A stretch of DNA of 64,000 nucleotides, taken from Candidatus Buchananbacteria bacterium. Lineage in GTDB: Bacteria > Patescibacteriota > Patescibacteriia > 2-01-FULL-39-33. Shown piece after piece: positions 1 through 64,000 of the stretch. Position numbers and translations under genes: made by a program. Numbering within the stretch: the stretch's first letter is position 1; the number at the start of each line of letters is the position of its first letter. The notes below the pieces were generated by a model. The model was not told the origin of the DNA. It saw nothing but the letters and a program-made list of their open reading frames with translations, and made no database searches. The stretch covers positions 18,512 to 82,511 of the forward strand of contig CAISTG010000061.1 in NCBI GenBank assembly GCA_903888345.1, written 5' to 3'.

Positions 1-1
1 A

Positions 2-829
2 TCACATCAGTCTAATAATCCAGCAGGGCGATCACTTAATATTCCTTACCGACTGGATCTCTGTGGCGGCTGGTTAGATCAACCTTTTGTTTCTAGTTTG
101 TGCAGTGGTGCGGTAATTACTTTTCCGGTTTATGGTTTACCCTATGAATTCCGAAATCTGCCTTTAGATTTAAACAAAATTGTCGACTTCAGTAATCGGA
201 GTGGTATGGCCTCTAGTACGCGGGAGGCAGCCATTGAACTGTGGGGCAATTCCATCGGCTTTGGTGAACCGCAAAAATTAGCGCGGCAATTATTTTGCTT
301 TAATAATCCGCCAGGCACCAAGTATATTTCGGGAGCCCAGGACTCAATTGGTATCGTGATGCCAGGTATCACTAAGTCATTTTATAATGGTGACTATTGG
401 CCACTGGCTATCGAAAGTATTAACGAGGAGGTAATTATAGATTTTATTGAGCAGCATCTTTGTTTGGTGCCGTTGCAGCCTCGAGTGTATGGTTACAATC
501 CATTGAATGATAACAATATCGACATCGAAGGCGCTCAGGCGTTAGCTAAAGCCGCACGTGAAACTTGGAGAGCGATTAAAGCCAAGGATTTGGAGGCCCT
601 CGGACAGGCAGTGACTGCCGGCTTTAAAGCTCAAATCTCGATGTTTCCGTATATGGCTGATGAAGCGGTACATGATTTTATTAATGATACACTCAGTCGT
701 AACCGTGATAATATTGTCGGGTACAAGTTGTCTGGCGCCGGTGGTGGCGGTTATCTGATTTGCGTCGTGCGAGAAATTTTACCGAATTCGTTAGTTATTA
801 AAATAGCGCGACAGCTTAAGCGCGATTAG
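2..829 (+). CDS. GHMP-family sugar kinase, 5'-truncated by window edge (listed ORF starts at a TTG at 98, but the frame is open back to position 2)
   Basis: Carries the GHMP phosphate-binding motif 'RSGMASSTREAA' (GLGSSAA-like) and the C-terminal 'KLSGAGGGGYL' glycine-rich motif. Sits at the head of a glycan-synthesis operon. Confidence 0.6.
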   Translation, partial: SHQSNNPAGRSLNIPYRLDLCGGWLDQPFVSSLCSGAVITFPVYGLPYEFRNLPLDLNKIVDFSNRSGMASSTREAAIELWGNSIGFGEPQKLARQLFCFNNPPGTKYISGAQDSIGIVMPGITKSFYNGDYWPLAIESINEEVIIDFIEQHLCLVPLQPRVYGYNPLNDNNIDIEGAQALAKAARETWRAIKAKDLEALGQAVTAGFKAQISMFPYMADEAVHDFINDTLSRNRDNIVGYKLSGAGGGGYLICVVREILPNSLVIKIARQLKRD

Positions 830-837
830 ATTAAATT

Positions 838-2190
838 ATGAAATTTGTGCAGAAACTAAAAAGCCTTGTTATTGATCTGGTTAATGCTGTTTTACCAGAA
901 AAAATTCTTGTTAAAATCAAACAAGAAGGCTTTAAGAAATACTTTAAAAACGCCGGTTGGTTAATGGTGGCACAGGTCTTAAATATTGTTATTAGTTTTT
1001 TTGTTGCCGCGTACGTTACGAGATATTTGGGACCGAGCAGAACCGGTATTATTAGTTTCGGTTTGAGTTACGTCGGAATTTTTTCGTTTATTGCCACTTT
1101 AGGAATTGATAGTATTATATATCGTGATTTAGTCAAACGTCCGGAAGATGAGGATAAAATTTTGGGGACGGCCTTCTTTATCAAGTTAATGGGTGGTTTG
1201 GCGGCCTTTGTTTTGATTACTTCTTCAGTTCTGTTTATTCAGGCAAATGATTTAGTAACAGCGACAGTCACCATTATTATTGCCTTATCCTATATTTTTC
1301 AACCCGTCGGCGTTATTAGTTATTATTTCCAGGCTCGTGTCAAATCAAAAATATCTTCACTGGTCGCCATTGGTGTTTTGTTGACTTTATCGGCTTTAAA
1401 ACTCATATTTATTGGCGGTCACTTCGATATTTATTGGTTCGCTCTGATTTTCTTTTTGGAACAAATTTTTTATGGCAGTGGCTATTTGTATTTCTATCTC
1501 CGTGAAAATAAAAATATCAAAATTTGGCGCTTTGATTATCAGTTGGCGAAATCAATTATTAGTGATTCTTGGCCTTTATTATTCTCACTCATCTTTACTT
1601 CCGTTAATGGTCGAATTGATCAAGTGATTATCGGAAAAATAATGGATAAATCAGTTTTGGGTTTGTATTCGACAATGGTAAAAATTTCGGAAATTTGGCT
1701 CTTTCTTCCTAATATTATCACCGTTTCCTTGTTTCCTGCTATTGTAAATGCCAAAAAAGTCAGTCAACAACTATTTGAGTCGAGAATGGCGCGATTGTAT
1801 AATTTATTGTTTTGGGTGTCCTTAGTGATGGTCGCAGGTATTTATGTTTTTGCTTGGCCAATTGTCTATGTATTATTTGGGACAGAATTTTTGCCAATAG
1901 TGCCTATGATGCGCATCTATATTTTTTCTGGTTTAGCAATCGTGTTTAATGTGGCTTTAAGTCAATGGCTAATTATCGAGAATTATACGAAGATCGCTTT
2001 GGCCTGTTCGATAATCGGCGCGGTTTTAAATATTGGCTTGAATTTATTGCTGATTCCACTTTATGGCGTTTGGGGCGCGATTATTGCCACGCTAATTTCC
2101 TACACAGCAGTCGGTTTTTCGATTATTTTTTTCAAAAAAACCAGACCGCATATTGCTTTAATTATCAGTGGAATATTTTTTAAATTTTAA
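838..2190 (+). CDS. wzx: Polysaccharide/O-unit flippase, MOP superfamily (Wzx-like)
   Basis: 450 aa with roughly 12-14 predicted TM helices. Architecture and position in the glycan cluster are typical of Wzx/RfbX polysaccharide biosynthesis proteins. Confidence 0.65.
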   Translation: MKFVQKLKSLVIDLVNAVLPEKILVKIKQEGFKKYFKNAGWLMVAQVLNIVISFFVAAYVTRYLGPSRTGIISFGLSYVGIFSFIATLGIDSIIYRDLVKRPEDEDKILGTAFFIKLMGGLAAFVLITSSVLFIQANDLVTATVTIIIALSYIFQPVGVISYYFQARVKSKISSLVAIGVLLTLSALKLIFIGGHFDIYWFALIFFLEQIFYGSGYLYFYLRENKNIKIWRFDYQLAKSIISDSWPLLFSLIFTSVNGRIDQVIIGKIMDKSVLGLYSTMVKISEIWLFLPNIITVSLFPAIVNAKKVSQQLFESRMARLYNLLFWVSLVMVAGIYVFAWPIVYVLFGTEFLPIVPMMRIYIFSGLAIVFNVALSQWLIIENYTKIALACSIIGAVLNIGLNLLLIPLYGVWGAIIATLISYTAVGFSIIFFKKTRPHIALIISGIFFKF

Positions 2191-2200
2191 TCCTAAATTT

Positions 2201-2989
2201 ATGAAGACAATCATCCTTTGTGGAGGCGAAGGCACAAGAATGAAGGAGGATACGGAGTTCAAGCCGAAGCCGTTAGTCGAGGTTGGCGGTAAGCCGATCT
2301 TATGGCATATCATGAAAATTTATGCTCACTATGGCTACAATGAGTTTATCTTGGCCTTGGGGTATAAAGGGGATTTGATTAAAGACCATTTTTTGAATTG
2401 GCGGACCTTTGAAAATAATTTCACTTTGAGCACTAAGAGCAATGAGATTACTTTTCACAATAATGATTGCGATGATTTCAAGATAACTTTCGTTGAGACC
2501 GGGCTTAAAAGCTTGACCGGCGAACGCGTCCGCCGGGTGAGAGAGTATCTAGGTGATGATGAAAATTTTATGCTCACTTATGGCGATGGCGTAGCTGATA
2601 TCAATATCAAAGAGTTAGTTGATTTTCACCTCCAGCAGGGAACGCTAGGAACAATTAGCGGCGTGAAACCCGGTACCAGATTCGGTTTGCTTAATATCGA
2701 TGAAGCGACGAGTAAAATGGTTGATTTTTTTCAACATGATGTTAATGAAGCGGGCATCAATAAACACACCCAAGATTATATCAATGGTGGTTTTATGGTT
2801 TTAAAAAGGGCGGTGTTGGATATTATTAAGCCTGATACCATGGTTGAATCAATTTTCGAACCGTTAGCGCAACAAGGGGAGTTGTCGGTTTATGTGCATA
2901 AGGGAAATTGGAAATGTATGGATACCCATAAGGAGATGGAGGAAATGAATAAATTTTGGACGAACGATCCTTTTTGGAAAGTTTGGTAA
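2201..2989 (+). CDS. rfbF: Glucose-1-phosphate cytidylyltransferase (CDP-glucose pyrophosphorylase)
   Basis: N-terminus 'MKTIILCGGEGTRM...KPKPLVEVGGKPILWHIMKIY' is near-collinear with Salmonella RfbF/DdhA from memory. Motifs 'TYGDGVAD' and 'INGGF' are present. Start moved to the ATG at 2201 (the listed ORF starts upstream at 2168). Confidence 0.9.
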   Translation: MKTIILCGGEGTRMKEDTEFKPKPLVEVGGKPILWHIMKIYAHYGYNEFILALGYKGDLIKDHFLNWRTFENNFTLSTKSNEITFHNNDCDDFKITFVETGLKSLTGERVRRVREYLGDDENFMLTYGDGVADINIKELVDFHLQQGTLGTISGVKPGTRFGLLNIDEATSKMVDFFQHDVNEAGINKHTQDYINGGFMVLKRAVLDIIKPDTMVESIFEPLAQQGELSVYVHKGNWKCMDTHKEMEEMNKFWTNDPFWKVW

Positions 2990-2999
2990 ACTACATCAT

Positions 3000-4070
3000 A
3001 TGAAAAATTTTTATCAGGGTAAAAAAGTATTAATTACCGGACATACCGGTTTTAAGGGCGCTTGGTTGTCACAAATTTTATTGAATTTTGGCGCTCAGGT
3101 AATCGGCATTGCACTTGAGCCGCCCAGCCGACCATCATTATTCGGGGCTTTAGAATTATATCGAAGAATGACTAGTTATTTGGCTGATGTTCGCGACTAT
3201 GAAAAAATTAAAGCGATTATTGCTTTGGAACGACCGGATATCATTTTGCATTTGGCGGCACAGCCAATCGTGCGCTTAAGTTATGACGACCCACTGACGA
3301 CTTATACGACGAATATTTTGGGAACGACTAATGTTTTGCAGGCAGTCAAAGAAGTCGGTGGCATCAAGTCGGTTGTTATGATTACGACTGATAAGGTTTA
3401 TGAAAATAAAGAATGGATTTATCCGTATCGGGAGTTTGAACCATTAGGCGGTTATGATCCGTATAGCGCGTCTAAGGCGGCGGCGGATATCATTGCTAAT
3501 TCCTATATTCAATCATTTTTTAATGTTAATAAGTATGGCAGCGATCATCAGACTTTGGTGGGAATTGCCCGCGCTGGCAATGTGATTGGCGGCGGTGATT
3601 GGGCTCAAGATCGGTTAATCCCCGACATCGTGCGAGCAATCTTCGAAAAAAATACACCTGTTATCATCCGTAGCCCGAAAGCGATTCGTCCGTGGCAGCA
3701 TGTTCTCGAACCATTAAGTGGTTATTTGCAATTGGCAATGGGCCTCTATGAAGGTAAAACAGAATTGGTTGGGGCTTGGAATTTTGGCCCAGAGGAAGAA
3801 TCGTTTGTTAATGTGGAAGAGGTTTTAAAATTAGGGATTGCCGCCTGCGGCCAGGGGAGCTATGAAGTACAACCGGACTTAGCTAAACACGAGGCGCAAT
3901 TATTAAAATTAGATATTACTAAGGCGAAAGAGAAATTGGGCTGGAAACCGAGAATCGGCTTAGCTAAGAATATCGAGATGACTTTTTCGTGGTATGGAAA
4001 TTATTATTCTCAACCGGAGGAAGTAGTCGCTTTTACTGACAGACAAATTAATTATTTTTTTAATCTCTAA
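3000..4070 (+). CDS. rfbG: CDP-glucose 4,6-dehydratase
   Basis: 'GKKVLITGHTGFKGAWLS', 'YSASKAAAD' (YxxxK), 'RAGNVIGGGDWAQDRLIPDI' and 'IRPWQHVLEPLSGY' match RfbG/DdhB along the whole length. Confidence 0.9.
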   Translation: MKNFYQGKKVLITGHTGFKGAWLSQILLNFGAQVIGIALEPPSRPSLFGALELYRRMTSYLADVRDYEKIKAIIALERPDIILHLAAQPIVRLSYDDPLTTYTTNILGTTNVLQAVKEVGGIKSVVMITTDKVYENKEWIYPYREFEPLGGYDPYSASKAAADIIANSYIQSFFNVNKYGSDHQTLVGIARAGNVIGGGDWAQDRLIPDIVRAIFEKNTPVIIRSPKAIRPWQHVLEPLSGYLQLAMGLYEGKTELVGAWNFGPEEESFVNVEEVLKLGIAACGQGSYEVQPDLAKHEAQLLKLDITKAKEKLGWKPRIGLAKNIEMTFSWYGNYYSQPEEVVAFTDRQINYFFNL

Positions 4071-4882
4071 TGGAACAGCAAGATTACCAAAAAATAGCGA
4101 GTGCTATCAGATTATCGATTTTAGAAATGATTTATAATTCTAAGAGTTCCCATATTGGCTCGGCTTTTAGTATTGTTGATCTTTTGGTCTGTTTATATTT
4201 TAATGTCATGAGTGTAAATTTGGATGACCGATGTGCCATTGAACGTGACTTGTTTATTTTGAGTAAGGGGCATGCCGCCACGGCTTTATATGCGACGCTT
4301 TGCCAGCGTGGGTATTTTGCTTCGAAAGAATTAGAAAAATATGGCGAATCAGGAACCAAATTATCGGGACATGTCATTAAAGATTGTTTGCCGGGAATTG
4401 AAGTGTCGGCGGGATCACTCGGCCATGGGTTGCCAATTGCCGCCGGAATGGCGCTGGCAGCTAAGTTAGATAATCGCCGCAATCAGGTGTTCTGCCTGAT
4501 GGGTGATGGCGAATGCAATGAGGGATCAGTTTGGGAGGCGGCTATTTTTGCTGGTCATCATCAATTGGGCAATTTATTTGCTATTATTGATTTTAATAAT
4601 CAGCAGGGCATGGGACGTTCTGACGAAATTCTAAACCTGTCGGAGATGGGACAGGCTTGGGAAGGTTTTGGCTGGGAGGTGCAAACAGTAGACGGACATA
4701 ATCATCTGGAGATAATTAAAGCATTTGCTAATTTTTCAACCGTAAAGCCAAAAGTGCTAATTGCTAAAACAGTTAAAGGTAAGGGCGTTGCTTGGATGGA
4801 GGACAAGATTGAATGGCATTATAAGAGCCCGACTGAGGACCAGTATCAGGAGGCAAAAAATATATTAACTGCCAACCTATGA
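4070..4882 (+). CDS. Transketolase, N-terminal (thiamine-diphosphate-binding) subunit of a split transketolase
   Basis: 270 aa. Contains 'GHAATALYA', 'GSLGHGLP' and 'GDGECNEGSVWEA', typical of the TPP-binding half of split transketolases. Overlaps the next gene by 4 bp. Confidence 0.8.
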   Translation: MEQQDYQKIASAIRLSILEMIYNSKSSHIGSAFSIVDLLVCLYFNVMSVNLDDRCAIERDLFILSKGHAATALYATLCQRGYFASKELEKYGESGTKLSGHVIKDCLPGIEVSAGSLGHGLPIAAGMALAAKLDNRRNQVFCLMGDGECNEGSVWEAAIFAGHHQLGNLFAIIDFNNQQGMGRSDEILNLSEMGQAWEGFGWEVQTVDGHNHLEIIKAFANFSTVKPKVLIAKTVKGKGVAWMEDKIEWHYKSPTEDQYQEAKNILTANL

Positions 4883-5796
4883 GAAATACGACGATCAATG
4901 AAATATTGCAGTTAGCTAAAAGTGATCCCAACATCATCTTAATGACGGCGGACCTGGGTTATTCTGTTATGGAAAAATTTATTGAAGAACTGCCACGTCA
5001 GTTTATTAATGTTGGCATCGCCGAACAGAATATGATTGGTCTCGCAGCTGGTTTGGCGCTAATGGGGAAAAAAGTAATCGTTTATACGATCGTGCCTTTT
5101 GCTACCATGCGTTGTTTCGAGCAAATTCGGGTTGATCTTTGCTATCAAAATTTAGACGTTAAGATTATTGGTGTTGGTGGCGGTTATGCTTATGGAACTT
5201 TGGGCACGACACATTACGCGATTGAGGATTTGGCGATTATGCGCTCACTGCCCAACATGAAAGTATTTGCACCGGCTGATGCGATTGAAGCCAAAGAAAT
5301 AGTGCCATTATTGTTGAGTTTGCCTGGTCCTGGATATTTGCGCTTGAATCGAGGCGGTGAGATTAATATTCATCCTACGACTCAACTAAAATTGCAATTG
5401 GGGCAAGGGATAGATATGACGCCGTCAGCTGAAATATTATTAATCGCGACTGGCAATATTTTACAAAACGCCGTCGCCGCCATTAAACAGCTCGAATCAG
5501 AAAATATTAAGATCCAATTAGTGAGTCAACCATTTCTGAAGCCGATTGATCGCGACTGGTTGGTGGCAAAATTATCCGGCAAGAAATATATTTTTACCGT
5601 TGAAGAGCATAGCGTGATCGGAGGATTGGGGTCACTGATTGCTGAGCTTATTGCCGAGGCGGGCCTGCATGTCCGCTTAAAGCGTTTGGGTGTTAATGAT
5701 GAGTACTTTTCGACTATTGGAAAGCAGGATTATATGCGCGATTTGGCGGGCATCTCCACCGAAAAAATAGTCGAACAAATTAAACAATATGTCTAA
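4879..5796 (+). CDS. Transketolase, C-terminal (pyrimidine-binding/C-terminal domain) subunit
   Basis: 305 aa. 'GIAEQNMIGLAAGLA' and 'TTHYAIEDLAIMRSLPNMKVFAPAD' match the transketolase central/C-terminal domains. Translationally coupled to the N-terminal subunit. Confidence 0.8.
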   Translation: MRNTTINEILQLAKSDPNIILMTADLGYSVMEKFIEELPRQFINVGIAEQNMIGLAAGLALMGKKVIVYTIVPFATMRCFEQIRVDLCYQNLDVKIIGVGGGYAYGTLGTTHYAIEDLAIMRSLPNMKVFAPADAIEAKEIVPLLLSLPGPGYLRLNRGGEINIHPTTQLKLQLGQGIDMTPSAEILLIATGNILQNAVAAIKQLESENIKIQLVSQPFLKPIDRDWLVAKLSGKKYIFTVEEHSVIGGLGSLIAELIAEAGLHVRLKRLGVNDEYFSTIGKQDYMRDLAGISTEKIVEQIKQYV

Positions 5797-6673
5797 AACA
5801 AGAGTTTTATTAACTGGAGCCAGTGGATTTATTGGTCGCAATATTCGAGAACAGCTGGACGATAAATACGAGCTACTGTGTCCCAGCAGTCATGATTTGA
5901 ATTTGTTGGATAGCGCAGTCGTGTCAGAATATTTAGCGTCAAAGCAACCGGATCTGGTTGTGCATGTGGCAGGTAAGGGCGTTAGCCGCGGGCAACCTTT
6001 GACGGCGGATATTGCCGAAAATAATCTGCGGATGTTTTTTAATTTAGTCCGAAACAAAAAACATTTTCAACGTTTGATTGTCATTGGTTCGGGAGCGGAG
6101 TATGATAAAAGCCGATCAATTAGCCAGGTAACGGAAGCGGATTTCGATCGATCGGTGCCTCAAGATCAATATGGATTCTCCAAATACGTGATGTCTAAAT
6201 ACGCCGAGCAAGTCGACTACATCACCCACCTGAGATTATTCGGCGTTTATGGCAAGTACGAGGATTATACCATTCGCTTTATTTCCAATATGATCGCTCG
6301 CGCCCTAAATGATTTACCTCTGGTGATAAATCAAAACGCCAATTTCGATTATATCTTTATTGATGATTTAGTCCGGATTATTGATTTAATGATTATGGCT
6401 AAGCCAGTGCAGACCTTTTACAATTTAGGCGGTGACCAAGCAGTTGAGTTATTGCAAGTGGCCCAATTAGTTAATGAACAATTAAATAAACGCTTGCCAA
6501 TAGAAATCAAGATTAGTGGTCTTAATAAAGAGTATACTTGCTCTTCCGATCGCTTTAAGCAGGAGTATCCCAATTTTAAATTTACTGATCTCAAAGTGGC
6601 GATTCAAAAGCTTACTTATTACTATCAGAATAATAACGAGACCATTGATCCTGACAAATTAAGAACGAATTAA
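5789..6673 (+). CDS. NAD(P)-dependent sugar epimerase/reductase (SDR; GDP-fucose-synthase-like fold)
   Basis: N-terminal Rossmann motif 'VLLTGASGFIGRNI' and 'YGFSKYVMSKY' (YxxxK). Lies inside the nucleotide-sugar cluster. Confidence 0.6.
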   Translation: MSKTRVLLTGASGFIGRNIREQLDDKYELLCPSSHDLNLLDSAVVSEYLASKQPDLVVHVAGKGVSRGQPLTADIAENNLRMFFNLVRNKKHFQRLIVIGSGAEYDKSRSISQVTEADFDRSVPQDQYGFSKYVMSKYAEQVDYITHLRLFGVYGKYEDYTIRFISNMIARALNDLPLVINQNANFDYIFIDDLVRIIDLMIMAKPVQTFYNLGGDQAVELLQVAQLVNEQLNKRLPIEIKISGLNKEYTCSSDRFKQEYPNFKFTDLKVAIQKLTYYYQNNNETIDPDKLRTN

Positions 6674-6676
6674 ACT

Positions 6677-7768
6677 TTGTTAGTTATGGAAAATATTATG
6701 AACAATTCCGATCAAATCATTCAAGAGGATTTAAGCTTCATCGCGCAGGCTGCTTTGCCGTGGGCCGAATTGGCGGGAAAAAATGTCTTGATTACGGGAG
6801 CGAGTGGCGCTTTGCCGGCCTATATGGTTGAAACGATCCTATACCTTAATGAAAAGGTTTTTGAAGCCAAGGCAACAATTTTTGCTTTAGTCCGCAATGA
6901 GGCTAAAGCGAAGGCAAGATTTAAACGCTATGAAAATAATCCGTACTTGAAGTTTATTATTCAGGATGTTTGCGATAAAATCGTGGTGGATGACGACCTC
7001 GATTATATTATTCATGCAGCCAGCCAGGCCAGCCCTAAGTATTATGGGCAGGATCCGGTCGGTACGCTATTGCCCAATGTTTTGGGGACTTATCACTTAT
7101 TAGAATTGGCGCGACAAAAGCGGCTGAAGGCATTTTTATTTTTTAGTTCCAGTACGGTCTACGGTAAAATGATCGCTAATGATGGCTCAGCTGCCGAAGC
7201 CGATTTTGGCGTGCTGAATCCGCTGACTATCGCTGCTTGCTATCCAGAAAGCAAAAGAATGGGGGAGACGATGTGCGCTGCCTGGTTAAGTCAATATCAA
7301 ATACCAATCAAGATTATTAGGCCGTTTCATACTTATGGTCCCGGGATTTCTTTAGATGATGGCCGTGTCTTTGCTGATTTTTGCAAGAATATTATTAATG
7401 ACGAGGCTATCAGCCTCAATAGTGACGGCAGTGCTAAGCGAGCTTTTTGCTATTTAGCTGATGCGACGATCGGATTTTTTACGGTGTTACTTAAGGGTGA
7501 GGTGGGAGAGGCCTATAATGTCGCTGGTGCCGAAGAAATCAGTATTTTGGAATTGGCGCGCTTGTTGGTTGGGTTATTTCCGGAAAAAAATATTGATATT
7601 TCTTACCAAGAAAATACAAATAAGGGTTATTTGAAAACAGCGGTCACTAGTTATGTCCCTAATTCTAATAAACTCAAGGCTCTTGGTTGGCAACAGAAGT
7701 ATCCAATTAAGGAGGGTTTTCGCAGAATGATTACGAACTATCTTAATGAATTAGGTTCTGAGGCGTAA
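6677..7768 (+). CDS. NAD-dependent epimerase/dehydratase family protein
   Basis: 'VLITGASGALPAY' Rossmann motif, 'YPESKRMGE' (YxxxK), 363 aa. Confidence 0.6.
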   Translation: MLVMENIMNNSDQIIQEDLSFIAQAALPWAELAGKNVLITGASGALPAYMVETILYLNEKVFEAKATIFALVRNEAKAKARFKRYENNPYLKFIIQDVCDKIVVDDDLDYIIHAASQASPKYYGQDPVGTLLPNVLGTYHLLELARQKRLKAFLFFSSSTVYGKMIANDGSAAEADFGVLNPLTIAACYPESKRMGETMCAAWLSQYQIPIKIIRPFHTYGPGISLDDGRVFADFCKNIINDEAISLNSDGSAKRAFCYLADATIGFFTVLLKGEVGEAYNVAGAEEISILELARLLVGLFPEKNIDISYQENTNKGYLKTAVTSYVPNSNKLKALGWQQKYPIKEGFRRMITNYLNELGSEA

Positions 7769-7799
7769 CTTAGGCCTCGACAATTTAAATATAATTTTT

Positions 7800-9104
7800 A
7801 TGAATGAAAATCTTAAAGCAGAGTTAATTAAAGAGTATAACTCACGTTTCCCCCAAAAGGAATTTACAGCGGAAATTAGTGCGGTGCCGGTATCGGGCAA
7901 GGTTTTTGATGAGCAGGAAATTTTGCTGATGACCGAGGCTGTTTTGGACGGCTGGTGGACTGAAGGTCGGTTTACGGCTGAGTTCGAACAGAAATTGGCC
8001 GAGTTTGTCGGCGTACAATATTGCGCCGCGGTTAATTCTGGATCATCGGCTAATCTTTTAGCGATTGCTTGTTTGACTTCACAGAAACTGCCGCAGGAAA
8101 AGAGACTGCAACCGGGAGATGAGGTTATTACGGTGGCGGCTGGCTTTCCCACGACCATTAATCCTTTATTGCAATTTAATTTAACACCAGTATTTATTGA
8201 TGTCGAATTGGGAACTTACGTTCCTTCCCTTGAATCAATTAAAGCTGCTCTATCTGATAAAACAAAAGCGGTCATGATTGCTCATACCTTGGGCAATCCT
8301 TTCGAACTGGAGGAAATTGTTGAATTTTGCCAGCAGCATAATTTATGGTTAATCGAAGATAATTGCGATGCTTTGGGCTCAAGGCTCAATGGAAAAAAAA
8401 CTGGATCTTTCGGCGATATTTCGACGCTCAGTTTTTATCCGGCCCATCATATCACTACCGGTGAAGGTGGCGCGGTTTTGACTAATAATGCTTTGCTTAA
8501 TCGGATCATTAGATCAATCCGCGACTGGGGTCGGGATTGTTGGTGCCCCACCGGTAAGGATGATTCTTGTCAGCGACGCTTTGAGTGGCAATTAGGCGCC
8601 TTACCATTAGGTTATGATCATAAGTATACTTACAGTGAAATTGGTTACAATCTTAAAATGATGGATGTTCAGGCGGCTCTCGGCTTAGCCCAGTTCCAAA
8701 AATTGCCAATGTTTATCGAGAAACGCAAAACTAATTTTAAATTGCTGTATTCTGCTTTTAAAAAATTTGATGATGTATTTATCTTGCCGCAATGGAGCGT
8801 TGGCGCCGACCCGAGTTGGTTTGGATTTTTGTTGACGGTTAAAGATGGGGCAAAATTCAAGCGTGATGATTTATTAAAATTCTTGAATAGTAAAAAAATT
8901 GGCACGCGCTTATTATTTGCCGGCAATGTCACCAAGCAACCGTATTTTACGGAGAGAAGCGTTGCTTTTCGAGTTGCTGGCACTTTAGACAATACCGATA
9001 AGATTATGAATGATACTTTTTGGATTGGTGTGGGGCCCTTAGTAACCGAGAGTATGATTGGATATATAATAAAGGCAATTGAAGGCTTCCTGGCAAGAAA
9101 TTAA
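7800..9104 (+). CDS. rfbH: CDP-6-deoxy-D-xylo-4-hexulose 3-dehydrase (E1; PMP-dependent DegT/DnrJ/EryC1 family)
   Basis: 'PGDEVITVAAGFPTTINP', 'DWGRDCWCPTGKDDSCQRRFEWQLGALPLGYDHKYTYSEIGYNLKMMDVQAALGLAQ' and 'IGTRLLFAGN...QPYF' are collinear with Salmonella RfbH/DdhC as recalled. 434 aa. Confidence 0.9.
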   Translation: MNENLKAELIKEYNSRFPQKEFTAEISAVPVSGKVFDEQEILLMTEAVLDGWWTEGRFTAEFEQKLAEFVGVQYCAAVNSGSSANLLAIACLTSQKLPQEKRLQPGDEVITVAAGFPTTINPLLQFNLTPVFIDVELGTYVPSLESIKAALSDKTKAVMIAHTLGNPFELEEIVEFCQQHNLWLIEDNCDALGSRLNGKKTGSFGDISTLSFYPAHHITTGEGGAVLTNNALLNRIIRSIRDWGRDCWCPTGKDDSCQRRFEWQLGALPLGYDHKYTYSEIGYNLKMMDVQAALGLAQFQKLPMFIEKRKTNFKLLYSAFKKFDDVFILPQWSVGADPSWFGFLLTVKDGAKFKRDDLLKFLNSKKIGTRLLFAGNVTKQPYFTERSVAFRVAGTLDNTDKIMNDTFWIGVGPLVTESMIGYIIKAIEGFLARN

Positions 9105-9113
9105 TTCTTTTAA

Positions 9114-10028
9114 ATGTCATTAGCAAACATTGATACCCGCAAGACGATTCTTTTAACCGGCGCGACCGGTTATTTGGGCAGTAATTTGCTGCAGGCGTTA
9201 TTAGCTCGATCCGATTATCGGGTGATTGTTTTAAAGCGCTCTTTTTCCAATACTTTTAGAATCAGCAATTGTTTAGATTACGTAACAGCTTACAATCTTG
9301 ATGAAGTGGAATTAGAGTCAGTTTTCCGCGATAATCAGGTTGATTTGATTTTGCATTGTGCGACCGATTATGGTCGTAAAAATGTTAATCCTTTACAGGT
9401 AGTGGAAGCGAATTTGATTTTGCCGTTGAAGCTGATGGAAATCGGCATCAAATATGGCGTTAAGGGATTTATTAATACTGACACTATCTTAGATAAAAGA
9501 ATCAATCATTATTCCTTATCAAAAAAACAGTTTAAGGACTGGCTGATTAGCTATCGTAATGAGTTGATTTGTATCAATGTGGTTTCGGAACATTTTTATG
9601 GCCCCGGTGATGATAAGACGAAATTCGTTTCTTTTGTCATTGATAGTTATTTGCGCCGCGTTGCCAAAATTGAGTTGACCTTAGGTGAGCAAAAAAGAGA
9701 TTTTATTTATATTGATGACATGGTCGATGCTTTTATAAAAATCATCGACTATGCTTTCACTTTAAGTAATGGTTTTTATGAATTTCAAACTGGCAGCGAA
9801 CAAGTGACGACCGTTAAAGATTTAGTGCAAATGATTGGAACTATTTTGGACAATAAAATAACCTATCCTGATTTTGGTGCCTTGCCGTATCGAGAAAATG
9901 AAGTGATGGAGTGCGTCGCCGATACAACGGAATTAAAAAAATTAGGCTGGCAGCCGCAAAACTCGCTGTTGGCTGGCTTGCAAAAAACAATCAAGCAAGA
10001 ATTGAATAATCTAACTGAACAATTATGA
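9114..10028 (+). CDS. SDR-family NDP-sugar reductase, candidate CDP-paratose synthase
   Basis: '[18 protein letters not shown]' Rossmann motif and YxxxK ('YSLSKKQ'). Placed immediately upstream of the tyvelose-epimerase homolog. Confidence 0.55.
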
Positions 10029-11044
10029 AATATTTGATAAACGGCGGTTGCGGGTTTCTGGGTGCCAACTTAGCTCAGGCGGTTTTGCAACGAGGCGATG
10101 AGTTGGTTATATTTGATAATTTATCGCGTGTTGGGTCAGAAAAGAATCTGGCCTGGTTACTTGGATTGGGCAAGTTTAAATTTGTTAATGGTGATATTCG
10201 TAATCAGAATGATGTCGAGAGAATTATTAAGGCAGAAAAACCCGAGGTTATTTTTCATTTAGCCGGTCAAGTGGCGATGACCACTTCCATCGAAAATCCA
10301 CGTAAGGATTTTGAAATTAATGCGGGCGGAACCTTTAATCTTTTGGATGCGGTGCGTCAGTTTTCGCCGGAGTCGGTGGTAATCTATTCTTCGACCAATA
10401 AGGTTTATGGGGATTTGGAATGGCTCGAATATTTGGAGCAAGAAAAACGTTATGAAATTAAATCATATCCGCAGGGTTTATCAGAGTCAGTGCCGCTAAA
10501 TTTTTCCTCGCCTTATGGCTGTTCCAAGGGCTCCGCTGACCAGTATATGTTAGATTTTCATCATATTTTCGATTTAAAGACGATCGTTTTTCGTCACTCT
10601 TCCATGTATGGCGGGCGGCAGTTCTCGACTTATGACCAGGGGTGGATTGGTTGGTTTTGCCAGCAAGCGCTTGATACCTCGCTAGGTAAACTGGACAGAC
10701 CTTTTACGATTTCTGGCGATGGCAAGCAAGTTCGTGATGTGCTTCACGCTGAAGACATGATTGATTTGTATTTCGCTGCCGCAGCGCAAGCCGATAAGGT
10801 GAAGGGAGAAGTTTTTAATATTGGTGGCGGCACCCATAATAGTTTATCGCTGCTAGAATTATTTGATTTATTGGAGACGGAGTTGGGGGTTAAATTAAAC
10901 TATACGAAATTGCCAGCACGAGCTAGCGACCAAAAAGTTTTTATTGCCGATGTCAGTAAGGCTAAAAAAATGTTGGGTTGGGAACCGCAGGTTAGTGCTA
11001 TTGCCGGGATTAGAAAAATGCTGGCTTGGCTGCAACAGCAATAA
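10025..11044 (+). CDS. rfbE: CDP-paratose 2-epimerase (CDP-tyvelose epimerase) homolog
   Basis: '[15 protein letters not shown]', '[15 protein letters not shown]', '[16 protein letters not shown]', '[25 protein letters not shown]' and '[21 protein letters not shown]' closely follow the S. Typhi RfbE/Tyv sequence as recalled. Confidence 0.85.
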
Positions 11045-11053
11045 TCAATTATT

Positions 11054-11746
11054 ATGGAACCTAAAGATTTAAGTGTAATTATTCCAGCCTATAAAGAGGC
11101 GGAGAATTTAAAAATAATTCTTCCGCAGCTTGTTGCTGTAATACGAGAATTAGGACAAGCTGAGGTGTTAGTAATCGACACGGTTGAGCCGCTAGACGAA
11201 ACGGCCCAGGTTTGCGAAGCGAATGCCGTCAATTATTATAATCGTCGGGACGGCAATAATTATGGTGATGCCATTAGGACGGGGATAGCGCAAGCAACTG
11301 GTAAGTATACAATCTTCATGGATGCTGACGGATCGCATGACCCCAACTTTATTAAGGCGTTATATGGCTATCGAGCTGATTTTGATATCGTCATTGCTTC
11401 ACGCTATGTTAATGGCGGTGACACGGACAACAGTCGGTTATTAATTTTTATGAGCTTGGCGGTTAATTATATCTATGGCCTCGTGCTAAATATTAAATGT
11501 CAGGATATCTCTAATAGTTTTAAACTTTATCAGACCGCTGATTTGAAGCAACTATCTTTAAAGTGTAATAATTTTGATATTGTAGAAGAAATTATTTATA
11601 AATTGAAAAAACAAAAGGGAGTTCTAAAAATCAAGGAGTTGCCATTCTTGTTTAAAAAAAGGATGTTTGGCGATACCAAAAGGAACCTTTTGCAGTTCAT
11701 TCTGACTTACATCGTGACCTTATATAAACTACGATTCGATAAATAG
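11054..11746 (+). CDS. GT2 glycosyltransferase, polyprenol-phosphate sugar synthase (DPM1/GtrB-like)
   Basis: 'LSVIIPAYKEAENL' and 'FMDADGSHDP' (DxD). Short 230-aa single-domain GT2. Confidence 0.7.
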   Translation: MEPKDLSVIIPAYKEAENLKIILPQLVAVIRELGQAEVLVIDTVEPLDETAQVCEANAVNYYNRRDGNNYGDAIRTGIAQATGKYTIFMDADGSHDPNFIKALYGYRADFDIVIASRYVNGGDTDNSRLLIFMSLAVNYIYGLVLNIKCQDISNSFKLYQTADLKQLSLKCNNFDIVEEIIYKLKKQKGVLKIKELPFLFKKRMFGDTKRNLLQFILTYIVTLYKLRFDK

Positions 11747-11788
11747 TATCACGAGGAAGGGGTGATTACTTAACCATAATGAAAATAT

Positions 11789-14509
11789 TTGCCTATGTCC
11801 GAGTTTAGTAAAATATTCAAAAAAAATATTTTAGCCATCAGTGTATCTGCCGGTTTTATATTTCTGACGATTTGGGCGGGTAATCTTATTTCAGTGGTTA
11901 CCAGCCGCGATATTTTAGATCCACTGAAGGTTACTGTTGAGAGGCTAGACGGTCATCGGCCTAGCTCAGTTAAGGTTTTGGCGACTTTGTCACGGGCGGG
12001 AAATACTATCAATTTGGAGCCGGTAGCTGGCGCGCCTAATCAGTGGGATAATCAGTATAAGACCTTTATCGCCAAGTTGATGCTTGGGTTTAAGGCGGAG
12101 GACTTCGATCAACTGGCAACGGTAGTGGTTGAGTTAGGCGGTAAAAGGTTTGTGTATTCTAAAGAACAGTTTTTGCAGCAGTGGCCGCTGGTTAAGATAA
12201 AAAATGAGGAGTTACTACTTACTGACACAGCGGGCGAATCTCACTACGAAGTCTATGAGGCACCATCAGAGATTAGGGCCAATCCGTTAGCGTTACCCTT
12301 GGTACCGGGAATTTTCAGTAGCCTAAATTTTAATGGTAAAGATAATTTGCTATTGCGACCACTAATTGGTAGTCTCCAGACAGCCAGCTTTATAATTGGT
12401 CTCCTGATCTGGTGGTGTCTATTATGGTGGAGGTTTTTTCGACCAACTAAGACTGTCTCGACCGAGTCAGAATTATTAAATTCACAACGGCAGTTTATGA
12501 TCGGCGGTTTGAGTATTTTAGTCGCAGTGATCGTACTCGCGCTGATTAATGTACTGATTTTGGCCTACTATCGACCGGACACCTCGCAAGTAATTGTTGA
12601 GGCGGCGAAAATTTATCTTAAAGGCACTTTAGCGGCCTTCTTGCCGAAACCAGTTGAACGGCTACAGTTTGTTGTAAGTATCTTGCTGAGTCCGTTTATC
12701 TTGTGGTTATCTTATAGTCAGATCAAGCGACTAATTAATCGATGGTCGGAAAAAATATTGAAACCTGGCTATTACTGGCTGAGTATTTTTATTCCTTTGA
12801 GTTTGTTTGCCGTAATTTATCTGGGCTTGGCGGTAAGTAACTTTTTATATGTCAGTACGAGTTTTTCGTTTGGTTATTTCGGCAAATTCATTTTTGGCTG
12901 GATATTGTTTCCTTTGATGGTCTGGCTAAGTCAGCAGCAGTTTCAACAGCAAAGCCATCGAGTTGGTAAATATTTGCTATATGTAAGTTGTGGTTTTTTT
13001 GCTTTGCTTTCAGCCTTTATAAATACTTTTGCTTCCAATAATCTCGATTTAGTGACGGGTCGCTGGGTGGCCATGCATTTTGATCCGGTTTTTTATGTGA
13101 TGACGCAAGTGATGGCAGGGAAAACTATGTTAGTAAATTTAACCGGATTATATGGGCTTTATCCTATTTTTTTGCAGCCACTATTTAGCTTGATTGGCTT
13201 GAATGTTCTGAAATTTACTTTTGTATTCGGCTTTATTTTTGCTAGTGCCTATTTCTGTATTTTTATTTTTTTGCAACAGCAGGTTAAGAGTCGCTTGATT
13301 TTAGGGTTTAGTTTTTTAACACTTGTTTTCTATGTCTTAGATAATAATGTTAACCCGATTCCTTATTTTCAATATTGGCCCATTCGGACAATCTTTCCTT
13401 GTTTAATGCTGCTACTTGTTTCAATTTATGCCAAGAGCGAAAATAAATTGGTTTATTATTTGGGTTTTATTGTCAGCTCTTTGGCACTGTTGTGGAATTT
13501 TGATTCTGGTATCATCGTCATCCTGGCCTGGCTAATCTCTTTATGTTACTTAGAATTATTTAATAGCGATAAGCGATTGGTGGTTTTCGCTTTAGTCCGC
13601 CATTTTTTGGTGAGTCTAAGTTCTTTAGTGGTGGTGCTGGGCGTTTATGGTTTGTATACGTTTGGTCGCAGTGGAAGCTGGCCGAATTTACAGTTATTAT
13701 GGCAATATCAAAAAATGTTTGTTGCTGGCTATTTCTTGATTCCGATGCCTTTTCCGCACCTTTGGGTCGCTGTCGCCCTTGTCTTTTTGATTGGCCTGTT
13801 AATTCCAATTATGATTTGGCTTGATGATAAGTCGCGTCGCGAGCGGGGGTTTGTTATGCTTTTTGTAACTGTTCTGGGCTTAGGTCTGTTTAGTTATTAT
13901 GAGGGGCGTTCGCACGATTTGACTTTCTATAGCCCGCTCTATACTGTCATTATTTTGTTGGCCTTACTGGCTGATGGCGCTTACGCGAAATATTTAAAAC
14001 ATCAAATAAATTACGGTCTGGGCCTAATACTGTTAATGGTAATCTTTTTTATTTCCGCGGCACCGTTTAATTTGTTGTTTAATCTCGGTAAATATTATTC
14101 TTGGGTCGGTCCGCATGCGGTGGCAGCGGCTTCCCAAAAATCAACAAGTCTAACGAGAAATGTCGCCTTTATTAAACAGCATACGGTAGTGGGGGAGCGG
14201 ATTTTAATAGTGGCCAGAGATTCTAATGATGGTATTTATTATGGAGAATCGCAAACGCGGGCCGCCTTGTCTTTGCCGGCGTCAACTGACATATTTTTCC
14301 AATCAGAAATCGATCGCTTAGCCAGTTTTTTATTATGTAATCAATCGGTCAAAGTGTTTATTTATCCTTATAGTAGCTTCAGCTTTGATGATCAACGAGT
14401 TCAGCAAAGTATTAAGAATGATTATGTGGCGACGGCAATCAGCCAAGATGATATGGCCCTAGTTAATAATACACAAGTGCGACAAAACGCTTGTGACTTA
14501 AATAAGTAA
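11789..14509 (+). CDS. Large polytopic membrane protein (906 aa), candidate GT-C glycosyltransferase
   Basis: N-terminal TM anchor, soluble segment, then about 15 hydrophobic helices and a C-terminal soluble domain. Location next to a polyprenol-P-sugar synthase suggests a lipid-linked-donor glycosyltransferase. No diagnostic motif recognised. Confidence 0.35.
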   Translation: MPMSEFSKIFKKNILAISVSAGFIFLTIWAGNLISVVTSRDILDPLKVTVERLDGHRPSSVKVLATLSRAGNTINLEPVAGAPNQWDNQYKTFIAKLMLGFKAEDFDQLATVVVELGGKRFVYSKEQFLQQWPLVKIKNEELLLTDTAGESHYEVYEAPSEIRANPLALPLVPGIFSSLNFNGKDNLLLRPLIGSLQTASFIIGLLIWWCLLWWRFFRPTKTVSTESELLNSQRQFMIGGLSILVAVIVLALINVLILAYYRPDTSQVIVEAAKIYLKGTLAAFLPKPVERLQFVVSILLSPFILWLSYSQIKRLINRWSEKILKPGYYWLSIFIPLSLFAVIYLGLAVSNFLYVSTSFSFGYFGKFIFGWILFPLMVWLSQQQFQQQSHRVGKYLLYVSCGFFALLSAFINTFASNNLDLVTGRWVAMHFDPVFYVMTQVMAGKTMLVNLTGLYGLYPIFLQPLFSLIGLNVLKFTFVFGFIFASAYFCIFIFLQQQVKSRLILGFSFLTLVFYVLDNNVNPIPYFQYWPIRTIFPCLMLLLVSIYAKSENKLVYYLGFIVSSLALLWNFDSGIIVILAWLISLCYLELFNSDKRLVVFALVRHFLVSLSSLVVVLGVYGLYTFGRSGSWPNLQLLWQYQKMFVAGYFLIPMPFPHLWVAVALVFLIGLLIPIMIWLDDKSRRERGFVMLFVTVLGLGLFSYYEGRSHDLTFYSPLYTVIILLALLADGAYAKYLKHQINYGLGLILLMVIFFISAAPFNLLFNLGKYYSWVGPHAVAAASQKSTSLTRNVAFIKQHTVVGERILIVARDSNDGIYYGESQTRAALSLPASTDIFFQSEIDRLASFLLCNQSVKVFIYPYSSFSFDDQRVQQSIKNDYVATAISQDDMALVNNTQVRQNACDLNK

Positions 14510-14517
14510 CATAATTT

Positions 14518-15879
14518 ATGAATGAATTGTATGGCTATCTAAAGTACGCTGGGGGCCGTTTGTTGGTCCGGCTCTTTGGGCTCAAGGTATTTTCATATTC
14601 CAGCATTAATGAGGATAATATTATCGATTGGTTAACGGGTTACAAACGGGAGGGTACTTACATCGATATTGGCGCTAATAATCCCGACGTTACCAATAAT
14701 ACTAAGTTATTCTATCTGCGAGGTTGGCGAGGCATAAATATTGAACCCGCTCAGCATGAATTTGGACTCCTGGAGCTGGCGCGTCCTGGTGATACTAATT
14801 ACAATTGTGCGATTGGAACCGGCATAGTGACCTTTTTCGAGGGTGAGGACGATAATACTGGCAATACCTTTGATTATAAACTGGCGACCGAGCGCCACTT
14901 AAAACGAAGCCGCCAGTTGACTTTGAAACCTTTAAGTGAGATTTTTTCGGAGAATAAATTGACCCATGTCGACTTTATCTCCATCGATGTTGAGGGTTAC
15001 GAGGTGGAAGTTTTAAAAAGCAATGATTGGACCAAATACCAGGCGGATGTCTTGTGTATTGAGGGAAGTGGTTATAGTTATTTGAAGCAGTTTGGTTATC
15101 GAAAAGTTTTTTGGGACGGTCATAATAGTTATTATAAATTGTTTAAAAAATTTCATTTTATGTCCAAGCTTAAAGAGTATGTTATTGATCATGGTTTTTG
15201 GTATAAGCTTTATCTTAAGTTAAAGTTAAGGTTTGATTCGACTGCTGGCATTACAAAACAACAAATAGCTGAGCAGTTAGGACCGCGTCCGGTTATTCTG
15301 GAAATCGGTGCTCATGTGGGCAGCGATACGGTTGAAATGTCGGTGTTGTGGCCTCAAGGAAAAATTTATGCGTTTGAGCCATTGCCGGATATCTTTAAAC
15401 GCCTGAAATTTAAAACTAAGAATTTTAGTAATATTGAATTGATTCCCGCTGCTGTTACTGATCACGATACGGGCGGAACGCAAGAAATGTTCGTCAGTAC
15501 GGTCTCTGATGCTTCCAGCTCACTCTTAAAGCCGAAAGATCATTTGTTATATTGCCCGGATATCAGTTTTTCGGAAGCCACCACGCCAATCAGAACGGTT
15601 ATTTTAAGTGATTGGCTGAGAAGCAAAAAGATTGAAAAAATCGATTTGATTTGGATCGATGCGCAAGGAATGGAATTGAATATTTTTAAATCCTTGGGCG
15701 AGCAAATTAGTAACGTTAGTTGTATTTATACCGAAGTGTCCTTGACCGAGTTTTATGAAGGGTCAGGAACTTATGAAGATATCAAAACTTATCTTGGTGG
15801 GTTCGGCTTTATTTTGATCGCGGATGATTTTCAGTCAGGCCAGTTGATGGGCAATGCTTTATTTAAAAAAAATCAATAA
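14518..15879 (+). CDS. Tandem FkbM-family SAM-dependent methyltransferase (two FkbM domains)
   Basis: Domain 1: 'YIDIGANNPDVTNNT...GINIEP...ISIDVEGYEVEVL'. Domain 2: 'ILEIGAHVGSDT...IYAFEPLPDIF...IWIDAQGMELNIF'. Both match the FkbM (Methyltransf_21) pattern. Confidence 0.7.
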   Translation: MNELYGYLKYAGGRLLVRLFGLKVFSYSSINEDNIIDWLTGYKREGTYIDIGANNPDVTNNTKLFYLRGWRGINIEPAQHEFGLLELARPGDTNYNCAIGTGIVTFFEGEDDNTGNTFDYKLATERHLKRSRQLTLKPLSEIFSENKLTHVDFISIDVEGYEVEVLKSNDWTKYQADVLCIEGSGYSYLKQFGYRKVFWDGHNSYYKLFKKFHFMSKLKEYVIDHGFWYKLYLKLKLRFDSTAGITKQQIAEQLGPRPVILEIGAHVGSDTVEMSVLWPQGKIYAFEPLPDIFKRLKFKTKNFSNIELIPAAVTDHDTGGTQEMFVSTVSDASSSLLKPKDHLLYCPDISFSEATTPIRTVILSDWLRSKKIEKIDLIWIDAQGMELNIFKSLGEQISNVSCIYTEVSLTEFYEGSGTYEDIKTYLGGFGFILIADDFQSGQLMGNALFKKNQ

Positions 15880-15886
15880 TCAGCTT

Positions 15887-16858
15887 ATGACCAATCCACT
15901 TTTAAGTATTTGTATACCCACCTATAATCGAGCGAATTATTTGGCTGAAAGCCTAGCCGCGATAGTGGTTCAGTTTCAGAATCACCCTGAGTTACTGACG
16001 GAGGTTGAAGTGATTATTTCTGATAATGCGAGCACCGACACCACCGCGCTCGTGGCGCAGAAGTATCGGGCGGAATATCCTAATATTACTTACTTTTGTA
16101 ATGACAAAAACCTCGGTAGCGATGAAAATTATATTAGCGCTGTGGGTCACTCTAATGGCGAGTATGGCTGGTTGATTGGCGATGATGATTATATTGTCGG
16201 CGGTGGAATAAAATTCGTTGTTGATTATTTGCGTCATAATCAAGTTTCTGTTTTAACGGTTGAATCTCGCACTTTTGTAAGTGTGGCCGAGGTCTTAACT
16301 TCGAGATTGACAGTGACCCCTGAATTGTTGGTTAGAACCAACTCCCATGACAATTTTTTTAAACAAGGATATTGTATCGGCTTGCTGTGCTCAATCATCT
16401 TCCGTCGCTCCTTATGGCTAGCCGTCGATCGGGCTAATTATCGGCCCGGCTGGTCATATTATGAGATTGCTCTCAAGTTAATGGCTCAATCAAGCTTGCC
16501 GATGGTTCACTTAAGTTGCCCGCTGGTGATTACCAGAGAAGATAGTTTGTGGGTTAAGGACGGAACCGAGTTCTTTTTCTTTATTAATTGGAAAAAGATT
16601 TTAGAAAAACTAGCAGATTTCGGTTATAATCGGACCTATCTCCAGTCCCGGGTTGATGAATTAGCAAAACATTTATTGATTATTTTATTGCGCGCTAAAG
16701 GTCATGATTTGCGTTGCTCAATTGCTAACTATAAATTATTGTCGGCGGAATTTAAAAGTTATCCAGGCTGGTTGTTGCTGGCGACGGTTATTTATCCGAT
16801 GCCAAATAACTTAGTTAAAGCCGTCAGAGACTTAAAAAAATACCTTAAACACTCTTGA
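15887..16858 (+). CDS. GT2 glycosyltransferase
   Basis: 'LSICIPTYNRANYL' and 'VIISDNASTDTT'. Start placed at the ATG 8 nt after the upstream stop (the listed ORF starts at 15854, overlapping). Confidence 0.75.
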   Translation: MTNPLLSICIPTYNRANYLAESLAAIVVQFQNHPELLTEVEVIISDNASTDTTALVAQKYRAEYPNITYFCNDKNLGSDENYISAVGHSNGEYGWLIGDDDYIVGGGIKFVVDYLRHNQVSVLTVESRTFVSVAEVLTSRLTVTPELLVRTNSHDNFFKQGYCIGLLCSIIFRRSLWLAVDRANYRPGWSYYEIALKLMAQSSLPMVHLSCPLVITREDSLWVKDGTEFFFFINWKKILEKLADFGYNRTYLQSRVDELAKHLLIILLRAKGHDLRCSIANYKLLSAEFKSYPGWLLLATVIYPMPNNLVKAVRDLKKYLKHS

Positions 16859-16859
16859 T

Positions 16860-17693
16860 ATGAGTAACATTTCTTTTGTAATTTTTACCTTTAACGAAGA
16901 AAAAAGAATCGAAGCAGCTATCCGTAATTTCATTAATTACGGACCGGTTATAATCATGGATGGCGGCAGTACTGACGCGACCCAGGAAATTTCGGAGTGG
17001 CTCGGAGCGAAATTTGTTTTGCGTCCCAAGACCGATAAGTTATTTGTGGAGAACGCCGAAAACTATGAGGTAGTCCTAGCCAATGTTACGACCGATTGGA
17101 TTTACTGGGGCTATGCCGATAATTTAGCGCCCCTGAGCTTGATTAGAAAGCTCGTCGCCTTATCGCAACAGACAAAATACAAATATGTAATTGTGCCTCT
17201 TTATACCTATTTATGGGGGGAGACTAAGCAACCGGCACTGAAGGGTGCGATGCCATGTATTTTTATGAAACAATTTCTTGATTTCAATAACAACCATATT
17301 CATGGCATGGGTAGGTTTCTGGGTCGCAGTGATGAAATCTTATCCTTACCTAATCAGGACGAATTCGCCTTGCGGCATTTTAGTCTCTACGACCTCAATA
17401 AATTCGTGATGGGGCATTTACGTTATGCCCAGGCAGAGGCTGATTTTAAATTCGAAAGTGGCAATAAATTTTCATTACTTAAATTGGGACGCGGCATGGT
17501 CGGTTATTTTTTAATGTACATCAGGGGCGGCTATAAAAATGGAACCCGGGGATTATTAGTCAGTTTGGCTTATGCATTTTTTAGGTTTCTAGTCTATTTC
17601 AGATTATTTGAATTAGAAAACAACCTAACTTTAGAATCTATTGAAGCCGAATATCAAAAAGAAAAAAATAAAATAATTAGTAATTTAAATTAA
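16860..17693 (+). CDS. GT2-like glycosyltransferase
   Basis: 'ISFVIFTFNEEKRIEAAI...IIMDGGSTDAT' is a GT2-like N-terminus. Confidence 0.55.
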   Translation: MSNISFVIFTFNEEKRIEAAIRNFINYGPVIIMDGGSTDATQEISEWLGAKFVLRPKTDKLFVENAENYEVVLANVTTDWIYWGYADNLAPLSLIRKLVALSQQTKYKYVIVPLYTYLWGETKQPALKGAMPCIFMKQFLDFNNNHIHGMGRFLGRSDEILSLPNQDEFALRHFSLYDLNKFVMGHLRYAQAEADFKFESGNKFSLLKLGRGMVGYFLMYIRGGYKNGTRGLLVSLAYAFFRFLVYFRLFELENNLTLESIEAEYQKEKNKIISNLN

Positions 17694-17705
17694 TATACTT
17701 CATTT

Positions 17706-18503
17706 ATGATCACAGTTATCACGGCCATTTATAAATCCGATAATTATCTTGAGGCCTATGCCCGACGATTACAAAAATTTGCGGAAACCTTAAAGCAAGC
17801 CAAGCGGGAGTTTGAGGTAATTATTGTGCCGCAATTGCCATCAACGAAGGAACAGGCAATTCTCAAGTCATTGGCAGCTTCCCCTTGGCTTAGGATTCAA
17901 GAAAATAGTAAGCCGTCGCTTTATGCCGCTTGGAATACAGGATTACGTTTAGCTCGGGGCGAGGCGATTTGTTTTTGGAATGCCGATGATGTCAGAACGC
18001 CAGCCGCCGTAATTGCTGGTGCTAAATTAATTGGCGAGGGGGCGGAGTTTGTTTATTTCCCTTTTATTATTCGCTGGTATCTAAAATTGTTCGGCGTATC
18101 CCTTTTAGTGAAGTGGAAATATATTGATTGCTTAAATTTGACTCAAGAAGATTTTAAAAGATCAATGCCCTTTGCCTCCTTTTGGATGGGTAGCAAAAGC
18201 TTATTCGAGAAGGTTGGACCATTTGACGAACAATTTAAGATCGTCTCCGATTTCGATTATTCCGTTCGCGCTGGCAAGGCAACTGATAAATTTGTCCGTT
18301 CCGAAGTTCTGGCCGGATATTTTCGCGTTGATGGCAATGGTCTCAGTTCTGGCGGTAAACCATTACATACTGCCGAAAACAATATTGTTTGCCGACGCCA
18401 CGGCATTAATGATAAAATAGTTCCAGGCTTTGATGAATTGGAAAGCAAGTATCAAGTCGATAAAATAAAATTAAACGGCGAATATGTTGAATATAATTTC
18501 TAG
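17706..18503 (+). CDS. GT2-like glycosyltransferase
   Basis: 'MITVITAIYKSDNYL' and 'AAWNTGLRLARGEAICFWNADD' (DxD-like). Confidence 0.5.
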   Translation: MITVITAIYKSDNYLEAYARRLQKFAETLKQAKREFEVIIVPQLPSTKEQAILKSLAASPWLRIQENSKPSLYAAWNTGLRLARGEAICFWNADDVRTPAAVIAGAKLIGEGAEFVYFPFIIRWYLKLFGVSLLVKWKYIDCLNLTQEDFKRSMPFASFWMGSKSLFEKVGPFDEQFKIVSDFDYSVRAGKATDKFVRSEVLAGYFRVDGNGLSSGGKPLHTAENNIVCRRHGINDKIVPGFDELESKYQVDKIKLNGEYVEYNF

Positions 18504-19521
18504 ATCAATCGTTGAAGGTGGGATTAATGGACCGCAAAAAGTCGTGGCCAACCTGATAAAGGGCCTCGATCTTTTGGGTTATCCTTATTGCTTAAATAAA
18601 GAATTGTCGGCTACTTCACAGTTGTGGATACACGATGATCCAATAGCTTTAAGGGAGGCGGGCAAACGGAAATTATCGGCGATAGTTGGGCCTAATATTT
18701 ATATTTTGCCGCGTAATATTCCAGCCAGTATCAATCTATCAAAATTCGTATATGTTTTTCCTTCAAAATGGTCTGCCGATTTTTGGAAAGACTTTGGCTT
18801 TGATCGCTGTCGCCAGGATTATTGGCCGACGGGAGTTGATGCGGCCGAATTTCCCGAGCGGCCACAGCCGGATGACGGAATTGTCTTACTCTATTTTAAA
18901 CAACGTTATTCGGAGGAGCTGGAGTTTACTAAGTCGATCTTGACCGCGGCGGGCCTAAAGTTCGAGACCATTATTTATGGTGCTTATGACCAAAAAAACT
19001 ATTTAGAGTTGTTGCAAAAAACAAAGTATATTATTTGGCTGGGGCGACAAGAAAGCCAAGGCATCGCCTTAGAAGAAGCGCTGGCGATGAATGTGCCAAT
19101 TTTGGTTTGGGACGTGCAAAATATCGGTCATTGGATTCCGACCCGTAAGGAAAGTAAAATTTTTAATGCTGCCGAAGCGGCTTATCCGCAGGCCACGGCC
19201 GCCTATTATTTTGATGAGCGCTGCGGCTTTAAGACTAAAGAAAAATCAGCAATAGAAAATTTAGTTAAAACGATGGAAGCGCAATGGCGCAATTTCGAAC
19301 CCCGGGAATATGTTTTGGAAAAGCTTAGCTTGGCGGGTCAGGCGCGAGCGATGATCGATTTTTTTGAAAAGTATTTTGGCGTCACTTTTGAGAGCGGAAA
19401 AAATGAGTCGATTAAGAACGGGCGGAAATGGAGAAATGATCGCTGGTATTTTAAGGCCTCAATGTATTTGAAGGCGCGAATTAAAAAAGTAATTAAACAA
19501 TTAAAAAAAATAATTAACTAA
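18484..19521 (+). CDS. GT-B fold glycosyltransferase (GT1/GT4-like)
   Basis: C-terminal 'QESQGIALEEALAMNVPILVWD' resembles the GT4 'EGFGLxxLEAMAxGxPVI' donor-binding motif. Confidence 0.45.
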   Translation: MLNIISRSIVEGGINGPQKVVANLIKGLDLLGYPYCLNKELSATSQLWIHDDPIALREAGKRKLSAIVGPNIYILPRNIPASINLSKFVYVFPSKWSADFWKDFGFDRCRQDYWPTGVDAAEFPERPQPDDGIVLLYFKQRYSEELEFTKSILTAAGLKFETIIYGAYDQKNYLELLQKTKYIIWLGRQESQGIALEEALAMNVPILVWDVQNIGHWIPTRKESKIFNAAEAAYPQATAAYYFDERCGFKTKEKSAIENLVKTMEAQWRNFEPREYVLEKLSLAGQARAMIDFFEKYFGVTFESGKNESIKNGRKWRNDRWYFKASMYLKARIKKVIKQLKKIIN

Positions 19522-19528
19522 CGTCAAT

Positions 19529-20191
19529 ATGTTCAATAAAATATTACACAAACTTTTTGGCGTTCGCCTAATTAGCAGTCAGTGCGGCGAAGATTTGATT
19601 ATCGAATCAATGTTGCCCGCTAAAAAAGATGGTTTTTTTGTCGATGTCGGGGCTAATCATCCGATTAAGTATAGCAATACTTTTTTATTTTATTGTAAGG
19701 GCTGGCGTGGCCTTAATATCGAGCCGGATCCATCGCGATTGCCTTGGTTCAAGTTATTTCGTCATCGTGACATTAATTTAAATATTGGAGTGGGATTGGA
19801 ATCGGGCGAACTGATTTTTAATGTCTTTAATGAAAATACCTTAAGTACTTTCGATGAAGCATCGGCCAAGGAATTTGAAAAAATCGGCCATAAGATCAAT
19901 AAAAAAATAGTTGTTCCGATACGACCGTTAAAGACCATACTCGAACAGTATGCCGCCAATCAAGAAATTGATTTATTATCGATTGATACCGAAGGTTTTG
20001 ATTTGCTGGTCTTAAAAAGTAACGACTGGGATAAATTTAGACCGACTTTTGTAATTTTAGAAACTCTAGAATACCGGGCCGGCGACACAGGGAAAAAGCT
20101 CAATGATATTTTTGATCCCTATATGGCGGAAATCGGTTATGGCAAGGTCGCTGACACCCATATCAATACTATTTATAAAAAATTAACTTAA
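19529..20191 (+). CDS. FkbM-family methyltransferase
   Basis: 'FFVDVGANHPIKYSNT...GLNIEPDP...LSIDTEGFDLLVL' is paralogous to the N-domain of the 14518 gene. Confidence 0.7.
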   Translation: MFNKILHKLFGVRLISSQCGEDLIIESMLPAKKDGFFVDVGANHPIKYSNTFLFYCKGWRGLNIEPDPSRLPWFKLFRHRDINLNIGVGLESGELIFNVFNENTLSTFDEASAKEFEKIGHKINKKIVVPIRPLKTILEQYAANQEIDLLSIDTEGFDLLVLKSNDWDKFRPTFVILETLEYRAGDTGKKLNDIFDPYMAEIGYGKVADTHINTIYKKLT

Positions 20192-20201
20192 GAATATTTT
20201 T

Positions 20202-22112
20202 ATGGCCGCTTACACCCTAATCTTTTTTTATGGCTGGGCTATGTTGTTGTCTTTCATTGGTTTCGGTTGGCTCGTAACGACCTTACTGCTTAACCATAAA
20301 TCTTTTGCCATTGGTACCCAAGCAGTATTTGGCGTGATTGTATTTTTGTTGGTTGGTGGCTACTTAGATTTCTTCAAAGTTGTTTCGCCCACGTCACTCT
20401 TAAGTGTCATTGGGGTTGGCCTGTTGATTTTTATTTATGCGTTGAGTCAGAATTACCGGGTGACAATTGATTGGTTTAATGCTGCTTGGCGGGTAATTAA
20501 AAGTAACAAACAGTGGGCCCTGGTTCTGGGGCTAGTATTATTGCTGATTATTTTTAGGTATGCTTTAGCGGTGGCTTTTTTCCCGTTTCATACTTCCGAC
20601 GATTATCAGGGTTATTTAGTGTTTCCTGAAAAAATGATTCAAACTGGGCAACTCGGTAATGATCCCTTTAGTGAGCGACGCATTGTTTCATCTTTGGGCG
20701 GCAGTTATTTGTTGAGCGCGGCAGTTTTGGCGGTTGGTTCCCTGAAGAATTTGCATTTGATTGATCACGGTTTAGGTGTGGTGATGTTATTATTAGTATT
20801 AATCGAATTGCTCACTCAACTGAAATTAAGAAAATGGTATGCGCTACTGGTTGTTTTACTGGTGGTTTTAATTCCGAGTCCATCGGGGAATGTTACTAGC
20901 TTTTTTTTGGCGGCCGCTATATTTTTAGCTCTCTTTCGTTTGGTATACTTTAAAGAAAAAATCTCTGATTGGCGATTACTGAGTGTTGTCGGGTTTCTAA
21001 CATTGGGCCTGGTGATTCTAAAAACAAATCTAGTTATCCCGGCCCTGGCTTTGTATGGCTGTTTTTTTATTTTTTGCTTTTATCTGCGATCGTGGAAAAT
21101 CTGGCTGCCTCAGGGATTAATTATTTTCGCGTTAGCAATAATTGCTTTGGCGCCATGGCTATTATCAATGCTGGCTTCATCTGGCACTTTGTTTTATCCG
21201 TTTTTGGGGCCGGGGTTTTATGGTACGCGCTATGGAAATTTTGCTGGTCATTTTATGTTGTTTAATATTTTCAGTCTATTTAGATTGATTACGGAGTTTA
21301 TTAGTAGTATTAATTTGTTTATACCACTATTTATCTTATTGATATTGATTTTTAGACGACCTGCAAAAAATAAATTTATTTTAGGATCGATCGCCTTAAG
21401 TTGTCTGTTGGGTATAGTGGCTGTTATTTATGGCGTTGGCGGTTACAGTTTATATTATTATACTTTTCCTTTTGTTTTGCCGACTGTAATTTTTCTGTTG
21501 ACAATTGAACTGGCTGATTCGGGGTCAACGGAAAATCCAACTGCCGACTCCAGTGTCTACCCTCTGCTACTGGCGGTCTTGATGGTGGGGTTATTTATAC
21601 AAAAAGATTTGGGCTTGATGACGGATATCAAAGCTAGCCTAAGCTTCGATCAAGGAATTAAGGTCGGCTTAATAAACACCGAGTTAGTGACCTTGGAAGA
21701 ACGGCAACAATTTATTAATTTACAAAATTCGATTCCAGCACAAGCGACTTTGTTGGCGCGGCTCGATAAGAATTTTGTTTTTGATTTCAGGCGCAACAAT
21801 GTCTTTATTATTGATTTGCCGGGTGGATCGAGTCTGCCGCCCGGGTTACCCTTTCGTCAAGGAGGCGAACGGTTGGCCGATTATTTGTTGTCAGTCGGAA
21901 TTCAATATGTCGCCTACTCCTATGGCAATGAAGCAAATTTTTCTAAACAAGGAAATAGTGGTATGTTAAGAGCACATGTTAATCCCTGGCTAAAGGCCGA
22001 AACTGAGCACAGTTTCGATTTTCAGGATAGCCTAATGGAGTTAGCAAAAAGCCGCAAAATTATTTATGATGACGGTAAAAATTTTGTGTTGGATTTATCA
22101 CTCAAACAATAA
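20202..22112 (+). CDS. Polytopic membrane protein (636 aa), candidate glycan polymerase/GT-C
   Basis: About 14 predicted TM helices followed by a roughly 190-aa soluble C-terminal domain. First extracytoplasmic loop 'SDDYQGYLVFPEKMIQTGQLGNDPF'. Confidence 0.35.
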   Translation: MAAYTLIFFYGWAMLLSFIGFGWLVTTLLLNHKSFAIGTQAVFGVIVFLLVGGYLDFFKVVSPTSLLSVIGVGLLIFIYALSQNYRVTIDWFNAAWRVIKSNKQWALVLGLVLLLIIFRYALAVAFFPFHTSDDYQGYLVFPEKMIQTGQLGNDPFSERRIVSSLGGSYLLSAAVLAVGSLKNLHLIDHGLGVVMLLLVLIELLTQLKLRKWYALLVVLLVVLIPSPSGNVTSFFLAAAIFLALFRLVYFKEKISDWRLLSVVGFLTLGLVILKTNLVIPALALYGCFFIFCFYLRSWKIWLPQGLIIFALAIIALAPWLLSMLASSGTLFYPFLGPGFYGTRYGNFAGHFMLFNIFSLFRLITEFISSINLFIPLFILLILIFRRPAKNKFILGSIALSCLLGIVAVIYGVGGYSLYYYTFPFVLPTVIFLLTIELADSGSTENPTADSSVYPLLLAVLMVGLFIQKDLGLMTDIKASLSFDQGIKVGLINTELVTLEERQQFINLQNSIPAQATLLARLDKNFVFDFRRNNVFIIDLPGGSSLPPGLPFRQGGERLADYLLSVGIQYVAYSYGNEANFSKQGNSGMLRAHVNPWLKAETEHSFDFQDSLMELAKSRKIIYDDGKNFVLDLSLKQ

Positions 22113-22114
22113 AT

Positions 22115-23002
22115 TTGAAAATTTTTATGTTAGAAATAGTTCATAATTGCCGCGTCTGTAATTCGACTAATTTGGTCTTGGTAAAAAAATCAAATCTTGA
22201 TTCGGTTTTGGACAGTAATCACTTTGCCATCACCGATAGTCATTATGGCCAAACCTTAGACCTATACGCCTGTGAGGAATGTGGTTTGATACAATCAAGG
22301 CGACTCGAGGATGTTAATAGTTTTTATGAAGGCCTCCAAGATAAGGAGTATGAAAATACCCGGGCTGAACGAGCGCGACAAGCACGTCAGATTGTCATGG
22401 GTTTAACTAAGCTGATGCCAACTGGTAGATTATTTGATGTCGGCGCCGGCAGCGGTATTTTGGTTGAACAAGCGTTAGAATTAGGCTATACTGCCAGTGG
22501 ACTCGAGCCGTCAACTTGGTTGCAAGAACAGGCTCAGCAACGCGGTTTACCGGTTTTGGCGGGAGTATTGCCGGATGAACGGGTGGGTGATAACTTTGAT
22601 CTGGTAACTTTAGTTGATGTTATCGAACATGTTGATGATCCATTTGGATTGCTGCTCGACATTAAAGCAATCCTCAGACCTAACGGTTTATTGTTGCTAA
22701 CCACACCTGATGTCGATTCGTTATTGGCGCGCTGCTTGGGTTGGCGCTGGTGGCACTTCCGGGTAGCGCATATCAGTTACTTTAATTTAAAAACAATTAG
22801 GCGCCTGTTAGAGAGGGCGGGTTTTCAGATAATTAGCGTCAAGCGTCCCGGTTGGTATTTTACCTTGGATTATCTTTGGTTGCGGCTCAATCAGTATCTG
22901 CCAAAAAAATTGCGTTTGCCAGCCCCAGCATTTTTTAGTAAATTAACGATCCCACTTAATCTCTTCGATTCCTACGAATTAATTTGTAAAGTAATAAAAT
23001 AA
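22115..23002 (+). CDS. Class I SAM-dependent methyltransferase with N-terminal Zn-ribbon (NDP-sugar C-methyltransferase-like)
   Basis: N-terminal 'CRVCNS...CEECG' ribbon and SAM motif I 'DVGAGSGILVEQA'. Confidence 0.6.
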   Translation: MKIFMLEIVHNCRVCNSTNLVLVKKSNLDSVLDSNHFAITDSHYGQTLDLYACEECGLIQSRRLEDVNSFYEGLQDKEYENTRAERARQARQIVMGLTKLMPTGRLFDVGAGSGILVEQALELGYTASGLEPSTWLQEQAQQRGLPVLAGVLPDERVGDNFDLVTLVDVIEHVDDPFGLLLDIKAILRPNGLLLLTTPDVDSLLARCLGWRWWHFRVAHISYFNLKTIRRLLERAGFQIISVKRPGWYFTLDYLWLRLNQYLPKKLRLPAPAFFSKLTIPLNLFDSYELICKVIK

Positions 23003-23006
23003 ACTT

Positions 23007-23936
23007 ATGAGTTTGATAAAGTATATTAAAATTGCTCGACCGAATCACTGGTTTAAAAATATTTTCATTATTCCGGGAACGATTTTTGCGTTGTTAATTT
23101 TTCCTAACTATTCTTGGCTGGTAGTTGGTAAATTTATCGTTGGTTTTTTTAGTGTTTGTCTGGTGGCTTCGGCCAATTATGTTATTAACGAATGGCTCGA
23201 TGCAGATTTTGATCGCCATCATCCACTTAAGAAAGATCGCCCCTCGGTGACTGGAGGAATTGAGGCAAAATATGTCTATTTAGAATACCTCATATTGATA
23301 ATCCTGGGTCTGAGTTTAGCGGCTTTGGTTTCGATTTATTTTTTATTGACTGCTGTCTTGCTTCTAGTAATGGGCGTCATTTATAATGTTAAGCCGTTGC
23401 GCACGAAAGATAAGTTGTATGTCGATGTTTTATCGGAATCAATTAATAATCCGATTCGCTTTGCTTTGGGCTGGTTTATTGTAACTAGCTCGTTGTTGTT
23501 ACCATCTAGTCTGCTAATAGCTTATTGGATGGCCGGTGCCTTTTTGATGGCGGTTAAACGTTATGCGGAATATCGCTTCATTAATAATAAGGAGATTGCC
23601 GGATTGTATCGACGATCTTTTCGCTTCTACAATGAGAATAATCTGTTAGTTTCTATTCTGTTTTATGCCATGAGCTTTGCCTTTTTCTTTGGGGTATTTA
23701 TGGTCAAATATCGGATTGAATTGTTGCTGACCTTGCCTTTATTTTCTATTTTATTTTGCTGGTATTTGCACTTAGGCATGAAGGCGGATTCACCGGCGCA
23801 ACGCCCCGAAGGTCTATATAAAGAACGGGCGTTTTCACTCTATTTCATCTTGGTGATTCTGGTTGTGGTGGCTTTATTGTTTTTTCACTTTCCCTTTCTC
23901 GCTTATTTTTTGAATAAAAGTTTTTTATTGAAATAA
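23007..23936 (+). CDS. UbiA-family prenyl-phosphate transferase (decaprenyl-phosphate phosphoribosyltransferase-like)
   Basis: Nine TM helices. 'NEWLDADFDRHHPLKKDRPSVTG' resembles the DPPR-synthase (Rv3806c-type) Asp-rich motif. Confidence 0.6.
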   Translation: MSLIKYIKIARPNHWFKNIFIIPGTIFALLIFPNYSWLVVGKFIVGFFSVCLVASANYVINEWLDADFDRHHPLKKDRPSVTGGIEAKYVYLEYLILIILGLSLAALVSIYFLLTAVLLLVMGVIYNVKPLRTKDKLYVDVLSESINNPIRFALGWFIVTSSLLLPSSLLIAYWMAGAFLMAVKRYAEYRFINNKEIAGLYRRSFRFYNENNLLVSILFYAMSFAFFFGVFMVKYRIELLLTLPLFSILFCWYLHLGMKADSPAQRPEGLYKERAFSLYFILVILVVVALLFFHFPFLAYFLNKSFLLK

Positions 23937-23937
23937 A

Positions 23938-24573
23938 ATGGTTAATTTATCAAAATTACTGCAATTAAATTGGCAACAGTATCAGGTGATTATTTTTGAC
24001 GTTGATGGCACCCTGTATGATTTATCGAAAATGCATCGTTTGATGCGCCGAGAATTTCTACGTTATTATGTTCGGCGACCTTGGCGTTGTTATGAACTGG
24101 TGGTGATTTATTACTTTCGCATAAATCGTGAACGTTTGGCTCGCGAAGGCGCCAGGGAAATTGCTCATAAGCAGTACGCTATCGTCGCTAAGAAATTTGG
24201 TCTGAGTGTCGAGCAAGTAAAAAAGATTATCGAATATTGGATGGAGATTCGACCCTTAGAGTATTTGGCGGACTGCGCTTATCCCGAGGTTAAGGCGCTA
24301 ATTGAAAATATTTTTCAAACCGAAACGCGCATTGTTTATTATTCAGATTATTATCCGCTTAATAAGATTTCGCGGCTCGGGTTACCCTATCATTATTGGT
24401 TTGATAGTAGCGCCGCCACCATTGATGCCTTGAAGCCGGCTGCTGGTGGCCTAGAATATATTATGAAAACGTTAGCAGTGACCGCGAGCGATTGTCTCCT
24501 GATTGGTGATCGTTATGATAAGGAGGGTTTGGCGGCGCAAAAAGTTGGTATGGATTATTTAATATTGGATTAG
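23938..24573 (+). CDS. HAD-superfamily hydrolase (phosphatase)
   Basis: 'VIIFDVDGTLYD' HAD motif I and a C-terminal 'GDRYDKEG' motif. Confidence 0.65.
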   Translation: MVNLSKLLQLNWQQYQVIIFDVDGTLYDLSKMHRLMRREFLRYYVRRPWRCYELVVIYYFRINRERLAREGAREIAHKQYAIVAKKFGLSVEQVKKIIEYWMEIRPLEYLADCAYPEVKALIENIFQTETRIVYYSDYYPLNKISRLGLPYHYWFDSSAATIDALKPAAGGLEYIMKTLAVTASDCLLIGDRYDKEGLAAQKVGMDYLILD

Positions 24574-24577
24574 TAAT

Positions 24578-25312
24578 ATGTCATCATTTAAACAAGTAAT
24601 TAAAAAAGCTATTCGCTATTTCTGGAGTCCACTGATTCTAGGGGATTATTTTAAATTCAAAAAATCCTTAAAATCCGATCACCGCTTTAGGTTGCACTAT
24701 CGAGATGTTTACCCGTGTTTTAAAGATAAAACTATTAAAACTGGTTTTGATCGCCATTATGTTTATCACACCTCCTGGGCGGCTAGAAAGTTGGCAGAAA
24801 CTAAACCGGAATTACATCTTGATATTTCTTCCAGTTTATATTTTTCTGGGATTGTGTCCGCCTTTGTACCGATTAAATTTTATGATTATCGGCCGGCCGA
24901 TATTCAATTAGATGGGTTAGAGAGCTTGGGGAGTGATTTATTATCCCTGCCTTTTGCTGATAATAGCGTATCTAGTTTGTCTTGTATGCATGTGATTGAG
25001 CATATCGGTTTGGGCCGTTATGGTGATCCGATTGATCCACAGGCTGATGCAAAAGCGATTGTCGAACTAAAACGGGTTTTGGCTGTCGGCGGAAATTTAT
25101 TATTTGTAGTGCCAATTGGTCGGGAGGCGGTCATTCAGTATAACGCGCATCGCATTTACACTTATCAATTGGTTTTGGAATTATTTGCTGGTTTAAAGTT
25201 AAAAGAATTTTCTTTGATACCTGAAGTTTCGGGAGCGCTGATTAAAAATGCTACGGCCTCAGACGTTGCTCGAGAAAATTACGCCTGTGGGTGTTTTTGG
25301 TTTACTAAATAA
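24578..25312 (+). CDS. SAM-dependent methyltransferase (DUF268-like)
   Basis: 'SLPFADNSVSSLSCMHVIEHIGLGRYGDPID...GGNLLFVVPIG' resembles the DUF268 / Methyltransf_11 core. Confidence 0.5.
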   Translation: MSSFKQVIKKAIRYFWSPLILGDYFKFKKSLKSDHRFRLHYRDVYPCFKDKTIKTGFDRHYVYHTSWAARKLAETKPELHLDISSSLYFSGIVSAFVPIKFYDYRPADIQLDGLESLGSDLLSLPFADNSVSSLSCMHVIEHIGLGRYGDPIDPQADAKAIVELKRVLAVGGNLLFVVPIGREAVIQYNAHRIYTYQLVLELFAGLKLKEFSLIPEVSGALIKNATASDVARENYACGCFWFTK

Positions 25313-25322
25313 ATATATTATT

Positions 25323-26222
25323 ATGATCACTGTTAAACTTCAGGGAGGGATTGGTAATCAAATGTTTCAATATGCGGCGGCTAAAAGTTTGGCCGAAAAA
25401 AATAAGACCGCTGTCGCGTTGGATTTAACTACTTTAAACCATCGTTTGCCGGGCCGCAACTATGTCTTTCGGTCTTTTGATCTAGATTTATTAAAGGTTG
25501 AGGCTCAGCTGACCACGCTGTCAAAATTATCTCTCAAACTACCAAACTTTAGTTTTTTGTTGGCCCGGGCCGCTAATCTGGTAGCGAAAAAGTTACGTCC
25601 GGCGCATTATTTAGTAGAAAAAGAAAATTATTTTTTTGATGAAAAAATTATGCTGGCAACAGCCGGGACCTATTTAGATGGTTTCTGGCAGAGCTTTCGC
25701 TACTTTGAAGGAATTGAAGAATTGCTTAGGAGAGAATTTGCCTTTAAAAATAAATTGAGTGGTCCGGCTTTAGCGATGGCTAAGGAGATCGCTAACACTA
25801 ATTCCGTTTGTGTTAATGTTCGTCGCGATGACTATGTTAGCAATGCCACCAATTTACAATTTTTTGGCGCCATGGACGAAGCATATTTTATGGGCGGAGT
25901 CGAAGTGATAGGAAAAAAGGTTGACGCCGCACATTATTTTATTTTTTCCGATGATCTTGAATGGGCGCGGAAAAATTTCAATTTTTTAGAAAACAAAACG
26001 ATCGTCGGTATTGATTGTAATGGTGAGCGTTATGGTGATAAATTTCATCTGATGACCTTATGCAAGCATTTTATTATTCCCAACAGTACTTTTGCTTGGT
26101 GGGGTGCTTGGTTAGGTAATCATCCCGATAAGGTGGTGGTGGCCCCAAAGTATTGGGTTAGAGATGAAAAACTAAACGCCAATACCAAGGATTTAATTCC
26201 TGAAGATTGGATTAGAATTTAA
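25323..26222 (+). CDS. GT11-family glycosyltransferase (alpha-1,2-fucosyltransferase-like)
   Basis: 'MITVKLQGGIGNQMFQYAAAKSLA' is the hallmark GT11 N-terminal motif. Start placed at the ATG at 25323. Confidence 0.75.
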   Translation: MITVKLQGGIGNQMFQYAAAKSLAEKNKTAVALDLTTLNHRLPGRNYVFRSFDLDLLKVEAQLTTLSKLSLKLPNFSFLLARAANLVAKKLRPAHYLVEKENYFFDEKIMLATAGTYLDGFWQSFRYFEGIEELLRREFAFKNKLSGPALAMAKEIANTNSVCVNVRRDDYVSNATNLQFFGAMDEAYFMGGVEVIGKKVDAAHYFIFSDDLEWARKNFNFLENKTIVGIDCNGERYGDKFHLMTLCKHFIIPNSTFAWWGAWLGNHPDKVVVAPKYWVRDEKLNANTKDLIPEDWIRI

Positions 26223-26226
26223 GTTT

Positions 26227-27003
26227 ATGCCAACAGTCAGTATAAATATCATTACTTATAATCGCGCTAATTATTTAAAAGAGGCGATTGAAAGTATTTT
26301 GCGTCAATCATTTACTGATTGGGAATTATTGATTTTGGACGGGGCATCGACGGATAATACTAGTGAGGTGGTGGCGGAGTTTTTGTCTGATCAACGGATT
26401 AAATATATTCGGTTGACCGAACGTACCCCCAATATTCCCGTTGCGAGAAATATTATATTGCAGCAATCACAGGGCGAATACGTGGCCGTTTTAGATAGTG
26501 ATGATGTCTGGTGTGATGACCGGAAATTAGCAAAGCAAATTAAATTTTTAAATGAACATCAGGATTATGTGCTGGCTGGTGGCGGTGTGATCTTGATTAA
26601 TAGTGACAGTCAGGAGACTGGCCGTTATTTAAATCTTGGAACGGATAAACAGATTAGAGGTTCAATACTCAGTAAAAATCAATTTGCTCATTCTAGTGTT
26701 GTCTATCGTCGTGCCGTCGCTCTAGAGGTGGGCCGATATAATGAAGCCTTAAGCATCGGGGAGGATTATGATTTGTTTTTGCGACTTGGTCGTCAGGGTA
26801 AGGTCATGAATTTTCCGGAGTACTTCCTTAGTTATCGCGTTCATAGCGGCAGCATTTGCGTTGCTGATTGGCTAACTGGATTAAGTAACAATCTTTTGAT
26901 CATTAAAAAATATCGAAATGATTACCCTTATTATGTTTTTGCTTATCTCCGCCGACTGGTGCGAATAATCGGTGGTCAGCTATTGTCATTAGTAAAAAAG
27001 TAG
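26227..27003 (+). CDS. GT2 glycosyltransferase
   Basis: 'VSINIITYNRANYLKEAIESIL' and 'LDGASTDNT...VLDSDD'. Confidence 0.75.
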   Translation: MPTVSINIITYNRANYLKEAIESILRQSFTDWELLILDGASTDNTSEVVAEFLSDQRIKYIRLTERTPNIPVARNIILQQSQGEYVAVLDSDDVWCDDRKLAKQIKFLNEHQDYVLAGGGVILINSDSQETGRYLNLGTDKQIRGSILSKNQFAHSSVVYRRAVALEVGRYNEALSIGEDYDLFLRLGRQGKVMNFPEYFLSYRVHSGSICVADWLTGLSNNLLIIKKYRNDYPYYVFAYLRRLVRIIGGQLLSLVKK

Positions 27004-27009
27004 CAACTT

Positions 27010-27038
27010 AAAAAAACTCGGCCAGTGGCCGAGTTTTT
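27010..27038. terminator. Bidirectional intrinsic terminator
   Basis: A7-CTCGGCC-AGT-GGCCGAG-T5 between the convergent GT2 gene (+) and the WbaP-like gene (-). Confidence 0.7.
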
Positions 27039-27051
27039 AATTGATGCAATT

Positions 27052-28419
27052 TTATTGACCACGTCCACCAAGAATAACTCTTAATGTTTTGAGGATAATA
27101 CTTAAATCTAATAATAGTGAACGATTCTTAATGTAATATAAATCGTATTTCAGTTTCTCTAAGCTCTCGATTTCCGAACCACCATAGGCTGGACCTAGTA
27201 ATTGGGCCCAGCCGGTCAAGCCCGGCATAATTAATAAACGCTCTTGGTAAAAAGGAATTTCTTTGGCTAGGAGTTGAATGAATTCTGGTCGCTCCGGTCT
27301 CGGACCAATCAAACTCATCTCGCCCCGCAAAATATTAATGAATTGTGGAATTTCGTCGAGTCGTGTTTTACGCATAATATTGCCGAACCGAGTGATACGC
27401 GGGTCGTTTTTAATGGCCCATTGCGCGCCGTTTTTTTCGGCATCGGTCGTCATGGAACGTAATTTCATCGCTAAAAATTCCTTGCCATTTTTGCCGACCC
27501 GAATTTGTTTGAAGATGATTGGTCCGGGGCTATCTAATTTGATGATCAAGGCAATCAATGGTAAGAAGGGCAGTGTCAATACTAGTCCGATGCTAGCCAG
27601 TAGGATGTCCGTCAAACGTTTCATTGTCTCGTACATTTTTTTGGAATTTTCCGAGAGGTTTTCTAAGAACCAAATCATTTCGATGTGTTCAACGGGGATT
27701 TTTTGGGCAATTTGTTCGTAAAAGGCATTAATATGATGAACGTCAATCCCTAGTGAGAGGCAAGCAAAGATTTTTTGTGCCGTTTCGGTATCACCATGGA
27801 GATTATTAGAGCTAATTAGGGTATCAATGTGATGTTCCAGACAATACTGTTTTAAGTCGAGCGGCATGGTTTCAATTAATTGCGCTTGATAGCCTAGTTG
27901 CGGTCGATTTTTTATTTCTTGAGCCAAGTCTTGCGCCAGTGGGCTCTTGCCAATTATTAATACCTGGTTTGCCATTTGGGGCGACTTTATTAGGTTATAA
28001 AAAATCTTACGCCAGACAAAGATTATAAAAAGGGTCCAGATTAGGTCAATAATTAATACCTTTTGTGGTTTGAGGCCAGGAAAAAATGGTGCCAAAAAGT
28101 AAAACATTAAAACAGCGATAATTCCATTGATGATAGTCGCCTTAATTAGGATAGAGATTAGGCTGAGGTTATTGTAGCTATTTTTTAGTTCATAAAAGTC
28201 GCTAATATAGAAGACAAGTAGCCAAGCCAGAAAAATAAACAAAAAGGCTTGAGCATGGACTAGCCAGGTTGTTTGATCAGGGTAGGTTAAGTTTCTGGTC
28301 GCTAAGGCTAGGTATAATGCGAAATAAAAGAAAAGGAGGTCGCCCGCCACCAACGATAAACGCTTAATTTTGATAATTAGTCTATTCATATTGCTTAATT
28401 TATAACATAAATCTGCCAA
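27052..28419 (-). CDS. Polyprenyl-phosphate hexose-1-phosphate transferase (WbaP/PglB-type initiating sugar transferase)
   Basis: C-terminal 'KLDSPGPIIFKQIRVGKNGKEFLAMKLRSM...RLDEIPQFINILRGEMSLIGPRPERPEF' is the Bac_transf domain. N-terminal TM region and a CoA-binding-like middle domain. Confidence 0.85.
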   Translation of the reverse strand: MADLCYKLSNMNRLIIKIKRLSLVAGDLLFFYFALYLALATRNLTYPDQTTWLVHAQAFLFIFLAWLLVFYISDFYELKNSYNNLSLISILIKATIINGIIAVLMFYFLAPFFPGLKPQKVLIIDLIWTLFIIFVWRKIFYNLIKSPQMANQVLIIGKSPLAQDLAQEIKNRPQLGYQAQLIETMPLDLKQYCLEHHIDTLISSNNLHGDTETAQKIFACLSLGIDVHHINAFYEQIAQKIPVEHIEMIWFLENLSENSKKMYETMKRLTDILLASIGLVLTLPFLPLIALIIKLDSPGPIIFKQIRVGKNGKEFLAMKLRSMTTDAEKNGAQWAIKNDPRITRFGNIMRKTRLDEIPQFINILRGEMSLIGPRPERPEFIQLLAKEIPFYQERLLIMPGLTGWAQLLGPAYGGSEIESLEKLKYDLYYIKNRSLLLDLSIILKTLRVILGGRGQ

Positions 28420-28490
28420 TAAATCAATTTTGGTAGGTTGACTATTTGTGCTATACTGTAAGTAGAGATTTGACCCAATAACGTGCTATT

Positions 28491-28880
28491 ATGGTTAATT
28501 TAACGAAACAATTCATTAAATTTTGTCTGGTGGGCTTGACTAATTTGGCGGTCCAGTTGTTTTTTTATTACTTATTGACCAGATATTTACACCTTTATTA
28601 TCTGTTGGCTGCCGTTCTGTCTTTTATGGTGGCCGTGACTTGGAGTTTTTATATCAATAAAAAGTGGACTTTTAAGCTCAATGATGGCGATCATCGAGAG
28701 CAGTATCTAAAATTTTTTCTCGCCAATTCCTTGATTGCAATTATTAGTATTGGTCTATTATCGCTCTTCGTGGAACGCTTTGGTATCCACGACATGGTAG
28801 CCCAATTGATTGCGGCCGTTATCTGTGCCGTGATAAATTTCGCCCTTAACCGCTTCTGGACATTTAAGGCTCAAAGTTGA
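28491..28880 (+). CDS. GtrA-family membrane protein (polyprenol-linked sugar translocation)
   Basis: 129 aa with 4 TM helices. 'FIKFCLVGLTNLAVQLFFYYLL' and 'KKWTFK' match the GtrA pattern. Confidence 0.75.
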   Translation: MVNLTKQFIKFCLVGLTNLAVQLFFYYLLTRYLHLYYLLAAVLSFMVAVTWSFYINKKWTFKLNDGDHREQYLKFFLANSLIAIISIGLLSLFVERFGIHDMVAQLIAAVICAVINFALNRFWTFKAQS

Positions 28881-28925
28881 TAAATAACCCTAAATTTGTT
28901 ATAATATAAGCAGTATTAATACTTA

Positions 28926-29963
28926 ATGGATAACCTTATGCCAATTACCAAAGCTATTTTTGATAAAAAAAATATTCTCGTGATCGGTGGCGCTGGCTTT
29001 GTCGGCTCGCATTTATGTGATGAATTACTCAAATCAAACAAAGTAATCTGTGTTGATAATTTTTTGACCGGCGATAATGTTAATATTTCACATTTATTAC
29101 AAAATCCTGATTTTCGGTTTATTAATCATAATATTATTGAGCCACTCGACTTGGAGAGTTTAGCTGAGCTAGAGTATTTTCGCCTGTCGTTTCAGGGTGT
29201 GCAGGAAATCTATTTTTTGGCCTCGCCAACTTCGCCCAGCACCTATATTAAGTATCCCATTGAAACTCTGCTGGTTAATTCCGTCGGTTTAAGAAATGCC
29301 TTAGACTTGGCTGCTAAATATCAATCAAAGTTACTGTTCGCTTCTTCGCCGGCGGTCTATGGTTCAGGCACTGGTCAGATGCTAATTAAGGAAACTTATG
29401 TTGGCCCGGTTGATAATTTAAATCCGCGCGCTTGTTATGTGGAAGCCAAGCGCTTCGGAGAAACATTAGTAATGAACTATCATCAAAAAACCGGCATTGA
29501 TACGAAAATCGCCAGAATTTTTAATTGCTATGGTTCACGTATGGGGTTAAAGGATGGTCGCATGATACCCGAGTTGATCCAGGCAGCACGCCATGGTCAG
29601 GAGCTGGTTATTTATGGTAAAGAAACTGATGTTGCTTCCTATTTTTTTGTTGAAGATCTAATTCGTGCTCTGATTAAATTAATGCATTCAGAAGAATCTG
29701 GTCCACTGAATATTGCATCGGAATGGAAAATTAGCTTGAAAGAAGTGGGAGAAAAAATTATTAGTTTATGCAACTCTCAATCGAAAATTATTTTTAATGA
29801 TCGGCCAACAAATTTTGCGGCGCAACCGCTCGCTGATATTACTTTAGCCAAAGAAAAGCTTGGTTGGTTTCCAATTGTTTTATTAGATGAAGGTCTCAAA
29901 GAAACGATTGATTACCTGTCAGCTCAAGAGGGAATTAGACGTCCAGAATCTGCCAATTTATGA
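28926..29963 (+). CDS. NAD-dependent epimerase/dehydratase, UDP-glucuronate decarboxylase (UXS)-like
   Basis: 'ILVIGGAGFVGSHLCDELL...VICVDNFLTG' and 'CYVEAKRFGE' (YxxxK). Confidence 0.6.
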   Translation: MDNLMPITKAIFDKKNILVIGGAGFVGSHLCDELLKSNKVICVDNFLTGDNVNISHLLQNPDFRFINHNIIEPLDLESLAELEYFRLSFQGVQEIYFLASPTSPSTYIKYPIETLLVNSVGLRNALDLAAKYQSKLLFASSPAVYGSGTGQMLIKETYVGPVDNLNPRACYVEAKRFGETLVMNYHQKTGIDTKIARIFNCYGSRMGLKDGRMIPELIQAARHGQELVIYGKETDVASYFFVEDLIRALIKLMHSEESGPLNIASEWKISLKEVGEKIISLCNSQSKIIFNDRPTNFAAQPLADITLAKEKLGWFPIVLLDEGLKETIDYLSAQEGIRRPESANL

Positions 29964-30625
29964 AAGCCGTTATAATTATTCCCGCTTATAACGAAGAAAA
30001 AGTTATTGGTCAGGTGATAGGGGGAATTTTACAACAGCAGGCTCTCGCTGCTGCTGTTTTGGTTATTGATGATGGATCTACCGACAACACTTTCGCAGCC
30101 GCTAAACAAACTGGCGTGATTGTTTTGCGCCACAAAATTAATCGGGGCCAGGGTGCGGCTATTAAGACTGGCATTGATTTTGCAATTAGTCATGGTTATG
30201 AGGCGGCGGTTTTCTTTGATGCTGATGGTCAAATGGAGGCCAGGGAGATTGAACTATTTTTAAATCAATTGGCGGCCGGCTATAGTGTTGTTTTGGGCTC
30301 GAGAAATTTAGGTCAGGCGATTGATATGCCGGGGCTTAAAAAAATAGTTAAGCGGGCGGCGTTGATTTTTACCAATTTCACTTCTGGTTTAAAATTAACT
30401 GATACCCATAATGGTTTTCAGGCCTGGACAATCGAAGCTTTAAAGAAGATTAGGTTAAATCAAGATCGCATGGCTTATGCCAGTCAAGTAATTAATGAAG
30501 TGGCGCGCTTGCGCTTGAAATATATTGAGGTACCAGTGACGATTAAGTATACTGATTATTCTAAGCAGAAAGGCCAGAGCATTTGGAACTCTTTCACGAT
30601 CTTGTGGGATTTAATTATTAAGTAA
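29960..30625 (+). CDS. GT2 polyprenol-phosphate glycosyltransferase (GtrB/DPM1-like)
   Basis: 'KAVIIIPAYNEEKVIGQVI', 'VIDDGSTDNT' and 'FFDADGQ'. Confidence 0.75.
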   Translation: MKAVIIIPAYNEEKVIGQVIGGILQQQALAAAVLVIDDGSTDNTFAAAKQTGVIVLRHKINRGQGAAIKTGIDFAISHGYEAAVFFDADGQMEAREIELFLNQLAAGYSVVLGSRNLGQAIDMPGLKKIVKRAALIFTNFTSGLKLTDTHNGFQAWTIEALKKIRLNQDRMAYASQVINEVARLRLKYIEVPVTIKYTDYSKQKGQSIWNSFTILWDLIIK

Positions 30626-30630
30626 TTCAT

Positions 30631-30966
30631 ATGTTAATACAATTCATTCTTGTACTCATTATCGCTGTCATCATTTGGCGGCAGGCAGTCAGATTAAAAA
30701 ACAAAGAACTCACGGTTAAGCAATTTGCTGGTTGGTTAGTAATTTGGTTGGCGGGTTTAATTATTGTCATCTGGCCTAATTCGACTGCTTGGTTGGCGGG
30801 AATTGTCGGCGTCGGTCGCGGTTCTGATTTAGTAATTTATTTGTCAGTAATTTTTATAATTTATTTTTTGTTCCGCATTTTATTACGTATCGAGAAGATC
30901 GAAAAGAATTTAACTAAGTTGACGCGTGAGGACGCCATTAAGACTTATGATTCCAGTGCCAAATAA
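30631..30966 (+). CDS. DUF2304-family small membrane protein
   Basis: 111 aa with 3 TM helices. Typically co-occurs with GtrB-like GT2 genes. Confidence 0.55.
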   Translation: MLIQFILVLIIAVIIWRQAVRLKNKELTVKQFAGWLVIWLAGLIIVIWPNSTAWLAGIVGVGRGSDLVIYLSVIFIIYFLFRILLRIEKIEKNLTKLTREDAIKTYDSSAK

Positions 30967-32002
30967 AAAAGTCGCCTTAGCGATTGTCAGCTATAACTCT
31001 TCCGACAAGTTAAAGGATTGTTTGGCGTCTTTAGTGTCTCAGAATTATCCAATCGAACTGGTAGATTATATTTTGGTTGATAATGACTCTCAGGATGATA
31101 GTGTGGCTATCGTTGAGGCCAGCGAACTGAGTTTTAAAATTATTAGAAATGAAATTAACACAGGCTTTGCTGGTGCTAATAATCAGGCCTTTGAATTGGC
31201 ACGCGAATTAGGAGCTGATTATTTAGTTTTGCTTAATGACGATACGATTGTGACACCGGATTGGCTAAATCATTTAATTGTTACGGCCGAAAGTTCACCG
31301 CATGTTGCTGCGGTTCAAGCCAAATTAATGCTTTATCCCGAAAAAGAGCTAATCAATAGCTTTGGCAATGCCTTAACGTTTTTGGGGTTTGGCTATTGTA
31401 ATTGTTATCGCGAACCTGATCGCCCCAATATTGCTCCTTTTGAAGTGGCCTATCCATCAGGCGCTGCCGTCGCTATTAAAATGTCGGCATTACAGAAAAC
31501 GGGTTTATTTGACGTTAAGTTTTTCATGTATCACGAGGATGTGGATTTGGGCTGGCGCTTAAGATTGGCCGGTTATCAAGTTTTGCTGGAGCCGCAAGCC
31601 GTAGTTTTTCATAAATATAGTTTTGCCAAAGCTGACTACAAGTATTATCACATGGATCGCAATCGGTTGTTAGTGTATTTCAAGAATTATAGTTTTTGGA
31701 CTTTGTTGTTGTTGATGCCCGCCTTCAAAGTGATGGAATTAGGAATTTGTTTTTTTGCTTGGCGCAGTGGTTGGTTGAAACATAAATTTTCTGGTTATTG
31801 GTGGCTACTAAAGCATTGGCGCTATATTTTAAGTGAACGAAAGAAAATTAAGCAGTTGCGCGTAGTAAGTGATAGAGAAATTTTAAGATTGCTAGTGGCA
31901 GAAATAAATTTTCAGGAAGTTAATAATCCATTGCTAACCAAAATTGTTAATCCGATAATGAAAATATATTTAGCAGTTTGTAAGCAGATTATTTTTTGGT
32001 AA
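30947..32002 (+). CDS. GT2 glycosyltransferase (rhamnosyltransferase-like) with C-terminal membrane segment
   Basis: 'VALAIVSYNSSDKLKDCLASL', 'ILVDNDSQDDS' and 'LNDDTIV'. Start placed at the ATG at 30947. Confidence 0.7.
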   Translation: MIPVPNKKVALAIVSYNSSDKLKDCLASLVSQNYPIELVDYILVDNDSQDDSVAIVEASELSFKIIRNEINTGFAGANNQAFELARELGADYLVLLNDDTIVTPDWLNHLIVTAESSPHVAAVQAKLMLYPEKELINSFGNALTFLGFGYCNCYREPDRPNIAPFEVAYPSGAAVAIKMSALQKTGLFDVKFFMYHEDVDLGWRLRLAGYQVLLEPQAVVFHKYSFAKADYKYYHMDRNRLLVYFKNYSFWTLLLLMPAFKVMELGICFFAWRSGWLKHKFSGYWWLLKHWRYILSERKKIKQLRVVSDREILRLLVAEINFQEVNNPLLTKIVNPIMKIYLAVCKQIIFW

Positions 32003-32047
32003 AGTTTCGGCGCGTTGTTTTTTTAGAAAGAATCTAAACAAAATCAT

Positions 32048-32521
32048 ATGTTGAATATCGTCATTATTGCGGTGGGGAAGTTGAAAGAGAATTTTTATCG
32101 TGAGGCTTTTAATGAATACCTGAAACGCTTGTCGCCTTATGCTCGCATCAAGGTAGAGGAGTTAAAGGCTGAGCCGTTTAAGGTTGAGAGCGATAAATTA
32201 AAAAGCAAGGCCGCTGAAGCAGAAAGAATTCTGAAGTTGCTGGATGTTTATGCCGAGTCAGAAATATTTATTTTAGATGAGCGTGGTGAAGAGTCAACCT
32301 CAGTAGAACTCTCAGCAGTTTTTAAAAAACATCAATCGCGAAAGATTGTGTTTGTGGTCGGTGGCACCCTAGGTTTAGCTGAAGAAATCTTGAAAAATAA
32401 AAAGTATCATTTCTTGGCTTTGTCAAAAATGACTCTACCGCATGAGTTGGTTCGAGTGGTGTTAGGAGAGCAGATCTATCGAGCCGTTTGTATTAGTTTG
32501 GGTAAGGAATATCACTATTAA
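32048..32521 (+). CDS. rlmH: 23S rRNA (pseudouridine1915-N3)-methyltransferase RlmH
   Basis: SPOUT fold. 'IVFVVGG' and 'LSKMTLPHELVRVVLGEQIYRAVCISLGKEYH' align to E. coli RlmH. Confidence 0.85.
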   Translation: MLNIVIIAVGKLKENFYREAFNEYLKRLSPYARIKVEELKAEPFKVESDKLKSKAAEAERILKLLDVYAESEIFILDERGEESTSVELSAVFKKHQSRKIVFVVGGTLGLAEEILKNKKYHFLALSKMTLPHELVRVVLGEQIYRAVCISLGKEYHY

Positions 32522-32685
32522 ATTGCCCCTTAGAAGGTACTCCTAGGGCTCTAGAACCTTGCTAGCAGCGCTTCACGATGACTCCTGCCTAAACATTGCT
32601 TTTTACCCAAAAATGCCTTATTATATAATTACTTAAAAATCAATAATTTTAGTCAAAAATGGCTAAAATTGGGAGGAATAAATTT

Positions 32686-33462
32686 ATGGAAGACAACGTT
32701 TTACCAAAGCGAAGAAATGGCATTATTAAAGCCATTGTGGCAGTGATTTTAATTTTAGTTTTGGGTGGTATTGCTACCGTTTCGATTCTGCGCGATCGGA
32801 TCGTTAATTATCCACAGTACCAGGTTTCCGTTATCGGTCAGGGTAAGGTCAGTTATCAGCCAGACCTAGCCACCATTACTTTGGGCGTACAAATTGATAA
32901 AGTAGCGAAAGCTGATGAGGCGTTAAGTCAACTAAATACTCGGATTACTAGTATTGTGGCAGCAGTCAAAGCCCAAGGAATTGCTCCTGAAGATATTGTG
33001 ACGCAAAATTATTCGTTGTATCCGCAGTATGATTATAAAGATAATATCTCTACGGTTTCGGGTTACAATGCTAATCAACAGATTTCCATTAAAGTTAGAG
33101 ACCTGAAAAATAATCCGGATAAAATTAGTCAGGTTTTAGTTGAAGCTTCTAAAGCGGGCATCAATCAGGTCCTGGGAATTAATTTCGATATTTCTAATTT
33201 GGAAGAATTAAAACAAGAAGCGAGACTCAAGGCCATGAACGATGCTAAAATCAAAGCTGTTGATATGGCTGGAGCGGCGGGAGTTAAGTTGGGTGACATC
33301 GTTGGTTGGTGGGAAAATGTCGTGCAAGCACCCGGAACGCAAATCGCTGCCTATGATTCTGGTAAAGGTGGTGCTGGTGGAGCTAGTTATGTGCCATCAA
33401 CCATACCATCGGGAAATCAAGAAATTATTATCGAGATGAATGTCTCTTACAGATTAAATTAA
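32686..33462 (+). CDS. SIMPL-domain (DUF541) secreted/periplasmic protein
   Basis: N-terminal TM/signal, 'ISVIGQGKVSYQPDLATITLGVQ' and a C-terminal 'IIIEMNVSY' pattern. A GGGAGG Shine-Dalgarno lies 9 nt upstream of the ATG at 32686. Confidence 0.65.
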   Translation: MEDNVLPKRRNGIIKAIVAVILILVLGGIATVSILRDRIVNYPQYQVSVIGQGKVSYQPDLATITLGVQIDKVAKADEALSQLNTRITSIVAAVKAQGIAPEDIVTQNYSLYPQYDYKDNISTVSGYNANQQISIKVRDLKNNPDKISQVLVEASKAGINQVLGINFDISNLEELKQEARLKAMNDAKIKAVDMAGAAGVKLGDIVGWWENVVQAPGTQIAAYDSGKGGAGGASYVPSTIPSGNQEIIIEMNVSYRLN

Positions 33463-33471
33463 GCTTACTTC

Positions 33472-33495
33472 GGCGGAGATTACTCTCCGCCTTTC
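33472..33495 (+). terminator. Putative intrinsic terminator (GGCGGAGA-tta-TCTCCGCC + TTTC)
   Basis: Perfect 8-bp GC-rich stem directly after the SIMPL gene stop. The U-tract is weak. Confidence 0.4.
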
Positions 33496-33566
33496 GGGCC
33501 TATGGTCTAGTGGTATGACACGGCATTCGCATTGCCGGAACGGCGGTCCGATTCCGCCTAGGTCCA
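33496..33566 (+). tRNA. tRNA-Ala (anticodon CGC), no encoded CCA
   Basis: Cloverleaf folds by hand. Acceptor GGGCCTA/TAGGTCC with a G3:U70 pair (Ala identity), anticodon loop TTCGCAT, T-arm GGCGG-TCCGATT-CCGCC. 71 nt. Confidence 0.8.
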
Positions 33567-33591
33567 AAAAAGCATGGCCAATAATTAAATT

Positions 33592-33990
33592 ATGAAACTT
33601 TTTGTCACTGCCACTTTCAAAAGTGGAGAGAATAAACAAGAAATTGAACACCTGTGTGCGTTGGTTAAGCGGGCCGGTTTTGAAGATTTTTGTTTTATTC
33701 GCGATGTTGAGAATTATCAAAAAGTATTTGATGATCCGCAAAAGTTAATGCAACGAGCGTTAGATGAAATTGAAAAATCTGATGCATTATTGATCGATAT
33801 GACCAGTAAACCGACTGGTAGAGCAGTAGAAGCGGGTATGGCTTATGCTTTAAGTAAGAAAATTTTAGTTATAGCGGAAAAGGGAACACGAATCAAAGAT
33901 ACAACTAAAGGAATTGCTGATGTAGTGATAGAATATAGTATCATTGATGATATCGTTGCGCCCTTGAGTGAGTGGTTGGCAAAAAATTAA
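33592..33990 (+). CDS. Nucleoside 2-deoxyribosyltransferase-like protein
   Basis: Pattern 'MKLFVTATFKSGE...LIDMT...AVEAGMAYALSKKILVI' resembles the NDT/Rossmann-like family. Confidence 0.4.
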   Translation: MKLFVTATFKSGENKQEIEHLCALVKRAGFEDFCFIRDVENYQKVFDDPQKLMQRALDEIEKSDALLIDMTSKPTGRAVEAGMAYALSKKILVIAEKGTRIKDTTKGIADVVIEYSIIDDIVAPLSEWLAKN

Positions 33991-34026
33991 CCGTATTTTT
34001 TATTTAATTTTTGAAGCAGTAAATCG

Positions 34027-34100
34027 GGACACATAGCTCAGCTGGTTAGAGCGCGCCGTTCACATCGGCGAGGTCGTAGGTTCGAATCCTATTGTGTCCA
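34027..34100 (+). tRNA. tRNA-Val (anticodon CAC), no encoded CCA
   Basis: Acceptor GGACACA/TGTGTCC, D-arm GCTC-AGCTGGTTA-GAGC, anticodon loop TTCACAT, T-arm GTAGG-TTCGAAT-CCTAT. Confidence 0.85.
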
Positions 34101-34104
34101 CATT

Positions 34105-34854
34105 ATGTCAAATTTACTTTGGTCATTACTAGCGGTAGCGCTTACTAGCTTGGTTTCTTTTTCGGGAGCCTTGGTTTTAGTCTTGAGCGATCGCTGGCTT
34201 AAAAGGTCTTTAATTTACTTTGTTTCTTTTGCCGCGGGCTCGATGATGGGTGCCGCCTTTTTTCATTTGTTGCCGGAAGCATTAAGTTCACCGGTTTATA
34301 ACTTGGCAATCTTTGCTTGGCTACTCTTTGGCTTTTGTTGTTTCTTTGTGATGGAGAAATTCTTGCGCTGGCGCCATTGTCATGAAGAGGGGTGCCAAGA
34401 GCATGAACATCTAAGTTGGATGAATATCTTTGGTAATAGTTTTCACAACATGACTGATGGCATGATTATCTTCGCTTCTTTTTATGCGGGTGGTCCGGTT
34501 CTGGGAATTCCCGTTACCTTGTCAATAATTTTGCATGAAGTGCCGCAAGAGTTAGGGGATTTTTCAATTCTGATTTATGCCGGCTTTAGCAAGTATAAGG
34601 CTCTATGGTATAATTTTCTTTCCGCCTTACCGGCATTCTTGGGCGTACTTATTGGATTGATTGCTATTAATTTTGATGCGAGATTTGATGTATTCTTGCT
34701 GCCTTTTGCGGCTGGAGGATTTCTGTATATTGCTGCCTCAGACTTGGTACCAGAATTACATAAAGATGAGCATCAGAAATCAGCTGTGGGAACTTTCTTA
34801 GTTTTTATCATCGCGTTAGTCTTTATGTATTTTGTTAAAGTTTTATTTGAATAA
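34105..34854 (+). CDS. ZIP-family divalent metal (Zn) transporter
   Basis: 'HEVPQELGDFSIL' ZIP signature with multiple TM helices. Confidence 0.8.
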   Translation: MSNLLWSLLAVALTSLVSFSGALVLVLSDRWLKRSLIYFVSFAAGSMMGAAFFHLLPEALSSPVYNLAIFAWLLFGFCCFFVMEKFLRWRHCHEEGCQEHEHLSWMNIFGNSFHNMTDGMIIFASFYAGGPVLGIPVTLSIILHEVPQELGDFSILIYAGFSKYKALWYNFLSALPAFLGVLIGLIAINFDARFDVFLLPFAAGGFLYIAASDLVPELHKDEHQKSAVGTFLVFIIALVFMYFVKVLFE

Positions 34855-34887
34855 TAAATTTAAAAATTAATAATCAGTTTATATATT

Positions 34888-35955
34888 ATGAAAAAGTTTT
34901 TATATCTGTTAGTTTCGTTGTTGGTGTTATGGCCCGCCCTAGCTTGGGCACAGTATTCTCCGGTCAGTAATGATCAAAATATTTTTTATTATTCTTCGAC
35001 CTGCGTTCATTGTCGCAAGGTAGAAGCTTTCTTTAAGGATTATGGTGTAGTAGAAAAATATAATATTATCAGTAAGGAAATTTCTCAGAATCCGACCAAT
35101 GCCAAAGAGTTATATGATTTGATGGTGTCACGTAATGTCGCTCCTAGCGATATTGGAGTGCCGTATCTTAATTTTGAAGGTCAGGGTTATTCGGGCGATG
35201 TGGATATTATTGCTTTCTTTAGTGAGAAGATGGGGATTACTTCCAGCACGCCGAAATTGACAACAAAATCGACAACCGGCCCACATCAACTAACGTTGTG
35301 GGCAGTCACCGTAGCCGCTTTAGCTGACTCGATTAATCCTTGCGCTTTCTCAGTTATTATTTTCTTAATGCTATCACTACTCGCGGTCGGTAATAAAAAA
35401 CGCGCTCTTAAAATAGGTCTAGTTTATATCGTAACGGTATATATTGTTTACTTGTTAGCCGGCTTGGGATTATTAGCCGCCTTGCAACAATTTGGGGCGA
35501 TCAGTAAATATATTATGTATGGAGCTGGCGCTTTGGCGATTATTGCTGGGCTCATAAATATTAAGGATTTCTTTTGGTATGGCAAGGGCTTTTCATTGGC
35601 TATTCCTGATGACAAAAAGCCGATCATGGAGAAGTATATTAAGTATGGCTCGGTGCCAGCAGCGATTATTTTGGGTTTCTTGGTAGCGTTATTCGAGTTG
35701 CCTTGCACTGGTGGTTTTTATTTAGCGATTCTGGCTTTACTGGCGCAAGAGACTTCATTTTGGAATGGCTTTGGCTATTTGGTATTTTATAATATTATTT
35801 TCGTTTTGCCATTATTTATTATTTTGATAATTATTTATAAAGGCGTTGATCCAAAGAAATTAGAAAAATTAAGAACCGCTAAACGTAAGTGGTTAAGACT
35901 GGTAATGGGATTGGTGCTAGTAGCACTGGGGTTGAGTTTAGTATTTTTATTTTAA
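34888..35955 (+). CDS. Signal peptide + thioredoxin/glutaredoxin-like domain fused to a CcdA/DsbD-type thiol-disulfide transporter
   Basis: N-terminal signal 'LLVLWPALAWAQ'. CxxC 'SSTCVHCRK'. TM domain with the two conserved cysteines 'SINPCAFSV' and 'ELPCTGGFY' typical of CcdA/DsbD. Confidence 0.65.
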   Translation: MKKFLYLLVSLLVLWPALAWAQYSPVSNDQNIFYYSSTCVHCRKVEAFFKDYGVVEKYNIISKEISQNPTNAKELYDLMVSRNVAPSDIGVPYLNFEGQGYSGDVDIIAFFSEKMGITSSTPKLTTKSTTGPHQLTLWAVTVAALADSINPCAFSVIIFLMLSLLAVGNKKRALKIGLVYIVTVYIVYLLAGLGLLAALQQFGAISKYIMYGAGALAIIAGLINIKDFFWYGKGFSLAIPDDKKPIMEKYIKYGSVPAAIILGFLVALFELPCTGGFYLAILALLAQETSFWNGFGYLVFYNIIFVLPLFIILIIIYKGVDPKKLEKLRTAKRKWLRLVMGLVLVALGLSLVFLF

Positions 35956-35958
35956 ACT

Positions 35959-36696
35959 ATGTCATTTTTAGATAAGATTTTAAAATCATCAGGCAACACT
36001 CTGTATTATCCGGGTTGTTTAACTAAATTTGTGGCCAAAGATGTTTTGGCCAATTATAAACAGCTACTCGAAATGTGTGGCGAAGATTTTGTGATGCTTG
36101 AAGACCGTGAAGTTTGCTGCGGCAGTCCAGTATTAAACGCTGGCTATCCGGAAGATTTTAAAAATTTAGCCGCCAAAAATTTACAGATTTTTAAAGAGTA
36201 TAATATCAAGCGCATTGTTACAGGTTGTCCTTCGTGTTTTGAAATGCTCAGCCATACTTATCGCGATACTTTAGGTAGTGAGTGGCAGATTGAAGTTGAG
36301 CACATGACGACCTATTTGCTGCGACAACTGCGCGCTGGAAAATTAAAACTACCGCGCTTAGAAATTAAGGCGACTTATCATGACCCTTGTCACTTAGGTC
36401 GCTATAGTGGAATTTATGAAGAGCCGCGTGATTTATTGAAGGAGTTAGGGGTTGATTTACGAGAAATGGTCCTTAATCGTGAGAATGCTTTTTGTTGTGG
36501 TGCCGGTGGTGGCGTGCAATCCAATAATAAAGAATTGGCGGAAACAATTGCCAGTGAACGTGCCGACCAAGCACTAGCGACGGAGGCGGAATATTTAATT
36601 ACCCCTTGCCCGATGTGTACCTATAACTTGCGTAATGGCGCGAAAGATAAAATTAAAGTAGTAGAATTTTCTGAAGCCTTATTGGGTAAAATTTAA
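35959..36696 (+). CDS. CCG-domain Fe-S oxidoreductase (LutA/GlpC/HdrB-like)
   Basis: Two cysteine-rich CCG motifs: 'EVCCGSPVLNAGYPEDF...GCPSC' and 'FCCGAGGGV...PCPMC'. Confidence 0.7.
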   Translation: MSFLDKILKSSGNTLYYPGCLTKFVAKDVLANYKQLLEMCGEDFVMLEDREVCCGSPVLNAGYPEDFKNLAAKNLQIFKEYNIKRIVTGCPSCFEMLSHTYRDTLGSEWQIEVEHMTTYLLRQLRAGKLKLPRLEIKATYHDPCHLGRYSGIYEEPRDLLKELGVDLREMVLNRENAFCCGAGGGVQSNNKELAETIASERADQALATEAEYLITPCPMCTYNLRNGAKDKIKVVEFSEALLGKI

Positions 36697-36699
36697 TTT

Positions 36700-37857
36700 A
36701 TGAATAAAGATTTTGTATATAACTATCTAGCTAAACGCGAAGCGGCCTTACCAAAAGCGCAGCAAGATCTTTTGGCTGAGGAAATTTTTAAAATCAAAAA
36801 AGCGGCCAATAGTGATTTGCGTGGCTTGGTGACTGAAGCACAAAAAAATCTAACTAAAAATGGCGTTCAGGTTTTTGTCGTTAAAGATTTAGCCGCGGCC
36901 AGTCTTAAGATTAAGGAATTAATTGGTTCGGTTGGTGGAGTTGTTAAGGCTAAGTCCAATACTTTAGATAAATTGGGCTTGAAGGAAATGCTTAATGAAC
37001 GCTTAACAGAAACTGATTTAGGCGCCTATATTGTCTCAAAAATCGGCAAAGACAGCGATCATCCGGTTTTGCCATCAATCGATTTGACGGCTGAGGAGGT
37101 CGCCTTAGGGTTTAACGCCAAGACCGGAAGCGAGTACCCACGCACCGCTAAGGCCTTAGTGGATGTCTTGAAACAAGAGATTAAGTCAAAGATTCTAACT
37201 GCTGAAGTTGGGCTGACCGGCGCTAATGCGGTCATGGCCGATGGGCAGATTATGTTGCTTGAAAATGAAGGTAATATTTCTTTGATTACGCGTTTACCAA
37301 AAACTCACATAGCTGTTTGTGGTGTCGAGAAGGTGATTGCTAATGCTAATGAAGCAGTTAAAGTTGCCAAGGCGGCCGCAGTTTGGGGTACGGGGCAAAG
37401 CTTTCCGACCTATGTTAGTTTTATTTCCGGTCCATCGAAGACGGCAGATATCGAAAATGAATTAGTGACTGGTGTGCAAGGTGCACAAGAAGTTATTTTA
37501 ATATTAGTTGAGGGAGAAGTTTATGAGCGCTTAGGTACTGATACTGAGAGTATGAATTATTGTATTCATTGTGGCGCTTGTTATAATTTATGCCCCACTT
37601 GGAATGCCGGAGCGGGCATGCCAAAAGTTGGCCAGAGAGACTCTTCATTTAATTGCACACTATGTCAGAACTGCACTTACAATTGCCCAGTCAAAATTGA
37701 ATGGCAAAATATTGTCAGAATTTATCGTGACAGGTATAATAAAGATGGACAGGAGACCGAACATAATGCGCAGATGATTAAAAATATTAAACAGTTTGGC
37801 AATCCCTTTGGTGAAAATGTTGACGGTAAAACTCCTGATGAATTATTTTGTTGCTAA
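36700..37857 (+). CDS. LutB-like iron-sulfur protein (LUD/DUF162 domain + 2x[4Fe-4S] ferredoxin motifs)
   Basis: C-terminal 'CIHCGACYNLCP' and 'CTLCQNCTYNCP'. N-terminal LUD-like domain. Confidence 0.65.
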   Translation: MNKDFVYNYLAKREAALPKAQQDLLAEEIFKIKKAANSDLRGLVTEAQKNLTKNGVQVFVVKDLAAASLKIKELIGSVGGVVKAKSNTLDKLGLKEMLNERLTETDLGAYIVSKIGKDSDHPVLPSIDLTAEEVALGFNAKTGSEYPRTAKALVDVLKQEIKSKILTAEVGLTGANAVMADGQIMLLENEGNISLITRLPKTHIAVCGVEKVIANANEAVKVAKAAAVWGTGQSFPTYVSFISGPSKTADIENELVTGVQGAQEVILILVEGEVYERLGTDTESMNYCIHCGACYNLCPTWNAGAGMPKVGQRDSSFNCTLCQNCTYNCPVKIEWQNIVRIYRDRYNKDGQETEHNAQMIKNIKQFGNPFGENVDGKTPDELFCC

Positions 37858-37882
37858 TATCAAATTTATTTATATAAAACAT

Positions 37883-38854
37883 ATGAAAAAAATAATTAGA
37901 ATTTTTACTAGTGGGGCCAGTAAACTTGGTGGTGTTATGGGTCGGTTGCGTGATAAGATTTTCCGTCGACAAGCGGAAGCTACAAGACGTGAAAAAATTA
38001 AACAAGGACTGTTAGTTGGTTTGAGTATTGCTTTGATAGCCGTGATTGTTTTAGCAGTTGCCTGGTTTGTTTGGTCTAAAATAACCAGTAATGGTGAATT
38101 GCAACAGAAAATCGCTAATCCAGTGGCTGAGGCCAAGGTCTATATCGTTACTAGTGGTAGTTGCGGTAATAAATGTTGGGACACACAATTGTTTTTGGAT
38201 GCTTTGACTCAACGTAATATTAAAATTGTCTCCAGTAAAAAAGCTTATGTTGGTTGGTGGCCATTTAGTTTTGGTAATGCTTTGGTCAAGAAATATAAAA
38301 TCACTAAAGTGCCAACTGTTGTGGTTGAATTTACCGGCAATAATAAACCAGACATTACGAGTTTCTTTAATGCCAATTTGGGAACGGTCACCAACGGTGT
38401 CTTTGTACTTGGTAAAATTTTGGCGCCATATTACGATTTAACCGCCAAGAAAATTACTGGCTTAGTCAGTGTCACTTATTTAAGTGATAAGACTTGTACT
38501 GATTGTTATGATGTTACTAAACATGATGTGGCGTTAAAGAATTTAGGAGTTGATACTAGTGGCGCCAAAACTGTGGACATTAGCAGTACTGCGGGCAAGT
38601 CATTGATTAGTAAATATAATATCACTAAAATTCCAACCGTTTTAGTCTCGGGCGAGGTTAGTGAGTATCAAGTGCTGGCACAAGCTTGGGCAGATGTCGG
38701 TATTGTCGCAACTGATGGCACTTATATTTTCACTAATGTTGATTTAATGGACGGTTCTTATAAGGATTTGACGACCGGAAAAATTATTAAGACTGATCCA
38801 GCTAAAGCGGTTCCGGCAACTTCAGCCGTTCCTGTTACTCCCACAAAAAAATAA
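37883..38854 (+). CDS. Membrane-anchored protein with two thioredoxin-fold repeats (extracytoplasmic)
   Basis: Start moved to the ATG at 37883, after the LutB-like stop. TM helix 'LLVGLSIALIAVIVLAVAWFVW'. Repeat 1 'SGSCGNKCW...ITKVPTVVVEF' and repeat 2 'DKTCTDCYD...ITKIPTVLVSGE' each carry a CxxC/CxxxC plus a cis-Pro-like motif. Confidence 0.5.
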   Translation: MKKIIRIFTSGASKLGGVMGRLRDKIFRRQAEATRREKIKQGLLVGLSIALIAVIVLAVAWFVWSKITSNGELQQKIANPVAEAKVYIVTSGSCGNKCWDTQLFLDALTQRNIKIVSSKKAYVGWWPFSFGNALVKKYKITKVPTVVVEFTGNNKPDITSFFNANLGTVTNGVFVLGKILAPYYDLTAKKITGLVSVTYLSDKTCTDCYDVTKHDVALKNLGVDTSGAKTVDISSTAGKSLISKYNITKIPTVLVSGEVSEYQVLAQAWADVGIVATDGTYIFTNVDLMDGSYKDLTTGKIIKTDPAKAVPATSAVPVTPTKK

Positions 38855-38872
38855 AAAATTATCTTTATAAAA

Positions 38873-38900
38873 ATCCCGCTCGGTCGAGCGGGATTTTTTT
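38873..38900. terminator. Bidirectional intrinsic terminator
   Basis: A-run, then TCCCGCTCG-gt-CGAGCGGGA, then T7, between convergent genes. Confidence 0.75.
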
Positions 38901-38907
38901 GATGTTG

Positions 38908-39549
38908 TTATTTTCCTTCTAATTCTAGCTTGAAAGCGGCCAGAAAGTCTTTCAAGAATGCGGTTCGTCTGGCGGCTATTTCTTTGGCGGTGTTGGTGTG
39001 CATGCGATCTCCAACTTTAAGTAAGCGTTCATAAAATAAGTCCAAAGCATTTTGGGAGGCGTCGGGCAGACGGGCTTCACAAAAAGGATCAGTTGAATTG
39101 TAAAATGGCCGTTTCATTTGGCCAGTAGAGGAGTAGGTTCGCATAATCGAAATAGCACCGGTTGCTTCTAGACCATCAGCGTCTTGTAGTATCTTTGACT
39201 CTAGTAACTCAGGCAGAATACCCTTACTGAAAGAGCACTCAATGATGCAAGTCTTAATAGCTTCAATTTTTTCTTTATTAAAATCATAGAGGTCATTTAG
39301 GATTTTTTCGGCCTCCGCAGCACTATCGGCTTGTGACTTAAACCTATCGGGGTGGTCTTTGGGATACACTATCAAATCGTGAAATAGTGCGGCTGGTATA
39401 ATTATTTCTAAATCACCACCCTCAAGACTGGCAATTCTTTCGGCGTTCGCCAGGACTCTAGCGGCATGTTCAAAATCATGAGAAACATCTTGACTAGAAA
39501 TCTTATCGCGAGCAATTTTTATTAGTTGATTTTTTAATTCACTGTCCAT
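38908..39549 (-). CDS. HD-domain phosphohydrolase
   Basis: 'HDFEHAARV' and 'ALFHDLIVYP' H..HD..D metal-binding motifs. Start trimmed to the ATG (MDSELKN) at 39549 to avoid overlap with maf. Confidence 0.65.
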   Translation of the reverse strand: MDSELKNQLIKIARDKISSQDVSHDFEHAARVLANAERIASLEGGDLEIIIPAALFHDLIVYPKDHPDRFKSQADSAAEAEKILNDLYDFNKEKIEAIKTCIIECSFSKGILPELLESKILQDADGLEATGAISIMRTYSSTGQMKRPFYNSTDPFCEARLPDASQNALDLFYERLLKVGDRMHTNTAKEIAARRTAFLKDFLAAFKLELEGK

Positions 39550-39562
39550 AAGCCAGCTAATA

Positions 39563-40141
39563 TTAATTAAGAATCTTAATACCGAACTTTTTGAGTGTTT
39601 CTGATAATACAAATAGGGGTAGACCGACGACGTTGAAGAAGTCGCCGTCGATTTTCTTGATAATGACCGCACCCAGTTCTTGAATGCCGAAGGCGCCAGC
39701 CTTGTCCAGTGGCTCGCCAGTTTTAATGTAACCGGAAATTTCTTGATCGGATAGTTTTTTGATATAAACTTTTGTTTCGACAGCCTGAGAAATTTTTCTT
39801 CCGCTGCTAGTGTCGATAACTGTTAATCCCGAGATTACTGATACCGCTTTGCCGCTAATCTGCTTAAGCATTTTTTTTGCAGTTTCTTTGGTGTGTGGCT
39901 TGCCTAATAGTTTATCGTTAAGGGCGACAAAAGTGTCGGCGGCAATAATGATATGATTGGGATATTTTTTGACAACCGCCAGAGCTTTGCCAGTGGATAA
40001 TGTTTTCGCTAACTGTAATGGCTTTAGCTTGAGCGTCATGTCTTCTTCATAATCGCTGCTAACTGCAGTGAACTTAAGATTAAGTTTCTCCATTAACTCC
40101 TTGCGGCGAGGTGAGGTGGAGGCGAGAATTATTTGTTTCAT
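39563..40141 (-). CDS. maf: Maf-like nucleoside triphosphate pyrophosphatase
   Basis: 'IILASTSPRRKELMEKLNL' Maf signature. Confidence 0.85.
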   Translation of the reverse strand: MKQIILASTSPRRKELMEKLNLKFTAVSSDYEEDMTLKLKPLQLAKTLSTGKALAVVKKYPNHIIIAADTFVALNDKLLGKPHTKETAKKMLKQISGKAVSVISGLTVIDTSSGRKISQAVETKVYIKKLSDQEISGYIKTGEPLDKAGAFGIQELGAVIIKKIDGDFFNVVGLPLFVLSETLKKFGIKILN

Positions 40142-40401
40142 AGTTTATTTTTAATGAAATAATATATTAGTACACCGATGGCGATAATAATAGACGTAAA
40201 TATCAATAGCCAGCCAATCGGAATTAAGGCAAAGGGCTCAATGAGGGTGCCGTCGGCAGCAACAGATGATCCTATGACGCTATAGGCGGCAAAACAAACG
40301 AGACCAAATATCAAAGGAATCATGGCAACTAGATATAATTTTTTCATTTTGTTAATTTTATAAATTACCTTAATTTTAACAAAAAGGCAAGTACTTAGCA
40401 A
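40138..40401 (-). CDS. Small membrane protein (2 TM), unknown function
   Basis: 87 aa, hydrophobic, 4-bp overlap with the maf start. Confidence 0.4.
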   Translation of the reverse strand: MLSTCLFVKIKVIYKINKMKKLYLVAMIPLIFGLVCFAAYSVIGSSVAADGTLIEPFALIPIGWLLIFTSIIIAIGVLIYYFIKNKL

Positions 40402-40498
40402 TTTAGCGACTTTAAACCATTGACATAATGGTAATTACTTGATATATTTAGTTATTCTGTGTTCATTGATAAATAGCAACACTAGGAAAGGACCGCGT

Positions 40499-40732
40499 AT
40501 GAATATTCTTGGTGCTATGGCTGAAGTTGGAAGAGAAGAGAAAGAGGCATGTTGTCACTGTGGTAAGGTCTGGTATAAAGAGCACCATCGTGATGGTGTT
40601 TGTCGTCAGTGTCAAAGTCTTGGCAGGGTTGGTCCGCAAGAATTGGCCCGGCGGAAGCGCTCAATGCTGACCTATCTCATCGCTGTTATAGTCATTTTCT
40701 TGGTGCTAATCGTTAGCGCTATATTTAAGTAG
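40499..40732 (+). CDS. Small Zn-ribbon protein with C-terminal TM helix
   Basis: 'CCHCGK...CRQC' four-Cys ribbon and a C-terminal 'YLIAVIVIFLVLIVSAIF'. GC higher than surroundings by eye. Confidence 0.4.
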   Translation: MNILGAMAEVGREEKEACCHCGKVWYKEHHRDGVCRQCQSLGRVGPQELARRKRSMLTYLIAVIVIFLVLIVSAIFK

Positions 40733-40754
40733 AAAACAACACTGGAGATTTGTC

Positions 40755-41099
40755 ATGTTGGAGAGAAAAGACTTGGCTGTTGGTAAGTTGGTTTGGTGGC
40801 CTCGTTTGGTTGCCGGAATTGATGATGGTCATCCCTGTGTCATTACTTGGGTGGGTAAAGAAAGCATTAGAATTACCTCGCTGTATAATTTGAGCGAGCT
40901 TTCTAATTTGGTGATTGATGAGGTTTTATCTGAGTGGGAGCGCTGTTCATTTCTGCGCGCACTTGAGTATGTTCGTGGCAGAAAAAAAGAACTCAAAATT
41001 GAGTTGAAAGATTTGGAAAGAAAGACTAAGGAGTCCAGGGAGTTTCGTCAGCGATACAAACTGGGACTTGAGGAGATTTTGAGTACTTTGGGTGAATAG
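40755..41099 (+). CDS. Hypothetical protein (114 aa)
   Basis: ORF with GC-richer codon usage and a charged coiled-coil-like C-terminus. No recognisable family. Confidence 0.35.
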   Translation: MLERKDLAVGKLVWWPRLVAGIDDGHPCVITWVGKESIRITSLYNLSELSNLVIDEVLSEWERCSFLRALEYVRGRKKELKIELKDLERKTKESREFRQRYKLGLEEILSTLGE

Positions 41100-41106
41100 T
41101 AATACG

Positions 41107-41137
41107 GCCTTGGCTTTTAGCCAGGGCTTTTATTTTT
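41107..41137 (+). terminator. Intrinsic terminator
   Basis: GCCTTGGCT-ttt-AGCCAGGGC (9 bp including one G:U pair) followed by TTTTATTTTT. Confidence 0.7.
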
Positions 41138-41209
41138 GGTTGCATTTTTGGGCTAAAAATGGTATAGTTTTAACAAATAAATAATCACTGGATCCCCGCC
41201 TTCGCGGGA

Positions 41210-41908
41210 ATGACGAAGATGAAACTCTATATTGTGGCGACGCCACTAGGCAATTTGGGGGATATCACTTTACGGGCTTTAGAAATTCTAAAGTCAGTGC
41301 CTTTGATTGCCTGCGAAGATACTCGTGTGTCCTCAAGGTTGCTTAGTCATTACGAAATTACGACCAAAACTGTTTCTTATCACCAACACAGCACAGCTGG
41401 CAAGGTTGATTTTTTGTTGGACAAATTGGCAGAAGTGGGGGAGATGGCGGTTATTACTGACGCTGGAACGCCTGGTATTTCTGACCCGGGCAATCTACTA
41501 GTGGAGGCAGCAGTTAAGAAATTCGGTTCTCAGTGTGAAATAATTCCAATTCCTGGTGCTTCAGCTATCATTTCTATTTTATCGGTTTCTGGCCTACCAA
41601 CAGACAGATTTTTATTTTTAGGTTTTATTCCTCATAAGAAAGGTAAGGAAACAATGCTTAAAAGAATTATTGAAAGTGAAGAAACGGTGATCTTTTATGA
41701 ATCAACTCATCGGATCGTTAAAACTTTGGAGAAAATGAAGGAAATGATGCCCGAGGGGGCAATTAATCAGAGACGTCTCGTCATTGGCCGCGAACTGACG
41801 AAAAAATTTGAAACAATTTATCGTGGCAACGTTAAAACAATTTTAGAAAACTTAACGACTACCAGTACCAAAGGAGAATTTGTGGTGGTAGTAGAAGGAA
41901 AGAAATAA
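41210..41908 (+). CDS. rsmI: 16S rRNA (cytidine1402-2'-O)-methyltransferase RsmI
   Basis: 'KLYIVATPLGNLGDITLRALEIL...ACEDTR' tetrapyrrole-methylase fold N-terminus typical of RsmI. Confidence 0.8.
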   Translation: MTKMKLYIVATPLGNLGDITLRALEILKSVPLIACEDTRVSSRLLSHYEITTKTVSYHQHSTAGKVDFLLDKLAEVGEMAVITDAGTPGISDPGNLLVEAAVKKFGSQCEIIPIPGASAIISILSVSGLPTDRFLFLGFIPHKKGKETMLKRIIESEETVIFYESTHRIVKTLEKMKEMMPEGAINQRRLVIGRELTKKFETIYRGNVKTILENLTTTSTKGEFVVVVEGKK

Positions 41909-42013
41909 CGAATAAAACCTGGATTCCGGGTCAAGCCCGGAATGACGGGAATTAAAACTTAACGACTACCAGCACCAAAGGAGAATTTGTGGTGGTAGTA
42001 GAAGGAAAATAAT

Positions 42014-43516
42014 ATGTCAAAATTTTATATCACAACTCCAATTTATTATACCAATGGCGACCCGCATATTGGTTCAGCCTATCCAACCATTGCTTGCGAT
42101 GTTTTAGCGCGTTATCATCGTCTCAAAGGCGATGATGTTTGGTTCTTGACTGGGGCTGATGAACATGGTGCCAAAATGGCCGAAACAGCAGAAAAGGCAG
42201 GCAAGTCGCCACAAGAATTTTGTGATGAAACTGCGGCTAAATATATGGAGTGCTGGGATGAGCTTAATATCTCTAATAATGATTTTATTCGTACTACCTC
42301 GCAGCGACATAAGGTGGCAGTTAGAAAATTATTACAACAATTAAAAGATGCTGGGGCTATTTACGAAGGTCAATACGAGGGTTTTTATTGCCAGGGCTGT
42401 GAATCGTTCGTGACAGAAAAAGACTTAGTTGATGGAAAATGTCCCGATCACGGAGTTGAACCGAAATTAATTAGCGAAAAAAATTATTTTTTTAATTTGA
42501 AGAAGTATTTACCTGAGGTTAAAAAAATGATCGATGCTGATGAAATTAAGATTTTACCGATCAATAAAAAGAAAGAAGTTTTAGGATTATTCAAACAAGA
42601 GATTAATGATTTTTCTGTTTCTCGTCAGAATTTGAAATGGGGGATTCCTTTACCCTGGGATGAAAGCCAAGTAACTTATGTTTGGGTTGAAGCCTTGATG
42701 AATTATGTTACTGCTTTGGGTTATGGAACTGATGATGAAAAAAAATTAGAACAATTTTGGCCGGCGGATGTTCATGTTGTCGGCAAAGAAATTATTAAAT
42801 TCCATTGTATTTTTTGGCCTGCCATGTTATTAGCTGCCGGGTTACCAATGCCTAAAGCTATTTATGCTCATGGGCTATTTACGATTGACGGCGTTAAAAT
42901 GGGCAAGTCAAGAGGCAATGTTATTGATCCGTTTAATTTAATTAAGGAATTTGGTACGGATGCTACGAGATATATATTGTTATCGCAATTTCCGTTTGGT
43001 CAGGATGGTGATATTAAGGCGTCACAATTTGTCATTCAATATAATTCGGATTTAGCTAACGGGGTGGGTAATTTTTCTAGTCGCGTCACCGCGATGGCTG
43101 AAAAATATTTTACTGGCGTGGTTCCGGCTCGTGACACTGAATTAAAAAATGAAGTAGAGGCCATCTGGGTAGAATATGAAAAAGCGTTAGAGGGTTTTCA
43201 AGTTGATGGTGCGATTGAGGCAATTAAAAAGTTACAGTCATTAGGTGATGGTTATGTTGAAAAAAACAAGCCCTGGGAATTAGCCAAAACTGACGAAGCT
43301 CGCTTGAAAGAAGTAATTTACAATTTGCTAGAATTATTGCGACACCTAGGTGTTGCCCTCTGGCCGGTGATGCCAGAAACGGCCGAAAAGATTTTGGCTG
43401 CCTTAGGGCAAAATAATTTTACTAGCCAGAATTTCTCGTTACTGAAGGTTTGGGGTTTGCTCGAACCGGAAAGCAAAGTCAGCAAGAATGAAGCTTTATT
43501 TCCTCGTATCCAATAA
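42014..43516 (+). CDS. metG: Methionyl-tRNA synthetase (short form lacking the C-terminal tRNA-binding domain)
   Basis: 'PIYYTNGDPHIGSAYP' (HIGH), 'KMGKSRGN' (KMSKS) and Zn knuckle 'CQGCESF...CPDHG'. Confidence 0.9.
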   Translation: MSKFYITTPIYYTNGDPHIGSAYPTIACDVLARYHRLKGDDVWFLTGADEHGAKMAETAEKAGKSPQEFCDETAAKYMECWDELNISNNDFIRTTSQRHKVAVRKLLQQLKDAGAIYEGQYEGFYCQGCESFVTEKDLVDGKCPDHGVEPKLISEKNYFFNLKKYLPEVKKMIDADEIKILPINKKKEVLGLFKQEINDFSVSRQNLKWGIPLPWDESQVTYVWVEALMNYVTALGYGTDDEKKLEQFWPADVHVVGKEIIKFHCIFWPAMLLAAGLPMPKAIYAHGLFTIDGVKMGKSRGNVIDPFNLIKEFGTDATRYILLSQFPFGQDGDIKASQFVIQYNSDLANGVGNFSSRVTAMAEKYFTGVVPARDTELKNEVEAIWVEYEKALEGFQVDGAIEAIKKLQSLGDGYVEKNKPWELAKTDEARLKEVIYNLLELLRHLGVALWPVMPETAEKILAALGQNNFTSQNFSLLKVWGLLEPESKVSKNEALFPRIQ

Positions 43517-43674
43517 TTAATTATAATTCACCCTGTTAAATATATTATAATCCGCCGCGGCGGATTATAATATAGATTTGAACCCAGTTTAGATCACGGG
43601 GCTTTCAATATTTATTAATAACACATAAGACTGGATAATCAATAATATTCAAATCTTATTTAACGGGGTAAATT

Positions 43675-44196
43675 ATGACTTTTGCGCTTGTTGATGTCAT
43701 TTTAATTCTGATTCTTTTTAGTTTTGTTATTGCTGGGTTCTTGTTGGGATTAATTCGTTCCATTGGCTCAATTGTTGGTTTGGTGGCTGGAACCTGGGCA
43801 GCTGGCTATTACTTTATGCCGGTTACGGATTGGTTAACTCCGATATTTATGGGCAATGCCTTAGCCGCTAAATTTGTTGCTTTTTTTGCAATTTTTACCA
43901 TCATTAATCGCTTAGTGGTCTTAATTTTTCATTTGCTTGATAAAGCCTTTTCGCTGCTATCGATTATTCCGTTCATGAAATCGATTAATCGCTTAGGCGG
44001 CGTAATTCTGGGGGCGGTGGAGGGAGTTTTAACCGTTGGTATCGCCCTATATGTTATTTCTAAATTCGTTCCTAATTCCAGTTTTGTCGTCAAGACTTTA
44101 AATGATTCGCAGATCGCCCATTATTTGGTGATGTTGTCTAAATTATTAACAACACTCTTACCTGATGCTTTTGATAAAATTAAATCTGTCTTATAA
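43675..44196 (+). CDS. cvpA: CvpA-family membrane protein
   Basis: 173 aa, 4 TM helices. 'ILILILFSFVIAGFLLG' start is typical of CvpA. Confidence 0.6.
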   Translation: MTFALVDVILILILFSFVIAGFLLGLIRSIGSIVGLVAGTWAAGYYFMPVTDWLTPIFMGNALAAKFVAFFAIFTIINRLVVLIFHLLDKAFSLLSIIPFMKSINRLGGVILGAVEGVLTVGIALYVISKFVPNSSFVVKTLNDSQIAHYLVMLSKLLTTLLPDAFDKIKSVL

Positions 44197-44199
44197 CTT

Positions 44200-45075
44200 A
44201 TGTTAGTTGATTCTCATTGCCATGTAAACTTTATTGCCTATAAAGATGACGCCGATCAGGTGATCAAGGATTTTTTGCGCGATAATTATGCTCTGATGGT
44301 AGTTGGCAGTCAAGATTCAACTTCCAGGCGCGCTATTGAATATGCCGATAAGTATGAACGTGGCGTGTATGCGGCGGTTGGTTTGCATCCGATTGATTTA
44401 ATTGATGAGACCGAGGACACCATAGTGATGGATGGCCAGCCTTATACTTTTAAGAATCGTCAGGAAGATTTTGATCAAGACCGTTATCGTCAATTAGCTC
44501 AGTCATCGGATAAGGTTAAGGCGATTGGTGAAGTTGGCTTGGATTATTATTATTTTGACAAATTTTCTAATGACCAGTTGCCAGGATTTAAAGCGAAACA
44601 AAAAGAAGCCTTAATCGGTTTTATTGAATTGGCTGAAAATCTTGACTTACCGGTGATTTTTCATTGCCGCGGTGAAAGAACTGATCCAACTGGTGCCTAT
44701 CAAGAATTATTAGAGTTAATTACTGATGAAGTGAATCATGGTCGTAATATCAGAGGTGTGGTGCATTGCTTTGGTGGTAACATGAAACAGGCGCAGAAAT
44801 TTGTGGAATTAGGATTATATATTGGTATCACTGGTATCGTGACTTTCAAAAGTAAAAATGAAGAATTACAAAAGATTGCTCGGGAGTTACCTCTTAGTAA
44901 GATTTTAATTGAAACTGATGCGCCTTTCTTATCGCCGGAACCGCATCGTGGCGCTAGATGTCTACCGCAATATGTTGAGTTTGTGGCTAGGAAAATTGCG
45001 GAACTCAAAGGGATGAGTTATGAAGAGCTGGCTGAGGCCACAACACAAAACGCTAAAAATTTATTTCGCATCTAA
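44200..45075 (+). CDS. tatD: TatD-family metal-dependent hydrolase/DNase
   Basis: 'LVDSHCHV' N-terminal motif, 'GEVGLDYY' and 'HCF'. Confidence 0.8.
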   Translation: MLVDSHCHVNFIAYKDDADQVIKDFLRDNYALMVVGSQDSTSRRAIEYADKYERGVYAAVGLHPIDLIDETEDTIVMDGQPYTFKNRQEDFDQDRYRQLAQSSDKVKAIGEVGLDYYYFDKFSNDQLPGFKAKQKEALIGFIELAENLDLPVIFHCRGERTDPTGAYQELLELITDEVNHGRNIRGVVHCFGGNMKQAQKFVELGLYIGITGIVTFKSKNEELQKIARELPLSKILIETDAPFLSPEPHRGARCLPQYVEFVARKIAELKGMSYEELAEATTQNAKNLFRI

Positions 45076-46865
45076 TGTTGTTATTTTTTATTATAATTTG
45101 GTTCGTGGCTTCGTGGTGGTTGGCTAATAAAATTTTAGCTAAGCTATTAAAGCTGGATAAAACAGTTATCAAATTGCTAGCTGTTTTTTTGCCGCTATTT
45201 ATTTTGGGACCATTAGCCAATGTCTTTACGGCCTGGCTTAAGTTGACTGATCTGACTATTTATTTGTCACTAATCTTAAGTTGGGTCAGTTTATTTGTTA
45301 TTGACCGCTACTTACTAAAGAAGACTGAATTAACTCAGGTTGTTGAAGCGGAAAAAGTTAGTCTCGACTTTTTTGTTTGGTCCAAGTGGTATTATTTAGT
45401 TTTTGGTTTAGTGGCAGTCAGGGGATTTTGGATGATTGCTCAGTTGGCTACTGGTAGCTCCTTGGCTAGTCCCTGGGAGATTCTAACTAGCTGGCTAATA
45501 CTGGTAATTGCATCCTTGGTGGTCATAATTGGCTATGCCATTTACTGTCGGAAAATTCCGACAGTAGCGACCTTAATCATGATCATGGTTTTTTCTTTAT
45601 TAATTCACTCCTATTTATTCGTCTATCAGAATGGTTTTGGCGGTGATCGTTTTCGTCATTTAGGTTCGGAAGAGAGGATTTTACAAGGCATAGAGTATCA
45701 ACCAACGCTACAGACGAATAATATTTGGTATAAAAATCTAGGACCACTCAAATATCCGCAAGCATTAACTGATAGTGCCAAGTTATCTTATGGCACGATG
45801 TGGTCACTGGAAGTGATTGTGGCGAAAGCGTTTGGTTGGCCAGTTTTTCAAATTAATCGTTTTATGTTGCCTGTATTGTGGTCGCTATTTTTGACCTTGA
45901 TAATTTTTGCCATGAGTTACGTGTTGCGACCAGATAAGCAATTAGCTTTGTGGTCGGCGCTGCTTGCTAATTCAGTTTATTTATTTCAGTATTATGGTGC
46001 GCAGGGGTTGCCGGCTTCTTATGGCTTATTGTGGTTAGCATTTTATTTTCTGTTACTAGTTGGCTATCTTAAAAATCCGGGCCGTTCCAGGTTATGGTTA
46101 CTAATCGCTGGCTTGGGTTTAATGTATTTTAATTATTCACTCGCTTTTTTATTAGCTGGTATCGGACTTCTTTTGGCCGTCACTTTAGTTAAGAAAAAAT
46201 TCTATATTTATCTAATAGCGCCACTTTCAATTGTCGCTTTAATTGGTTTAGATTATTTGTCGTCTCCGCTAGTTAACTTTTCTTGGTCGAAAATTTTGAG
46301 TTCCTGGTCATTTGGTAATTTCTTAACCTTTGAGTCGCTTAGTCGCTTAATCCCAATAATTGGCGAGTGGCATCGTTTGGATTATGCTTTATTAATTGTG
46401 GCGGCATTGATCATAATCTTGGGATTATTTAAATTATGGCACCGACAAGACCCAGTCGAGTTATTAATTTTACTAATGGCTAAAATAATTTTAGCCAGTT
46501 ATTGCTTAAGTTATTGGTTGCTTAATGGTGAGCATTCTTTGACTCGCCGCTTATCATTGTTTGCAATTTTATTTTTAGTACTGATAGTTGCTGGGGTGGT
46601 TGTGGACGGTATAAAAAGCAAGAAGAGCTTCGCAGTAGTTGTTGCTGCGGTCGTAGTACTGACAGCTTTAACCTATTATTCCGGACCGGTCTTACAGGTA
46701 AATATTAGTAATCGAGAAATCGCGAAAGCACAAGCCATCTGGCATGACATTAAGTCTCGACCCGAATATTGTGTTAAGGATGATTTAAATGTTATCTTAG
46801 CCCTGGAGTATGTTTCAGCGAAACAGTTTCAAGAGGAGATTAATAATCGCAATTGTGGTAGATAA
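45075..46865 (+). CDS. Polytopic membrane protein (596 aa), possible GT-C-like
   Basis: More than 12 TM helices. First loop 'YQNGFGGDRFRHLG'. 1-nt overlap (TAATG) with tatD. Confidence 0.35.
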   Translation: MLLFFIIIWFVASWWLANKILAKLLKLDKTVIKLLAVFLPLFILGPLANVFTAWLKLTDLTIYLSLILSWVSLFVIDRYLLKKTELTQVVEAEKVSLDFFVWSKWYYLVFGLVAVRGFWMIAQLATGSSLASPWEILTSWLILVIASLVVIIGYAIYCRKIPTVATLIMIMVFSLLIHSYLFVYQNGFGGDRFRHLGSEERILQGIEYQPTLQTNNIWYKNLGPLKYPQALTDSAKLSYGTMWSLEVIVAKAFGWPVFQINRFMLPVLWSLFLTLIIFAMSYVLRPDKQLALWSALLANSVYLFQYYGAQGLPASYGLLWLAFYFLLLVGYLKNPGRSRLWLLIAGLGLMYFNYSLAFLLAGIGLLLAVTLVKKKFYIYLIAPLSIVALIGLDYLSSPLVNFSWSKILSSWSFGNFLTFESLSRLIPIIGEWHRLDYALLIVAALIIILGLFKLWHRQDPVELLILLMAKIILASYCLSYWLLNGEHSLTRRLSLFAILFLVLIVAGVVVDGIKSKKSFAVVVAAVVVLTALTYYSGPVLQVNISNREIAKAQAIWHDIKSRPEYCVKDDLNVILALEYVSAKQFQEEINNRNCGR

Positions 46866-46881
46866 TTATTAAGATATTTAT

Positions 46882-47286
46882 ATGGACTGTATTTTTTGTA
46901 AAATCGTTGCGGGTGAAATACCGGCGACCAAAATTTATGAGGATGAAAATATTTTAGCCTTTTTGGATATTGCTCCGGTTAATCCCGGTCATACTTTGGT
47001 TATTCCTAAACCGCATTATGCTAATTTTATGGAATTGCCTGAAGAAGAGTCGGCTGTAATAATTAGAACCATCAAAAAATTGGCGGCTGGCGTAATAAAG
47101 GGAACTGGTGCCGAGGGTTTTAATCTTACCTTAAATAATGGGACCGTCGCCGGTCAAGTTGTGGGTCATGTGCATTGGCATATTGTACCGCGCTTTCCGG
47201 ATGATGGGCGAGTGCTTTGGCCTGGTCAAGTTTATCAGGAGGGTGAGGCCGCAGCGATTGCTGAAAAAATTAAACAACAATTATAA
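46882..47286 (+). CDS. HIT-family (histidine triad) nucleotide hydrolase
   Basis: 'HVHWHIVPR' HxHxHxx motif. Confidence 0.85.
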   Translation: MDCIFCKIVAGEIPATKIYEDENILAFLDIAPVNPGHTLVIPKPHYANFMELPEEESAVIIRTIKKLAAGVIKGTGAEGFNLTLNNGTVAGQVVGHVHWHIVPRFPDDGRVLWPGQVYQEGEAAAIAEKIKQQL

Positions 47287-47294
47287 ATAAAAGA

Positions 47295-47324
47295 CCCCGA
47301 GAGTTAAACTTTCGGGGTTTGTTG
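47295..47324. terminator. Bidirectional intrinsic terminator
   Basis: CCCCGAGAG-ttaaa-CTTTCGGGG followed by TTTGTTG, between convergent genes. Confidence 0.7.
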
Positions 47325-47326
47325 CT

Positions 47327-47860
47327 TTAGTAGCTAATATTTTGTCCTCGTAGTAATCGCGGCCGATTTGTTCTGTAGTCGCTAATAGCGATTAATTTGA
47401 CTGGATTTTCACATTCGGCAAACATTGTCTTGGCTGCTGCACAGGATTTTGCCCATTCGGCACCTGCTAGTTCGCTGAATTTTGTATCCCAATCTAGGTC
47501 AATGATGACCTCAGTAATTCCCGCTTCAATAATCATAATAGCGCATTTATCGCAGGGGGTACCATTGGTATACATGTGGCAACCATTGGTAGCTTGGCCG
47601 TACTTGGCAGCATTAGCAACAGCGGTCGCTTCGGCATGTCCTGAGTAGAAATATTTCTCGGGTCGCTCGTGACGCTCCGGAATGTCCTGTCTAACTCCCG
47701 CAGGAAAACCATTGAATCCCTTTGATATTATAACTTTTCGATTGGGGTCAACAATAATTGCTCCAATATGTGCGCTGCGGTCTCTGCTAAAATTGTCGGC
47801 GATTGAGTATACGATACTTAAATAGTGTTCTTCTGCATCTTTAACTGGTCTAATTTCCAT
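47327..47860 (-). CDS. dCMP deaminase (CMP/dCMP deaminase zinc-binding family)
   Basis: 'HAEATAVANAA' and 'PCDKCA' zinc-binding motifs. Confidence 0.8.
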   Translation of the reverse strand: MEIRPVKDAEEHYLSIVYSIADNFSRDRSAHIGAIIVDPNRKVIISKGFNGFPAGVRQDIPERHERPEKYFYSGHAEATAVANAAKYGQATNGCHMYTNGTPCDKCAIMIIEAGITEVIIDLDWDTKFSELAGAEWAKSCAAAKTMFAECENPVKLIAISDYRTNRPRLLRGQNISY

Positions 47861-47896
47861 TTTCTTGCTCCCATTGGTTGTTTGCTGTTTAAGGTC

Positions 47897-49243
47897 CTAT
47901 TGGATATTTAACTTGAAAACACCAAAGTTGTCAACTGCATAAAATAGATTTTGTCCAGCGCGGTCACTAACTAGGTGAGTGGCGTCGGACGCGGCAATGG
48001 TAATAATATTACGTAATTCACGATTATCTAATTCAATCAGTTTGATTTGCTTGTCGGTGGAAAAAATCAAATGACGTCCTTGTGGATGCCAAATCACGTT
48101 CCTAATCGAAGTACTAAGTCGCGTAATTAATTCTGGTTCAGCTTTGCCGGTTTCAAAAATGTAGATTTCAAAATCGTTATAAATAATTAGCGAATCACCA
48201 TTGAGCCATTGTAGGTTTTTGTAGGCTAAATCAACAGCTCGTGTTTGATTGGCTAAATCGATAATAGTTAAAATATTTTTTGTTGGGTCAACAATAAAAG
48301 CTTTATTGTTTTTAATTTGCTTGATTTGGCAACTAACGCAGGTTATCTTTTTGATATCTTTGGCGCCCTCACCGGTTAAGGTTTGCTGCGTTAACAATTG
48401 GTTACTAATAGTGTAGAGAACTTTGTTGACGATATAGAAATCATCGAGTCCGGATTTTTTCAATACTAGTTTTGGTGATAGTGAAGTTAAATCATACTGC
48501 CAAAGTGTAGTGGCGTCTAGAGCATAAAGATTATCACTGTTACTATCCCAATGAATGCTTTTGTAGTTTTTACCTGACAATTGCTTGAAGTCTTTAGTTA
48601 AGGTGTCTAAGACGAAGTAATTTGTTTGTTGGTTTTTGGAAGCCAGAATCAAGAGATGACGACCCGACGGCGAGAAGGAATCTAACTTAAGAGAATCATA
48701 GTTAATAACCGCAGCATTAGTACTTTTGACGGCGCCAATAGTTTCGATCTTACCGCCAGTTAATTCACCGAAGATGCCAGAATTAATATCCAGCAACGAA
48801 AGATTATTATGGTCATCGGTCAGGACGACGATATTTTGATCTGGCGTGATGAGCCAATCGGTAACAGTTGAAGTACTTAACGACTGCGAGTTCGATTTTT
48901 TCCAGAGCATGATTTTTTCGGCGAAGGTTGTGCCGTTTTCATAAACAGCCAATTTTTTTTGCCAGTCATAGTAGCCGTCCTTAGAGAGAGAAATTTCATA
49001 ATCACCTGGCAGCAGGTATTCAATTTTCGCCGGTGTCAGGCTGGTTTCGTAGCGTTGGCCATTTAATTTAATGGTTGCCGCTTTAGGATTCGAAGTAATT
49101 TTAAGAATTCCCGTTTTTTGGACTCGTCCTTTTGTTAGATTATAACGATAGCCCATAGTATAAAGAATAACAAGGGGCGACGCAATCAGAAAAATGGAAA
49201 TAAAAGCTACGTAGGTTATTCTTCGGTGGATTGGAGTTTTCAT
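47897..49243 (-). CDS. Membrane-anchored PEGA-domain protein with beta-propeller-like C-terminal region
   Basis: N-terminal TM, then 'ILKITSNPKAATIKLNGQ...LLPGDYEISLSKDGYYDW' (PEGA). Confidence 0.5.
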   Translation of the reverse strand: MKTPIHRRITYVAFISIFLIASPLVILYTMGYRYNLTKGRVQKTGILKITSNPKAATIKLNGQRYETSLTPAKIEYLLPGDYEISLSKDGYYDWQKKLAVYENGTTFAEKIMLWKKSNSQSLSTSTVTDWLITPDQNIVVLTDDHNNLSLLDINSGIFGELTGGKIETIGAVKSTNAAVINYDSLKLDSFSPSGRHLLILASKNQQTNYFVLDTLTKDFKQLSGKNYKSIHWDSNSDNLYALDATTLWQYDLTSLSPKLVLKKSGLDDFYIVNKVLYTISNQLLTQQTLTGEGAKDIKKITCVSCQIKQIKNNKAFIVDPTKNILTIIDLANQTRAVDLAYKNLQWLNGDSLIIYNDFEIYIFETGKAEPELITRLSTSIRNVIWHPQGRHLIFSTDKQIKLIELDNRELRNIITIAASDATHLVSDRAGQNLFYAVDNFGVFKLNIQ

Positions 49244-49298
49244 AAAATTTTATTAGCAATAAACTCGTCTCAAAAGTTAATACGAGACGGTTGCCTTC

Positions 49299-50552
49299 TT
49301 AGTCAGATATTTTTTCAATTTTTGCTCCGAGGGCTTGTAGCCGATTGATTGGGCTTTCATAGCCGCGTTCGATTTGATAGATATTATCGATGATGGTGGT
49401 GCCCTGGGCGATTAAACCGGCCAAGACTAGGGCCATGCCAGCTCGCAAGTCAGGTGATTCTAATTTTCTGCCAAAGAGTGGCGTTGGACCGGAAACAATC
49501 ACGCGATGCGGATCACACATAATAATATTGGCGCCCATCGCGTTCAATTTGTCAGTATAAAATAGACGGCCATCATAAATAACTTCATGGATTAATGATA
49601 ATCCCTTAGCTTGTGTCATGAGCACTGTAAAAGGTGCTTGTAAATCAGTCGGGAAGCCTGGGTATTCGTGAGTTCGTAATTCAATCGCTTTTAATTTGGA
49701 AGGAAAAGTTTTGATGTAATCGGTGCCAACCTCTAGTTTTGCACCTGCTTTTTTTAGAGTTGCTAAAACCACTTCTAAATGTTGAGGCTGACAATTAGTA
49801 ACTTTAATTTCGCTATTGGTTAATAATCCCATAATGACGAAGCTTCCGGCTTCAATGCGATCGGGAATAATTGCACAAGTGCCGCCCCCGAGATTTTTTA
49901 CGCCTTCGATAGTGATAATCGGAGTGCCAGCACCGGAAATTTTAGCACCACAAGAATTTAAGTAATCAGCTAAAGCGGGAATTTCTGGTTCCATGGCCGC
50001 ATTAACGATAGTAGTTATTCCTTGAGCTAAGCAGGCTGTCATCATTAAACTTTCTGTGGCCGTGACTGCGATCCAGGGTAACACAATTTTAGCGCCTTTT
50101 AGTTTTTTGGCGCGCAAAGTGTAATGGCTGTCATGCTCTTCTATTTTGGCGCCCAAAGCTTCGAATCCGGCTAGGAACATATCAATGGGGCGTTTGCCAA
50201 TAACACAGCCGCCAGGATGGGCCATAGTTACTTCACCAAAACGAGCTAGTAGTGGCCCAGCAAACATCACTGAGGTTCTAAGTTTACGTACTAACTCTGC
50301 TGTGGGCTCGGTTTTATTGATGCCACTAGTTTTAATAGTAACTTGATTTTTGGTTTGTTCAATTTCGGCTCCTAAATCGGTTAAAATTTCTAGCATGCGG
50401 CTAGTGTCTTCAATTTCAGGAAAATTGGTAATAGTGCAAGGCTCGGCCGACATGACACAGGCCGCTAAGACCTTTAGCGCCTGATTTTTGGCCCCAGAGA
50501 CAGCAATGGTTCCAGTTAATTTGTGCCCGCCTTCAATTGAGTATTTAGTCAT
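49299..50552 (-). CDS. murA: UDP-N-acetylglucosamine 1-carboxyvinyltransferase
   Basis: 'IEGGHKLTGTIAVSGAKN' MurA N-terminus. 417 aa. Confidence 0.9.
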   Translation of the reverse strand: MTKYSIEGGHKLTGTIAVSGAKNQALKVLAACVMSAEPCTITNFPEIEDTSRMLEILTDLGAEIEQTKNQVTIKTSGINKTEPTAELVRKLRTSVMFAGPLLARFGEVTMAHPGGCVIGKRPIDMFLAGFEALGAKIEEHDSHYTLRAKKLKGAKIVLPWIAVTATESLMMTACLAQGITTIVNAAMEPEIPALADYLNSCGAKISGAGTPIITIEGVKNLGGGTCAIIPDRIEAGSFVIMGLLTNSEIKVTNCQPQHLEVVLATLKKAGAKLEVGTDYIKTFPSKLKAIELRTHEYPGFPTDLQAPFTVLMTQAKGLSLIHEVIYDGRLFYTDKLNAMGANIIMCDPHRVIVSGPTPLFGRKLESPDLRAGMALVLAGLIAQGTTIIDNIYQIERGYESPINRLQALGAKIEKISD

Positions 50553-50620
50553 AGTTTTAGAGTGATTGATGTTTATAGCTTAACATTTATTGCCATATTT
50601 GTCGACTTAGAGTGTAGCTA

Positions 50621-50649
50621 TTGACATTTTTATTTATTTGTGGTTATAT
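50621..50649 (+). promoter_or_regulatory. Sigma70-like promoter (TTGACA-17-TTATAT)
   Basis: -35 TTGACA at 50621-50626, 17-nt spacer, -10 TTATAT at 50644-50649, about 90 nt upstream of the ORF at 50737. Confidence 0.45.
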
Positions 50650-50736
50650 ATTAGAAGCTGTCGTCAGTAGATGACAAAAGAACCTTACAATAATCAGTGG
50701 AATTGGCCATTGATTCAACCAGCAGGAGATTAGCCA

Positions 50737-51408
50737 ATGGTGCCTTCGCAGTTAACTTTTCGGCGACATGCTTGTGATCGGTTGGCCGAAAGATTGTCAC
50801 TAACGGCTGAAGAAGTAATCGAGATAATCGACAATGACCTTTGCGTCTTAATCGGGGAAGAAGATAACCGCTATCATAAAGTATTTTATAGTCGGCCAGA
50901 TAAGCAATGCTTTGTCGCCATTCATGACCATGAAACTAATGAACTGGTCACTATCTTGCCGCTTGATTACCATCATCGTTGGCAAATATCTGAAGCAGTT
51001 TACTTCGAGGCTAAAGCCAAAATTTGTCCTTATGAGTTAACTCGGCCAGTTCAGCTGGAGCCAGTGTCGGAAATTCCGGCCGTGGTCTGTCCGTCTGCGC
51101 CCCTAGTTACTCCCCAGCAGGTAACCGCTAACGGTGCTAAAGAGCCGAGCGTTAACCTGAGGTTCATCTGTTATTTTCGGGGACGGATTGATGGCCGAGC
51201 ACATACCGCATCCTTTGGTTCCAAATTCTTGCTCGCCAATGTCAAGGAGCAGCTGGAAAGAATCGACCTGAAACAGCTGATCAAAAATAATGTTTCGGCT
51301 GATATTTGGAATGATTGCGAATTGCAATCGGTCTATTATCGTATCGGCAAGGATCGAACTTTGCATGAGTTTAATATAAGTGTTCCCGTAGAAATTCCGA
51401 GCGAGTGA
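50737..51408 (+). CDS. DUF4258-like (toxin-domain) protein with unknown C-terminal extension
   Basis: 'FRRHACDRLAERLSLTAEEVIEII...KVFYSRPDKQCFVAIHDHETNELVTILP' matches the DUF4258 pattern 'HAxxRMxERGIS-EEV...VVv..e.n.iVTVy'. GC visibly higher than neighbours. Confidence 0.5.
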   Translation: MVPSQLTFRRHACDRLAERLSLTAEEVIEIIDNDLCVLIGEEDNRYHKVFYSRPDKQCFVAIHDHETNELVTILPLDYHHRWQISEAVYFEAKAKICPYELTRPVQLEPVSEIPAVVCPSAPLVTPQQVTANGAKEPSVNLRFICYFRGRIDGRAHTASFGSKFLLANVKEQLERIDLKQLIKNNVSADIWNDCELQSVYYRIGKDRTLHEFNISVPVEIPSE

Positions 51409-52121
51409 CATTGGACGCAAAATATATTTTTCAACCTAACAAGTTAATCGACGCGGCGATAACCGCGCCACAACCAGAAAGGATGCGGAAAATGAACGAA
51501 GAATCAGTTTGGGATGAAAAATTTTTGACTGGTAAGCGAGTTTTGGTTGTTGATGAAGATCAGGGGTTGGTTGATAGTAATGTGGATTTGATGAGGATTT
51601 GGGATGCGAGTGAAGTTGATACTGCCCTGGATGCAACAACCGCTTTGGAGAAAATGAAGACCGAACCCTTCTATGACTTGGTGGTGCTCGAGATTGTCTT
51701 GCCCTTAAAACCAGAGTTGGCCGAAAAAATGGAACGTTGCAAAAATGCGCTTTCCGATCTCAGTCGGCAAAGAAACGCCCTGGTTGAGTCGCCGGACTTC
51801 GAACATGATGAGGCCAATCAAAAGTTTCAGGAAGCCAAAAGATTGGAACGTAAGATATCGTTTGTCGGTCAAACGGCAGATGACTCGCTGTATTTTAGGG
51901 CAGGATTGGAAGCGTTAATGGACTTGTCTAGTTATCTGAAGGCCAAGTTCGGTGATGACTTTGCCTCCAAGTTGCCGATTTTGGTACTGACGTCTCAGGA
52001 TAGCTACCTCGATGTCGCGTACCTGTTGAAGAGTACAGGATTGAATTATCGGCTCCTGGGTAAAGGAGCTAATATGGTGGCGATAGCAGCCAACATCAAA
52101 CGGCTGCTCAGTTTAGCCTAA
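51405..52121 (+). CDS. Degenerate receiver (REC)-like domain protein
   Basis: 'KRVLVVDEDQ', 'DLVVLEIVLP' (Glu where the phospho-acceptor Asp would be) and 'LPILVLTSQD' REC beta-strand motifs, with a roughly 75-aa insertion. Confidence 0.45.
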   Translation: MTLDAKYIFQPNKLIDAAITAPQPERMRKMNEESVWDEKFLTGKRVLVVDEDQGLVDSNVDLMRIWDASEVDTALDATTALEKMKTEPFYDLVVLEIVLPLKPELAEKMERCKNALSDLSRQRNALVESPDFEHDEANQKFQEAKRLERKISFVGQTADDSLYFRAGLEALMDLSSYLKAKFGDDFASKLPILVLTSQDSYLDVAYLLKSTGLNYRLLGKGANMVAIAANIKRLLSLA

Positions 52122-52138
52122 GTTCCTTATTTGACCAC

Positions 52139-52167
52139 AAGTCAAGGAGATTCTCCTTGACTTTTTT
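52139..52167 (+). terminator. Intrinsic terminator
   Basis: AAGTCAAGGAGA/TCTCCTTGACTT perfect inverted repeat followed by T6. Confidence 0.75.
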
Positions 52168-52273
52168 ATTTATTCTGCTATACTTAAAGCATATTCCGTA
52201 GAAAGTGGGTAAGGAGTTACAAAACCTTATAAATCCTACTGAGGAAAATAGCTTATTTTAGCTACTTTTACTA

Positions 52274-52294
52274 CTGCGGAAACGCAGTTTTTTT
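52274..52294 (+). terminator. Intrinsic terminator (second, stand-alone)
   Basis: CTGCG-gaaa-CGCAG (GNRA tetraloop) followed by T7. Confidence 0.65.
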
Positions 52295-52357
52295 GTTGCT
52301 CAAAGCAAATTAATTGCGGTATATTAAATTCACCCCGTTTAATAAAATTATATTTCA

Positions 52358-52469
52358 TATAATTTATGATTTGAACCCAGTTTAAATTAATGGGGTGAGT
52401 AAAGTTAATTAATAATCATATGATACAGAATAAGTAATATTATTCAAATCATATTTAACAGGGTAAACT
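52358..52469 (+). promoter_or_regulatory. Conserved 5' leader/promoter cassette upstream of rplJ (candidate L10 autoregulatory leader)
   Basis: Contains a long-range pairing 'TCACCCC' (52318-24) with 'GGGGTGA' (52393-99). Shares about 110 nt of similarity with the region upstream of cvpA. Confidence 0.4.
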
Positions 52470-52973
52470 ATGCCGAAAACAAAAGCACAAAAGACCGCTA
52501 TTTTGGAAACCTTAGGCGATAAGATTTCTCGAATGAAGTCCGCTGTTATGTTCAATTATGCTGGCATTGAAGTTAAGAACCTCAATAAACTCCGCGACAA
52601 GTGTCGTGCCGAGGGTATTGATTACATGGTTGCTAAAAAGACTTTATTAAAAAAGGTTTTAAGCGACAAAGGCTTAACCTCAGCTGCTGATCAAGGTTTT
52701 GGTGGAGAAATCGCTACTTTATTTTCTTATGATGATGAAGTTGCTCCAGCTCGACTCGTTGCCGCTTTCGCTAAAGAAAACGACAAAGTAAAATTTGCCG
52801 GTGGTATCTTTGAAGGTAACTTCATTGACGTTACTAAGGTCACAGAATTATCTAAGATCCCTTCTCGCAAAGAGTTGTTGGCCAAGGTGGTTGGTTGTTT
52901 ATCCAATCCAATGTCCGGCTTAGCTCGTGTTATTAATGCGATTAAGGAAGACAAAGAAAAGTTAGCTGCCTAA
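52470..52973 (+). CDS. rplJ: 50S ribosomal protein L10
   Basis: 'KAQKTAILETLGDKISRMKSAVMFNYAGIEVKNLNKLR' L10 N-terminus. Confidence 0.9.
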   Translation: MPKTKAQKTAILETLGDKISRMKSAVMFNYAGIEVKNLNKLRDKCRAEGIDYMVAKKTLLKKVLSDKGLTSAADQGFGGEIATLFSYDDEVAPARLVAAFAKENDKVKFAGGIFEGNFIDVTKVTELSKIPSRKELLAKVVGCLSNPMSGLARVINAIKEDKEKLAA

Positions 52974-53003
52974 TAAATCTAAAAATAATAATAAAACAAA
53001 AAT

Positions 53004-53393
53004 ATGGACGAGCAAAAAGAAATCATTGTTCCTGAGAAATTCAAATCCTTAGTTGAACAAATCGATAAGTTATCAGTCGTTGATTTGGCTGAATTGGTAA
53101 AAGTTTTAGAAGAAAAGTTTGGCGTTTCTGCCGCTGCTCCAGTCATGGTAGCCGCTGCCGCTGGTGCCGCTGTTGAAGAAAAAGATAGCTTTGATGTTGA
53201 ATTGACTAACGCTGGCGCTAGCAAGATCAATGTTATTAAAGTGGTTAGAACTATCACTAGCTTGGGCTTAAAAGAAGCTAAAGATTTAGTTGATGGCGCT
53301 CCTCAAATTGTTAAAGAAGGTGCTAAGAAAGAAGAAGCTGAAAAAATTAAGAAAGAATTAGAAGAAGCTGGCGCTACTGTCACTCTTAAATAA
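53004..53393 (+). CDS. rplL: 50S ribosomal protein L7/L12
   Basis: '[24 protein letters not shown]' with Ala-rich hinge and '[33 protein letters not shown]'. Confidence 0.92.
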
Positions 53394-53426
53394 TTGATTA
53401 GATAATCAATCAATTGGAAATAAAAA

Positions 53427-53475
53427 ATACGTCCGGTCACCAGTTTTAATAAGCTGGAGCTGGACGTATTTTTTG
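53427..53475. terminator. Bidirectional intrinsic terminator (long imperfect hairpin)
   Basis: A-run, ATACGTCC...GGACGTAT outer stem with inner CCAG/CTGG pairing, then T6. Lies between rplL (+) and the convergent minus-strand gene. Confidence 0.6.
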
Positions 53476-53493
53476 TTGTCGAAACAATTTTAA

Positions 53494-55764
53494 TTAAAAA
53501 TCTAAATCAATCTGATAAATCTTGCCGGCCTTAAAGATCCAAGCCTTTTTTTCTTTGTATTGAGCAGCAAAAGCGGAAGAGGAAACAAATTGATTGGCGG
53601 CATATTGTTTTTTGAGGACGCCAGCCTTATCAAAAACAATCAATTTGCCAAGTTGGCCGTCCAAGAACCAGTTATAATTGTCGACTTCACTCGACATAGC
53701 AATAGTGGAAGAGGCGAGTGGTGGATCAACTAAAGGTGAGATAGTAGTGGGATTTTTGAGCAGGAAGTATTCTTTTGCGGGCTTACTAATTTTAGTGGCA
53801 GAATTCTTAGCAACGTCGTATTTGTAATAGTCTCCAGATTTTGCTTGCAATAATAAACTCTTGTCATCGATGGCAGTTAATTTTTTGATAGTCGGCAAAC
53901 TACTGGTGCGTAACTCTAATTTATCAGTTAGCGTATCGACGCGCAATAAATTACGATTGGCGTTATCGAAAACCCAAAACACTTTAGCTGTTCGAGCCAT
54001 ACCAACTAATTCGCTTAAATTTTGGCTTTTATTGAAATCGGCAAGGAGTTTCGGGTCAGCGATATAAGTGATGCGCTGTAAAGTGTAACTGGTGGTGTTA
54101 ATTTTGTCAGTTAATTGTTGTTTAAGGCTGTTGGTTGATCGTTTAGTCGGGATGGTTGCTAGCAGCTCCTTGGCTTTTTTGATGGCAGCGAGGGCACCAG
54201 CTTCGTCATTGAAGATGTTTTGCGCTTCAGCGGTATTAAGTTGAGTCTCAATATTTTTAGCAATTTGGTCATAGCCTGATCCAGTACCGCTAGCTTGATC
54301 AGTGGATCGTCCGATCATGACGATACTTTGCGAGAAGACGAAGAGCAGAACTAGGGCGGCGACAATGGCAATTTTCTGAGTTCGCCTAAAATTTAAAAAA
54401 ATAACAATTTGACGATTGAGCCAGCGATTAATGTGATCGGTTAGTGACTGGTCTGATATTGAAGGTGATAAATTGGCCGCCTCATCGACGAGAACTTCGG
54501 TTGATGACGCCTGAAGTGTGTCTTGATCGTAGTTATGATCATCTAGCGCTGCAATATTTTCGTTAATGGTCGCTTCAATGGATTCGCTGATTGTTATTGG
54601 GGCTGGATTAACGGTTGGCGTGGAATTATTTAATGTGATGGTTGGCTGGGCGGCTGGTTTGATTTTTATTTTGGCTGCTCTAGCCTTAATAACGCTAGCC
54701 AGGCCCAAGCTGAATTTTTTGGTTTGAATGATTGTTGCTCCAGTAAATTTTTTTAGACCTCCCCAGATTATAATCAATATTTTCTGCCAATTCGGCATTA
54801 GTGATGGGGTTAGGTATTTCTCAGTTTTGACTTGAGTATAAATTAAATGGTCAATTGATTGTTGTGGTTTGATATTCCGCACAACTGCTTGGTCAACCTT
54901 ATGGTTTAGGGTTTGAGTTTCGACTCGGGTTGGCGGTAATGGGGTTGGTGGCATGGTCGGAGCGGGAGAGTGGCGCAGTGGCAACGGCGCGTCAGCACTA
55001 GTTGCTGGTTCACTAATTTTTGTTTGGCGTTGTGACTCGATCTGCTCTAAGGCTGTTGATTCGACTAAAATATCCGGTCGTAAGGCAACAGCGTAAAAAT
55101 TTTTCTTGGCGATTTTTTCTTTAAGTGTCGTATCGATAATTTTTAGGGCTTCAGTGGGTGGGTTGCTGAGGGTGATGTCGGCTAAATCGTTTTGAGCGAA
55201 GTAACCTAAAAACTCTTCGTTAATGAAAATTAAGGCGTCTTTTTCTGAAAGTTCGCCACTTAAAATATTAGCAAAAATCTTTTCCGATTCCGGTTTGAAG
55301 GCTTTTTCTTGGCTACCAGCGAGAATATCAAACAACATTAACTCGGAACTTTTTTTACGACGACTAAAAAGTCCTTTGATGCGTCCGGTCGAAGAAATAT
55401 AAATTTTGTTTTCAAAAATGACGCCTAACACCGCAGAAATATTGCGGCAATCAACTTCTTCAATTGATTGAGTTAAAGCGTTCTGGATTCGGCGGTTTGC
55501 TCTGGCCAGTGCTTCTTCAAAGCGCTTTTCGATGCCGCGCTCTAAATTGTGTGGTGGCAAATAATATTCAGTTTTCAAATCATTGATAGCCTCCAAAAAA
55601 CCGTCAATGAAAGTGTCATTGATGTTGTAAATTTCGATGATGCCAAATAACACTCCAAGCTTTTTGGCTAGGTCTTTTTCTGGCTGAACAATAAAAGAAT
55701 CGCCGATAATGTTGCCGTCGGCTTCTAGGGCCAATTTGGCAGTTTTGATGTTAATTCCTTCCAT
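53494..55764 (-). CDS. Large single-pass membrane protein (756 aa): N-terminal cytoplasmic domain, Pro-rich linker, TM, extracytoplasmic C-terminal domain
   Basis: TM 'IAIVAALVLLFVFSQSIVMIG' near residue 450, Pro-rich 'PLPLRHSPAPTMPPTPLPPT'. No confident family assignment. Confidence 0.4.
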   Translation of the reverse strand: MEGINIKTAKLALEADGNIIGDSFIVQPEKDLAKKLGVLFGIIEIYNINDTFIDGFLEAINDLKTEYYLPPHNLERGIEKRFEEALARANRRIQNALTQSIEEVDCRNISAVLGVIFENKIYISSTGRIKGLFSRRKKSSELMLFDILAGSQEKAFKPESEKIFANILSGELSEKDALIFINEEFLGYFAQNDLADITLSNPPTEALKIIDTTLKEKIAKKNFYAVALRPDILVESTALEQIESQRQTKISEPATSADAPLPLRHSPAPTMPPTPLPPTRVETQTLNHKVDQAVVRNIKPQQSIDHLIYTQVKTEKYLTPSLMPNWQKILIIIWGGLKKFTGATIIQTKKFSLGLASVIKARAAKIKIKPAAQPTITLNNSTPTVNPAPITISESIEATINENIAALDDHNYDQDTLQASSTEVLVDEAANLSPSISDQSLTDHINRWLNRQIVIFLNFRRTQKIAIVAALVLLFVFSQSIVMIGRSTDQASGTGSGYDQIAKNIETQLNTAEAQNIFNDEAGALAAIKKAKELLATIPTKRSTNSLKQQLTDKINTTSYTLQRITYIADPKLLADFNKSQNLSELVGMARTAKVFWVFDNANRNLLRVDTLTDKLELRTSSLPTIKKLTAIDDKSLLLQAKSGDYYKYDVAKNSATKISKPAKEYFLLKNPTTISPLVDPPLASSTIAMSSEVDNYNWFLDGQLGKLIVFDKAGVLKKQYAANQFVSSSAFAAQYKEKKAWIFKAGKIYQIDLDF

Positions 55765-55999
55765 TAGCTGATTAAGTATCTTATTTAGAGCAAAATTAAC
55801 CGCTAACTCCGCTAAATTGGACTTTTAGCGGGAGGCGGTTAGGCGGCGGGGTTTACCCTATATAAATAACGCAATTTTCTGTACATAATTGGCACTAATC
55901 GAATTTGATTAGTCTCTGACGTGTATGTCGTAATTTAATAGGGTTTACAATTGATCATTAATATTATACAATAAATATAAAGATATAGCAAAATAAATT

Positions 56000-56593
56000 A
56001 TGTTGGATAAGTTATTCGGATCGAAAACCAGGGTTTTACTACTGCGGTTATTTTTAAACAATCCCGAGAAGTATTTTTATGTCCGCGAATTGGCGCGTAA
56101 TTTGGAATCACATTTAAATAGTATCCGTCGTGAGTTGGATAATTTAGAAGAAATTGGCATTTTACTTTCGATTGATAAACCGGCAGATGAAGCCGGCGAA
56201 GAAGAGGCCGGTAATCGTAAATATTACAAACTCAACAAAGCTTTTTCTTTTGTTGATGATTTGCAGTCGTTGTTTGTCAAAGCGCATATGCTAACGGAAA
56301 ATACTTTAGCTGATAAGGTGGCGAAATTAGGCGACATTGATTTATTTTTGTTGGCTGGTGCCTTTGTTGGACAATTGGATGCGGCGTGTGATGTTTTAAT
56401 CGTTGGTTCAATTCCGAAACAAAAAGTGCAACGGTTAATTGTAAAATTTGAAAAAGAAATGGCCCGCACACTTAATTATGCTATCATGACTCAGAAAGAA
56501 TTCAGTTATCGCCGTAGTGTGGCTGATAAATTTTTGCTCGATATTTTAGAAAATAAGAACTTAATACTAATTAATCGTTTTAAGGAAGAATAA
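56000..56593 (+). CDS. Winged-helix (ArsR-like) DNA-binding protein with uncharacterised C-terminal domain
   Basis: 'TRVLLLRLFLNNPEKYFYVRELARNLESHLNSIRRELDNLEEIGIL' HTH/wHTH pattern. Confidence 0.5.
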   Translation: MLDKLFGSKTRVLLLRLFLNNPEKYFYVRELARNLESHLNSIRRELDNLEEIGILLSIDKPADEAGEEEAGNRKYYKLNKAFSFVDDLQSLFVKAHMLTENTLADKVAKLGDIDLFLLAGAFVGQLDAACDVLIVGSIPKQKVQRLIVKFEKEMARTLNYAIMTQKEFSYRRSVADKFLLDILENKNLILINRFKEE

Positions 56594-56618
56594 GCAAGTT
56601 CACCAATTAAAAAATACC

Positions 56619-57980
56619 ATGCGTTTTTTATTGAAGTTGCTGCTTTGTTTTGTTGTCGGTGTCTTAATGATGCCGATTTTTGCGTCGGCGCGAACCATGC
56701 CGGAAGTCAAGATATTTGATGTTAATGGCCAGTTAAAGCAAACAGTAAAAATCTTGAATGACGGTTATAATGGTTCGGTTAATTTTGCGGTTGGCGATAT
56801 CTTAGCCGGAGATGCTAAGGAGTTAGTCATTTGTCAGGGGGCGGGAACCAGTACTAAGATTTGGATTTATGATTTAGCCGGCGATGTACTAGAGAGCTTT
56901 TTCCCCTATGGAGAAGGCTTTAACGGTGGTTGCTCGGTGGCTTTGGCAGATAATAATGGTGACTTAAAAGATGAAATTATTGTTGGCGCTGGTGCGGGCG
57001 GTGGCCCACAAGTTAAAGTTTTTAAGGGTAGTTATGAACAACGCAGTTTTTTTGCTTTTGATAAAAAACAGCGCAATGGAGTTAAGATTGCATCAAGAGA
57101 TTTGGGTCACGATGGTCGAGCAGAAATTATAGCTTTTTCTAATTATAATCAAGTGCCCGAATATGATATTTTTGATAATAGTGGAGCTAAGATTGCTGGT
57201 TATAAGCTGTCAGATTTGAATAATAATGGGGTTGATTTGGTGGTGGGTGATTTTAATGGTGATGGCCTGAAAGAAACGGCCTATATTGGTGGTTATGGCA
57301 ATAAATTAGAAATAAAAATTGTTGGTTATAAGAATAAGTTGTTAAAAACAATACCTTATGCCAATGTTGATTTCAGGGGCAGTTTAAATTTGGCGGCAGG
57401 TGACATTAATAATGATGGGCAAGAAGAGTTGGTGGTGACAGAGGGTTATGGCGGCAATGGTCAAGTTAGTATTTATAATTTTGACGGGGTAATTGTTAAG
57501 TCTTTTAAGGCTTTTGATAATTTTTCTGGTGCTTTGGGTGTGGCGATTAATGATATCGATAATGACGGTCGTCCCGAGATAATTATTTTACCAGAACAGC
57601 TCGGCGCCGATTTACAGAATTCAGCCTACAAATTCGCAACTGTTGATTTGACTACACAAACCGCTTTTCGTTATCAAGACGGAAAATTATTGGACACCTT
57701 TTTAATTTCTTCTGGTAAGGCACCGAATCTGACTCCATTAGGAGCTTATGCGGTGACGCGAAAGCGACCTAGTGTCCATATGACTGGTCCCGGCTATGAT
57801 CTGCCAGGGGTGCCCTGGGTAACATCGTTTTTTGGTGCGTTCACTTTTCATGGTACCTATTGGCATCATAACTTCGGTCATCCGATGAGTCATGGTTGTA
57901 TTAATATGAAAACTCCGGAAGCAAAAATTATTTATGATTGGAGTCAGGTGGGGATGCCGGTGATCATCTTTCAAAGTTAA
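56619..57980 (+). CDS. Secreted FG-GAP/VCBS-repeat protein with C-terminal L,D-transpeptidase (YkuD) catalytic domain
   Basis: Signal peptide. Repeats 'GDFNGDGLKE', 'GDINNDGQEEL' and 'NDIDNDGRPEI'. Catalytic 'HGTYWHHNFGHPMSHGCINM' (H...SHGC). Confidence 0.8.
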   Translation: MRFLLKLLLCFVVGVLMMPIFASARTMPEVKIFDVNGQLKQTVKILNDGYNGSVNFAVGDILAGDAKELVICQGAGTSTKIWIYDLAGDVLESFFPYGEGFNGGCSVALADNNGDLKDEIIVGAGAGGGPQVKVFKGSYEQRSFFAFDKKQRNGVKIASRDLGHDGRAEIIAFSNYNQVPEYDIFDNSGAKIAGYKLSDLNNNGVDLVVGDFNGDGLKETAYIGGYGNKLEIKIVGYKNKLLKTIPYANVDFRGSLNLAAGDINNDGQEELVVTEGYGGNGQVSIYNFDGVIVKSFKAFDNFSGALGVAINDIDNDGRPEIIILPEQLGADLQNSAYKFATVDLTTQTAFRYQDGKLLDTFLISSGKAPNLTPLGAYAVTRKRPSVHMTGPGYDLPGVPWVTSFFGAFTFHGTYWHHNFGHPMSHGCINMKTPEAKIIYDWSQVGMPVIIFQS

Positions 57981-57997
57981 AAAATTGATATATCTTA

Positions 57998-58024
57998 AAG
58001 CAGCCGAAGTTAGGCTGCTTTTTA
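57998..58024 (+). terminator. Intrinsic terminator
   Basis: AAGCAGCC-gaagtta-GGCTGCTT followed by TTTT. Confidence 0.65.
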
Positions 58025-58165
58025 GTCTTGACTAAAAAATTTAATTGAGGTATTGTTCTAAATTAGATCTGCTTTGGCAGGCTAGCGTACTTTTAAAAAG
58101 GTCGATCTGGGGTTCTGACATAGGGTTGGAGCGTAGGGGTCGGCTATAATAGAGGAGGACAAAAT

Positions 58166-58915
58166 ATGTCCAAAAAGAGTATGCGAGAGGTTGCCGGTAT
58201 AGTAAGTGCCTTAGGAGTGCTTCAATCGGTCGGCACTAATTTGACCCAACTTATAAGAGATCGCGGCGACGATCCCGATGCCGACATTTATTGGTTGGCG
58301 ACTAAAGGGGGCGAATCTACTTTGGCGAAGATTGCAGATATCATTGTGAATGATGCGAATGAAGCGGCATATTATGCCACCAAAGCATTAGAAAACGGAA
58401 AAGATTCTGAATCGGATTCTTCCATTATTTCTAAATATTTGGCAGGTTCTAAGAAAGTGATAATTAATCATTTAAATGGACTTGCACAAATGATTGAGGG
58501 GTATACTAATCTTAGTCCTAGGGATATAAATGATAAAAATTTCCACGAGTTGAACTTTGGTATTCGTCAAGTCACGGTAGACTTACTTAGTTTCAATCGG
58601 ATGTTCTCCAATACAGGAGAAGTTTTTGATAAACTTAAGGAAGTCAATTGTTGGCTTATCCAGAATGATGCGGGCTATATCTATCGCTTTGCCCAGCCTA
58701 CGGAGATGCTCGCATTTGCCGATAGTCTTACTGAGACGCATCCTGAAAATTTCATGATTGCGGCACTTGGGCGTTTAGCTGCAATTAACTGGAGGCGAAG
58801 CTTTGTTTTTCGGTATAGGTACCTTGGGGTTAACTTTATAAATATCGGAGATTGTAATGATCGCCTTAATCATGATTGGGGTTTTGCGGTTGCGCGTGAA
58901 CCAGTCACTATGTAG
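58166..58915 (+). CDS. Hypothetical protein (249 aa)
   Basis: Clean ORF with a GGAGG Shine-Dalgarno 7 nt upstream and a strong terminator downstream. No recognisable motifs. Confidence 0.45.
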   Translation: MSKKSMREVAGIVSALGVLQSVGTNLTQLIRDRGDDPDADIYWLATKGGESTLAKIADIIVNDANEAAYYATKALENGKDSESDSSIISKYLAGSKKVIINHLNGLAQMIEGYTNLSPRDINDKNFHELNFGIRQVTVDLLSFNRMFSNTGEVFDKLKEVNCWLIQNDAGYIYRFAQPTEMLAFADSLTETHPENFMIAALGRLAAINWRRSFVFRYRYLGVNFINIGDCNDRLNHDWGFAVAREPVTM

Positions 58916-58936
58916 CATTTAAAATGAACCATCTTT

Positions 58937-58965
58937 ACGCGACGAGCTTGGCTCGTCGCGTTTTT
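58937..58965 (+). terminator. Intrinsic terminator
   Basis: ACGCGACGAGC-ttg-GCTCGTCGCGT (11-bp stem) followed by T5. Confidence 0.8.
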
Positions 58966-59046
58966 AAATTATTTTGATAAATTGCCAAATTACCTTATAA
59001 TTGTTAGTATAAAGTCATCATCAGGTTTGATTATTAAGCTAAAACG

Positions 59047-59529
59047 ATGTCAGATAATATGGCTGAAAAATTGAAGTTGAGGTTTGCTGTCGCTGAAGAC
59101 GTTGCTATTATTTTAACCTTTATTAAAGAGTTGGCTGTTTATGAGGAATTATTGAATCAGGTTACGGCGACCGAAGAAATATTAAGTAATTCTTTATTTA
59201 TTGAAAAGAAAGCTGAAGTAGTAATTGCTGAATATAATAATGAGCCAGTTGGTTTTGCTTTATTCTTTCATAACTTCTCAACCTTTTTGGGTCGGCCCGG
59301 AATTTATTTGGAAGACTTATATGTTCGACCGGAGAGGCGCGGCCAGGGGATTGGCAAGGCTTTGTTGGAATATTTATTACAATTAGCTAAAGAAAGAAAT
59401 TGTGGTCGCTTAGAGTGGTGGTGTTTGGATTCTAATAACTCAGCGATTGAATTTTATAAAAAAAGTGGGGCTGTGCCAATGAGTGATTGGACGGTTTATC
59501 GAATAACTGAAGAAAAATTTAACCAATAA
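59047..59529 (+). CDS. GNAT-family N-acetyltransferase
   Basis: 'RGQGIGKALLEYLL' acetyl-CoA-binding motif A. Confidence 0.75.
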   Translation: MSDNMAEKLKLRFAVAEDVAIILTFIKELAVYEELLNQVTATEEILSNSLFIEKKAEVVIAEYNNEPVGFALFFHNFSTFLGRPGIYLEDLYVRPERRGQGIGKALLEYLLQLAKERNCGRLEWWCLDSNNSAIEFYKKSGAVPMSDWTVYRITEEKFNQ

Positions 59530-59538
59530 TTAAGTATT

Positions 59539-60021
59539 ATGAATCGAGAACACTTGCCCAGCAGCGAACAGATGAGCGAAAATAAAAAACATTTACTGGA
59601 ATTAGAACAGTCTGGCAATTTTGTGTTTCATGGTTCTCCGGTCATGATTGAATCTTTGACTCCGCGTCAGGCCTATAAAAGCAACAAAGAAACCGGGATG
59701 ATGGATGCCGATGGTAATCCGGCAGTTTTTGCTACGCCTTTTGCTGAGGTGGCAATATTTCGGTCGCTGATTAATGGCGATTATGTGGCTAGTGAATCAA
59801 CTAGTAGATTTGGTCTCAATGATGTGGGCCCGTATTTTTCCGCTTCACAGAATTTATTAGACCAGGCGGAAGAACGGATTGGACATATTTATGTTTTGGC
59901 CAAAAATAAATTTGGCGACTTAGAGGGAATGCAGTGTCGCAGCGAAGAAGAAATTATTCCGATTGAAGTTATTGATGTTACGGCTCAAGATTTGCCCAAA
60001 AATATCAAAACGATTGAATAA
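59539..60021 (+). CDS. Hypothetical protein (160 aa)
   Basis: ORF only. 8-bp spacing from the upstream GNAT gene suggests co-transcription. Confidence 0.35.
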   Translation: MNREHLPSSEQMSENKKHLLELEQSGNFVFHGSPVMIESLTPRQAYKSNKETGMMDADGNPAVFATPFAEVAIFRSLINGDYVASESTSRFGLNDVGPYFSASQNLLDQAEERIGHIYVLAKNKFGDLEGMQCRSEEEIIPIEVIDVTAQDLPKNIKTIE

Positions 60022-60028
60022 AAATATT

Positions 60029-60439
60029 ATGATTTTAATTATTAACACTGTTCCCCGTGATCATTTTTCTATTCTGTTGGCACGTAAGGCGGGGGAATTC
60101 AAATTGAAAAAAGTTGCTGGCAACTTTCATCAGGCAGAAAAATTACTACCAACCATTGATGCTTTACTCAAAAAAGAAAAGTTAAAGTTGAAAGACTTAC
60201 GCGCCATTGGTGTCGTGGTCGGACCAGGTGGCTTTACTTCGGTGCGGGTTGGCGTAGCTGTCGCTAATGGTTTGGGTTACGGTTTAGGTTTACCAATTAT
60301 TGGCGTGCGGGCTGATGCTTTTACGAATGAAGCTGAGTTAGTCGCTAGAGTGTTTGCTGATCTCAAGAAAAGCAATCAGAAAAAGTTGGTTGAACCGATT
60401 TATGATCGTGAGCCGAATATCACAATAGCGAAAAAATAA
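60029..60439 (+). CDS. tsaB: tRNA threonylcarbamoyladenosine biosynthesis protein TsaB (short form)
   Basis: 'AIGVVVGPGGFTSVRVGVAVANGLGYGLGLPIIGV' YeaZ/TsaB motif. Start placed at the ATG at 60029. Confidence 0.7.
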   Translation: MILIINTVPRDHFSILLARKAGEFKLKKVAGNFHQAEKLLPTIDALLKKEKLKLKDLRAIGVVVGPGGFTSVRVGVAVANGLGYGLGLPIIGVRADAFTNEAELVARVFADLKKSNQKKLVEPIYDREPNITIAKK

Positions 60440-60470
60440 GTTAAAAAAATTAAATTTGAGAATAAAAATG

Positions 60471-60500
60471 GCGCGGAATTTCTTCCGCGCTTGTTGTGTT
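60471..60500. terminator. Bidirectional intrinsic terminator
   Basis: GCGCGGAA-tttc-TTCCGCGC followed by TTGTTGTGTT, between convergent tsaB (+) and the minus-strand repeat-protein gene. Confidence 0.7.
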
Positions 60501-61581
60501 ATTTCATTAGTTCATATACTCTAGCGATGGCCTTGAGCCTGGCCTCGCTGTTTTGTGGCGTCTGCCTGAAGGCAGCGTGTGCTTGCTCCACAGTGGCACT
60601 GAAATCGATTAATTTTTCCAGTGCGCGTTCTGGCCCGTCCGGTAACCGATTAATATCGCACCGGCTGTGCAGTTCCTCAGCATCTTGGAAGGAAGTGATG
60701 GCCGACAGGCATTTTTCAAAAACCTGTTTCCAGTAGTTGTCACCTTCATCATCCCAAGTTCCATTGATGTTATCGTTTTCAAACATCTCCATTGCCTGAT
60801 CGAAGGTGGCGAGTTCCAAGGATCTTTTAAGTACGGCCCCCCGATTGTTGCATTGGCAGAAGTCGAACAAGTCCCAGGCTTCTTCGAAGGTGCATAACTG
60901 TAAGCACTTTATCAAAGACGCTTGCCCGATCCAGCCAGCACTTGTCCTGAATACCCAGCGGAAATCTTCGGCGGTTTTGGCAAGTTTAAAGCAATGATCC
61001 AGGATAGTTTGTGTCTGATGAGAGTCCCTGTCTCGAACCTTCTCATATGCCGCGCAAGCTTCCTTAAAGGATTTGCAAAGCGTAAAGCATTTCTTCAGTT
61101 CTTCGCGCTGAAAGTCATTGATTTCGAAAATGCTCATGCAGGTGAAGCAAAACAATTTGGCATAGGCCTCCCAGTAGTCTTCAAAAGTGACGCAGAACAA
61201 AGCCCATTTTTTGTAAGCCTCGTATTTCGAATCATACGGAGCGTCCTCGAAGGCTTTTTTGGCTGATTTCAAGTCAGTGGCCGCATCAATCTCTTGTTCT
61301 GAGAGCGATTTCCATTTTTCTTTGAGTGCTTCGCGCAAGGCGGGATCGGTTTTCAATCGGCCATTGTCAAGTGCTTCTTCAATTTCTGCGATCGTTTTAT
61401 GAAAGGAGGCTAAATGCTCAGCCGCTATTTTTTTGGCGTTGCTTCCCTCAGCCGTTTTACTAAAGATTACTTGTGCCTCTTCAAAGTTGCGGCCACCATC
61501 AGGAAAAACGGCAGCCATGGCTTCATATAGGGAAATACCCAAGAGATTAGCCGTTTGCCTGACCTTTTCAACTGTCGGCAT
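60499..61581 (-). CDS. Novel alpha-helical repeat protein (360 aa), GC-elevated
   Basis: At least six roughly 35-aa units built on '(T/S)FE(E/D)xW..F' cores (TFEDYWEAY, TAEDFRWVF, TFEEAWDLF, TFDQAMEMF, SFQDAEELH, TVEQAHAAF) with Cys-rich helices. Visibly higher GC than flanks. Confidence 0.5.
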   Translation of the reverse strand: MPTVEKVRQTANLLGISLYEAMAAVFPDGGRNFEEAQVIFSKTAEGSNAKKIAAEHLASFHKTIAEIEEALDNGRLKTDPALREALKEKWKSLSEQEIDAATDLKSAKKAFEDAPYDSKYEAYKKWALFCVTFEDYWEAYAKLFCFTCMSIFEINDFQREELKKCFTLCKSFKEACAAYEKVRDRDSHQTQTILDHCFKLAKTAEDFRWVFRTSAGWIGQASLIKCLQLCTFEEAWDLFDFCQCNNRGAVLKRSLELATFDQAMEMFENDNINGTWDDEGDNYWKQVFEKCLSAITSFQDAEELHSRCDINRLPDGPERALEKLIDFSATVEQAHAAFRQTPQNSEARLKAIARVYELMK

Positions 61582-61683
61582 AGTTTGATCCTTTCGATTT
61601 TTTGTTAATTGTTAAGGGGCGATTATTGGCCTCAATGGCCGATTTTTAATTATGTCATAGCCAATTTATAATGTCAATGGTTC

Positions 61684-61771
61684 TGTGGATAACTTAAGGT
61701 GGTTTTTAAAATCTCAGGATTAACGGGTGTGGATAACTTTTTAACTAGCTCTTGCTGAAAAGATATCCACA
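61684..61771. promoter_or_regulatory. Cluster of three DnaA-box-like 9-mers
   Basis: TGTGGATAA at 61684-61692 and 61728-61736 (reverse complement of TTATCCACA, perfect). ATATCCACA at 61763-61771 (one mismatch, opposite orientation). Confidence 0.55.
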
Positions 61772-61849
61772 ACCCAGCAACCGATCTTAATAAATGCCCA
61801 TAATTGGGCATTTTTTTAAATGTTGAAAAATACCTAATTTAGGTTGCTT

Positions 61850-61897
61850 AGTGGTGGTCAGTGGTGTATACTTATAGCAGAGTGGTGAAAAGTGGTG
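61850..61897 (+). promoter_or_regulatory. Four helically phased AGTGGTG direct repeats (candidate MraZ operator) upstream of mraZ
   Basis: AGTGGTG at 61850, 61860, 61881 and 61891 (spacings 10, 21, 10 bp), about 100 bp upstream of the mraZ ATG. Confidence 0.55.
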
Positions 61898-61992
61898 AAT
61901 TTCCGGATTTTATTTTTTGAGAGCAGTAGTTATTTTATCAGTAAAAATGATAACTTTTAACTTTATAAACTTTATAAACTTTTAACTCTATC

Positions 61993-62421
61993 ATGTTCAT
62001 CGGTCAGTATTCCCACAATTTGGATGAGAAGGGGCGTGTGGCGGTACCCGCAAAGTTTCGTACTCAACTCAAAAGTGCTGTAGTTACCAAAGGTTTGGAT
62101 AACTGCTTGTTTTTGTATCCGCAAAAAGAATGGGACAAGATGGCCAAAGAAATTTCTGAGTTACCGATTGATAAATCTGGCAATCGTGCTTTTTCTCGCG
62201 CGATGCTCGCTGGCGCGATGGAACTTGAATTTGATAAACAAGGCAGAATTATCTTACCTGAATATTTAAGAACTTTTGCTGGTCTCGCTAAAAATGTAAT
62301 CATTGCTGGCTTATATAATCGCTTGGAAATTTGGGATGAAAAGAAATGGAATGCTTATCAGGCTGACAGTGAGAAAAATTATAATCAAATTGCCGAAGCG
62401 TTGGGGGATATTAAAAAATAA
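61993..62421 (+). CDS. mraZ: Transcriptional regulator MraZ
   Basis: 'MFIGQYSHNLDEKGRVAVPAKFR' and a second half '...DKQGRIILPEYLR' form the duplicated MraZ fold. Confidence 0.9.
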   Translation: MFIGQYSHNLDEKGRVAVPAKFRTQLKSAVVTKGLDNCLFLYPQKEWDKMAKEISELPIDKSGNRAFSRAMLAGAMELEFDKQGRIILPEYLRTFAGLAKNVIIAGLYNRLEIWDEKKWNAYQADSEKNYNQIAEALGDIKK

Positions 62422-63326
62422 TGGATATGCCTACCATTCATGAACCAGTTTTGTTGACAGAAATTCTGGAACTATTACAACCGCGAGCGAATGAAAATTT
62501 TATTGACTGCACCTTTGGCGGCGGCGGGCACAGTTTGGCTATTTTAAATCGCGTCAAACCTGATGGCAAAGTAGTTGGTATTGATTGGGATTTTAAAGCA
62601 GCTCAAGACAGTCATAATAAAAATCTGATTATTGTTAATGATAATTATCGTAATTTAAAAAAGATTTACGAAGTTTGTGAAAAGAAATTAGGTTTAGGTG
62701 AGATTAGCGGCATCCTACTGGATTTAGGTTTGTCATCAGATCAATTAGCCGACGATGATCGGGGTTTCAGTTTTGAAGCTACCGGCCAATTGGATATGCG
62801 CTTTGATGTTAACTCGGACCATCCAACAGCCGCCGAGATTTTAACGACTTACAGCGAAAAACAATTGGAAGGAATTTTTCGTGACTATGGAGAAGAACCA
62901 CTCGCTAAACCCATTGCCAAAGCTCTTGTTGTCGCTAGAGATAAAGGGGAGGATATCGCTTCAGCCGCCATGCTTGTCCGGCTGATTGCCGATATCTATC
63001 GTAAGAAATTTCGCCAGCCCTCGCGGAAAAATCCCGCGACCCGAGTTTTGCAAGCCTTGCGAATTGCCGTTAACGATGAGTTCGGCAATATCAAATCGGT
63101 CTTGCCTCAGGCCATGGATATTTTAAAATCCGGCGGACGGCTGGCGGTAATTTCTTTCCACTCTGGTGAAGACCGGATTATTAAGACTTATTTTAAAGAA
63201 ATGGCTTCGGGTGATTATCCCCGAATTAAAATCATAACCAAAAAGCCACTGGTGGCGAGCGAAGCGGAAAACGTAAGTAATCCGCGGGCCCGTAGCGCCA
63301 AATTAAGGGTGGCTGAAAAAATATAA
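62421..63326 (+). CDS. rsmH: 16S rRNA (cytosine1402-N4)-methyltransferase RsmH (MraW)
   Basis: 'DCTFGGGGHS', 'LLDLGLSSDQL' and 'SFHSGEDRIIK' RsmH motifs. Confidence 0.9.
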   Translation: MDMPTIHEPVLLTEILELLQPRANENFIDCTFGGGGHSLAILNRVKPDGKVVGIDWDFKAAQDSHNKNLIIVNDNYRNLKKIYEVCEKKLGLGEISGILLDLGLSSDQLADDDRGFSFEATGQLDMRFDVNSDHPTAAEILTTYSEKQLEGIFRDYGEEPLAKPIAKALVVARDKGEDIASAAMLVRLIADIYRKKFRQPSRKNPATRVLQALRIAVNDEFGNIKSVLPQAMDILKSGGRLAVISFHSGEDRIIKTYFKEMASGDYPRIKIITKKPLVASEAENVSNPRARSAKLRVAEKI

Positions 63327-63331
63327 TTTAT

Positions 63332-63715
63332 ATGTGCAAATTCTGGAGGAAATTTTGCAAAACCGACCGAAAAAATCATCATTTTCCGGAGCTAACGCGA
63401 ACTACAAATCTGCGTGGTTGGCTGTGGCACTTAATGGGAGGCAATTTTGGCTTAGCGGTCATTGTTGTTGCCAATGTGGTGGCCGCCTTTTTCTATCTGA
63501 CACAGACAAATTTAACGGCTACTCACGGCTATCAGATTAAAACTTTGGAAAAGAAATTAACGCAATTGGAACAGGACCATGGGCAATTAAGTTTGCAGTA
63601 TATCCAATTGCAATCAATGGATCGAATCGTTAGTAGTGCTAAGAACTTAAATTTAGTGCCTTCTGATAATATTGAAACTATTAAAGCCGATGATTTAATT
63701 GCTATTAATCGTTAA
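63332..63715 (+). CDS. ftsL: FtsL-like cell-division protein (single TM + coiled coil)
   Basis: TM 'FGLAVIVVANVVAAFFYL' followed by a coiled-coil 'LEKKLTQLEQDHGQLSLQYIQLQS'. Position between rsmH and ftsI. True start may be the internal ATG (MGGNFG). Confidence 0.45.
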   Translation: MCKFWRKFCKTDRKNHHFPELTRTTNLRGWLWHLMGGNFGLAVIVVANVVAAFFYLTQTNLTATHGYQIKTLEKKLTQLEQDHGQLSLQYIQLQSMDRIVSSAKNLNLVPSDNIETIKADDLIAINR

Positions 63716-63744
63716 TTAATTGTTTACATAAATTGCAAGCGCTT

Positions 63745-64000
63745 ATGTCTTGGCGTTCTCAACATCGATCGAGCGGCTATCGTCGCCTAGGAGGCAAACG
63801 ATCGAGTCTATTACAGCAAATCGTCACTAAATTGACAGCGCCTCACGCCACGTCACAATCATTAAAAACCGACAATCTCCGTATCAGATTTTTGTCGGTT
63901 GTTTTTTTAGTTATTGGCTTACTATTAATCGGTCGCTTATTTGATTTGCAAGTGGTTAACGGTTCGATTTATGCCGCCTTGGCCGCTGATCAACATGACC
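63745..64000 (+). CDS. ftsI: Penicillin-binding protein FtsI/PBP2-type, 3'-truncated by window edge
   Basis: 'RIRFLSVVFLVIGLLLIGRLFDLQVVNGSIY' is a typical PBP N-terminal anchor plus dimerisation start. Frame open to the window end. Confidence 0.6.
   Translation, partial: MSWRSQHRSSGYRRLGGKRSSLLQQIVTKLTAPHATSQSLKTDNLRIRFLSVVFLVIGLLLIGRLFDLQVVNGSIYAALAADQHD

Follow-up and report, generated by a model that had tools for sequence, protein, structure and literature searches.

The window, a 64,000-nucleotide stretch of DNA from a Candidatus Buchananbacteria bacterium, carries within a CDP-3,6-dideoxyhexose operon a split transketolase-like gene pair (tktN and tktC), whose products are on balance best read as the halves of a single, intact heteromeric ThDP enzyme distinct from the pentose-phosphate transketolase; this enzyme would attach a C2 branch to a CDP-activated keto-deoxysugar, and the neighbouring SDR enzymes would then reduce it. 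The operon lies entirely on the + strand in the order rfbF-rfbG-[tktN-tktC-sdrA-sdrB]-rfbH-rfbS-like-rfbE-GT2, with the following features.

838-2190, + strand: Wzx-type flippase (PF01943 Polysacc_synt, 1.2e-23; Wzx_EPS, 1.4e-16)
2168-2989, + strand: rfbF, glucose-1-phosphate cytidylyltransferase (TIGR02623, 3e-83; 279 bits, just below the cut-off of 300 bits)
3000-4070, + strand: rfbG, CDP-glucose 4,6-dehydratase (TIGR02622, 1.9e-138; 461 bits, cut-off 278)
4070-4882, + strand: tktN, ThDP/diphosphate-binding (PP) subunit of the split transketolase-like pair, 270 aa (PF00456 Transketolase_N, 3.8e-37)
4879-5796, + strand: tktC, pyrimidine-binding and C-terminal subunit, 305 aa (PF02779 Transket_pyr, 5e-32; PF02780 Transketolase_C, 5.2e-21)
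5789-6673, + strand: sdrA, extended SDR (PF01370, 7.7e-29)
6677-7768, + strand: sdrB, extended SDR, UXS-like (PF01370, 1.3e-37)
7800-9104, + strand: rfbH, CDP-6-deoxy-D-xylo-4-hexulose 3-dehydrase (E1) (PRK15407, 669 bits, cut-off 423)
9114-10028, + strand: rfbS-like SDR, candidate CDP-paratose synthase (4-ketoreductase) (homologues of 55-59% identity, JGI name CDP-paratose synthetase)
10025-11044, + strand: rfbE, CDP-paratose/tyvelose 2-epimerase (9RL0, 1.2e-160, 537 bits; 1ORR, 1.2e-139, 468 bits)
11054-11746, + strand: GT2 glycosyltransferase (PF00535, 2.4e-21)

A preliminary description of this DNA had proposed a transketolase N- and C-subunit pair coupled by a 4-bp overlap, and both open reading frames lie exactly where it placed them, with the corresponding Pfam domains and with the ATG of tktC overlapping the TGA of tktN as ATGA (CCTATGAGAAAT). 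The position it gave the pair also holds, with rfbG upstream and two SDR genes followed by rfbH downstream. The end of rfbG shares one base with the start of tktN (TAATG), tktC and sdrA overlap by 8 bp, and an identical tktN/tktC pair is also present on independent metagenome contigs. The flippase gene is the earliest clear gene of the operon, and positions 98-829 carry a fucokinase-like GHMP fragment. The GT2 gene stands right behind the sugar-nucleotide genes, a position that it shares with its counterparts in L090 and L089, two of the loci whose gene order is closest to that of the window.

The cytidylyltransferase (marginal in score) and 4,6-dehydratase of the CDP-3,6-dideoxyhexose pathway (Rfb/Ddh/Asc) are both present, as are a terminal 4-ketoreductase and 2-epimerase, the former assigned solely from the source annotation of its homologues and lying between rfbH and rfbE, the latter matching the CDP-tyvelose 2-epimerase 9RL0. 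RfbH carries the Fe-S motif C189-X57-C247-X-C249-X7-C257, and a His replaces the aminotransferase PLP Lys (SFYPAHHITTGEGG; AHH at the Lys site), features that define E1 enzymes. A motif-based search for open reading frames with a plant-type ferredoxin motif found no E3 reductase (RfbI/DdhD/AscD) in the window or in the RfbH-containing transketolase loci. As the operon holds a complete paratose/tyvelose branch (rfbS-like and rfbE), tktN-tktC, sdrA and sdrB look like a module inserted in a standard CDP-3,6-dideoxyhexose operon.

The PP, Pyr and C domains of canonical transketolase (EC 2.2.1.1; TktA/Tkl1/TKT) are complete in the window pair, but distributed over two polypeptides. The closest solved relatives are the chains of the Carboxydothermus hydrogenoformans split transketolase, 6YAK for TktN (3.5e-65, 42.6% identity) and 6YAJ for TktC (4.3e-59, 38.4% identity), E-values that exclude a chance relationship, and the two systems share both the arrangement in two open reading frames, PP then Pyr+C, and every ThDP catalytic residue. 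Mapped to TktA, the equivalents of E. coli H26, H66, H100, D155, N185, H261, E411, F437 and H473 are kept, the key residues of TktN being H28, H68, H101, G145-D146-G147...N176 and H250 and those kept in TktC being R2, E49, F74, H112 and R158. With the best NCBIfam model, PRK05899.2-5, the N subunit scored 255 bits and the C subunit 175, below a cut-off of 488 that was set for the full-length protein.

However, the residues around the substrate differ. In TktC, E. coli His461 is replaced by Gly (G100) and Asp469 by Leu (L108), replacements also given by the HMMER pairwise alignment with 6YAJ, and further changes affect Phe434 (Ile, I71) and Tyr440 (Gln, Q82). TktN shows the clade-specific changes Gln118 to His (H119) and Gly262 to Tyr (Y251). 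E. coli TktA, human TKT and the Carboxydothermus enzyme all retain Q118, G262, H461 and D469, so that a housekeeping split transketolase of the 6YAK/6YAJ type fits in architecture but differs at residues 118, 262, 461 and 469, and in that the window pair lies in a CDP-sugar operon. The sugar-phosphate set Arg358/Ser385/His461/Arg520 is incomplete, the Ser385 loop being absent from TktC and gapped in 80/80 relatives. The expectation that loss of the His/Arg phosphate-binding residues would indicate a non-sugar-phosphate acceptor is thus borne out in part: His461 and the Ser385 loop are lost, along with Asp469, but Arg358 (R2) and Arg520 (R158) are retained. This retention of Arg358 and Arg/Lys520 leaves room for a phosphorylated substrate, and the site could be occupied by a nucleotide diphosphate. 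Comparison with characterised transketolases and with cluster-embedded split ones, as the preliminary description had suggested, gave the result it predicted: the pair is something other than a canonical sugar-phosphate transketolase, while its ThDP catalytic residues are all kept.

In transketolases, H100 and H473 touch the C1-OH of the donor, and Asp469 recognises the 2-OH of aldose acceptors. Since H100 and H473 are both kept, and H100 has no His counterpart in the alignment of E. coli DXS, the pattern favours a ketol donor over pyruvate. The loss of Asp469 fits an acceptor with a CH2 beside the carbonyl, as in a 3-deoxy-4-ketosugar.

The pair belongs to a glycan-cluster split transketolase clade that matched at least about 600 stretches of species-representative GTDB genomes, among bacteria, CPR and DPANN archaea, and that has the sequence signature GSLGHG, WHYK and GxGGGxxYGx[LA]GxTH. 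Across a comparison set of 80 related loci from GTDB genomes, the residue signature of the window was kept in 78-80. Because WHYK and DGEC[ND]EG were among the patterns that gathered these loci, there is some circularity in their 100% conservation; H118, G461 and residue 469 stand outside those patterns. The position of E. coli 469 is occupied by L, A, Q, H or N, and never by D. In a neighbour-joining tree without support values, canonical split transketolases formed the outgroup to a single glycan-cluster clade that includes the window pair.

Members of the clade recur in nucleotide-sugar and glycan clusters, in many cases right next to rfbF/rfbG/rfbH. True Fe-S RfbH and/or rfbF/rfbG lay within 10 kb of the pair at 33/80 loci, true RfbH at 23, and the His and Fe-S motif were present in every scorable RfbH of transketolase loci (21 open reading frames, clustered set). 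The remaining 47 loci had no CDP-sugar genes, and two contexts recurred conspicuously among them, one PglF/PglE/PglC-like and one HldE-like and heptose-type, which indicates that the acceptor is not universal across the clade. On the Methylovirgula plasmid pHY1, independent PGAP annotation gives rfbF-rfbG-oxidoreductase (SDR)-rfbH-transketolase (tktN)-TK_C (tktC), followed by a convergent gene, an arrangement that mirrors ddhABC(D)-yerE-yerF. This is a minimal six-gene cassette, in which the tailoring steps after E1 come down to the transketolase pair and one SDR. In Paenibacillus cellulosilyticus, SDR and TK-N are fused in a single 635-aa open reading frame adjoining rfbF/rfbG.

The two SDR genes of the window recur in such loci. 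Orthologues of sdrA (41-49% identity) lie directly 3' of the pair in L089, L090 and L019, and about 4 kb upstream of it in L022; against the PDB, sdrA gave a weak match to RmlD and nothing stronger, and it is a candidate branch ketoreductase or epimerase. Homologues of sdrB of at least 33% identity (33-49%) were found only in transketolase loci with true RfbH (L004, L026, L038, L042, L051 and L067), and the gene, whose top PDB match is UDP-glucuronate decarboxylase (135 bits), is a candidate second tailoring reductase.

From the observed gene structure, domains, residues, clade and synteny, we infer an acceptor, a donor, a product and roles for sdrA and sdrB. RfbF, RfbG and RfbH (E1 with a reductase) would first produce CDP-4-keto-3,6-dideoxy-D-glucose. 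A ketol donor, for which hydroxypyruvate and a ketose phosphate are candidates, would form the alpha,beta-dihydroxyethyl-ThDP carbanion on the transketolase-like enzyme, and addition of the C2 unit at the C-4 ketone would then leave a tertiary alcohol that bears a 4-C-hydroxyacetyl branch. The coupled sdrA and sdrB products would reduce and/or epimerise this to a CDP-3,6-dideoxy-4-C-(1,2-dihydroxyethyl)hexose, and in parallel the rfbS-like reductase and RfbE would turn the same CDP-4-keto-3,6-dideoxy-D-glucose into CDP-paratose/tyvelose. In loci with RfbH, the acceptor is probably this RfbH product rather than the 4-keto-6-deoxy intermediate named in the preliminary description, because E1 requires a free 4-keto group and must precede any branching at C-4. 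We know of no bacterial glycan with a 4-C-(1,2-dihydroxyethyl)-3,6-dideoxyhexose.

An unlikely alternative is that the same acceptor receives an acetyl branch derived from hydroxyethyl-ThDP, by decarboxylation of pyruvate in the manner of DXS or YerE, and that SDR reduction then leads to a 4-C-(1-hydroxyethyl) sugar of yersiniose type. The C subunit scores 176 bits with TIGR00204 against 175 bits with PRK05899.2-5, DXS structures rank second to 6YAJ among its structure matches, Gln at position 440 is common to TktC and E. coli DXS, and the known sugar-branching ThDP enzymes (YerE and alphaKADH2) take pyruvate. However, the N subunit is clearly transketolase-like (TK_N 128 bits against DXP_synthase_N 39 bits), the His100 equivalent that lacks a His counterpart in E. 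coli DXS is kept in 76/80 loci, Asp469 is present in DXS and lost in TktC, and relatives with a YerE-like enzyme would need no second pyruvate-dependent brancher. Identity as DXS itself was rejected, as with TIGR00204 the C subunit reached 176 bits and the N subunit 51, where the cut-off is 466.

Still less probable is a role upstream of nucleotide activation, in which the pair would make a ketose phosphate of heptulose or octulose type for another sugar of the 30-kb glycan locus. Such a role would accord with the retained phosphate-site Arg358 and Arg/Lys520, with the fucokinase-like fragment at 98-829, and with one subclade in the HldE-like context (context C), whose neighbours resemble a heptose pathway: an HldE-like fusion of kinase and cytidylyltransferase, an APH-like kinase, a HAD-like protein and a Zn-ADH. 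It is opposed by the loss of His461, the Ser385 loop and Asp469, by the translational coupling of the window pair to rfbG and an SDR within the CDP-sugar block, by the minimal Methylovirgula cassette, which contains no ketose phosphate user, and by the SDR::TK-N fusion beside rfbF/rfbG.

That the pair is the organism's own transketolase, lodged by chance in the polysaccharide operon of a genome-reduced Patescibacteria bacterium, appears very improbable. The host is an uncultured CPR bacterium, whose MurA is 78-81% identical to Patescibacteria/Buchananbacteria proteins, and CPR genomes are small, with split transketolases common among the named homologue matches; however, the acceptor-site residues are lost, loci of different phyla share the synteny with rfb genes, and clade pairs also occur in Bradyrhizobium, Paenibacillus and Bacteroides and on plasmids. 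Bradyrhizobium, Paenibacillus and Bacteroides as taxa generally have a canonical tkt, which would make the clade pair an extra. Both types occur together on one Micrarchaeota contig (L019): a split pair with the canonical G262, H461 and D469, and a variant pair that adjoins rfbF/G/H and an sdrA orthologue. It is scarcely credible that the pair substitutes for E3, oxidation of a ThDP-bound intermediate passing electrons to the [2Fe-2S] cluster of RfbH. In its favour, the motif search found no open reading frame of RfbI/DdhD/AscD type, and RfbH keeps its Fe-S motif and is often directly adjacent to the pair; against it, neither subunit has a redox cofactor motif, and the clade also occurs with rfbF/rfbG in the absence of rfbH (10 loci, including L086 with full flanks) and beside ordinary Lys-type aminotransferases that lack Fe-S motifs.

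Several known ThDP systems resemble the one proposed here. YerE and ErwE catalyse ThDP-dependent C-C branching at C-4 of CDP-3,6-dideoxy-4-keto-D-glucose in LPS pathways fed by ddhA-D/rfbFGH(I), after which the branch is reduced, the same order of events as proposed here. However, YerE is a single AHAS-like chain of about 590 aa with TPP_enzyme_N/M/C domains and alpha-keto-acid donors. The sole domain match of the window pair to such a lyase is a marginal TPP_enzyme_C (23 bits) on TktN, and YerE-like identity was rejected; genuine YerE-like proteins are encoded by separate genes in L089 and L090. A YerE-like enzyme of the AHAS family accompanies the pair in L022, L089 and L090, the relatives with the greatest synteny to the window, so that the two are not interchangeable and the pair is not simply a YerE replacement; in these loci, C-4 could be branched by YerE and the pair could have another role. 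The alphaKADH2-type E1 alpha/beta enzymes (e.g. KbDH-alpha/beta) of actinomycete antibiotic clusters likewise have two ThDP subunits and place a C2 branch on deoxy-keto sugars, the branch ketone being subsequently reduced, methylated or transaminated, but they belong to the E1 dehydrogenase family and use pyruvate, and the window N subunit reaches only 41.7 bits with E1_dh against 128.5 with TK_N.

A precedent is AziC5/AziC6 of the azinomycin pathway, a split transketolase of specialised metabolism, reported to lengthen an aldehyde on a glutamate derivative by two carbons, an acceptor that is neither a sugar phosphate nor a ketone on a nucleotide sugar, with the new ketone then handled by an aminotransferase. 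The earlier view that the function of cluster-embedded split transketolases is unresolved accordingly stands for glycan clusters, for which the open literature searched assigns none, but not for AziC5/C6. No LysW/LysX/ArgC-type genes occur in the first 32 kb of the window, and an enzyme of this type, associated with amino-group-carrier-protein genes and a DegT aminotransferase, was rejected. L088, a pair on a Streptomyces plasmid whose LysW/LysX/ArgC/DegT surroundings suggest the AziC5/C6 type, has two of the window's changes, Gln118 to His and Tyr440 to Gln, keeps His461, has Ser at 262 and Tyr at 469, and branches beside the glycan clade in the neighbour-joining tree. The split-gene transketolases of the miharamycin and amipurimycin clusters, Streptomyces nucleoside-antibiotic clusters, have been proposed to make a tertiary alcohol by moving a hydroxyacetyl group from ThDP onto a keto sugar, which as described is the chemistry suggested here; their activity is unproven in vitro.

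Tentatively, and with rather less assurance than for the window pair, the glycan-cluster split transketolases may constitute a third class of enzymes for nucleotide-sugar C-branching, one of transketolase type, converting the ketone of a CDP- or UDP-deoxysugar to a hydroxyacetyl-branched product. If so, the products would be chemically undescribed surface sugars, 4-C-(1,2-dihydroxyethyl)- or 4-C-(aminohydroxyethyl)-deoxyhexoses, and clusters with a YerE-like enzyme would use two ThDP carboligases in succession to build higher-carbon sugars. CPR bacteria, DPANN archaea, Paenibacillus, Bradyrhizobium, Bacteroides and others would then be predicted to display such branched deoxysugars on their surfaces, and these sugars would bear on serotyping, phage receptors and host recognition. 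A 2025 review describes ketone-accepting transketolases as unproven, sought-after biocatalysts for chiral tertiary alcohols and lists 13 predicted transketolases of keto-sugar type, all from Streptomycetes, against which the clade would supply hundreds of candidates from the surface-glycan clusters of many phyla. Some carriers can be cultivated, Methylovirgula sp. HY1 and Paenibacillus cellulosilyticus among them, and the substrate predicted for the enzyme, that of YerE, is a defined compound that can be obtained. Automated annotation names the clade genes plain transketolase, a label that could mislead metabolic reconstructions of reduced genomes, because a pentose-phosphate step would be read from a gene that is probably doing something else.

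Between 838 and approximately 27 kb all genes of the window are + strand and either overlap or stand very close together, and the operon so formed holds the standard paratose/tyvelose pathway (rfbF-rfbG-...-rfbH-rfbS-rfbE), into which four genes, tktN-tktC-sdrA-sdrB, are inserted between rfbG and rfbH. The genes are, in order:

From 838, + strand: wzx, the first clear gene
After wzx, + strand: rfbF (TIGR02623, 279 bits)
After rfbF and before tktN, + strand: rfbG (TIGR02622, 461 bits)
4070-4882, + strand: tktN, transketolase N subunit, 270 aa (Transketolase_N PF00456, 3.8e-37)
4879-5796, + strand: tktC, pyrimidine and C subunit, 305 aa (Transket_pyr, 5e-32; Transketolase_C, 5.2e-21)
After tktC, + strand: sdrA then sdrB, SDR genes
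After sdrB, + strand: rfbH (PRK15407, 669 bits)
After rfbH, + strand: rfbS-like SDR (55-59% homologues named CDP-paratose synthetase by JGI)
After rfbS-like, + strand: rfbE, CDP-tyvelose 2-epimerase (537 bits to 9RL0, 468 bits to 1ORR)
After rfbE, + strand: GT2, then many glycosyltransferases and methyltransferases
27052-28419: initiating Bac_transf gene, ending the glycosyltransferase/methyltransferase run

Both transketolase (TK) reading frames of the preliminary description were recovered with TK domain matches, as were their placement between rfbG and the sugar SDRs and rfbH, and their translational coupling, the tktN stop TGA being overlapped by the tktC start ATG (ATGA). The rfbG/tktN junction (TAATG) likewise has one base common to both genes, and tktC overlaps sdrA by 8 bp; an antisense ORF at 4132-4482 was rejected as without support. 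The nearest solved proteins are the split transketolase chains of Carboxydothermus hydrogenoformans (6YAK, 3.5e-65; 6YAJ, 4.3e-59), and the predicted fold of both subunits is fixed by such sequence matches to solved transketolases. Identical copies of the pair occur on independent metagenome contigs, and the closest of more than 8000 homologues, at 49-72% identity, are unnamed or labelled transketolase and come from CPR and other metagenome-assembled genomes (MAGs). The window RfbH carries C189-X57-C247-X-C249-X7-C257 and a histidine at the aminotransferase lysine position and is therefore, by the E1 Fe-S motif definition, a genuine Fe-S 3-dehydrase (E1). A promoter/terminator scan of 1-12 kb gave fewer terminator-like sites than shuffled sequences, and an Rfam search returned only two tRNAs. 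The remainder of the window is chromosomal (metG, murA, rsmH), and its MurA matches proteins from MAGs of Patescibacteria and Candidatus Buchananbacteria at 78-81% identity, which makes the host an uncultured CPR bacterium.

Both subunits were aligned with E. coli TktA and DXS (MG1655), with Carboxydothermus and human sequences as printed in HMMER alignments, and with 80 related pairs. In E. coli (Ec) TktA numbering, with the window residue in brackets, TktN keeps H26 (H28), H66 (H68), H100 (H101), D155 (D146), N185 (N176) and H261 (H250), and TktC keeps R358 (R2), E411 (E49), F437 (F74), H473 (H112) and R520 (R158). The changed positions are Q118 (H119) and G262 (Y251) in TktN and F434 (I71), Y440 (Q82), H461 (G100) and D469 (L108) in TktC, from which the S385 loop is absent. 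Positions 118, 262, 461 and 469 are Q, G, H and D in the transketolases of E. coli, human and Carboxydothermus alike. The HMMER pairwise alignment (window gvgggyaygtlgtth against 6YAJ aathagltvgedgash) gives the same H-to-G and D-to-L assignment. The residue pattern is thus that of a catalytically complete enzyme with a remodelled acceptor channel.

In transketolase, H100 and H473 contact the ketol donor at its C1-hydroxyl, D469 recognises the acceptor through its 2-hydroxyl, and the substrate phosphate is bound by H461, S385, R358 and R520. That H100 and H473 are kept would favour a dihydroxyethyl-ThDP intermediate, and the missing D469 would suit an acceptor that has no alpha-hydroxyl, for instance a 3-deoxy-4-ketosugar. 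Taking the observed gene structure, residues, clade membership and synteny together, we infer the acceptor, donor and product of the pair: on balance, it is probable that tktN/tktC form a ThDP carboligase that would attach a two-carbon ketol unit at the C-4 ketone of CDP-4-keto-3,6-dideoxyglucose, that sdrA/sdrB would then reduce the product, and that the paratose/tyvelose branch would run in parallel. E1 would act before the C-4 branching, since it needs a free 4-keto group. The earlier proposal of a branched or two-carbon-extended deoxysugar built on the CDP-4-keto-6-deoxy intermediate stands up to the available computational tests, with its acceptor refined to the 3,6-dideoxy compound. An acetyl branch derived from pyruvate, added to the same acceptor, is an unlikely variant.

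As to the suggestion that loss of the phosphate-binding His/Arg residues would indicate an acceptor other than a sugar phosphate, H461 is replaced by G100 and the S385 loop is absent, and R358 and R520 are kept. The diphosphate of CDP could be a ligand of the kept R358 and R/K520. That the pair instead supplies a sugar-phosphate precursor is improbable, more so than the acetyl branch.

When GTDB was scanned with a single genome for each species, at least 596 stretches were returned, of which the best 80 loci (43-53% identity) were used; the search patterns WHYK and DGEC[ND]EG are clade-specific, so that conservation of these two is circular, the other signature residues being independent. Among these best 80 of at least 596, H118 is present in 79, G461 and Q440 in 78 each and I434 in 77, and position 469 is L, A, Q, H or N and in no locus D. 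In a crude neighbour-joining tree, which carries no support values, the glycan-cluster pairs, with the window among them, all group in a single clade; a Streptomyces amino-group-carrier pair branches just outside it, and the canonical split transketolases are the outgroup. A Micrarchaeota contig (L019) carries two pairs (6391-8310, - strand; 10001-12643, + strand), a canonical split pair (G262, H461, D469) lying 2-3 kb from a variant pair that has an sdrA orthologue after it and rfbF/G/H on its flanks. This provides a within-genome control and shows the variant to be distinct from the housekeeping enzyme. A housekeeping transketolase in an odd location, contradicted by the residues, by the phylogeny (for which the tree lacks support values) and by this double pair, is accordingly rejected as very improbable.

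Genes rfbF/rfbG and/or rfbH lie within 10 kb in 33 of the best 80 loci, these being drawn from at least 596 stretches. RfbH at 45% identity or more is found in 23 of the 80, and every scorable such RfbH (21 ORFs, clustered set) has the histidine and the Fe-S motif. The taxa include Omnitrophota, Paenibacillus, Geobacter, Methylomarinum, Bacteroides, Planctomycetota, Acidobacteriota and Bradyrhizobium, along with several CPR lineages and DPANN archaea. Two plasmids annotated independently by PGAP agree with this picture, and both of their pairs have the signature: Methylovirgula sp. HY1 pHY1 has a compact rfbF-rfbG-oxidoreductase-rfbH-transketolase-TK_C cassette followed by a convergent gene, its two TK proteins being WP_255565200 and WP_255565201, and Paenibacillus cellulosilyticus has rfbF-rfbG-methyltransferase, an SDR/TK-N fusion, TK_C and a TylF-type methyltransferase. 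The fusion is one 635-aa ORF (L086, 7888-9795) adjoining rfbF, rfbG and two methyltransferases, with no rfbH within 9 kb. Carriers of the pair that can be cultivated are Paenibacillus cellulosilyticus KACC 14175, Methylovirgula sp. HY1 and Bradyrhizobium diazoefficiens SZCCT0138. In many TK loci rfbF and rfbH are accompanied by another type of dehydratase-like SDR, 319 aa long (L090 3501-4460; homologues in L004, L015, L019, L022, L040, L045, L063, L067, L070, L072, L078, L082 and L083), which is only 28% identical to the window RfbG and may represent a different lineage of CDP-glucose 4,6-dehydratase.

Motif searches found no gene for the E1 reductase E3 (RfbI/DdhD/AscD-type 2Fe-2S flavoprotein) in window 1-64000, nor one adjoining true RfbH in L004-L083, L087, L089 or L090. 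That the pair replaces the missing E3 as electron donor to E1 is extremely improbable. A 320-aa ORF in L053 considered as E3 is an SDR. The RfbH proteins of TK loci lacking E3 still keep the Fe-S cysteine motif.

The 47 loci of the 80 without CDP-sugar genes are glycan loci too. One arrangement, context B (L007-L009, L023, L027-L030, L041, L046, L047 and others), combines a small Bac_transf, a methyltransferase of TylF type or an aldo-keto reductase, the TK pair, a Lys-type DegT aminotransferase and a CapD/PglF-type dehydratase, and resembles a UDP-4-keto-6-deoxy-HexNAc pathway. Context C, a subclade of the family (L017, L032, L052, L061, L064, L065; ~6-8 kb around the pair), has the order SDR-SDR-TK-Zn-ADH-HAD-like protein-APH-like kinase-methyltransferase with an HldE-like PfkB kinase/cytidylyltransferase fusion, suggesting a pathway to a heptose-like or higher-carbon sugar. 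What unites the clade across the CDP context and contexts B and C is therefore nucleotide-sugar tailoring and not CDP sugars as such. A constant association of the TK with an E1-like PMP enzyme was rejected, as in the loci lacking CDP-sugar genes the DegT proteins adjoining the TK have no Fe-S motif and belong to the ordinary aminotransferases of Lys type.

Synteny with the window is strongest in L090 and L089, the former having rfbF, TK, sdrA (46%), rfbH, rfbS-like, rfbE-like and GT2 in common with it. Both have an AHAS-family ThDP enzyme of ~590 aa between the dehydratase and tktN, with best solved match 5AHK (375 bits; plant AHAS, 294 bits), deposited as acetolactate synthase II and presumably the Pseudomonas protegens structure of the sugar-branching enzyme YerE. 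YerE-like regions share an operon with the TK pair at:

L090 4466-6244
L089 4271-8998
L022 1133-2974

With two ThDP carboligases in one CDP-sugar operon in all three, the TK pair is not simply a YerE substitute, and the two enzymes may work one after the other or serve different sugars. A class I/II aminotransferase lies immediately 5' of tktN in L089, which also has DmpF/DmpG-like genes (4-hydroxy-2-oxovalerate aldolase pair), the product of which would be 4-hydroxy-2-oxovalerate, among the preferred donors of ErwE-type enzymes (2025 review). No YerE-like gene was found in the window, its 72%-identical relative, L019 or the Methylovirgula cassette.

Literature searches found no functional study of TK pairs in CDP-sugar or surface-glycan clusters, the sole match being a domain-level mention in the Actinoplanes missouriensis wps-2 EPS cluster (2026; PMC13390465), where two TK genes are given by domain names only in the same arrangement as context B. 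The 2025 review of ThDP tertiary-alcohol enzymes assigns branching of deoxy-keto sugars to YerE-like and alphaKADH2 enzymes; TK hydroxyacetyl transfer is there a proposal, for miharamycin and amipurimycin biosynthesis, with 13 predicted TKs of this kind, all split-gene, all from Streptomycetes and none characterised. The closest characterised functional precedent is the split transketolase AziC5/C6, which is reported to extend N-acetylglutamate semialdehyde by two carbons before transamination (DNA-alkylating natural product review). Its setting is matched by a DADH (azinomycin/vazabitide) type LysW/LysX/ArgC/DegT/split-TK/NRPS cluster on the Streptomyces sp. NBC_01006 linear plasmid (L088 7340-18059), whose TK residues are intermediate (H118, S262, H461, Y469), having H118 and Q440 in common with the window but retaining H461. 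The window pair would, judging from sequence, represent ThDP-dependent sugar branching on a transketolase scaffold in surface-glycan pathways, a widespread type that is consistently annotated as plain transketolase and is directly testable.

At least 30 kb of this genome-reduced Patescibacteria genome is given to the single glycan locus (window 1-32000), where almost all genes share one strand, GC skew being positive over the whole window. The locus has about ten glycosyltransferases, at least three methyltransferases including an FkbM type, a GT11 fucosyltransferase-like gene (25248-26222) and a fucokinase-like GHMP fragment (98-829). At 23007-24573 a UbiA-family prenyltransferase is directly followed by a HAD hydrolase, recalling the decaprenyl-phosphoribose synthase and phosphatase pair that makes lipid-linked pentofuranose donors. 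Two ORFs without Pfam matches, 11789-14509 (906 aa) and 20202-22112 (636 aa), have strongly negative AT skew (~-0.25 and ~-0.22; T-rich coding strand) and may serve the glycan machinery as polytopic membrane proteins. In L090 the corresponding place in the operon is taken by a 909-aa homologue, 44% identical to the 906-aa protein.

Follow-up and report, generated by a model that had tools for sequence, protein, structure and literature searches.

We analysed a 64,000-nucleotide stretch of DNA from a Candidatus Buchananbacteria bacterium (hereafter the window) and consider it likely that four adjacent genes at positions 20202–24573 form a module that adds a pentofuranose to a surface polysaccharide outside the cytoplasmic membrane. 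At its centre is a UbiA-fold protein that would use PRPP to charge polyprenyl phosphate, a role suggested by its homologues, its genomic setting and the active-site residues that it keeps. An earlier, sequence-only reading of this DNA had proposed that a polyprenyl-phospho-pentose is the donor for extracytoplasmic glycosylation. Since a DPPRS-like UbiA protein comes together here with a phosphatase and a GT-C enzyme, that proposal stands as the best reading. Among known systems the nearest is the three-component pathway of pentofuranose glycosylation in Citrobacter youngae O1/O2, which has been characterised biochemically (Kelly et al., PNAS 2024, PMC11127046), rather than the mycobacterial DPA pathway.

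The three ORFs on which the earlier proposal was built are present on the + strand exactly as it placed them, with a single base pair between the UbiA stop (ending at 23936) and the HAD ATG (at 23938). They belong to a polysaccharide cluster of ~27 kb whose + strand genes, from 98 to 27003, are throughout either overlapping or separated by gaps of 42 bp or less, so that a single operon is plausible. The cluster also encodes a multi-TM Wzx-like flippase, a multi-TM Bac_transf phosphoglycosyltransferase (on the opposite strand) and, by Pfam, at least five methyltransferases, a number that fits a heavily methylated backbone.

Table 1. Genes of the putative pentofuranose module and associated features (positions within the window).
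Feature	Position	Strand	Evidence
Putative UbiA-superfamily polyprenyl-phosphate 5-phosphoribosyltransferase, PPPRS-like, 309 aa	23007–23936	+	Pfam UbiA, Rv3806c match
HAD-IA family phosphatase, 211 aa	23938–24573	+	Pfam HAD/HAD_2, catalytic motifs
DUF268-like SAM methyltransferase, 244 aa	24578–25312	+	Pfam PF03269
SAM-dependent methyltransferase (Methyltransf_23)	22115–23002	+	Pfam PF13489
Predicted GT-C-fold membrane glycosyltransferase, 636 aa	20202–22112	+	AF2 model and Foldseek
GtrA-family 4-TM protein, 129 aa	28491–28880	+	Pfam GtrA_DPMS_TM

The UbiA protein matches Pfam UbiA (PF01040) at 85 bits (E 6e-24), and its AF2 model (pLDDT 90.3) has a UbiA-type fold, with some nine TM helices, that lies closest to the structure of Rv3806c. 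Although the two proteins share only ~23% identity, Rv3806c (8j8j) comes first among solved structures both by sequence (E 5.9e-14 with the single sequence, 4.4e-18 with the family profile) and by predicted fold (top Foldseek PDB match, TM 0.78/0.83, RMSD 3.4 Å), bearing out the earlier assignment to the Rv3806c type. AfUbiA (E 4.8e-7 with the single sequence, 5e-8 with the profile) and ApUbiA (4e-3 and 0.46) are the further sequence matches among PDB entries; AfUbiA (0.69), DGGGPS, ApUbiA and UBIAD1 rank below 8j8j in the Foldseek comparison. The PRTase-type NCBIfam models (DPPRS, HAD-UbiA) score 58–77 bits, compared with 15–37 bits for the chlorophyll, heme-O, MqnP and UbiA models, and the protein does not group with the menaquinone, heme-O or chlorophyll prenyltransferases, a placement that would have told against the proposal. 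It falls under the curated cutoff of every DPPRS equivalog model, yet these models are the highest-scoring ones (NF008977, 75.2 bits, cutoff 234; NF008978, 66 bits, cutoff 207; NF008976, 58.3 bits, cutoff 474; NF006088, 76.8 bits, cutoff 351). By sequence, then, the UbiA protein is a member of a separate, divergent clade of the DPPRS/PPPRS type; a search of phage genomes with this protein gave no match.

Inspection of the active-site residues supports this assignment. The first cytoplasmic-loop motif, whose counterpart in Rv3806c is N73/D74/D77/D81, reads N61-E62-W-L-D65-A-D-F-D69, and the NDxxDxxxD signature anticipated from Rv3806c is present as NExxDxxxD (invariant in 20 diverse homologues), with Glu (E62) taking the second position that is Asp in the N-D-x-x-D-x-x-x-D of Rv3806c and C. 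youngae ORF15. Comparison with the PRPP-binding residues of Rv3806c (taken from PMC10994848) reveals that 10 of 12 PRPP/Mg-contacting positions are kept: R22, K28, Y70, N73 and D77 correspond to R11, K17, Y58, N61 and D65 of the UbiA protein, and K87, R90, Y138, K143 and K208 to K75, R78, Y126, K134 and R/K203. Across 20 diverse family members these equivalents are invariant, the sole variation being Arg/Lys at 203; retained are the pyrophosphate-binding Lys/Arg cluster (R22, K87, R90, K143 and K208 of Rv3806c, together with Y138) and contacts to the 5-phosphate (K17, Y58) and ribose (N61). Rv3806c Q135, which contacts ribose O3, is replaced by an invariant Gly123, and Y157, which contacts the 5-phosphate and is variable among mycobacteria (PMC10994848), by an invariant Asn148. 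Given these two substitutions and the Glu of the first motif, the donor may be a related but different phosphosugar. Further along the chain, the segment K184-R185-Y-A-E188 lines up with Rv3806c KRYAE and with AfUbiA DYEFD, such that the second Asp-rich motif of prenyltransferases is replaced by R185-x-x-E188; the same replacement is found in Rv3806c and in C. youngae ORF15 (R366/E369).

The linked phosphatase (Pfam PF00702/PF13419, E 1e-10) has intact catalytic motifs (D21-x-D23-G-T25, S136, K166 and G190-D191) that are invariant among homologues, and the pairing with UbiA recurs in other genomes: among 78 GTDB loci, UbiA has a member of the same HAD-IA family as its direct, same-strand neighbour in 44, and a HAD protein of any kind within three genes of the UbiA clade in 57. 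An exhaustive profile search brought out natural fusions of the HAD domain to GtrA (P0293) and to Methyltransf_23 (P0276); a word-indexed search had returned eight homologues, none fused. From context and the intact motifs, we predict that the HAD-IA enzyme removes the 5-phosphate from polyprenyl-P-ribose-5-P. The earlier suggestion that the first two mycobacterial steps are both encoded here thus holds for the Rv3806c-like UbiA step but not for the next; the phosphatase is of the HAD-IA family rather than a PAP2 “phospholipid phosphatase” like Rv3807c, and the second step is therefore analogous, not homologous, to the mycobacterial one.

A GT-C enzyme, the remaining part of a three-component system, is encoded two genes upstream of UbiA. 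This 636-aa protein, which has no Pfam or NCBIfam match (some homologues have a weak DUF8201 match), combines ~14 TM helices with a C-terminal alpha/beta domain, and its AF2 model (pLDDT 87.7, pTM 0.91) finds significant fold matches in the PDB to GT-C enzymes only (by Foldseek, STT3 6s7o; AftA 8if8, TM 0.44–0.46; AglB and PglB; with ArnT, AftB, AftD and Emb also among the top matches). Residues D133-D134 are nearly invariant in the family, whose members nearest to the window's protein come from Patescibacteria and metagenomes. Homologues lie upstream of a UbiA gene in six sibling loci (L017, L008, L083, L085, L088 and L089), and the 636-aa protein is predicted to be the user of the lipid-linked pentose; the link between this GT-C family and the donor is not absolute, since no UbiA gene lies within 6 kb of two homologues (L086, L087). 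More widely, a large multi-TM protein is encoded within three genes of the UbiA clade in 38 of 78 loci, including a PMT_2-type GT-C in 18. The sequence-only reading had counted three very large GT-C candidates in one operon, of which the 636-aa protein is borne out by its fold. The 906-aa protein (11789–14509, ~14 TM) has no Pfam, NCBIfam or PDB sequence match and shows no relationship to the 636-aa family, and the third candidate (596 aa, 45075–46865, 14 TM segments) lies ~13 kb past the cluster.

Transport of the donor could be served by the GtrA protein (GtrA_DPMS_TM, 101.6 bits; four TM segments predicted), a candidate for the flipping of lipid-linked monosaccharide donors. A GtrA gene directly adjoins the UbiA clade in 14–15 of 78 loci; the one in the window sits 4 kb from the module, beside a second, PpgS-like lipid-donor module with which it may be shared. 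No EmrE/ArnE-like flippase gene was found in the window. Modules of the GtrA/GtrB/GtrC or PpgS kind in the window are a GT2 gene at 11054 with the 906-aa gene at 11789, and 28491–30966.

Sibling loci vary this arrangement. The window's order (GT-C, Methyltransf_23, UbiA, HAD) recurs in L085 and L089, whose GT-C proteins are only 34–35% identical to that of the window, and in L088 and L089 an SDR gene directly follows HAD. The order in L083 is GT-C, UbiA, ribose-phosphate diphosphokinase, HAD, the kinase scoring 120.7 bits on TIGR01251 (cutoff 113); because this PRPP synthase gene stands between those for UbiA and HAD, it would point directly to PRPP as the UbiA substrate. A search of the window with the L083 PRPP synthase as query returned no homologue. 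The order is UbiA-HAD-GtrA on Rhizobium johnstonii pRL10 and, within a housekeeping operon, Rpe-UbiA-HAD in Lachnospiraceae. A search for this UbiA clade returned over 5,800 proteins, drawn from no fewer than 566 GTDB species of many phyla, among them candidate-phyla-radiation bacteria, Bacteroidota, Lachnospiraceae, cyanobacteria and rhizobia, with 55–78% identity between members across phyla; the cassette-like module is also carried on rhizobial megaplasmids and on one 9-kb mobilisable plasmid.

We propose the following sequence of events. The UbiA-fold enzyme would move the ribose-5-phosphate of PRPP to polyprenyl phosphate, giving polyprenyl-P-ribofuranose-5-P, from which the HAD-IA phosphatase would take off the 5-phosphate to leave polyprenyl-P-ribofuranose. 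The Methyltransf_23 enzyme might then, speculatively, tailor the lipid-linked sugar, the donor would be flipped over the membrane (with the GtrA protein as one possible flippase), and the enzyme of predicted GT-C fold would place the pentose on the cluster's polysaccharide.

Of the two methyltransferases that flank the UbiA/HAD pair, it is the upstream one that travels with it. This protein (PF13489, 97 bits, with a weak match to the Methyltransf_13 zinc domain) carries an N-terminal 4-Cys zinc ribbon and probably begins with the ATG at 22127. A homologue adjoins UbiA in 12 of 78 GTDB loci; those in L085 and L089 are 51–52% identical to the window's, as is, at 49%, the methyltransferase domain of the HAD fusion P0276, itself encoded beside a UbiA gene (L082). 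Methyltransf_23 counts as a conserved accessory of the module and could, speculatively, act on the lipid-linked ribose. Action directly after HAD frees the 5-hydroxyl, followed by GT-C transfer of a methylated pentofuranose, is an idea we hold tentatively and with some doubt, but it would explain the natural HAD-methyltransferase fusions beside UbiA genes. To our knowledge, epimerisation is the only known kind of tailoring of a lipid-linked donor; if the idea is true, the methyltransferase step would be tailoring of a kind so far undescribed.

The downstream methyltransferase (PF03269, E 2.3e-15) had been cast in the sequence-only reading as the third member of the unit, methylating the lipid-linked pentose. 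Its gene starts 4 bp past the HAD stop, and a DUF268 gene is also present in the sibling cluster L089; there, however, 6 kb separate it from the module, and no homologue was found in 80 related loci. The presence of at least five methyltransferases in the cluster also speaks against a unit of UbiA, HAD and DUF268, as does the fact that the methyltransferase accompanying UbiA/HAD, and fusing to HAD, is the upstream one. We regard such a unit as unlikely and rejected DUF268 as a pathway member for want of conserved linkage across those 80 loci; the enzyme is part of the polysaccharide cluster, not a conserved UbiA/HAD partner. The same earlier reading took the pathway to be DPA-like, in which case lipid-linked ribose would be C2-epimerised to arabinofuranose before transfer. 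The first two steps would be common to both, the cluster has several extended-SDR epimerase-type genes (at 9114, 10025 and 28926), and the SDR genes that follow HAD in L088 and L089 could be read likewise. Against this, a scan of ~52 window ORFs (Pfam, NCBIfam) yielded no DprE1/DprE2 homologue, that is, no FAD_binding_4/ALO (DprE1-type) or short-chain DprE2-type protein, and none appeared among the annotated neighbour-gene clusters of related loci; the window's SDRs are at most 28% identical to the HAD-adjacent ones and are also accounted for by the cluster's nucleotide-sugar pathways. An arabinofuranose donor is thus improbable, and given the lack of DprE1/DprE2 genes the probable sugar is ribofuranose, plain or tailored.

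Two further readings concern what the UbiA protein makes and where its product goes. Generic Pfam UbiA is the only trusted family match, the structures of AfUbiA and DGGGP synthase are also significant fold matches, and some homologues are labelled “4-hydroxybenzoate polyprenyltransferase” by JGI, all of which would suit a conventional prenyltransferase (quinone, heme O, chlorophyll or ether lipid) with a coincidental HAD neighbour. This we find scarcely credible: models of those families score far below the PRTase-type models, the second Asp-rich motif (for Mg-mediated prenyl diphosphate binding) is absent with RxxE in its place, the Lys/Arg cluster of Rv3806c is kept, as are its 5-phosphate ligands (the Y157 position excepted), and the gene lies within a glycan cluster near GT-C, HAD and GtrA genes, with a PRPP synthase neighbour in a sibling. 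We rejected the quinone, heme, chlorophyll and ether-lipid roles on scores, motifs and context together. It is also very unlikely that lipid-linked (phospho)ribose is made but serves as a polymer primer or membrane lipid head group rather than as a GT-C donor. Some UbiA-clade loci do lack a recognisable GT-C nearby (such as the Lachnospiraceae operon), and pRL10 holds UbiA-HAD-GtrA only, but a GT-C gene neighbours UbiA here as well as in six sibling loci that we verified, the main chain has its own Bac_transf initiating enzyme and Wzx-like flippase, and the association with GtrA suits the flipping of a monosaccharide donor.

The pentofuranose-transfer module that we favour can be set against three known kinds of system. 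In C. youngae, the parts are ORF15 (PRP-PPPRS, a HAD-UbiA fusion), the ORF14 flippase and the ORF12 GT-C enzyme (GT136), with an SDR epimerase (ORF13) as optional extra (PMC11127046); given its publication in 2024, the idea of a lipid-linked pentose is no longer new. Common to that system and, as predicted, to the window are a UbiA-fold phosphoribosyltransferase (PRPP:polyprenyl-phosphate), a HAD-superfamily phosphatase, a small 4-TM flippase candidate, a GT-C enzyme and a setting in a polysaccharide gene cluster, and the active-site residues correspond (ORF15 N247/D248/D251/D255 to N61/E62/D65/D69, R366/E369 to R185/E188), with Glu in the window at the second motif residue where ORF15 has Asp. 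The window differs in having phosphatase and transferase as separate genes, and in phosphatase subclass: its HAD-IA protein does not match the N-terminus of PRK08238, as a stand-alone HAD-IB neighbour does, and the fused PRK08238-type proteins (which we infer to be ORF15-like) are apparently HAD-IB. The flippase candidate is GtrA-type rather than EmrE/ArnE-like, and the Methyltransf_23 partner, like the PRPP synthase of one sibling locus, has no counterpart in C. youngae. ORF12 is described as having conserved D31/E34/H106/R349/Y350 and a C-terminal beta-rich CBM (PMC11127046); the family of the 636-aa protein is unannotated but for the weak DUF8201 match and may well be a GT-C family other than GT136. 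We describe the module as a split-gene variant with another phosphatase subclass, a probably different GT-C family and a methyltransferase partner.

The mycobacterial DPA pathway (Rv3806c, the DPPRS; Rv3807c, a PAP2 phosphatase; DprE1/DprE2; the GtrA-like Rv3789; and the Emb/Aft GT-C enzymes) follows the same logic, in that cytoplasmic synthesis of a lipid-linked pentose precedes its use outside by GT-C enzymes, and its AftA is among the top fold matches of the 636-aa protein. The window departs from it in the low identity to Rv3806c, the unrelated phosphatase family and the lack of any DprE1/DprE2 found. The GtrA/GtrB/GtrC system of O-antigen glucosylation and the mycobacterial PpgS/Rv3632/Rv3779 system for polyprenyl-P-GalNAc likewise have three parts, namely a synthase that makes the lipid-linked monosaccharide, a small flippase and an enzyme of the GT-C type; there the lipid is charged from a nucleotide sugar by a GT2 enzyme, whereas the window's module would rely on a UbiA-fold enzyme with PRPP as its probable donor and would require a phosphatase.

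Pentofuranose side chains alter the antigenic surface of bacteria. Their lipid-linked biosynthesis outside mycobacteria was worked out only in 2024 (PMC11127046), and the present analysis extends a distinct, highly conserved clade of the key UbiA enzyme far beyond the organisms studied so far, a clade that brings its own stand-alone phosphatase and GT-C family and sometimes a PRPP synthase or methyltransferase. Pentofuranose-modified glycans can be sought with three markers, namely UbiA proteins of the NExxDxxxD clade, a HAD-IA gene beside them and the GT-C family of the 636-aa protein, and culturable carriers are at hand in Rhizobium johnstonii 3841 (pRL10), Pedobacter and Hymenobacter.

Judged by sequence and predicted structure, the UbiA protein groups with the PRPP-using members of its superfamily. 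Its best match among all PDB sequences is M. tuberculosis Rv3806c (8j8j, E 5.9e-14), ahead of AfUbiA (4.8e-7) and ApUbiA (4e-3), and searching with a profile of 20 homologues widens this gap (4.4e-18, 5e-8 and 0.46, respectively). The AlphaFold model (pLDDT 90.3) likewise has 8j8j as top match (TM 0.78/0.83), above all prenyltransferase structures. NCBIfam scores run from 58 to 77 bits for the HAD-UbiA fusion model PRK08238 and three models of decaprenyl-phosphate phosphoribosyltransferase, and from 15 to 37 bits for the chlorophyll synthase, heme-O synthase, MqnP and UbiA models; in both groups every score is below the trusted cutoff of its model. The PRPP-contacting residues of Rv3806c are listed in its published PRPP complex (PMC10994848): the Mg ligands N73 and D77 (N61 and D65 in the window protein) and the 5-phosphate-binding K28 and Y70 (K17 and Y58) are invariant in the family, and the pyrophosphate-binding R22, K87, R90, K143, K208 and Y138 (R11, K75, R78, K134, R/K203 and Y126) are conserved; two contacts differ, with Gly123 replacing Q135 at the ribose O3 and Asn148 replacing Y157 at the 5-phosphate. 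The first motif reads NExxDxxxD, not NDxxDxxxD, and RxxE stands in place of the second Asp-rich motif of true prenyltransferases, as it does in Rv3806c and in Citrobacter youngae ORF15. Given the PDB ranking, fold, NCBIfam scores and conserved PRPP contacts, the protein does not cluster with the menaquinone, heme-O or chlorophyll enzymes, the rival placement envisaged in the sequence-only reading. It falls in a large, distinct and divergent clade (5,837 matches at E ≤ 1e-5 among 8,000 candidates scored), one carried by at least 566 GTDB species representatives spread over many phyla; in the 80 GTDB loci that we retrieved, identity to the window protein is 51–66%.

The UbiA, HAD and DUF268 genes lie exactly where they had been placed from sequence, with the first two back-to-back and a single base between them. 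The HAD protein retains all catalytic motifs (DxDGT, S136, K166 and GD191), and an exhaustive profile search of its family returned 741 representative clusters at E < 1e-30. To compare neighbours of UbiA, ORFs were called in the 80 loci, and counts are given for 78. A same-strand HAD of the window's family directly adjoins UbiA in 44, and a different HAD (type IB, PF12710) follows UbiA-GtrA in 13 more, so that a HAD phosphatase stands within three genes of UbiA in 57 of the 78. GtrA directly follows UbiA in 14 loci, and a homologue of the Methyltransf_23 gene upstream of the window UbiA adjoins it in 12. The HAD profile search also turned up two telling fusions: in P0276 the HAD is joined to a Methyltransf_23 domain 49% identical to the window methyltransferase, its gene directly preceding a UbiA gene (L082), and in P0293 the HAD is joined to a GtrA membrane domain. 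For the DUF268 methyltransferase, which had been proposed as the third member of the pathway, not one of the 80 related loci contains a homologue.

Features of the window and their positions
Feature	Position	Strand	Size or content
Polysaccharide gene cluster	98-32002		from window ORF annotation
Closely spaced genes	98-27003	+	each gap to the next ≤42 bp, or overlap
Nucleotide-sugar pathway	2168-9104		nucleotidyltransferase, 4,6-dehydratase-like SDR, two further SDRs, DegT-type aminotransferase
Split transketolase pair	4070-4882, 4879-5796		within 2168-9104
GT2, then directly 906-aa protein	11054-14509		230-aa GT2; 906-aa protein with ~14 TM segments
GT-C protein	20202-22112		636 aa
Methyltransf_23 gene	22115-23002		
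UbiA gene	23007-23936	+	309 aa; Pfam UbiA, 85 bits
HAD gene	23938-24573	+	211 aa; Pfam HAD PF00702/PF13419
DUF268 methyltransferase gene	24578-25312	+	244 aa; Pfam DUF268/Methyltransf_11
GtrA/GT2 group	28491-32002		GtrA (28491), SDR epimerase (28926), PpgS-like GT2 (29960), DUF2304 small membrane protein (30631), further GT2 (30926)
tRNA genes	33496-33566, 34027-34100		no other Rfam match in the window reaches the gathering threshold
ZIP transporter gene	34105-34854		
596-aa protein	45075-46865		~14 TM segments; no Pfam match; just after TatD
756-aa protein	53494-55764	-	single TM segment; no Pfam match

The 636-aa protein encoded upstream lacks a family annotation, and its predicted structure (AlphaFold, pLDDT 87.7, pTM 0.91) finds significant fold matches only among GT-C enzymes, namely STT3, AftA, AglB, PglB and ArnT, then AftB, AftD and Emb. 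The sequence-only reading had three GT-C candidates in one operon: the predicted fold bears this out for the 636-aa protein; the 906-aa protein is unrelated to that family and matches nothing in Pfam, NCBIfam or the PDB sequences, and the 596-aa protein, which may be the third candidate intended, lies outside the polysaccharide cluster. Homologues of the 636-aa protein are encoded directly upstream of clade UbiA genes in several other loci, with the order GT-C, UbiA, HAD in two CPR genomes (L017, L008), the same followed by an SDR in a Methylomirabilis MAG (L088), the window's order of GT-C, Methyltransf_23, UbiA, HAD in assembly GCA_964474825.1 (L085), and this order plus an SDR in a groundwater metagenome contig (L089). 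In a further metagenome locus (L083, with duplicate contig L084) the order is GT-C, UbiA, PRPP synthase, HAD, the inserted gene scoring 120.7 bits on TIGR01251 (trusted cutoff 113); of all the contextual evidence, this dedicated synthase within the module speaks most strongly for PRPP as substrate. The link of GT-C to UbiA is strong, not universal, since the 6 kb around two GT-C homologues (L086, L087) contain no UbiA gene. The L083 module adjoins a ZIP transporter gene (243 aa); the window carries one as well, which hints at related genomes carrying the module at different places.

Elsewhere, a large multi-TM protein is encoded within three genes of UbiA in 38 of 78 loci, and in 18 Bacteroidota loci this neighbour is a PMT_2-type GT-C. 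The order in Pedobacter, Hymenobacter and Rufibacter is PMT_2 GT-C (divergent), HAD, UbiA, a 480-aa flavoprotein and a 143-aa unannotated protein; the flavoprotein arrangement occurs in L080 (11002-12887) and 14 other Bacteroidota loci (e.g. L041, L051, L057, L059). In seven Lachnospiraceae loci (L040, L043, L045, L054, L058, L061, L062), UbiA-HAD sits within a housekeeping operon (RsmB, RlmN, PP2C, PrkC, RsgA, ribulose-phosphate 3-epimerase) with no GT-C gene adjoining it, and in most is followed by a 212-aa protein with a weak phosphoribosyltransferase-domain match (19.6 bits, cutoff 26.3). The 9,146-bp Paracoccus aestuarii plasmid p9146 (L091), which has a MobV relaxase, carries genes for a 467-aa 7-TM hypothetical protein, UbiA and GtrA, and resembles a portable cassette for modifying glycans. 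The well-studied Rhizobium johnstonii 3841 has overlapping UbiA, HAD and GtrA genes in an operon on pRL10 (L090, 6950-8999), which makes this strain convenient for experiments.

We consider it likely that these proteins form a lipid-linked pentose donor pathway feeding the GT-C enzyme, a five-step model in which the chemistry of every step is our reading of the observed fold, residue conservation, gene linkage and fusions. UbiA would move ribose-5-phosphate from PRPP onto a polyprenyl phosphate, the HAD would take off the 5-phosphate, the methyltransferase might tailor the sugar, a GtrA-type protein would flip the donor over the membrane, and the GT-C enzyme would pass the pentofuranose to a polysaccharide outside the cytoplasm. 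The earlier proposal of a polyprenyl-phospho-pentose donor is largely right on its central point. Its arabinose version, modelled on the mycobacterial DPA pathway, finds no support, as DprE1/DprE2-type genes are present neither among the ~52 window ORFs scanned nor among the annotated neighbour-gene clusters of the other loci; the default product is thus ribofuranose rather than arabinofuranose. The Bacteroidota flavoprotein, GMC/pyranose-oxidase-like at its C-terminus, could be a non-homologous DprE1 analogue oxidising lipid-linked ribose. An SDR might also convert the sugar to xylofuranose, as ORF13 does in C. youngae O2 (PMC11127046).

Of the systems described so far, the nearest is the three-component pentofuranose glycosylation pathway of C. 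youngae O1/O2 (PMC11127046). There, ORF15, in which a HAD "PRP" domain precedes a UbiA-type polyprenyl-phosphate phosphoribosyltransferase in a single fused protein, converts PRPP to undP-Ribf; the donor is flipped by a small transporter, ORF12 (the GT-C that founded family GT136) adds the sugar and optional epimerases diversify it. Kelly et al. saw farnesyl-P-ribose-5-P at m/z 513 and farnesyl-P-ribose at m/z 435. The window shares this logic, yet has transferase and phosphatase as separate genes, a phosphatase of HAD-IA type, a GtrA-type candidate flippase, and a GT-C from an unannotated family that may well differ from GT136; a methyltransferase accompanies the module, and a PRPP synthase its L083 sibling. 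The N-terminus of PRK08238 is matched by a stand-alone IB-type neighbour HAD, not by the window HAD, and from its architecture we infer that ORF15 is of the PRK08238 type. Homology to the mycobacterial DPA pathway, in contrast, is limited to the first enzyme.

The surrounding polysaccharide cluster encodes about ten glycosyltransferases (GT2/GT1/GT11), at least five methyltransferases, a Wzx-like flippase, GtrA and a PpgS-like GT2; the initiating Bac_transf enzyme is on the other strand. The cluster also has a nucleotide-sugar pathway, comprising the split transketolase, an aminotransferase and several SDRs, whose genes suggest that the backbone contains an unusual deoxy sugar, branched or aminated. 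Two tRNA genes follow closely downstream of the cluster. Because its plus-strand genes are so closely spaced, a single long operon is plausible. The mechanical ORF caller probably placed two starts wrongly: ATG 22127 is likelier than TTG 22115 for the Methyltransf_23 gene, and the GT11 gene (called start in the 25248-25325 region) likely begins at ~25323 (Met26, where its Pfam match begins), which removes an apparent 65-bp overlap with the DUF268 gene. The GtrA/GT2 group looks like a second lipid-linked donor module, resembling the mycobacterial PpgS/Rv3632 polyprenyl-P-GalNAc system; its PpgS-like GT2 scores 159.8 bits on NF058614 (cutoff 370). The 230-aa GT2, weakly similar to AglJ, ArnC, PpgS and dolichyl-P-hexose transferases, may form a third donor-synthase/transferase pair with the 906-aa protein, or the latter may be a polymerase.

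The concept of a lipid-linked pentofuranose donor system has been in print since 2024, and its authors noted that such systems are widespread, also where the glycans of the organisms are unknown (PMC11127046). The interest of the present locus lies in the breadth of the UbiA clade and in the methyltransferase link.

Follow-up and report, generated by a model that had tools for sequence, protein, structure and literature searches.

In the CcdA/DsbD/ScsB pathway, electrons pass from thioredoxin to a membrane cysteine pair and on to a periplasmic thioredoxin-like protein. LUD-domain and GlcD-like dehydrogenases both come from known L-/D-lactate/glycolate systems, where they have Fe-S and CCG partners (PMC3949148; also the NCBIfam matches to LdhH and GlcF). 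In the locus analyzed here, unlike the first of these systems, a CcdA-like gene (A) has neither thioredoxin nor thioredoxin reductase beside it but an HdrBC-like Fe-S pair and a 2-hydroxyacid dehydrogenase. Five genes with open reading frames at the following coordinates lie on one strand of the window, by which we mean the whole 64 kb stretch of Candidatus Buchananbacteria DNA that was analyzed:

34105–34854, + strand: ZIP-family metal transporter (Pfam Zip, E = 1.1e-38)
34888–35955, + strand: gene A, CcdA-like transporter with a glutaredoxin-like domain (Pfam, motifs, homologue alignment)
35002–35013, + strand: codons of the outer CVHC redox motif of gene A (CPHC in most homologues)
35959–36696, + strand: gene B, HdrB/LutA-like CCG protein (Pfam CCG, E = 2.7e-39)
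36700–37857, + strand: gene C, LUD domain with 2x[4Fe-4S] (LUD_dom, E = 6.5e-41; Fer4 families)
37849–37854, + strand: codons of the C-terminal Cys-Cys of the Fe-S module in gene C (invariant in homologues)
37883–38854, + strand: gene D, anchored double thioredoxin-fold protein (domains, motifs)
38869–38898, + strand: intrinsic-terminator-like hairpin (13-bp stem, 6 GC pairs, T-run)

The gaps ZIP–A, A–B, B–C and C–D measure 33, 3, 3 and 25 bp, in agreement with the tight packing of A–D (3 to 25 bp) and the ZIP gene 33 bp upstream that were described in an earlier, sequence-only reading of this DNA. The hairpin, with an A-run on its opposite side, lies between D and a convergent HD-domain gene and probably closes the transcription unit. 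The remaining terminator-like matches from ZIP to D are all weak and within coding sequence, and no convincing terminator was found between ZIP and A; ZIP is probably co-transcribed with A, as the sequence-only reading had suggested. A phmmer search of the window (64 kb; E ≤ 1) gave no ORF for a LUD-only protein (LutC), TrxA or TrxB. That reading knew of no characterized system with such an arrangement, and no published description of one was found in the literature.

Gene A is CcdA-like by motif and clan

The 355-aa product of gene A starts with a signal peptide (aa 1–22; hydrophobic N-terminus, AWA/Q cleavage-type site), followed by an extracytoplasmic glutaredoxin-like domain (aa ~30–116; CVHC, Cys39/Cys42; cis-Pro92), a flexible linker and a 6-TM CcdA-like domain. 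The protein contains four cysteines and no more, each of them conserved in 19/19 diverse homologues: the CVHC pair plus Cys152 (NPC, TM1) and Cys273 (LPCTGG, TM4), the latter two both held in PC motifs. Loop charges indicate an N-out topology: loops 1/3/5 carry 3/6/5 lysines and arginines compared with 0 in loops 2/4. A six-helix membrane domain with one essential PC-motif cysteine each in TM1 and TM4 is found in CcdA/DsbD/ScsB, and the fused N-out extracytoplasmic CxxC domain of the thioredoxin superfamily is like that of DsbD-gamma or ScsB fusions. In contrast to these proteins, the membrane domain of A belongs to a divergent branch: the top Pfam match is PF11139 SfLAP (47 bits, over cut-off), and PF02683 DsbD_TM reached only 21.5 bits, under its cut-off of 27.1. 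In hhalign, both membrane cysteines pair with the two cysteines of a CcdA of the canonical type from CPR (E = 1.2e-3, probability 19.5%). We class the domain as CcdA-like by motif and clan, not by a passing Pfam DsbD match, so that of the earlier description of A the signal peptide and the CVHC glutaredoxin-like domain hold as given and the CcdA/DsbD identity holds on motif and clan, short of the Pfam threshold. Fold searches with the membrane domain gave no CcdA match; together with the DsbD_TM score this speaks against the mechanism proposed below.

Genes B and C resemble, and differ from, Hdr and lactate-utilization proteins

Gene B carries two full CCG motifs (CX32-34CCX35-36CXXC; Cys20/53/54/90/93 and Cys144/179/180/217/220), and by sequence its product is a cytoplasmic protein that is, as had been proposed, HdrB/LutA-like. 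It is similar to LutA/YkgE, which also has two CCG domains (26% identity, E = 2e-18), of LutABC/LldEFG (Bacillus subtilis, Shewanella, E. coli YkgEFG). With HdrBC/HdrDE, DsrMK-DsrC and TfrAB it shares the two full CCG motifs, an HdrC-like di-cluster ferredoxin partner and, by expectation, a chemistry of Fe-S-mediated disulfide cleavage or formation. The top NCBIfam match is TfrB of thiol:fumarate reductase (E = 2.7e-47). Unlike Hdr, B scores 48 against an equivalog cut-off of 345 for TIGR03288, and a CoM/CoB or DsrC system would be unexpected in CPR and DPANN organisms; relative to Hdr/Dsr/Tfr, the electron source here would be a hydroxyacid dehydrogenase, and the putative substrate an intramolecular vicinal Cys-Cys, then a membrane protein. 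The best PDB match is mycobacterial EtfD (E = 9e-28; HdrB, 1.6e-11 to 2.4e-10). EtfD feeds the respiratory chain and CCG proteins do not always handle disulfides, an observation against our main reading; disulfide reduction is likewise not known for LutA, GlpC or GlcF.

Gene C encodes a LUD domain (aa 45–270), an HdrC-like 2x[4Fe-4S] domain (aa 286–333) with two CxxCxxCxxxCP motifs, a helical extension with GNPFG and a terminal Cys384-Cys385, which bears out its description as LutB-like with two 4Fe-4S motifs. Its Fe-S profile matches HdrC (5odc_C, E = 2.2e-11), and it aligns with the LUD + 2x[4Fe-4S] part of LutB/YkgF (28% identity, E = 5e-43). Among NCBIfam models, LdhH (E = 1.3e-59) and LutB (E = 5.8e-53) both match far under cut-off. 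Within Desulfovibrio LdhH (LdhH/LdhL), C corresponds to positions 21–394 and B to positions 465–700 (E = 1.5e-40), and fused LdhH-like proteins of 620–740 aa make up many of the closest relatives beyond the Cys-Cys clade. In contrast to LdhH, the protein is split here, the order is inverted (CCG first), a Cys-Cys tail is added, the scores are 202 and 139 against an equivalog cut-off of 800, and the LutC-like small subunit of LdhH/LdhL is absent. LutABC differs likewise: TIGR00273 gives 180, its cut-off being 445, C has no Pfam match to the DUF3390-type LutB C-terminal domain and ends in GNPFG-x-L[FY]CC, and the CCG/LUD pair is tied by gene linkage to a CcdA-like gene. LutC was found neither in the window nor in the LUD-type loci whose C genes the YkgG probe matched. 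The host lineage is also generally held to lack a respiratory chain, in contrast to the setting of LutABC. The CCG/LUD pair is not a standard LutABC, in support of the earlier reading.

A terminal Cys-Cys was present in 203/203 Fe-S modules (120/120 database homologues and 83/83 complete proteins from fetched loci, the latter LUD-fused, GlcD-fused or stand-alone). Since none of the 8 ferredoxin and 10 CCG cysteines is missing, cluster ligation does not call for the tail, and we propose that it is redox-active. High-molecular-weight thioredoxin reductases, with the tail GCUG in mammals and SCCS in Drosophila, and MerA, with Cys-Cys, use their tails to shuttle electrons or metal between a buried center and an external partner. 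The likeness of the Fe-S module to MerA and high-molecular-weight thioredoxin reductase, a conserved adjacent cysteine pair at the extreme C-terminus, is one of analogy only, its fold and cofactors being unrelated. DsrC with DsrK provides a precedent for a flexible C-terminal cysteine arm as substrate.

The A–B–Fe-S linkage is conserved in bacteria and archaea

B and an Fe-S module accompanied A in 39 of 80 species-level A-family loci, or 39/72 assessable loci after removal of 8 contig-end cases; these belong to Patescibacteria, DPANN archaea and Heimdall- and Altiarchaeota-labelled genomes. B and C were not nearby in ~33 of the 72, so A does not require them, a point against the mechanism favored below. 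The linkage is strand-locked across two domains of life: in 53/53 loci A came first and shared its strand with B, with a gap of ≤150 bp in 39 and few-base gaps or overlaps in many. CPR and Woesearchaeota loci kept the A-B-LUD/FeS arrangement where identity in A was 61%, 47% and 44%, and where the gene order was permuted to C-A-B (L032, L047, L057) the linkage persisted. When the search was run in reverse, from the Fe-S tail, both A and B were found in 12/12 loci that reach at least 5 kb upstream; where at least 2.4 kb was available, 18/19 had B. A neighbor census found no universally conserved additional gene; what is conserved as a core is A, B and the Fe-S module, the dehydrogenase being of the LUD or the GlcD-like kind. 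Conservation of the pairing in relatives, which the sequence-only reading had set as one of its tests, was found in bacteria and archaea and in both search directions. That the fetched loci are near-identical copies of one mobile element is excluded by identities of 38–72% and differing flanks.

It is extremely improbable that B and C are an ordinary cytoplasmic lactate utilization enzyme, A an ordinary thioredoxin-fed CcdA, and their adjacency an accident of a compact genome. CPR genomes are gene-dense, and in this DNA the genes lie mostly on one strand, so that short gaps by themselves prove little, and about half of the A loci are without B and C. However, the same-strand A-then-B order spans bacterial and archaeal phyla with otherwise unrelated flanks, every sufficiently long reverse-search locus had both genes, the linkage survives both a dehydrogenase swap and the C-A-B permutation, and LutC was found nowhere among the loci probed. 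The pairing is not due to chance.

The proposed electron donor varies while the CCG/CcdA part is constant

The dehydrogenase in the 39 loci is of the LUD-FeS type in 18 and GlcD-like in 21. The GlcD-like enzyme (FAD_binding_4, 5e-35, plus FAD-oxidase_C) comes with a small 2x[4Fe-4S] protein, and one locus (L075) has a GlcD-FeS fusion; the DPANN variant, made up of GlcD-like enzyme, ferredoxin and CCG protein, mirrors the GlcD + GlcF of Dld-II/GlcDF. A constant CCG/CcdA part with a variable donor fits electron flow from a hydroxyacid to A. In some A-only loci, trxB lies within two genes of A (L042, L069, L066, L039) or trxA directly downstream (L077), as would suit a reductive transporter that is fed from the cytoplasm and can draw on different donors. 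Other neighbors in A-only loci are CopA, Lgt and a DsbA-like CPYC protein, a context resembling the reductive ScsB/ScsC arrangement; nearby Trx-fold partners, here gene D, are a further likeness to CcdA/DsbD/ScsB. The suggestion that the module replaces thioredoxin reductase gains indirect support from trxB and trxA standing beside A in A-only loci, in the place that B and C have elsewhere, the absence of trxB itself applying to the 64 kb window.

The module could also be a lactate:thioredoxin (or low-molecular-weight disulfide) reductase whose soluble carrier reduces A in the classical way, with the Cys-Cys tail having a structural part or binding a cluster or substrate. Thioredoxin does have iron-sulfur disulfide reductases, e.g. 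ferredoxin:thioredoxin reductase, and A-only loci imply that A is workable without adjacent B and C. In L041 and L070, a trxA with canonical WCGPC directly follows the small Fe-S gene at the cluster end, so thioredoxin may still take part. We nevertheless regard such indirect coupling as distinctly unlikely: TrxA matched only 5 times in 80 loci (within 7 kb), most clusters being without a thioredoxin gene, the strict A-then-B order with tiny gaps or overlaps points to direct partnership, and the invariance of the terminal Cys-Cys demands a strong functional reason.

ZIP and D are clade-restricted accessory genes

Gene D encodes an N-in membrane anchor and two extracytoplasmic thioredoxin-fold domains with CGNKC (Cys94/98) and CTDC (Cys205/208). 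The anchored two-domain architecture is as first read; only the second motif is CxxC, the first being CxxxC. D is downstream of C in L001, L002 and L005–L010 only, and is likely a partner or client of A's outer domain. In L005–L010, as in the window, ZIP is the gene just upstream of A; in a distant Nanoarchaeia locus (L037) it adjoins B. ZIP and D are confined to the close clade, outside the conserved core.

These ZIP positions could suggest that the outward-facing thiols of A and D, instead of reducing protein disulfides in general, reduce, bind or buffer Cu, Fe or Zn to aid or oppose its uptake, in connection with the ZIP importer or CopA, for which the Scs copper-tolerance system is a precedent; CopA precedes a split Grx/A pair in L053, L059, L064 and L049, and an ArsR-like regulator precedes A in L020. 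Such a role is highly unlikely as the explanation of the cluster, since most cluster loci lack metal genes, the census gave no universal extra gene, and the metal genes vary by clade (importer versus exporter). It also bears on what the relay would serve rather than on the relay itself, and overlaps with the main explanation.

Proposed mechanism and direction of electron flow

We favor, as just on the probable side, a mechanism in which a 2-hydroxyacid (lactate-type) dehydrogenase with an HdrBC-like core feeds the CcdA-like relay A, replacing NADPH, thioredoxin reductase and thioredoxin. A substrate, presumably lactate, would be oxidized at the LUD domain, or by the GlcD-like flavoprotein in other lineages, and electrons would reach the pair of CCG clusters in B by way of the two [4Fe-4S] clusters. 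The CCG clusters would then reduce a disulfide, most likely that of the C-terminal Cys-Cys tail of the Fe-S module, which may serve as a swinging arm and, with B and C in physical contact with A, reduce Cys152/Cys273 in the CcdA-like membrane domain. From there electrons would move outward to A's own extracytoplasmic CVHC domain and to envelope proteins, including the co-encoded D in this clade. The proposed acceptor is thus a membrane cysteine relay, unlike the quinone or DsrC of LdhH/GlcDF. With a potential of ~-190 mV, the pyruvate/lactate couple is able to supply electrons to a high-potential domain of the CPHC/CGHC type (DsbA, ~-120 mV; PDI, ~-180 mV). The DsbD-like membrane cysteine pair lies at ~-240 mV in E. 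coli, and lactate would be a weak donor for it, which is an observation against this mechanism.

Flow may instead be inverse or two-way, the system being a quinone-independent analogue of DsbB/VKOR in which envelope thiols pass electrons via CPHC, A and CCG/Fe-S to pyruvate or another 2-oxoacid, or in which the outer domain is poised at the lactate/pyruvate potential. The outer motif, DsbA-like in contrast to CcdA/DsbD/ScsB, is CPHC in 69 and CSHC in 15 of 120 A homologues and CVHC here, and a histidine before the second cysteine is a DsbA/PDI signature. A distant Woesearchaeota homologue of the D family (L086) lies two genes from a VKOR homologue, which together with the outer motif fits an oxidizing role and goes against the favored mechanism. 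Falkowbacteria-like loci hold a DsbA-like protein near A, and TfrB is a CCG enzyme that oxidizes thiols and reduces an organic acid. A also resembles VKOR-Trx fusions and DsbB/DsbA in joining a membrane redox domain to an extracytoplasmic Trx-fold CxxC with a DsbA-like dipeptide (CPHC); unlike VKOR/DsbB, it has no quinone-binding fold, its cysteines lie mid-TM1 and mid-TM4 as in CcdA, and its cytoplasmic partner is an Fe-S enzyme. We consider this direction unlikely, if worth serious attention. Electron transfer from a CPHC domain (~-120 to -180 mV) to pyruvate (-190 mV) is unfavorable, electron transport is outward in all characterized DsbD/CcdA/ScsB relatives, and trxB or trxA takes the place of B/C beside A in A-only loci. 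The D motifs (CTDC; CPEC/CAEC in homologues) have an acidic residue, like the reductase-type ResA, and LUD/Lut-type and GlcD-type enzymes are known to oxidize lactate or glycolate (PMC3924224). If true, inverse flow would provide disulfide bond formation in anaerobes without quinones.

Under the favored mechanism, reductive flow from a 2-hydroxyacid to A, the cluster would be an apparently undescribed way to power protein disulfide chemistry outside the cell in many ultra-small bacteria and archaea.

Layout of the operon in the window

The window, from a Patescibacteria (CPR) genome, has a GC content of ~40% and carries nearly all of its genes on the + strand; the nearest named relatives of the region's proteins are 'Candidatus Buchananbacteria' or 'Patescibacteria group'. 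Five + strand open reading frames (ORFs) occupy positions 34105-38854, with intergenic gaps of 33, 3, 3 and 25 bp: a ZIP gene, A (a glutaredoxin-like CVHC domain joined to a CcdA-like membrane domain), B (an HdrB/LutA-like two-CCG protein), C (a LUD and 2x[4Fe-4S] protein ending in Cys384-Cys385) and D (an anchored double thioredoxin-fold protein). Features in this region were as follows.

34105-34854, +, ZIP gene (Pfam Zip, E = 1e-38)
35959-36696, +, B, two CCG domains, both motifs intact
36700-37857, +, C, LUD domain, then two CxxCxxCxxxCP motifs
38869-38898, hairpin with a 13-bp stem and a T-run, between the five ORFs and a convergent HD-domain gene

From ZIP to D, further terminator-like matches were few and weak, and all lay within coding sequence. 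Inspection of the ORFs and gaps, together with domain searches, bore out the sequence-only reading of this region with minor corrections. The region's best sigma-70-like match (37712-37740; TTGTCA-17-TATAAT, 11/12) falls within the 3' end of C, with the D start codon 143 nt further on, and may be an internal promoter for D. The listed GTG start of the HD-domain gene (38908-39672, -) gives a ~110 nt overlap with the - strand upstream gene (39563-40141, -); the real start is probably further downstream.

Gene A: CcdA-like membrane part and outer domain

In the AlphaFold model of A, six long helices follow residue 137, behind a low-confidence linker. Lys plus Arg counts were 3, 6 and 5 in loops 1, 3 and 5, and 0 in loops 2 and 4 and the C-terminus, indicating an N-out orientation. 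Model and loop charges together give A the six TM segments (3+3) and the external N-terminus of DsbD/CcdA proteins, and the charges place its thioredoxin-like domain outside the membrane, where the sequence-only reading had put it. Cys152 (NPC, TM1) and Cys273 (LPCTGG, TM4), each preceded by proline as in DsbD/CcdA, are invariant in 19 of 19 diverse homologues and line up with both cysteines of canonical CPR CcdA (hhalign); A has exactly four cysteines in total. The membrane part passed PF11139 (SfLAP/GAP) and fell below the cut-off of PF02683 (DsbD_TM). A formally falls short of the DsbD_TM Pfam family, yet has the family's defining cysteines and topology.

The outer domain of A, like gene D, has a thioredoxin-superfamily fold with a CxxC opening helix 1 and a cis-proline loop. 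Two Methanomassiliicoccales homologues of A (L054:5699-7669 and L078:4277-7672) consist of a thioredoxin domain, 3 to 8 fibronectin type III repeats and the membrane domain, and such a stalk under the thioredoxin domain fits an extracellular location of the outer domain of A. No CCG or Fe-S genes were found near these two homologues.

Genes B and C: an Fe-S/CCG module

The motifs of B, Cys20-x32-Cys53Cys54-x35-Cys90xxCys93 and Cys144-x34-Cys179Cys180-x36-Cys217xxCys220, reproduce twice the CX31-39CCX35-36CXXC pattern of HdrBC. Like LutA, B has the Pfam CCG domain in two stretches (E = 2.7e-39), and it is 26% identical to YkgE. Its best matches among solved structures were mycobacterial EtfD and HdrB (HdrB chains, 1.6e-11 to 1e-9). 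The Fe-S module profile matched HdrC (5odc_C, E = 2.2e-11, positions 2-95), as an HdrC-like partner should. B and C jointly span the fused Desulfovibrio-type LdhH, and both score far under every NCBIfam equivalog cut-off.

Three known enzymes do not describe the module. A standard LutABC was set aside for lack of LutC and of a DUF3390-type domain and for scores under cut-off: C has the LUD and Fe-S parts but scored 180.3 against the LutB model TIGR00273 (cut-off 444.8) and does not qualify as LutB, no DUF3390-type LutB C-terminal domain was detectable in it with Pfam, and its alignment with E. coli YkgF stops at the second cluster motif (YkgF residue 386/475). The claim that LutC is missing held, with no second LUD ORF in the 64 kb window and YkgG-probe matches in the fetched loci that were all the C gene. 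Methanogen-type Hdr was rejected on scores of 47.9 against 345 (TIGR03288), 19.4 against 450 (NF041780) and 17.5 against 160 (TIGR03290). With respect to LdhH/LdhL, the single fused large subunit is here divided between C and B, in inverted order, the small LUD subunit was not found, and C and B scored 202 and 139 against LdhH NF045670 (cut-off 800).

Linkage of A and B across genomes

Homologues of A gave 2158 matches among 8000 scored candidates, in CPR and DPANN archaea. Three loci checked individually, with identities of 61%, 47% and 44%, come from two CPR genomes and one Woesearchaeon, and all have the order A-CCG-LUD/Fe-S within otherwise unrelated surroundings. A collection with one genome per species contained 336 places with a confirmed relative of A; the genome loci analysed were the best 80 of these, that is, those most similar to A and not a random sample. 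Among them, 39 had B within 6 kb plus the Fe-S module, 33 had A only and 8 were cut by a contig end, so that, of the 72 sampled loci that could be assessed, about half have the full cluster. Wherever both genes occurred in the genome and metagenome sets, A lay ahead of B on the same strand (53/53 loci), with a gap of at most 150 bp in 39 of the 53. Three loci, L032, L047 and L057 (the last labelled Heimdallarchaeota), have the order C-A-B with the A-B link kept. A reverse search of metagenomes with the conserved tail of the Fe-S module (5-sequence alignment) recovered A and B in all 12 loci that extended 5 kb or more upstream, and B in 18 of the 19 that extended 2.4 kb or more. Chance adjacency is excluded by the conserved A-B order and by the reverse search, and the gene pairing first read from the window is a conserved one.

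Unrelated genes are inserted inside the cluster in L018, L035, L088, L100 and L008, with order and strand kept; these inserts reach up to 2-5 kb and include CTP synthase and a small ORF that by eye resembles nucleoside 2-deoxyribosyltransferase. A neighbour census of 52 cluster loci found no universally conserved further gene, for example Msr, peroxiredoxin or lactate permease.

Exchange of the dehydrogenase

The LUD domain is absent from 21 loci, mostly DPANN, where B is followed by a GlcD-like flavoprotein (FAD_binding_4, 5e-35; FAD-oxidase_C, 7e-11) and a small 2x[4Fe-4S] protein of 115-130 aa; in L075 (Altiarchaeota-labelled) these two parts are fused. The LUD/Lut and GlcD/GlcF types are the two known Fe-S/CCG-linked families of L-/D-lactate (or glycolate) dehydrogenases, and are often co-located in other organisms (PMC3924224; PMC3949148). 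Because the chassis of ferredoxin, CCG and CcdA-like protein stays constant while two unrelated hydroxyacid-oxidising modules replace each other on it, we take the dehydrogenase to be the variable electron entry and the CcdA-like protein the common exit; this module swap is the strongest argument for that assignment.

The Cys-Cys tail of the Fe-S module

The C-terminus of the Fe-S module reads ...MI-x-N-[IV]-x3-GNPFG-x8-10-L[FY]CC in every case. LUD-fused, GlcD-fused and stand-alone forms alike have the Cys-Cys end, which was present in 120/120 database homologues and in 83/83 complete proteins of the fetched loci. Among representatives at 50% clustering, Cys-Cys-tailed proteins made up 8 of the 10 top scorers and 16 of 150 overall, and many of the others were fused, LdhH-like proteins of 620-740 aa with CCG domains of their own and without the tail. 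In EtfD, a fused relative, GNPWG lies ~26 residues ahead of the first CCG strand, so the Cys-Cys tail should adjoin the first CCG domain of B. The cluster-ligating cysteines are complete without the tail. From its invariance, its expected place and the complete set of ligands we infer, and propose by analogy, that the vicinal Cys-Cys could be a redox-active arm. Cysteine arms have precedents in DsrC with DsrK and in the C-terminal SCCS/GCUG tails of large thioredoxin reductases. The tail is an additional feature of the system, beyond the new input module.

Electron donor and direction of flow

Gene context points to an HdrBC-like electron donor for A, and we lean slightly towards an outward reductive relay fed by a lactate-type dehydrogenase through B and C. 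Oxidative or bidirectional flow through the complex would agree with the DsbA/PDI-like outer motif of A (CPHC in 69/120 homologues), with thiol:fumarate reductase TfrB as the best NCBIfam match of B, and with a VKOR gene two genes from a distant D homologue. We consider such flow unlikely, since to our knowledge all characterised relatives of the membrane domain of A work outward (reducing), since oxidation is the known activity of LUD and GlcD enzymes, and since trxB or trxA stands beside A in A-only loci (A without B and the Fe-S module nearby). By textbook potentials, lactate/pyruvate (~-190 mV) could hold a PDI-like outer domain reduced; for a membrane cysteine pair like that of DsbD it would be marginal as a donor, so a reversible, poising role is conceivable.

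In favour of the outward relay, four A-only loci have trxB no more than two genes away from A, and a fifth has trxA directly downstream of A. The four trxB loci represent at least two independent lineages, several of them being phylogenetically related to each other. Thioredoxin-system genes near A or the cluster were as follows.

L042:8733-9692 (CPR3), trxB, within one or two genes of A
L069:8444-9388, trxB, within one or two genes of A
L066:5459-6415, trxB, within one or two genes of A
L039:3409-4383, trxB, within one or two genes of A
L077:3836-4129, trxA, beside A in an A-only locus
L041:10773-11057, thioredoxin, directly after the small Fe-S gene
L070:3837-4109, thioredoxin, directly after the small Fe-S gene

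Next to gene A, trxB or trxA was seen only in loci without CCG/Fe-S genes, where the classical donor thus holds the place of B and C. The remaining A-only loci have CopA, a CPHC glutaredoxin split from the A membrane domain that follows it, Lgt and a DsbA-like CPYC protein, and resemble the reductive Scs copper-tolerance arrangement. L041 and L070, where a thioredoxin gene immediately follows the cluster, would suit an indirect coupling of the module to A via thioredoxin, which we regard as quite improbable.

In A-only loci of Falkowbacteria-like CPR (L053:4139-9301, L059, L064, L049), a gene just upstream of a 225-aa A membrane domain encodes the outer CPHC glutaredoxin domain as an anchored protein in its own right; on either side of this split pair lie genes for a CopA-type P-type ATPase, Lgt and the DsbA-like CPYC protein.

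Accessory genes

It is in the close clade alone (L001, L002, L005-L010) that the core is joined by ZIP and D, with one ZIP exception in Nanoarchaeia. Throughout the close clade ZIP lies directly upstream of A (34105-34854 in the window; L005-L010), and in the exception, a distant Nanoarchaeia locus (L037:8838-9566, -), it is convergent and adjoins the CCG gene. ZIP, plus CopA and ArsR-like neighbours elsewhere, hints at a recurring metal link to the relay family. D-family proteins are widespread in CPR and DPANN, often with three thioredoxin-like domains, and for D itself a clade-specific role as client or partner of the outer domain of A seems the best reading. The D homologue found two genes away from a VKOR homologue is a three-domain protein of a Woesearchaeon (L086:8001-10948); a cupredoxin-like protein is encoded between the two, and glutaredoxin, ferredoxin and ETF genes are downstream.

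A ~155 aa protein is encoded immediately upstream of A in seven DPANN loci (L027, L030:6540-7004, L048, L071, L084, L094, L117). Two TM helices and an SCGCP motif are present in this protein, whose C-terminal part looks by eye like a winged-helix domain; it may serve the cluster as a redox-sensing regulator in the membrane. Another DPANN cluster (L020:10818-11931) is followed downstream by a second DsbD-family membrane protein of canonical appearance, which carries SPC and FCP motifs and is preceded by a secreted CYSC-motif protein; two different cysteine relays can thus be encoded side by side.

A possible envelope redox system of CPR and DPANN

Outside, the system resembles the DsbD/CcdA/ScsB reductive pathway; inside, it resembles an HdrBC or LdhH enzyme. 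All characterised DsbD/CcdA/ScsB pathways known to us run from NADPH through thioredoxin reductase to thioredoxin. We rate the electron-input module as what is new, the relay itself being of known type. Literature searches returned no description of a CcdA-like transporter linked to CCG, LUD or GlcD genes: the DsbD clusters covered in the eLife flavinylation survey are other ones, and DPANN genome papers mention Hdr or LDH genes with no tie to CcdA. Lut-like, GlcD-like and 'Hdr' genes have been reported repeatedly in CPR/DPANN surveys, where their current interpretation is lactate respiration or a methanogen-type Hdr, in organisms believed to have no respiratory chain. For LutABC-type enzymes, too, the electron acceptor has yet to be settled (PMC3924224).

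We raise, tentatively, the possibility that CPR and DPANN share an envelope redox system independent of thioredoxin reductase and quinones. An HdrBC-like Fe-S disulfide reductase would be fed by interchangeable L- or D-2-hydroxyacid dehydrogenase modules, and its built-in C-terminal vicinal Cys-Cys arm would exchange electrons directly with the CcdA-like membrane relay. The thiol-disulfide state of surface proteins would be tied in this way to the cytoplasmic lactate/pyruvate couple and, with either direction possible, disulfide bond formation could also be served in cells without quinones.

A relay fed by a fermentation-product dehydrogenase through CCG-type clusters would supply envelope redox chemistry by a new route, would give the Lut-like, GlcD-like and 'Hdr' genes of the CPR/DPANN surveys a concrete function, and would be an unusually direct case of a CCG-domain enzyme and its identifiable protein disulfide substrate in one operon. 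Given the 336 relatives of A and the frequency of the full cluster among the assessable loci, the system may play a major part in how episymbiotic ultra-small cells maintain their surface proteins.
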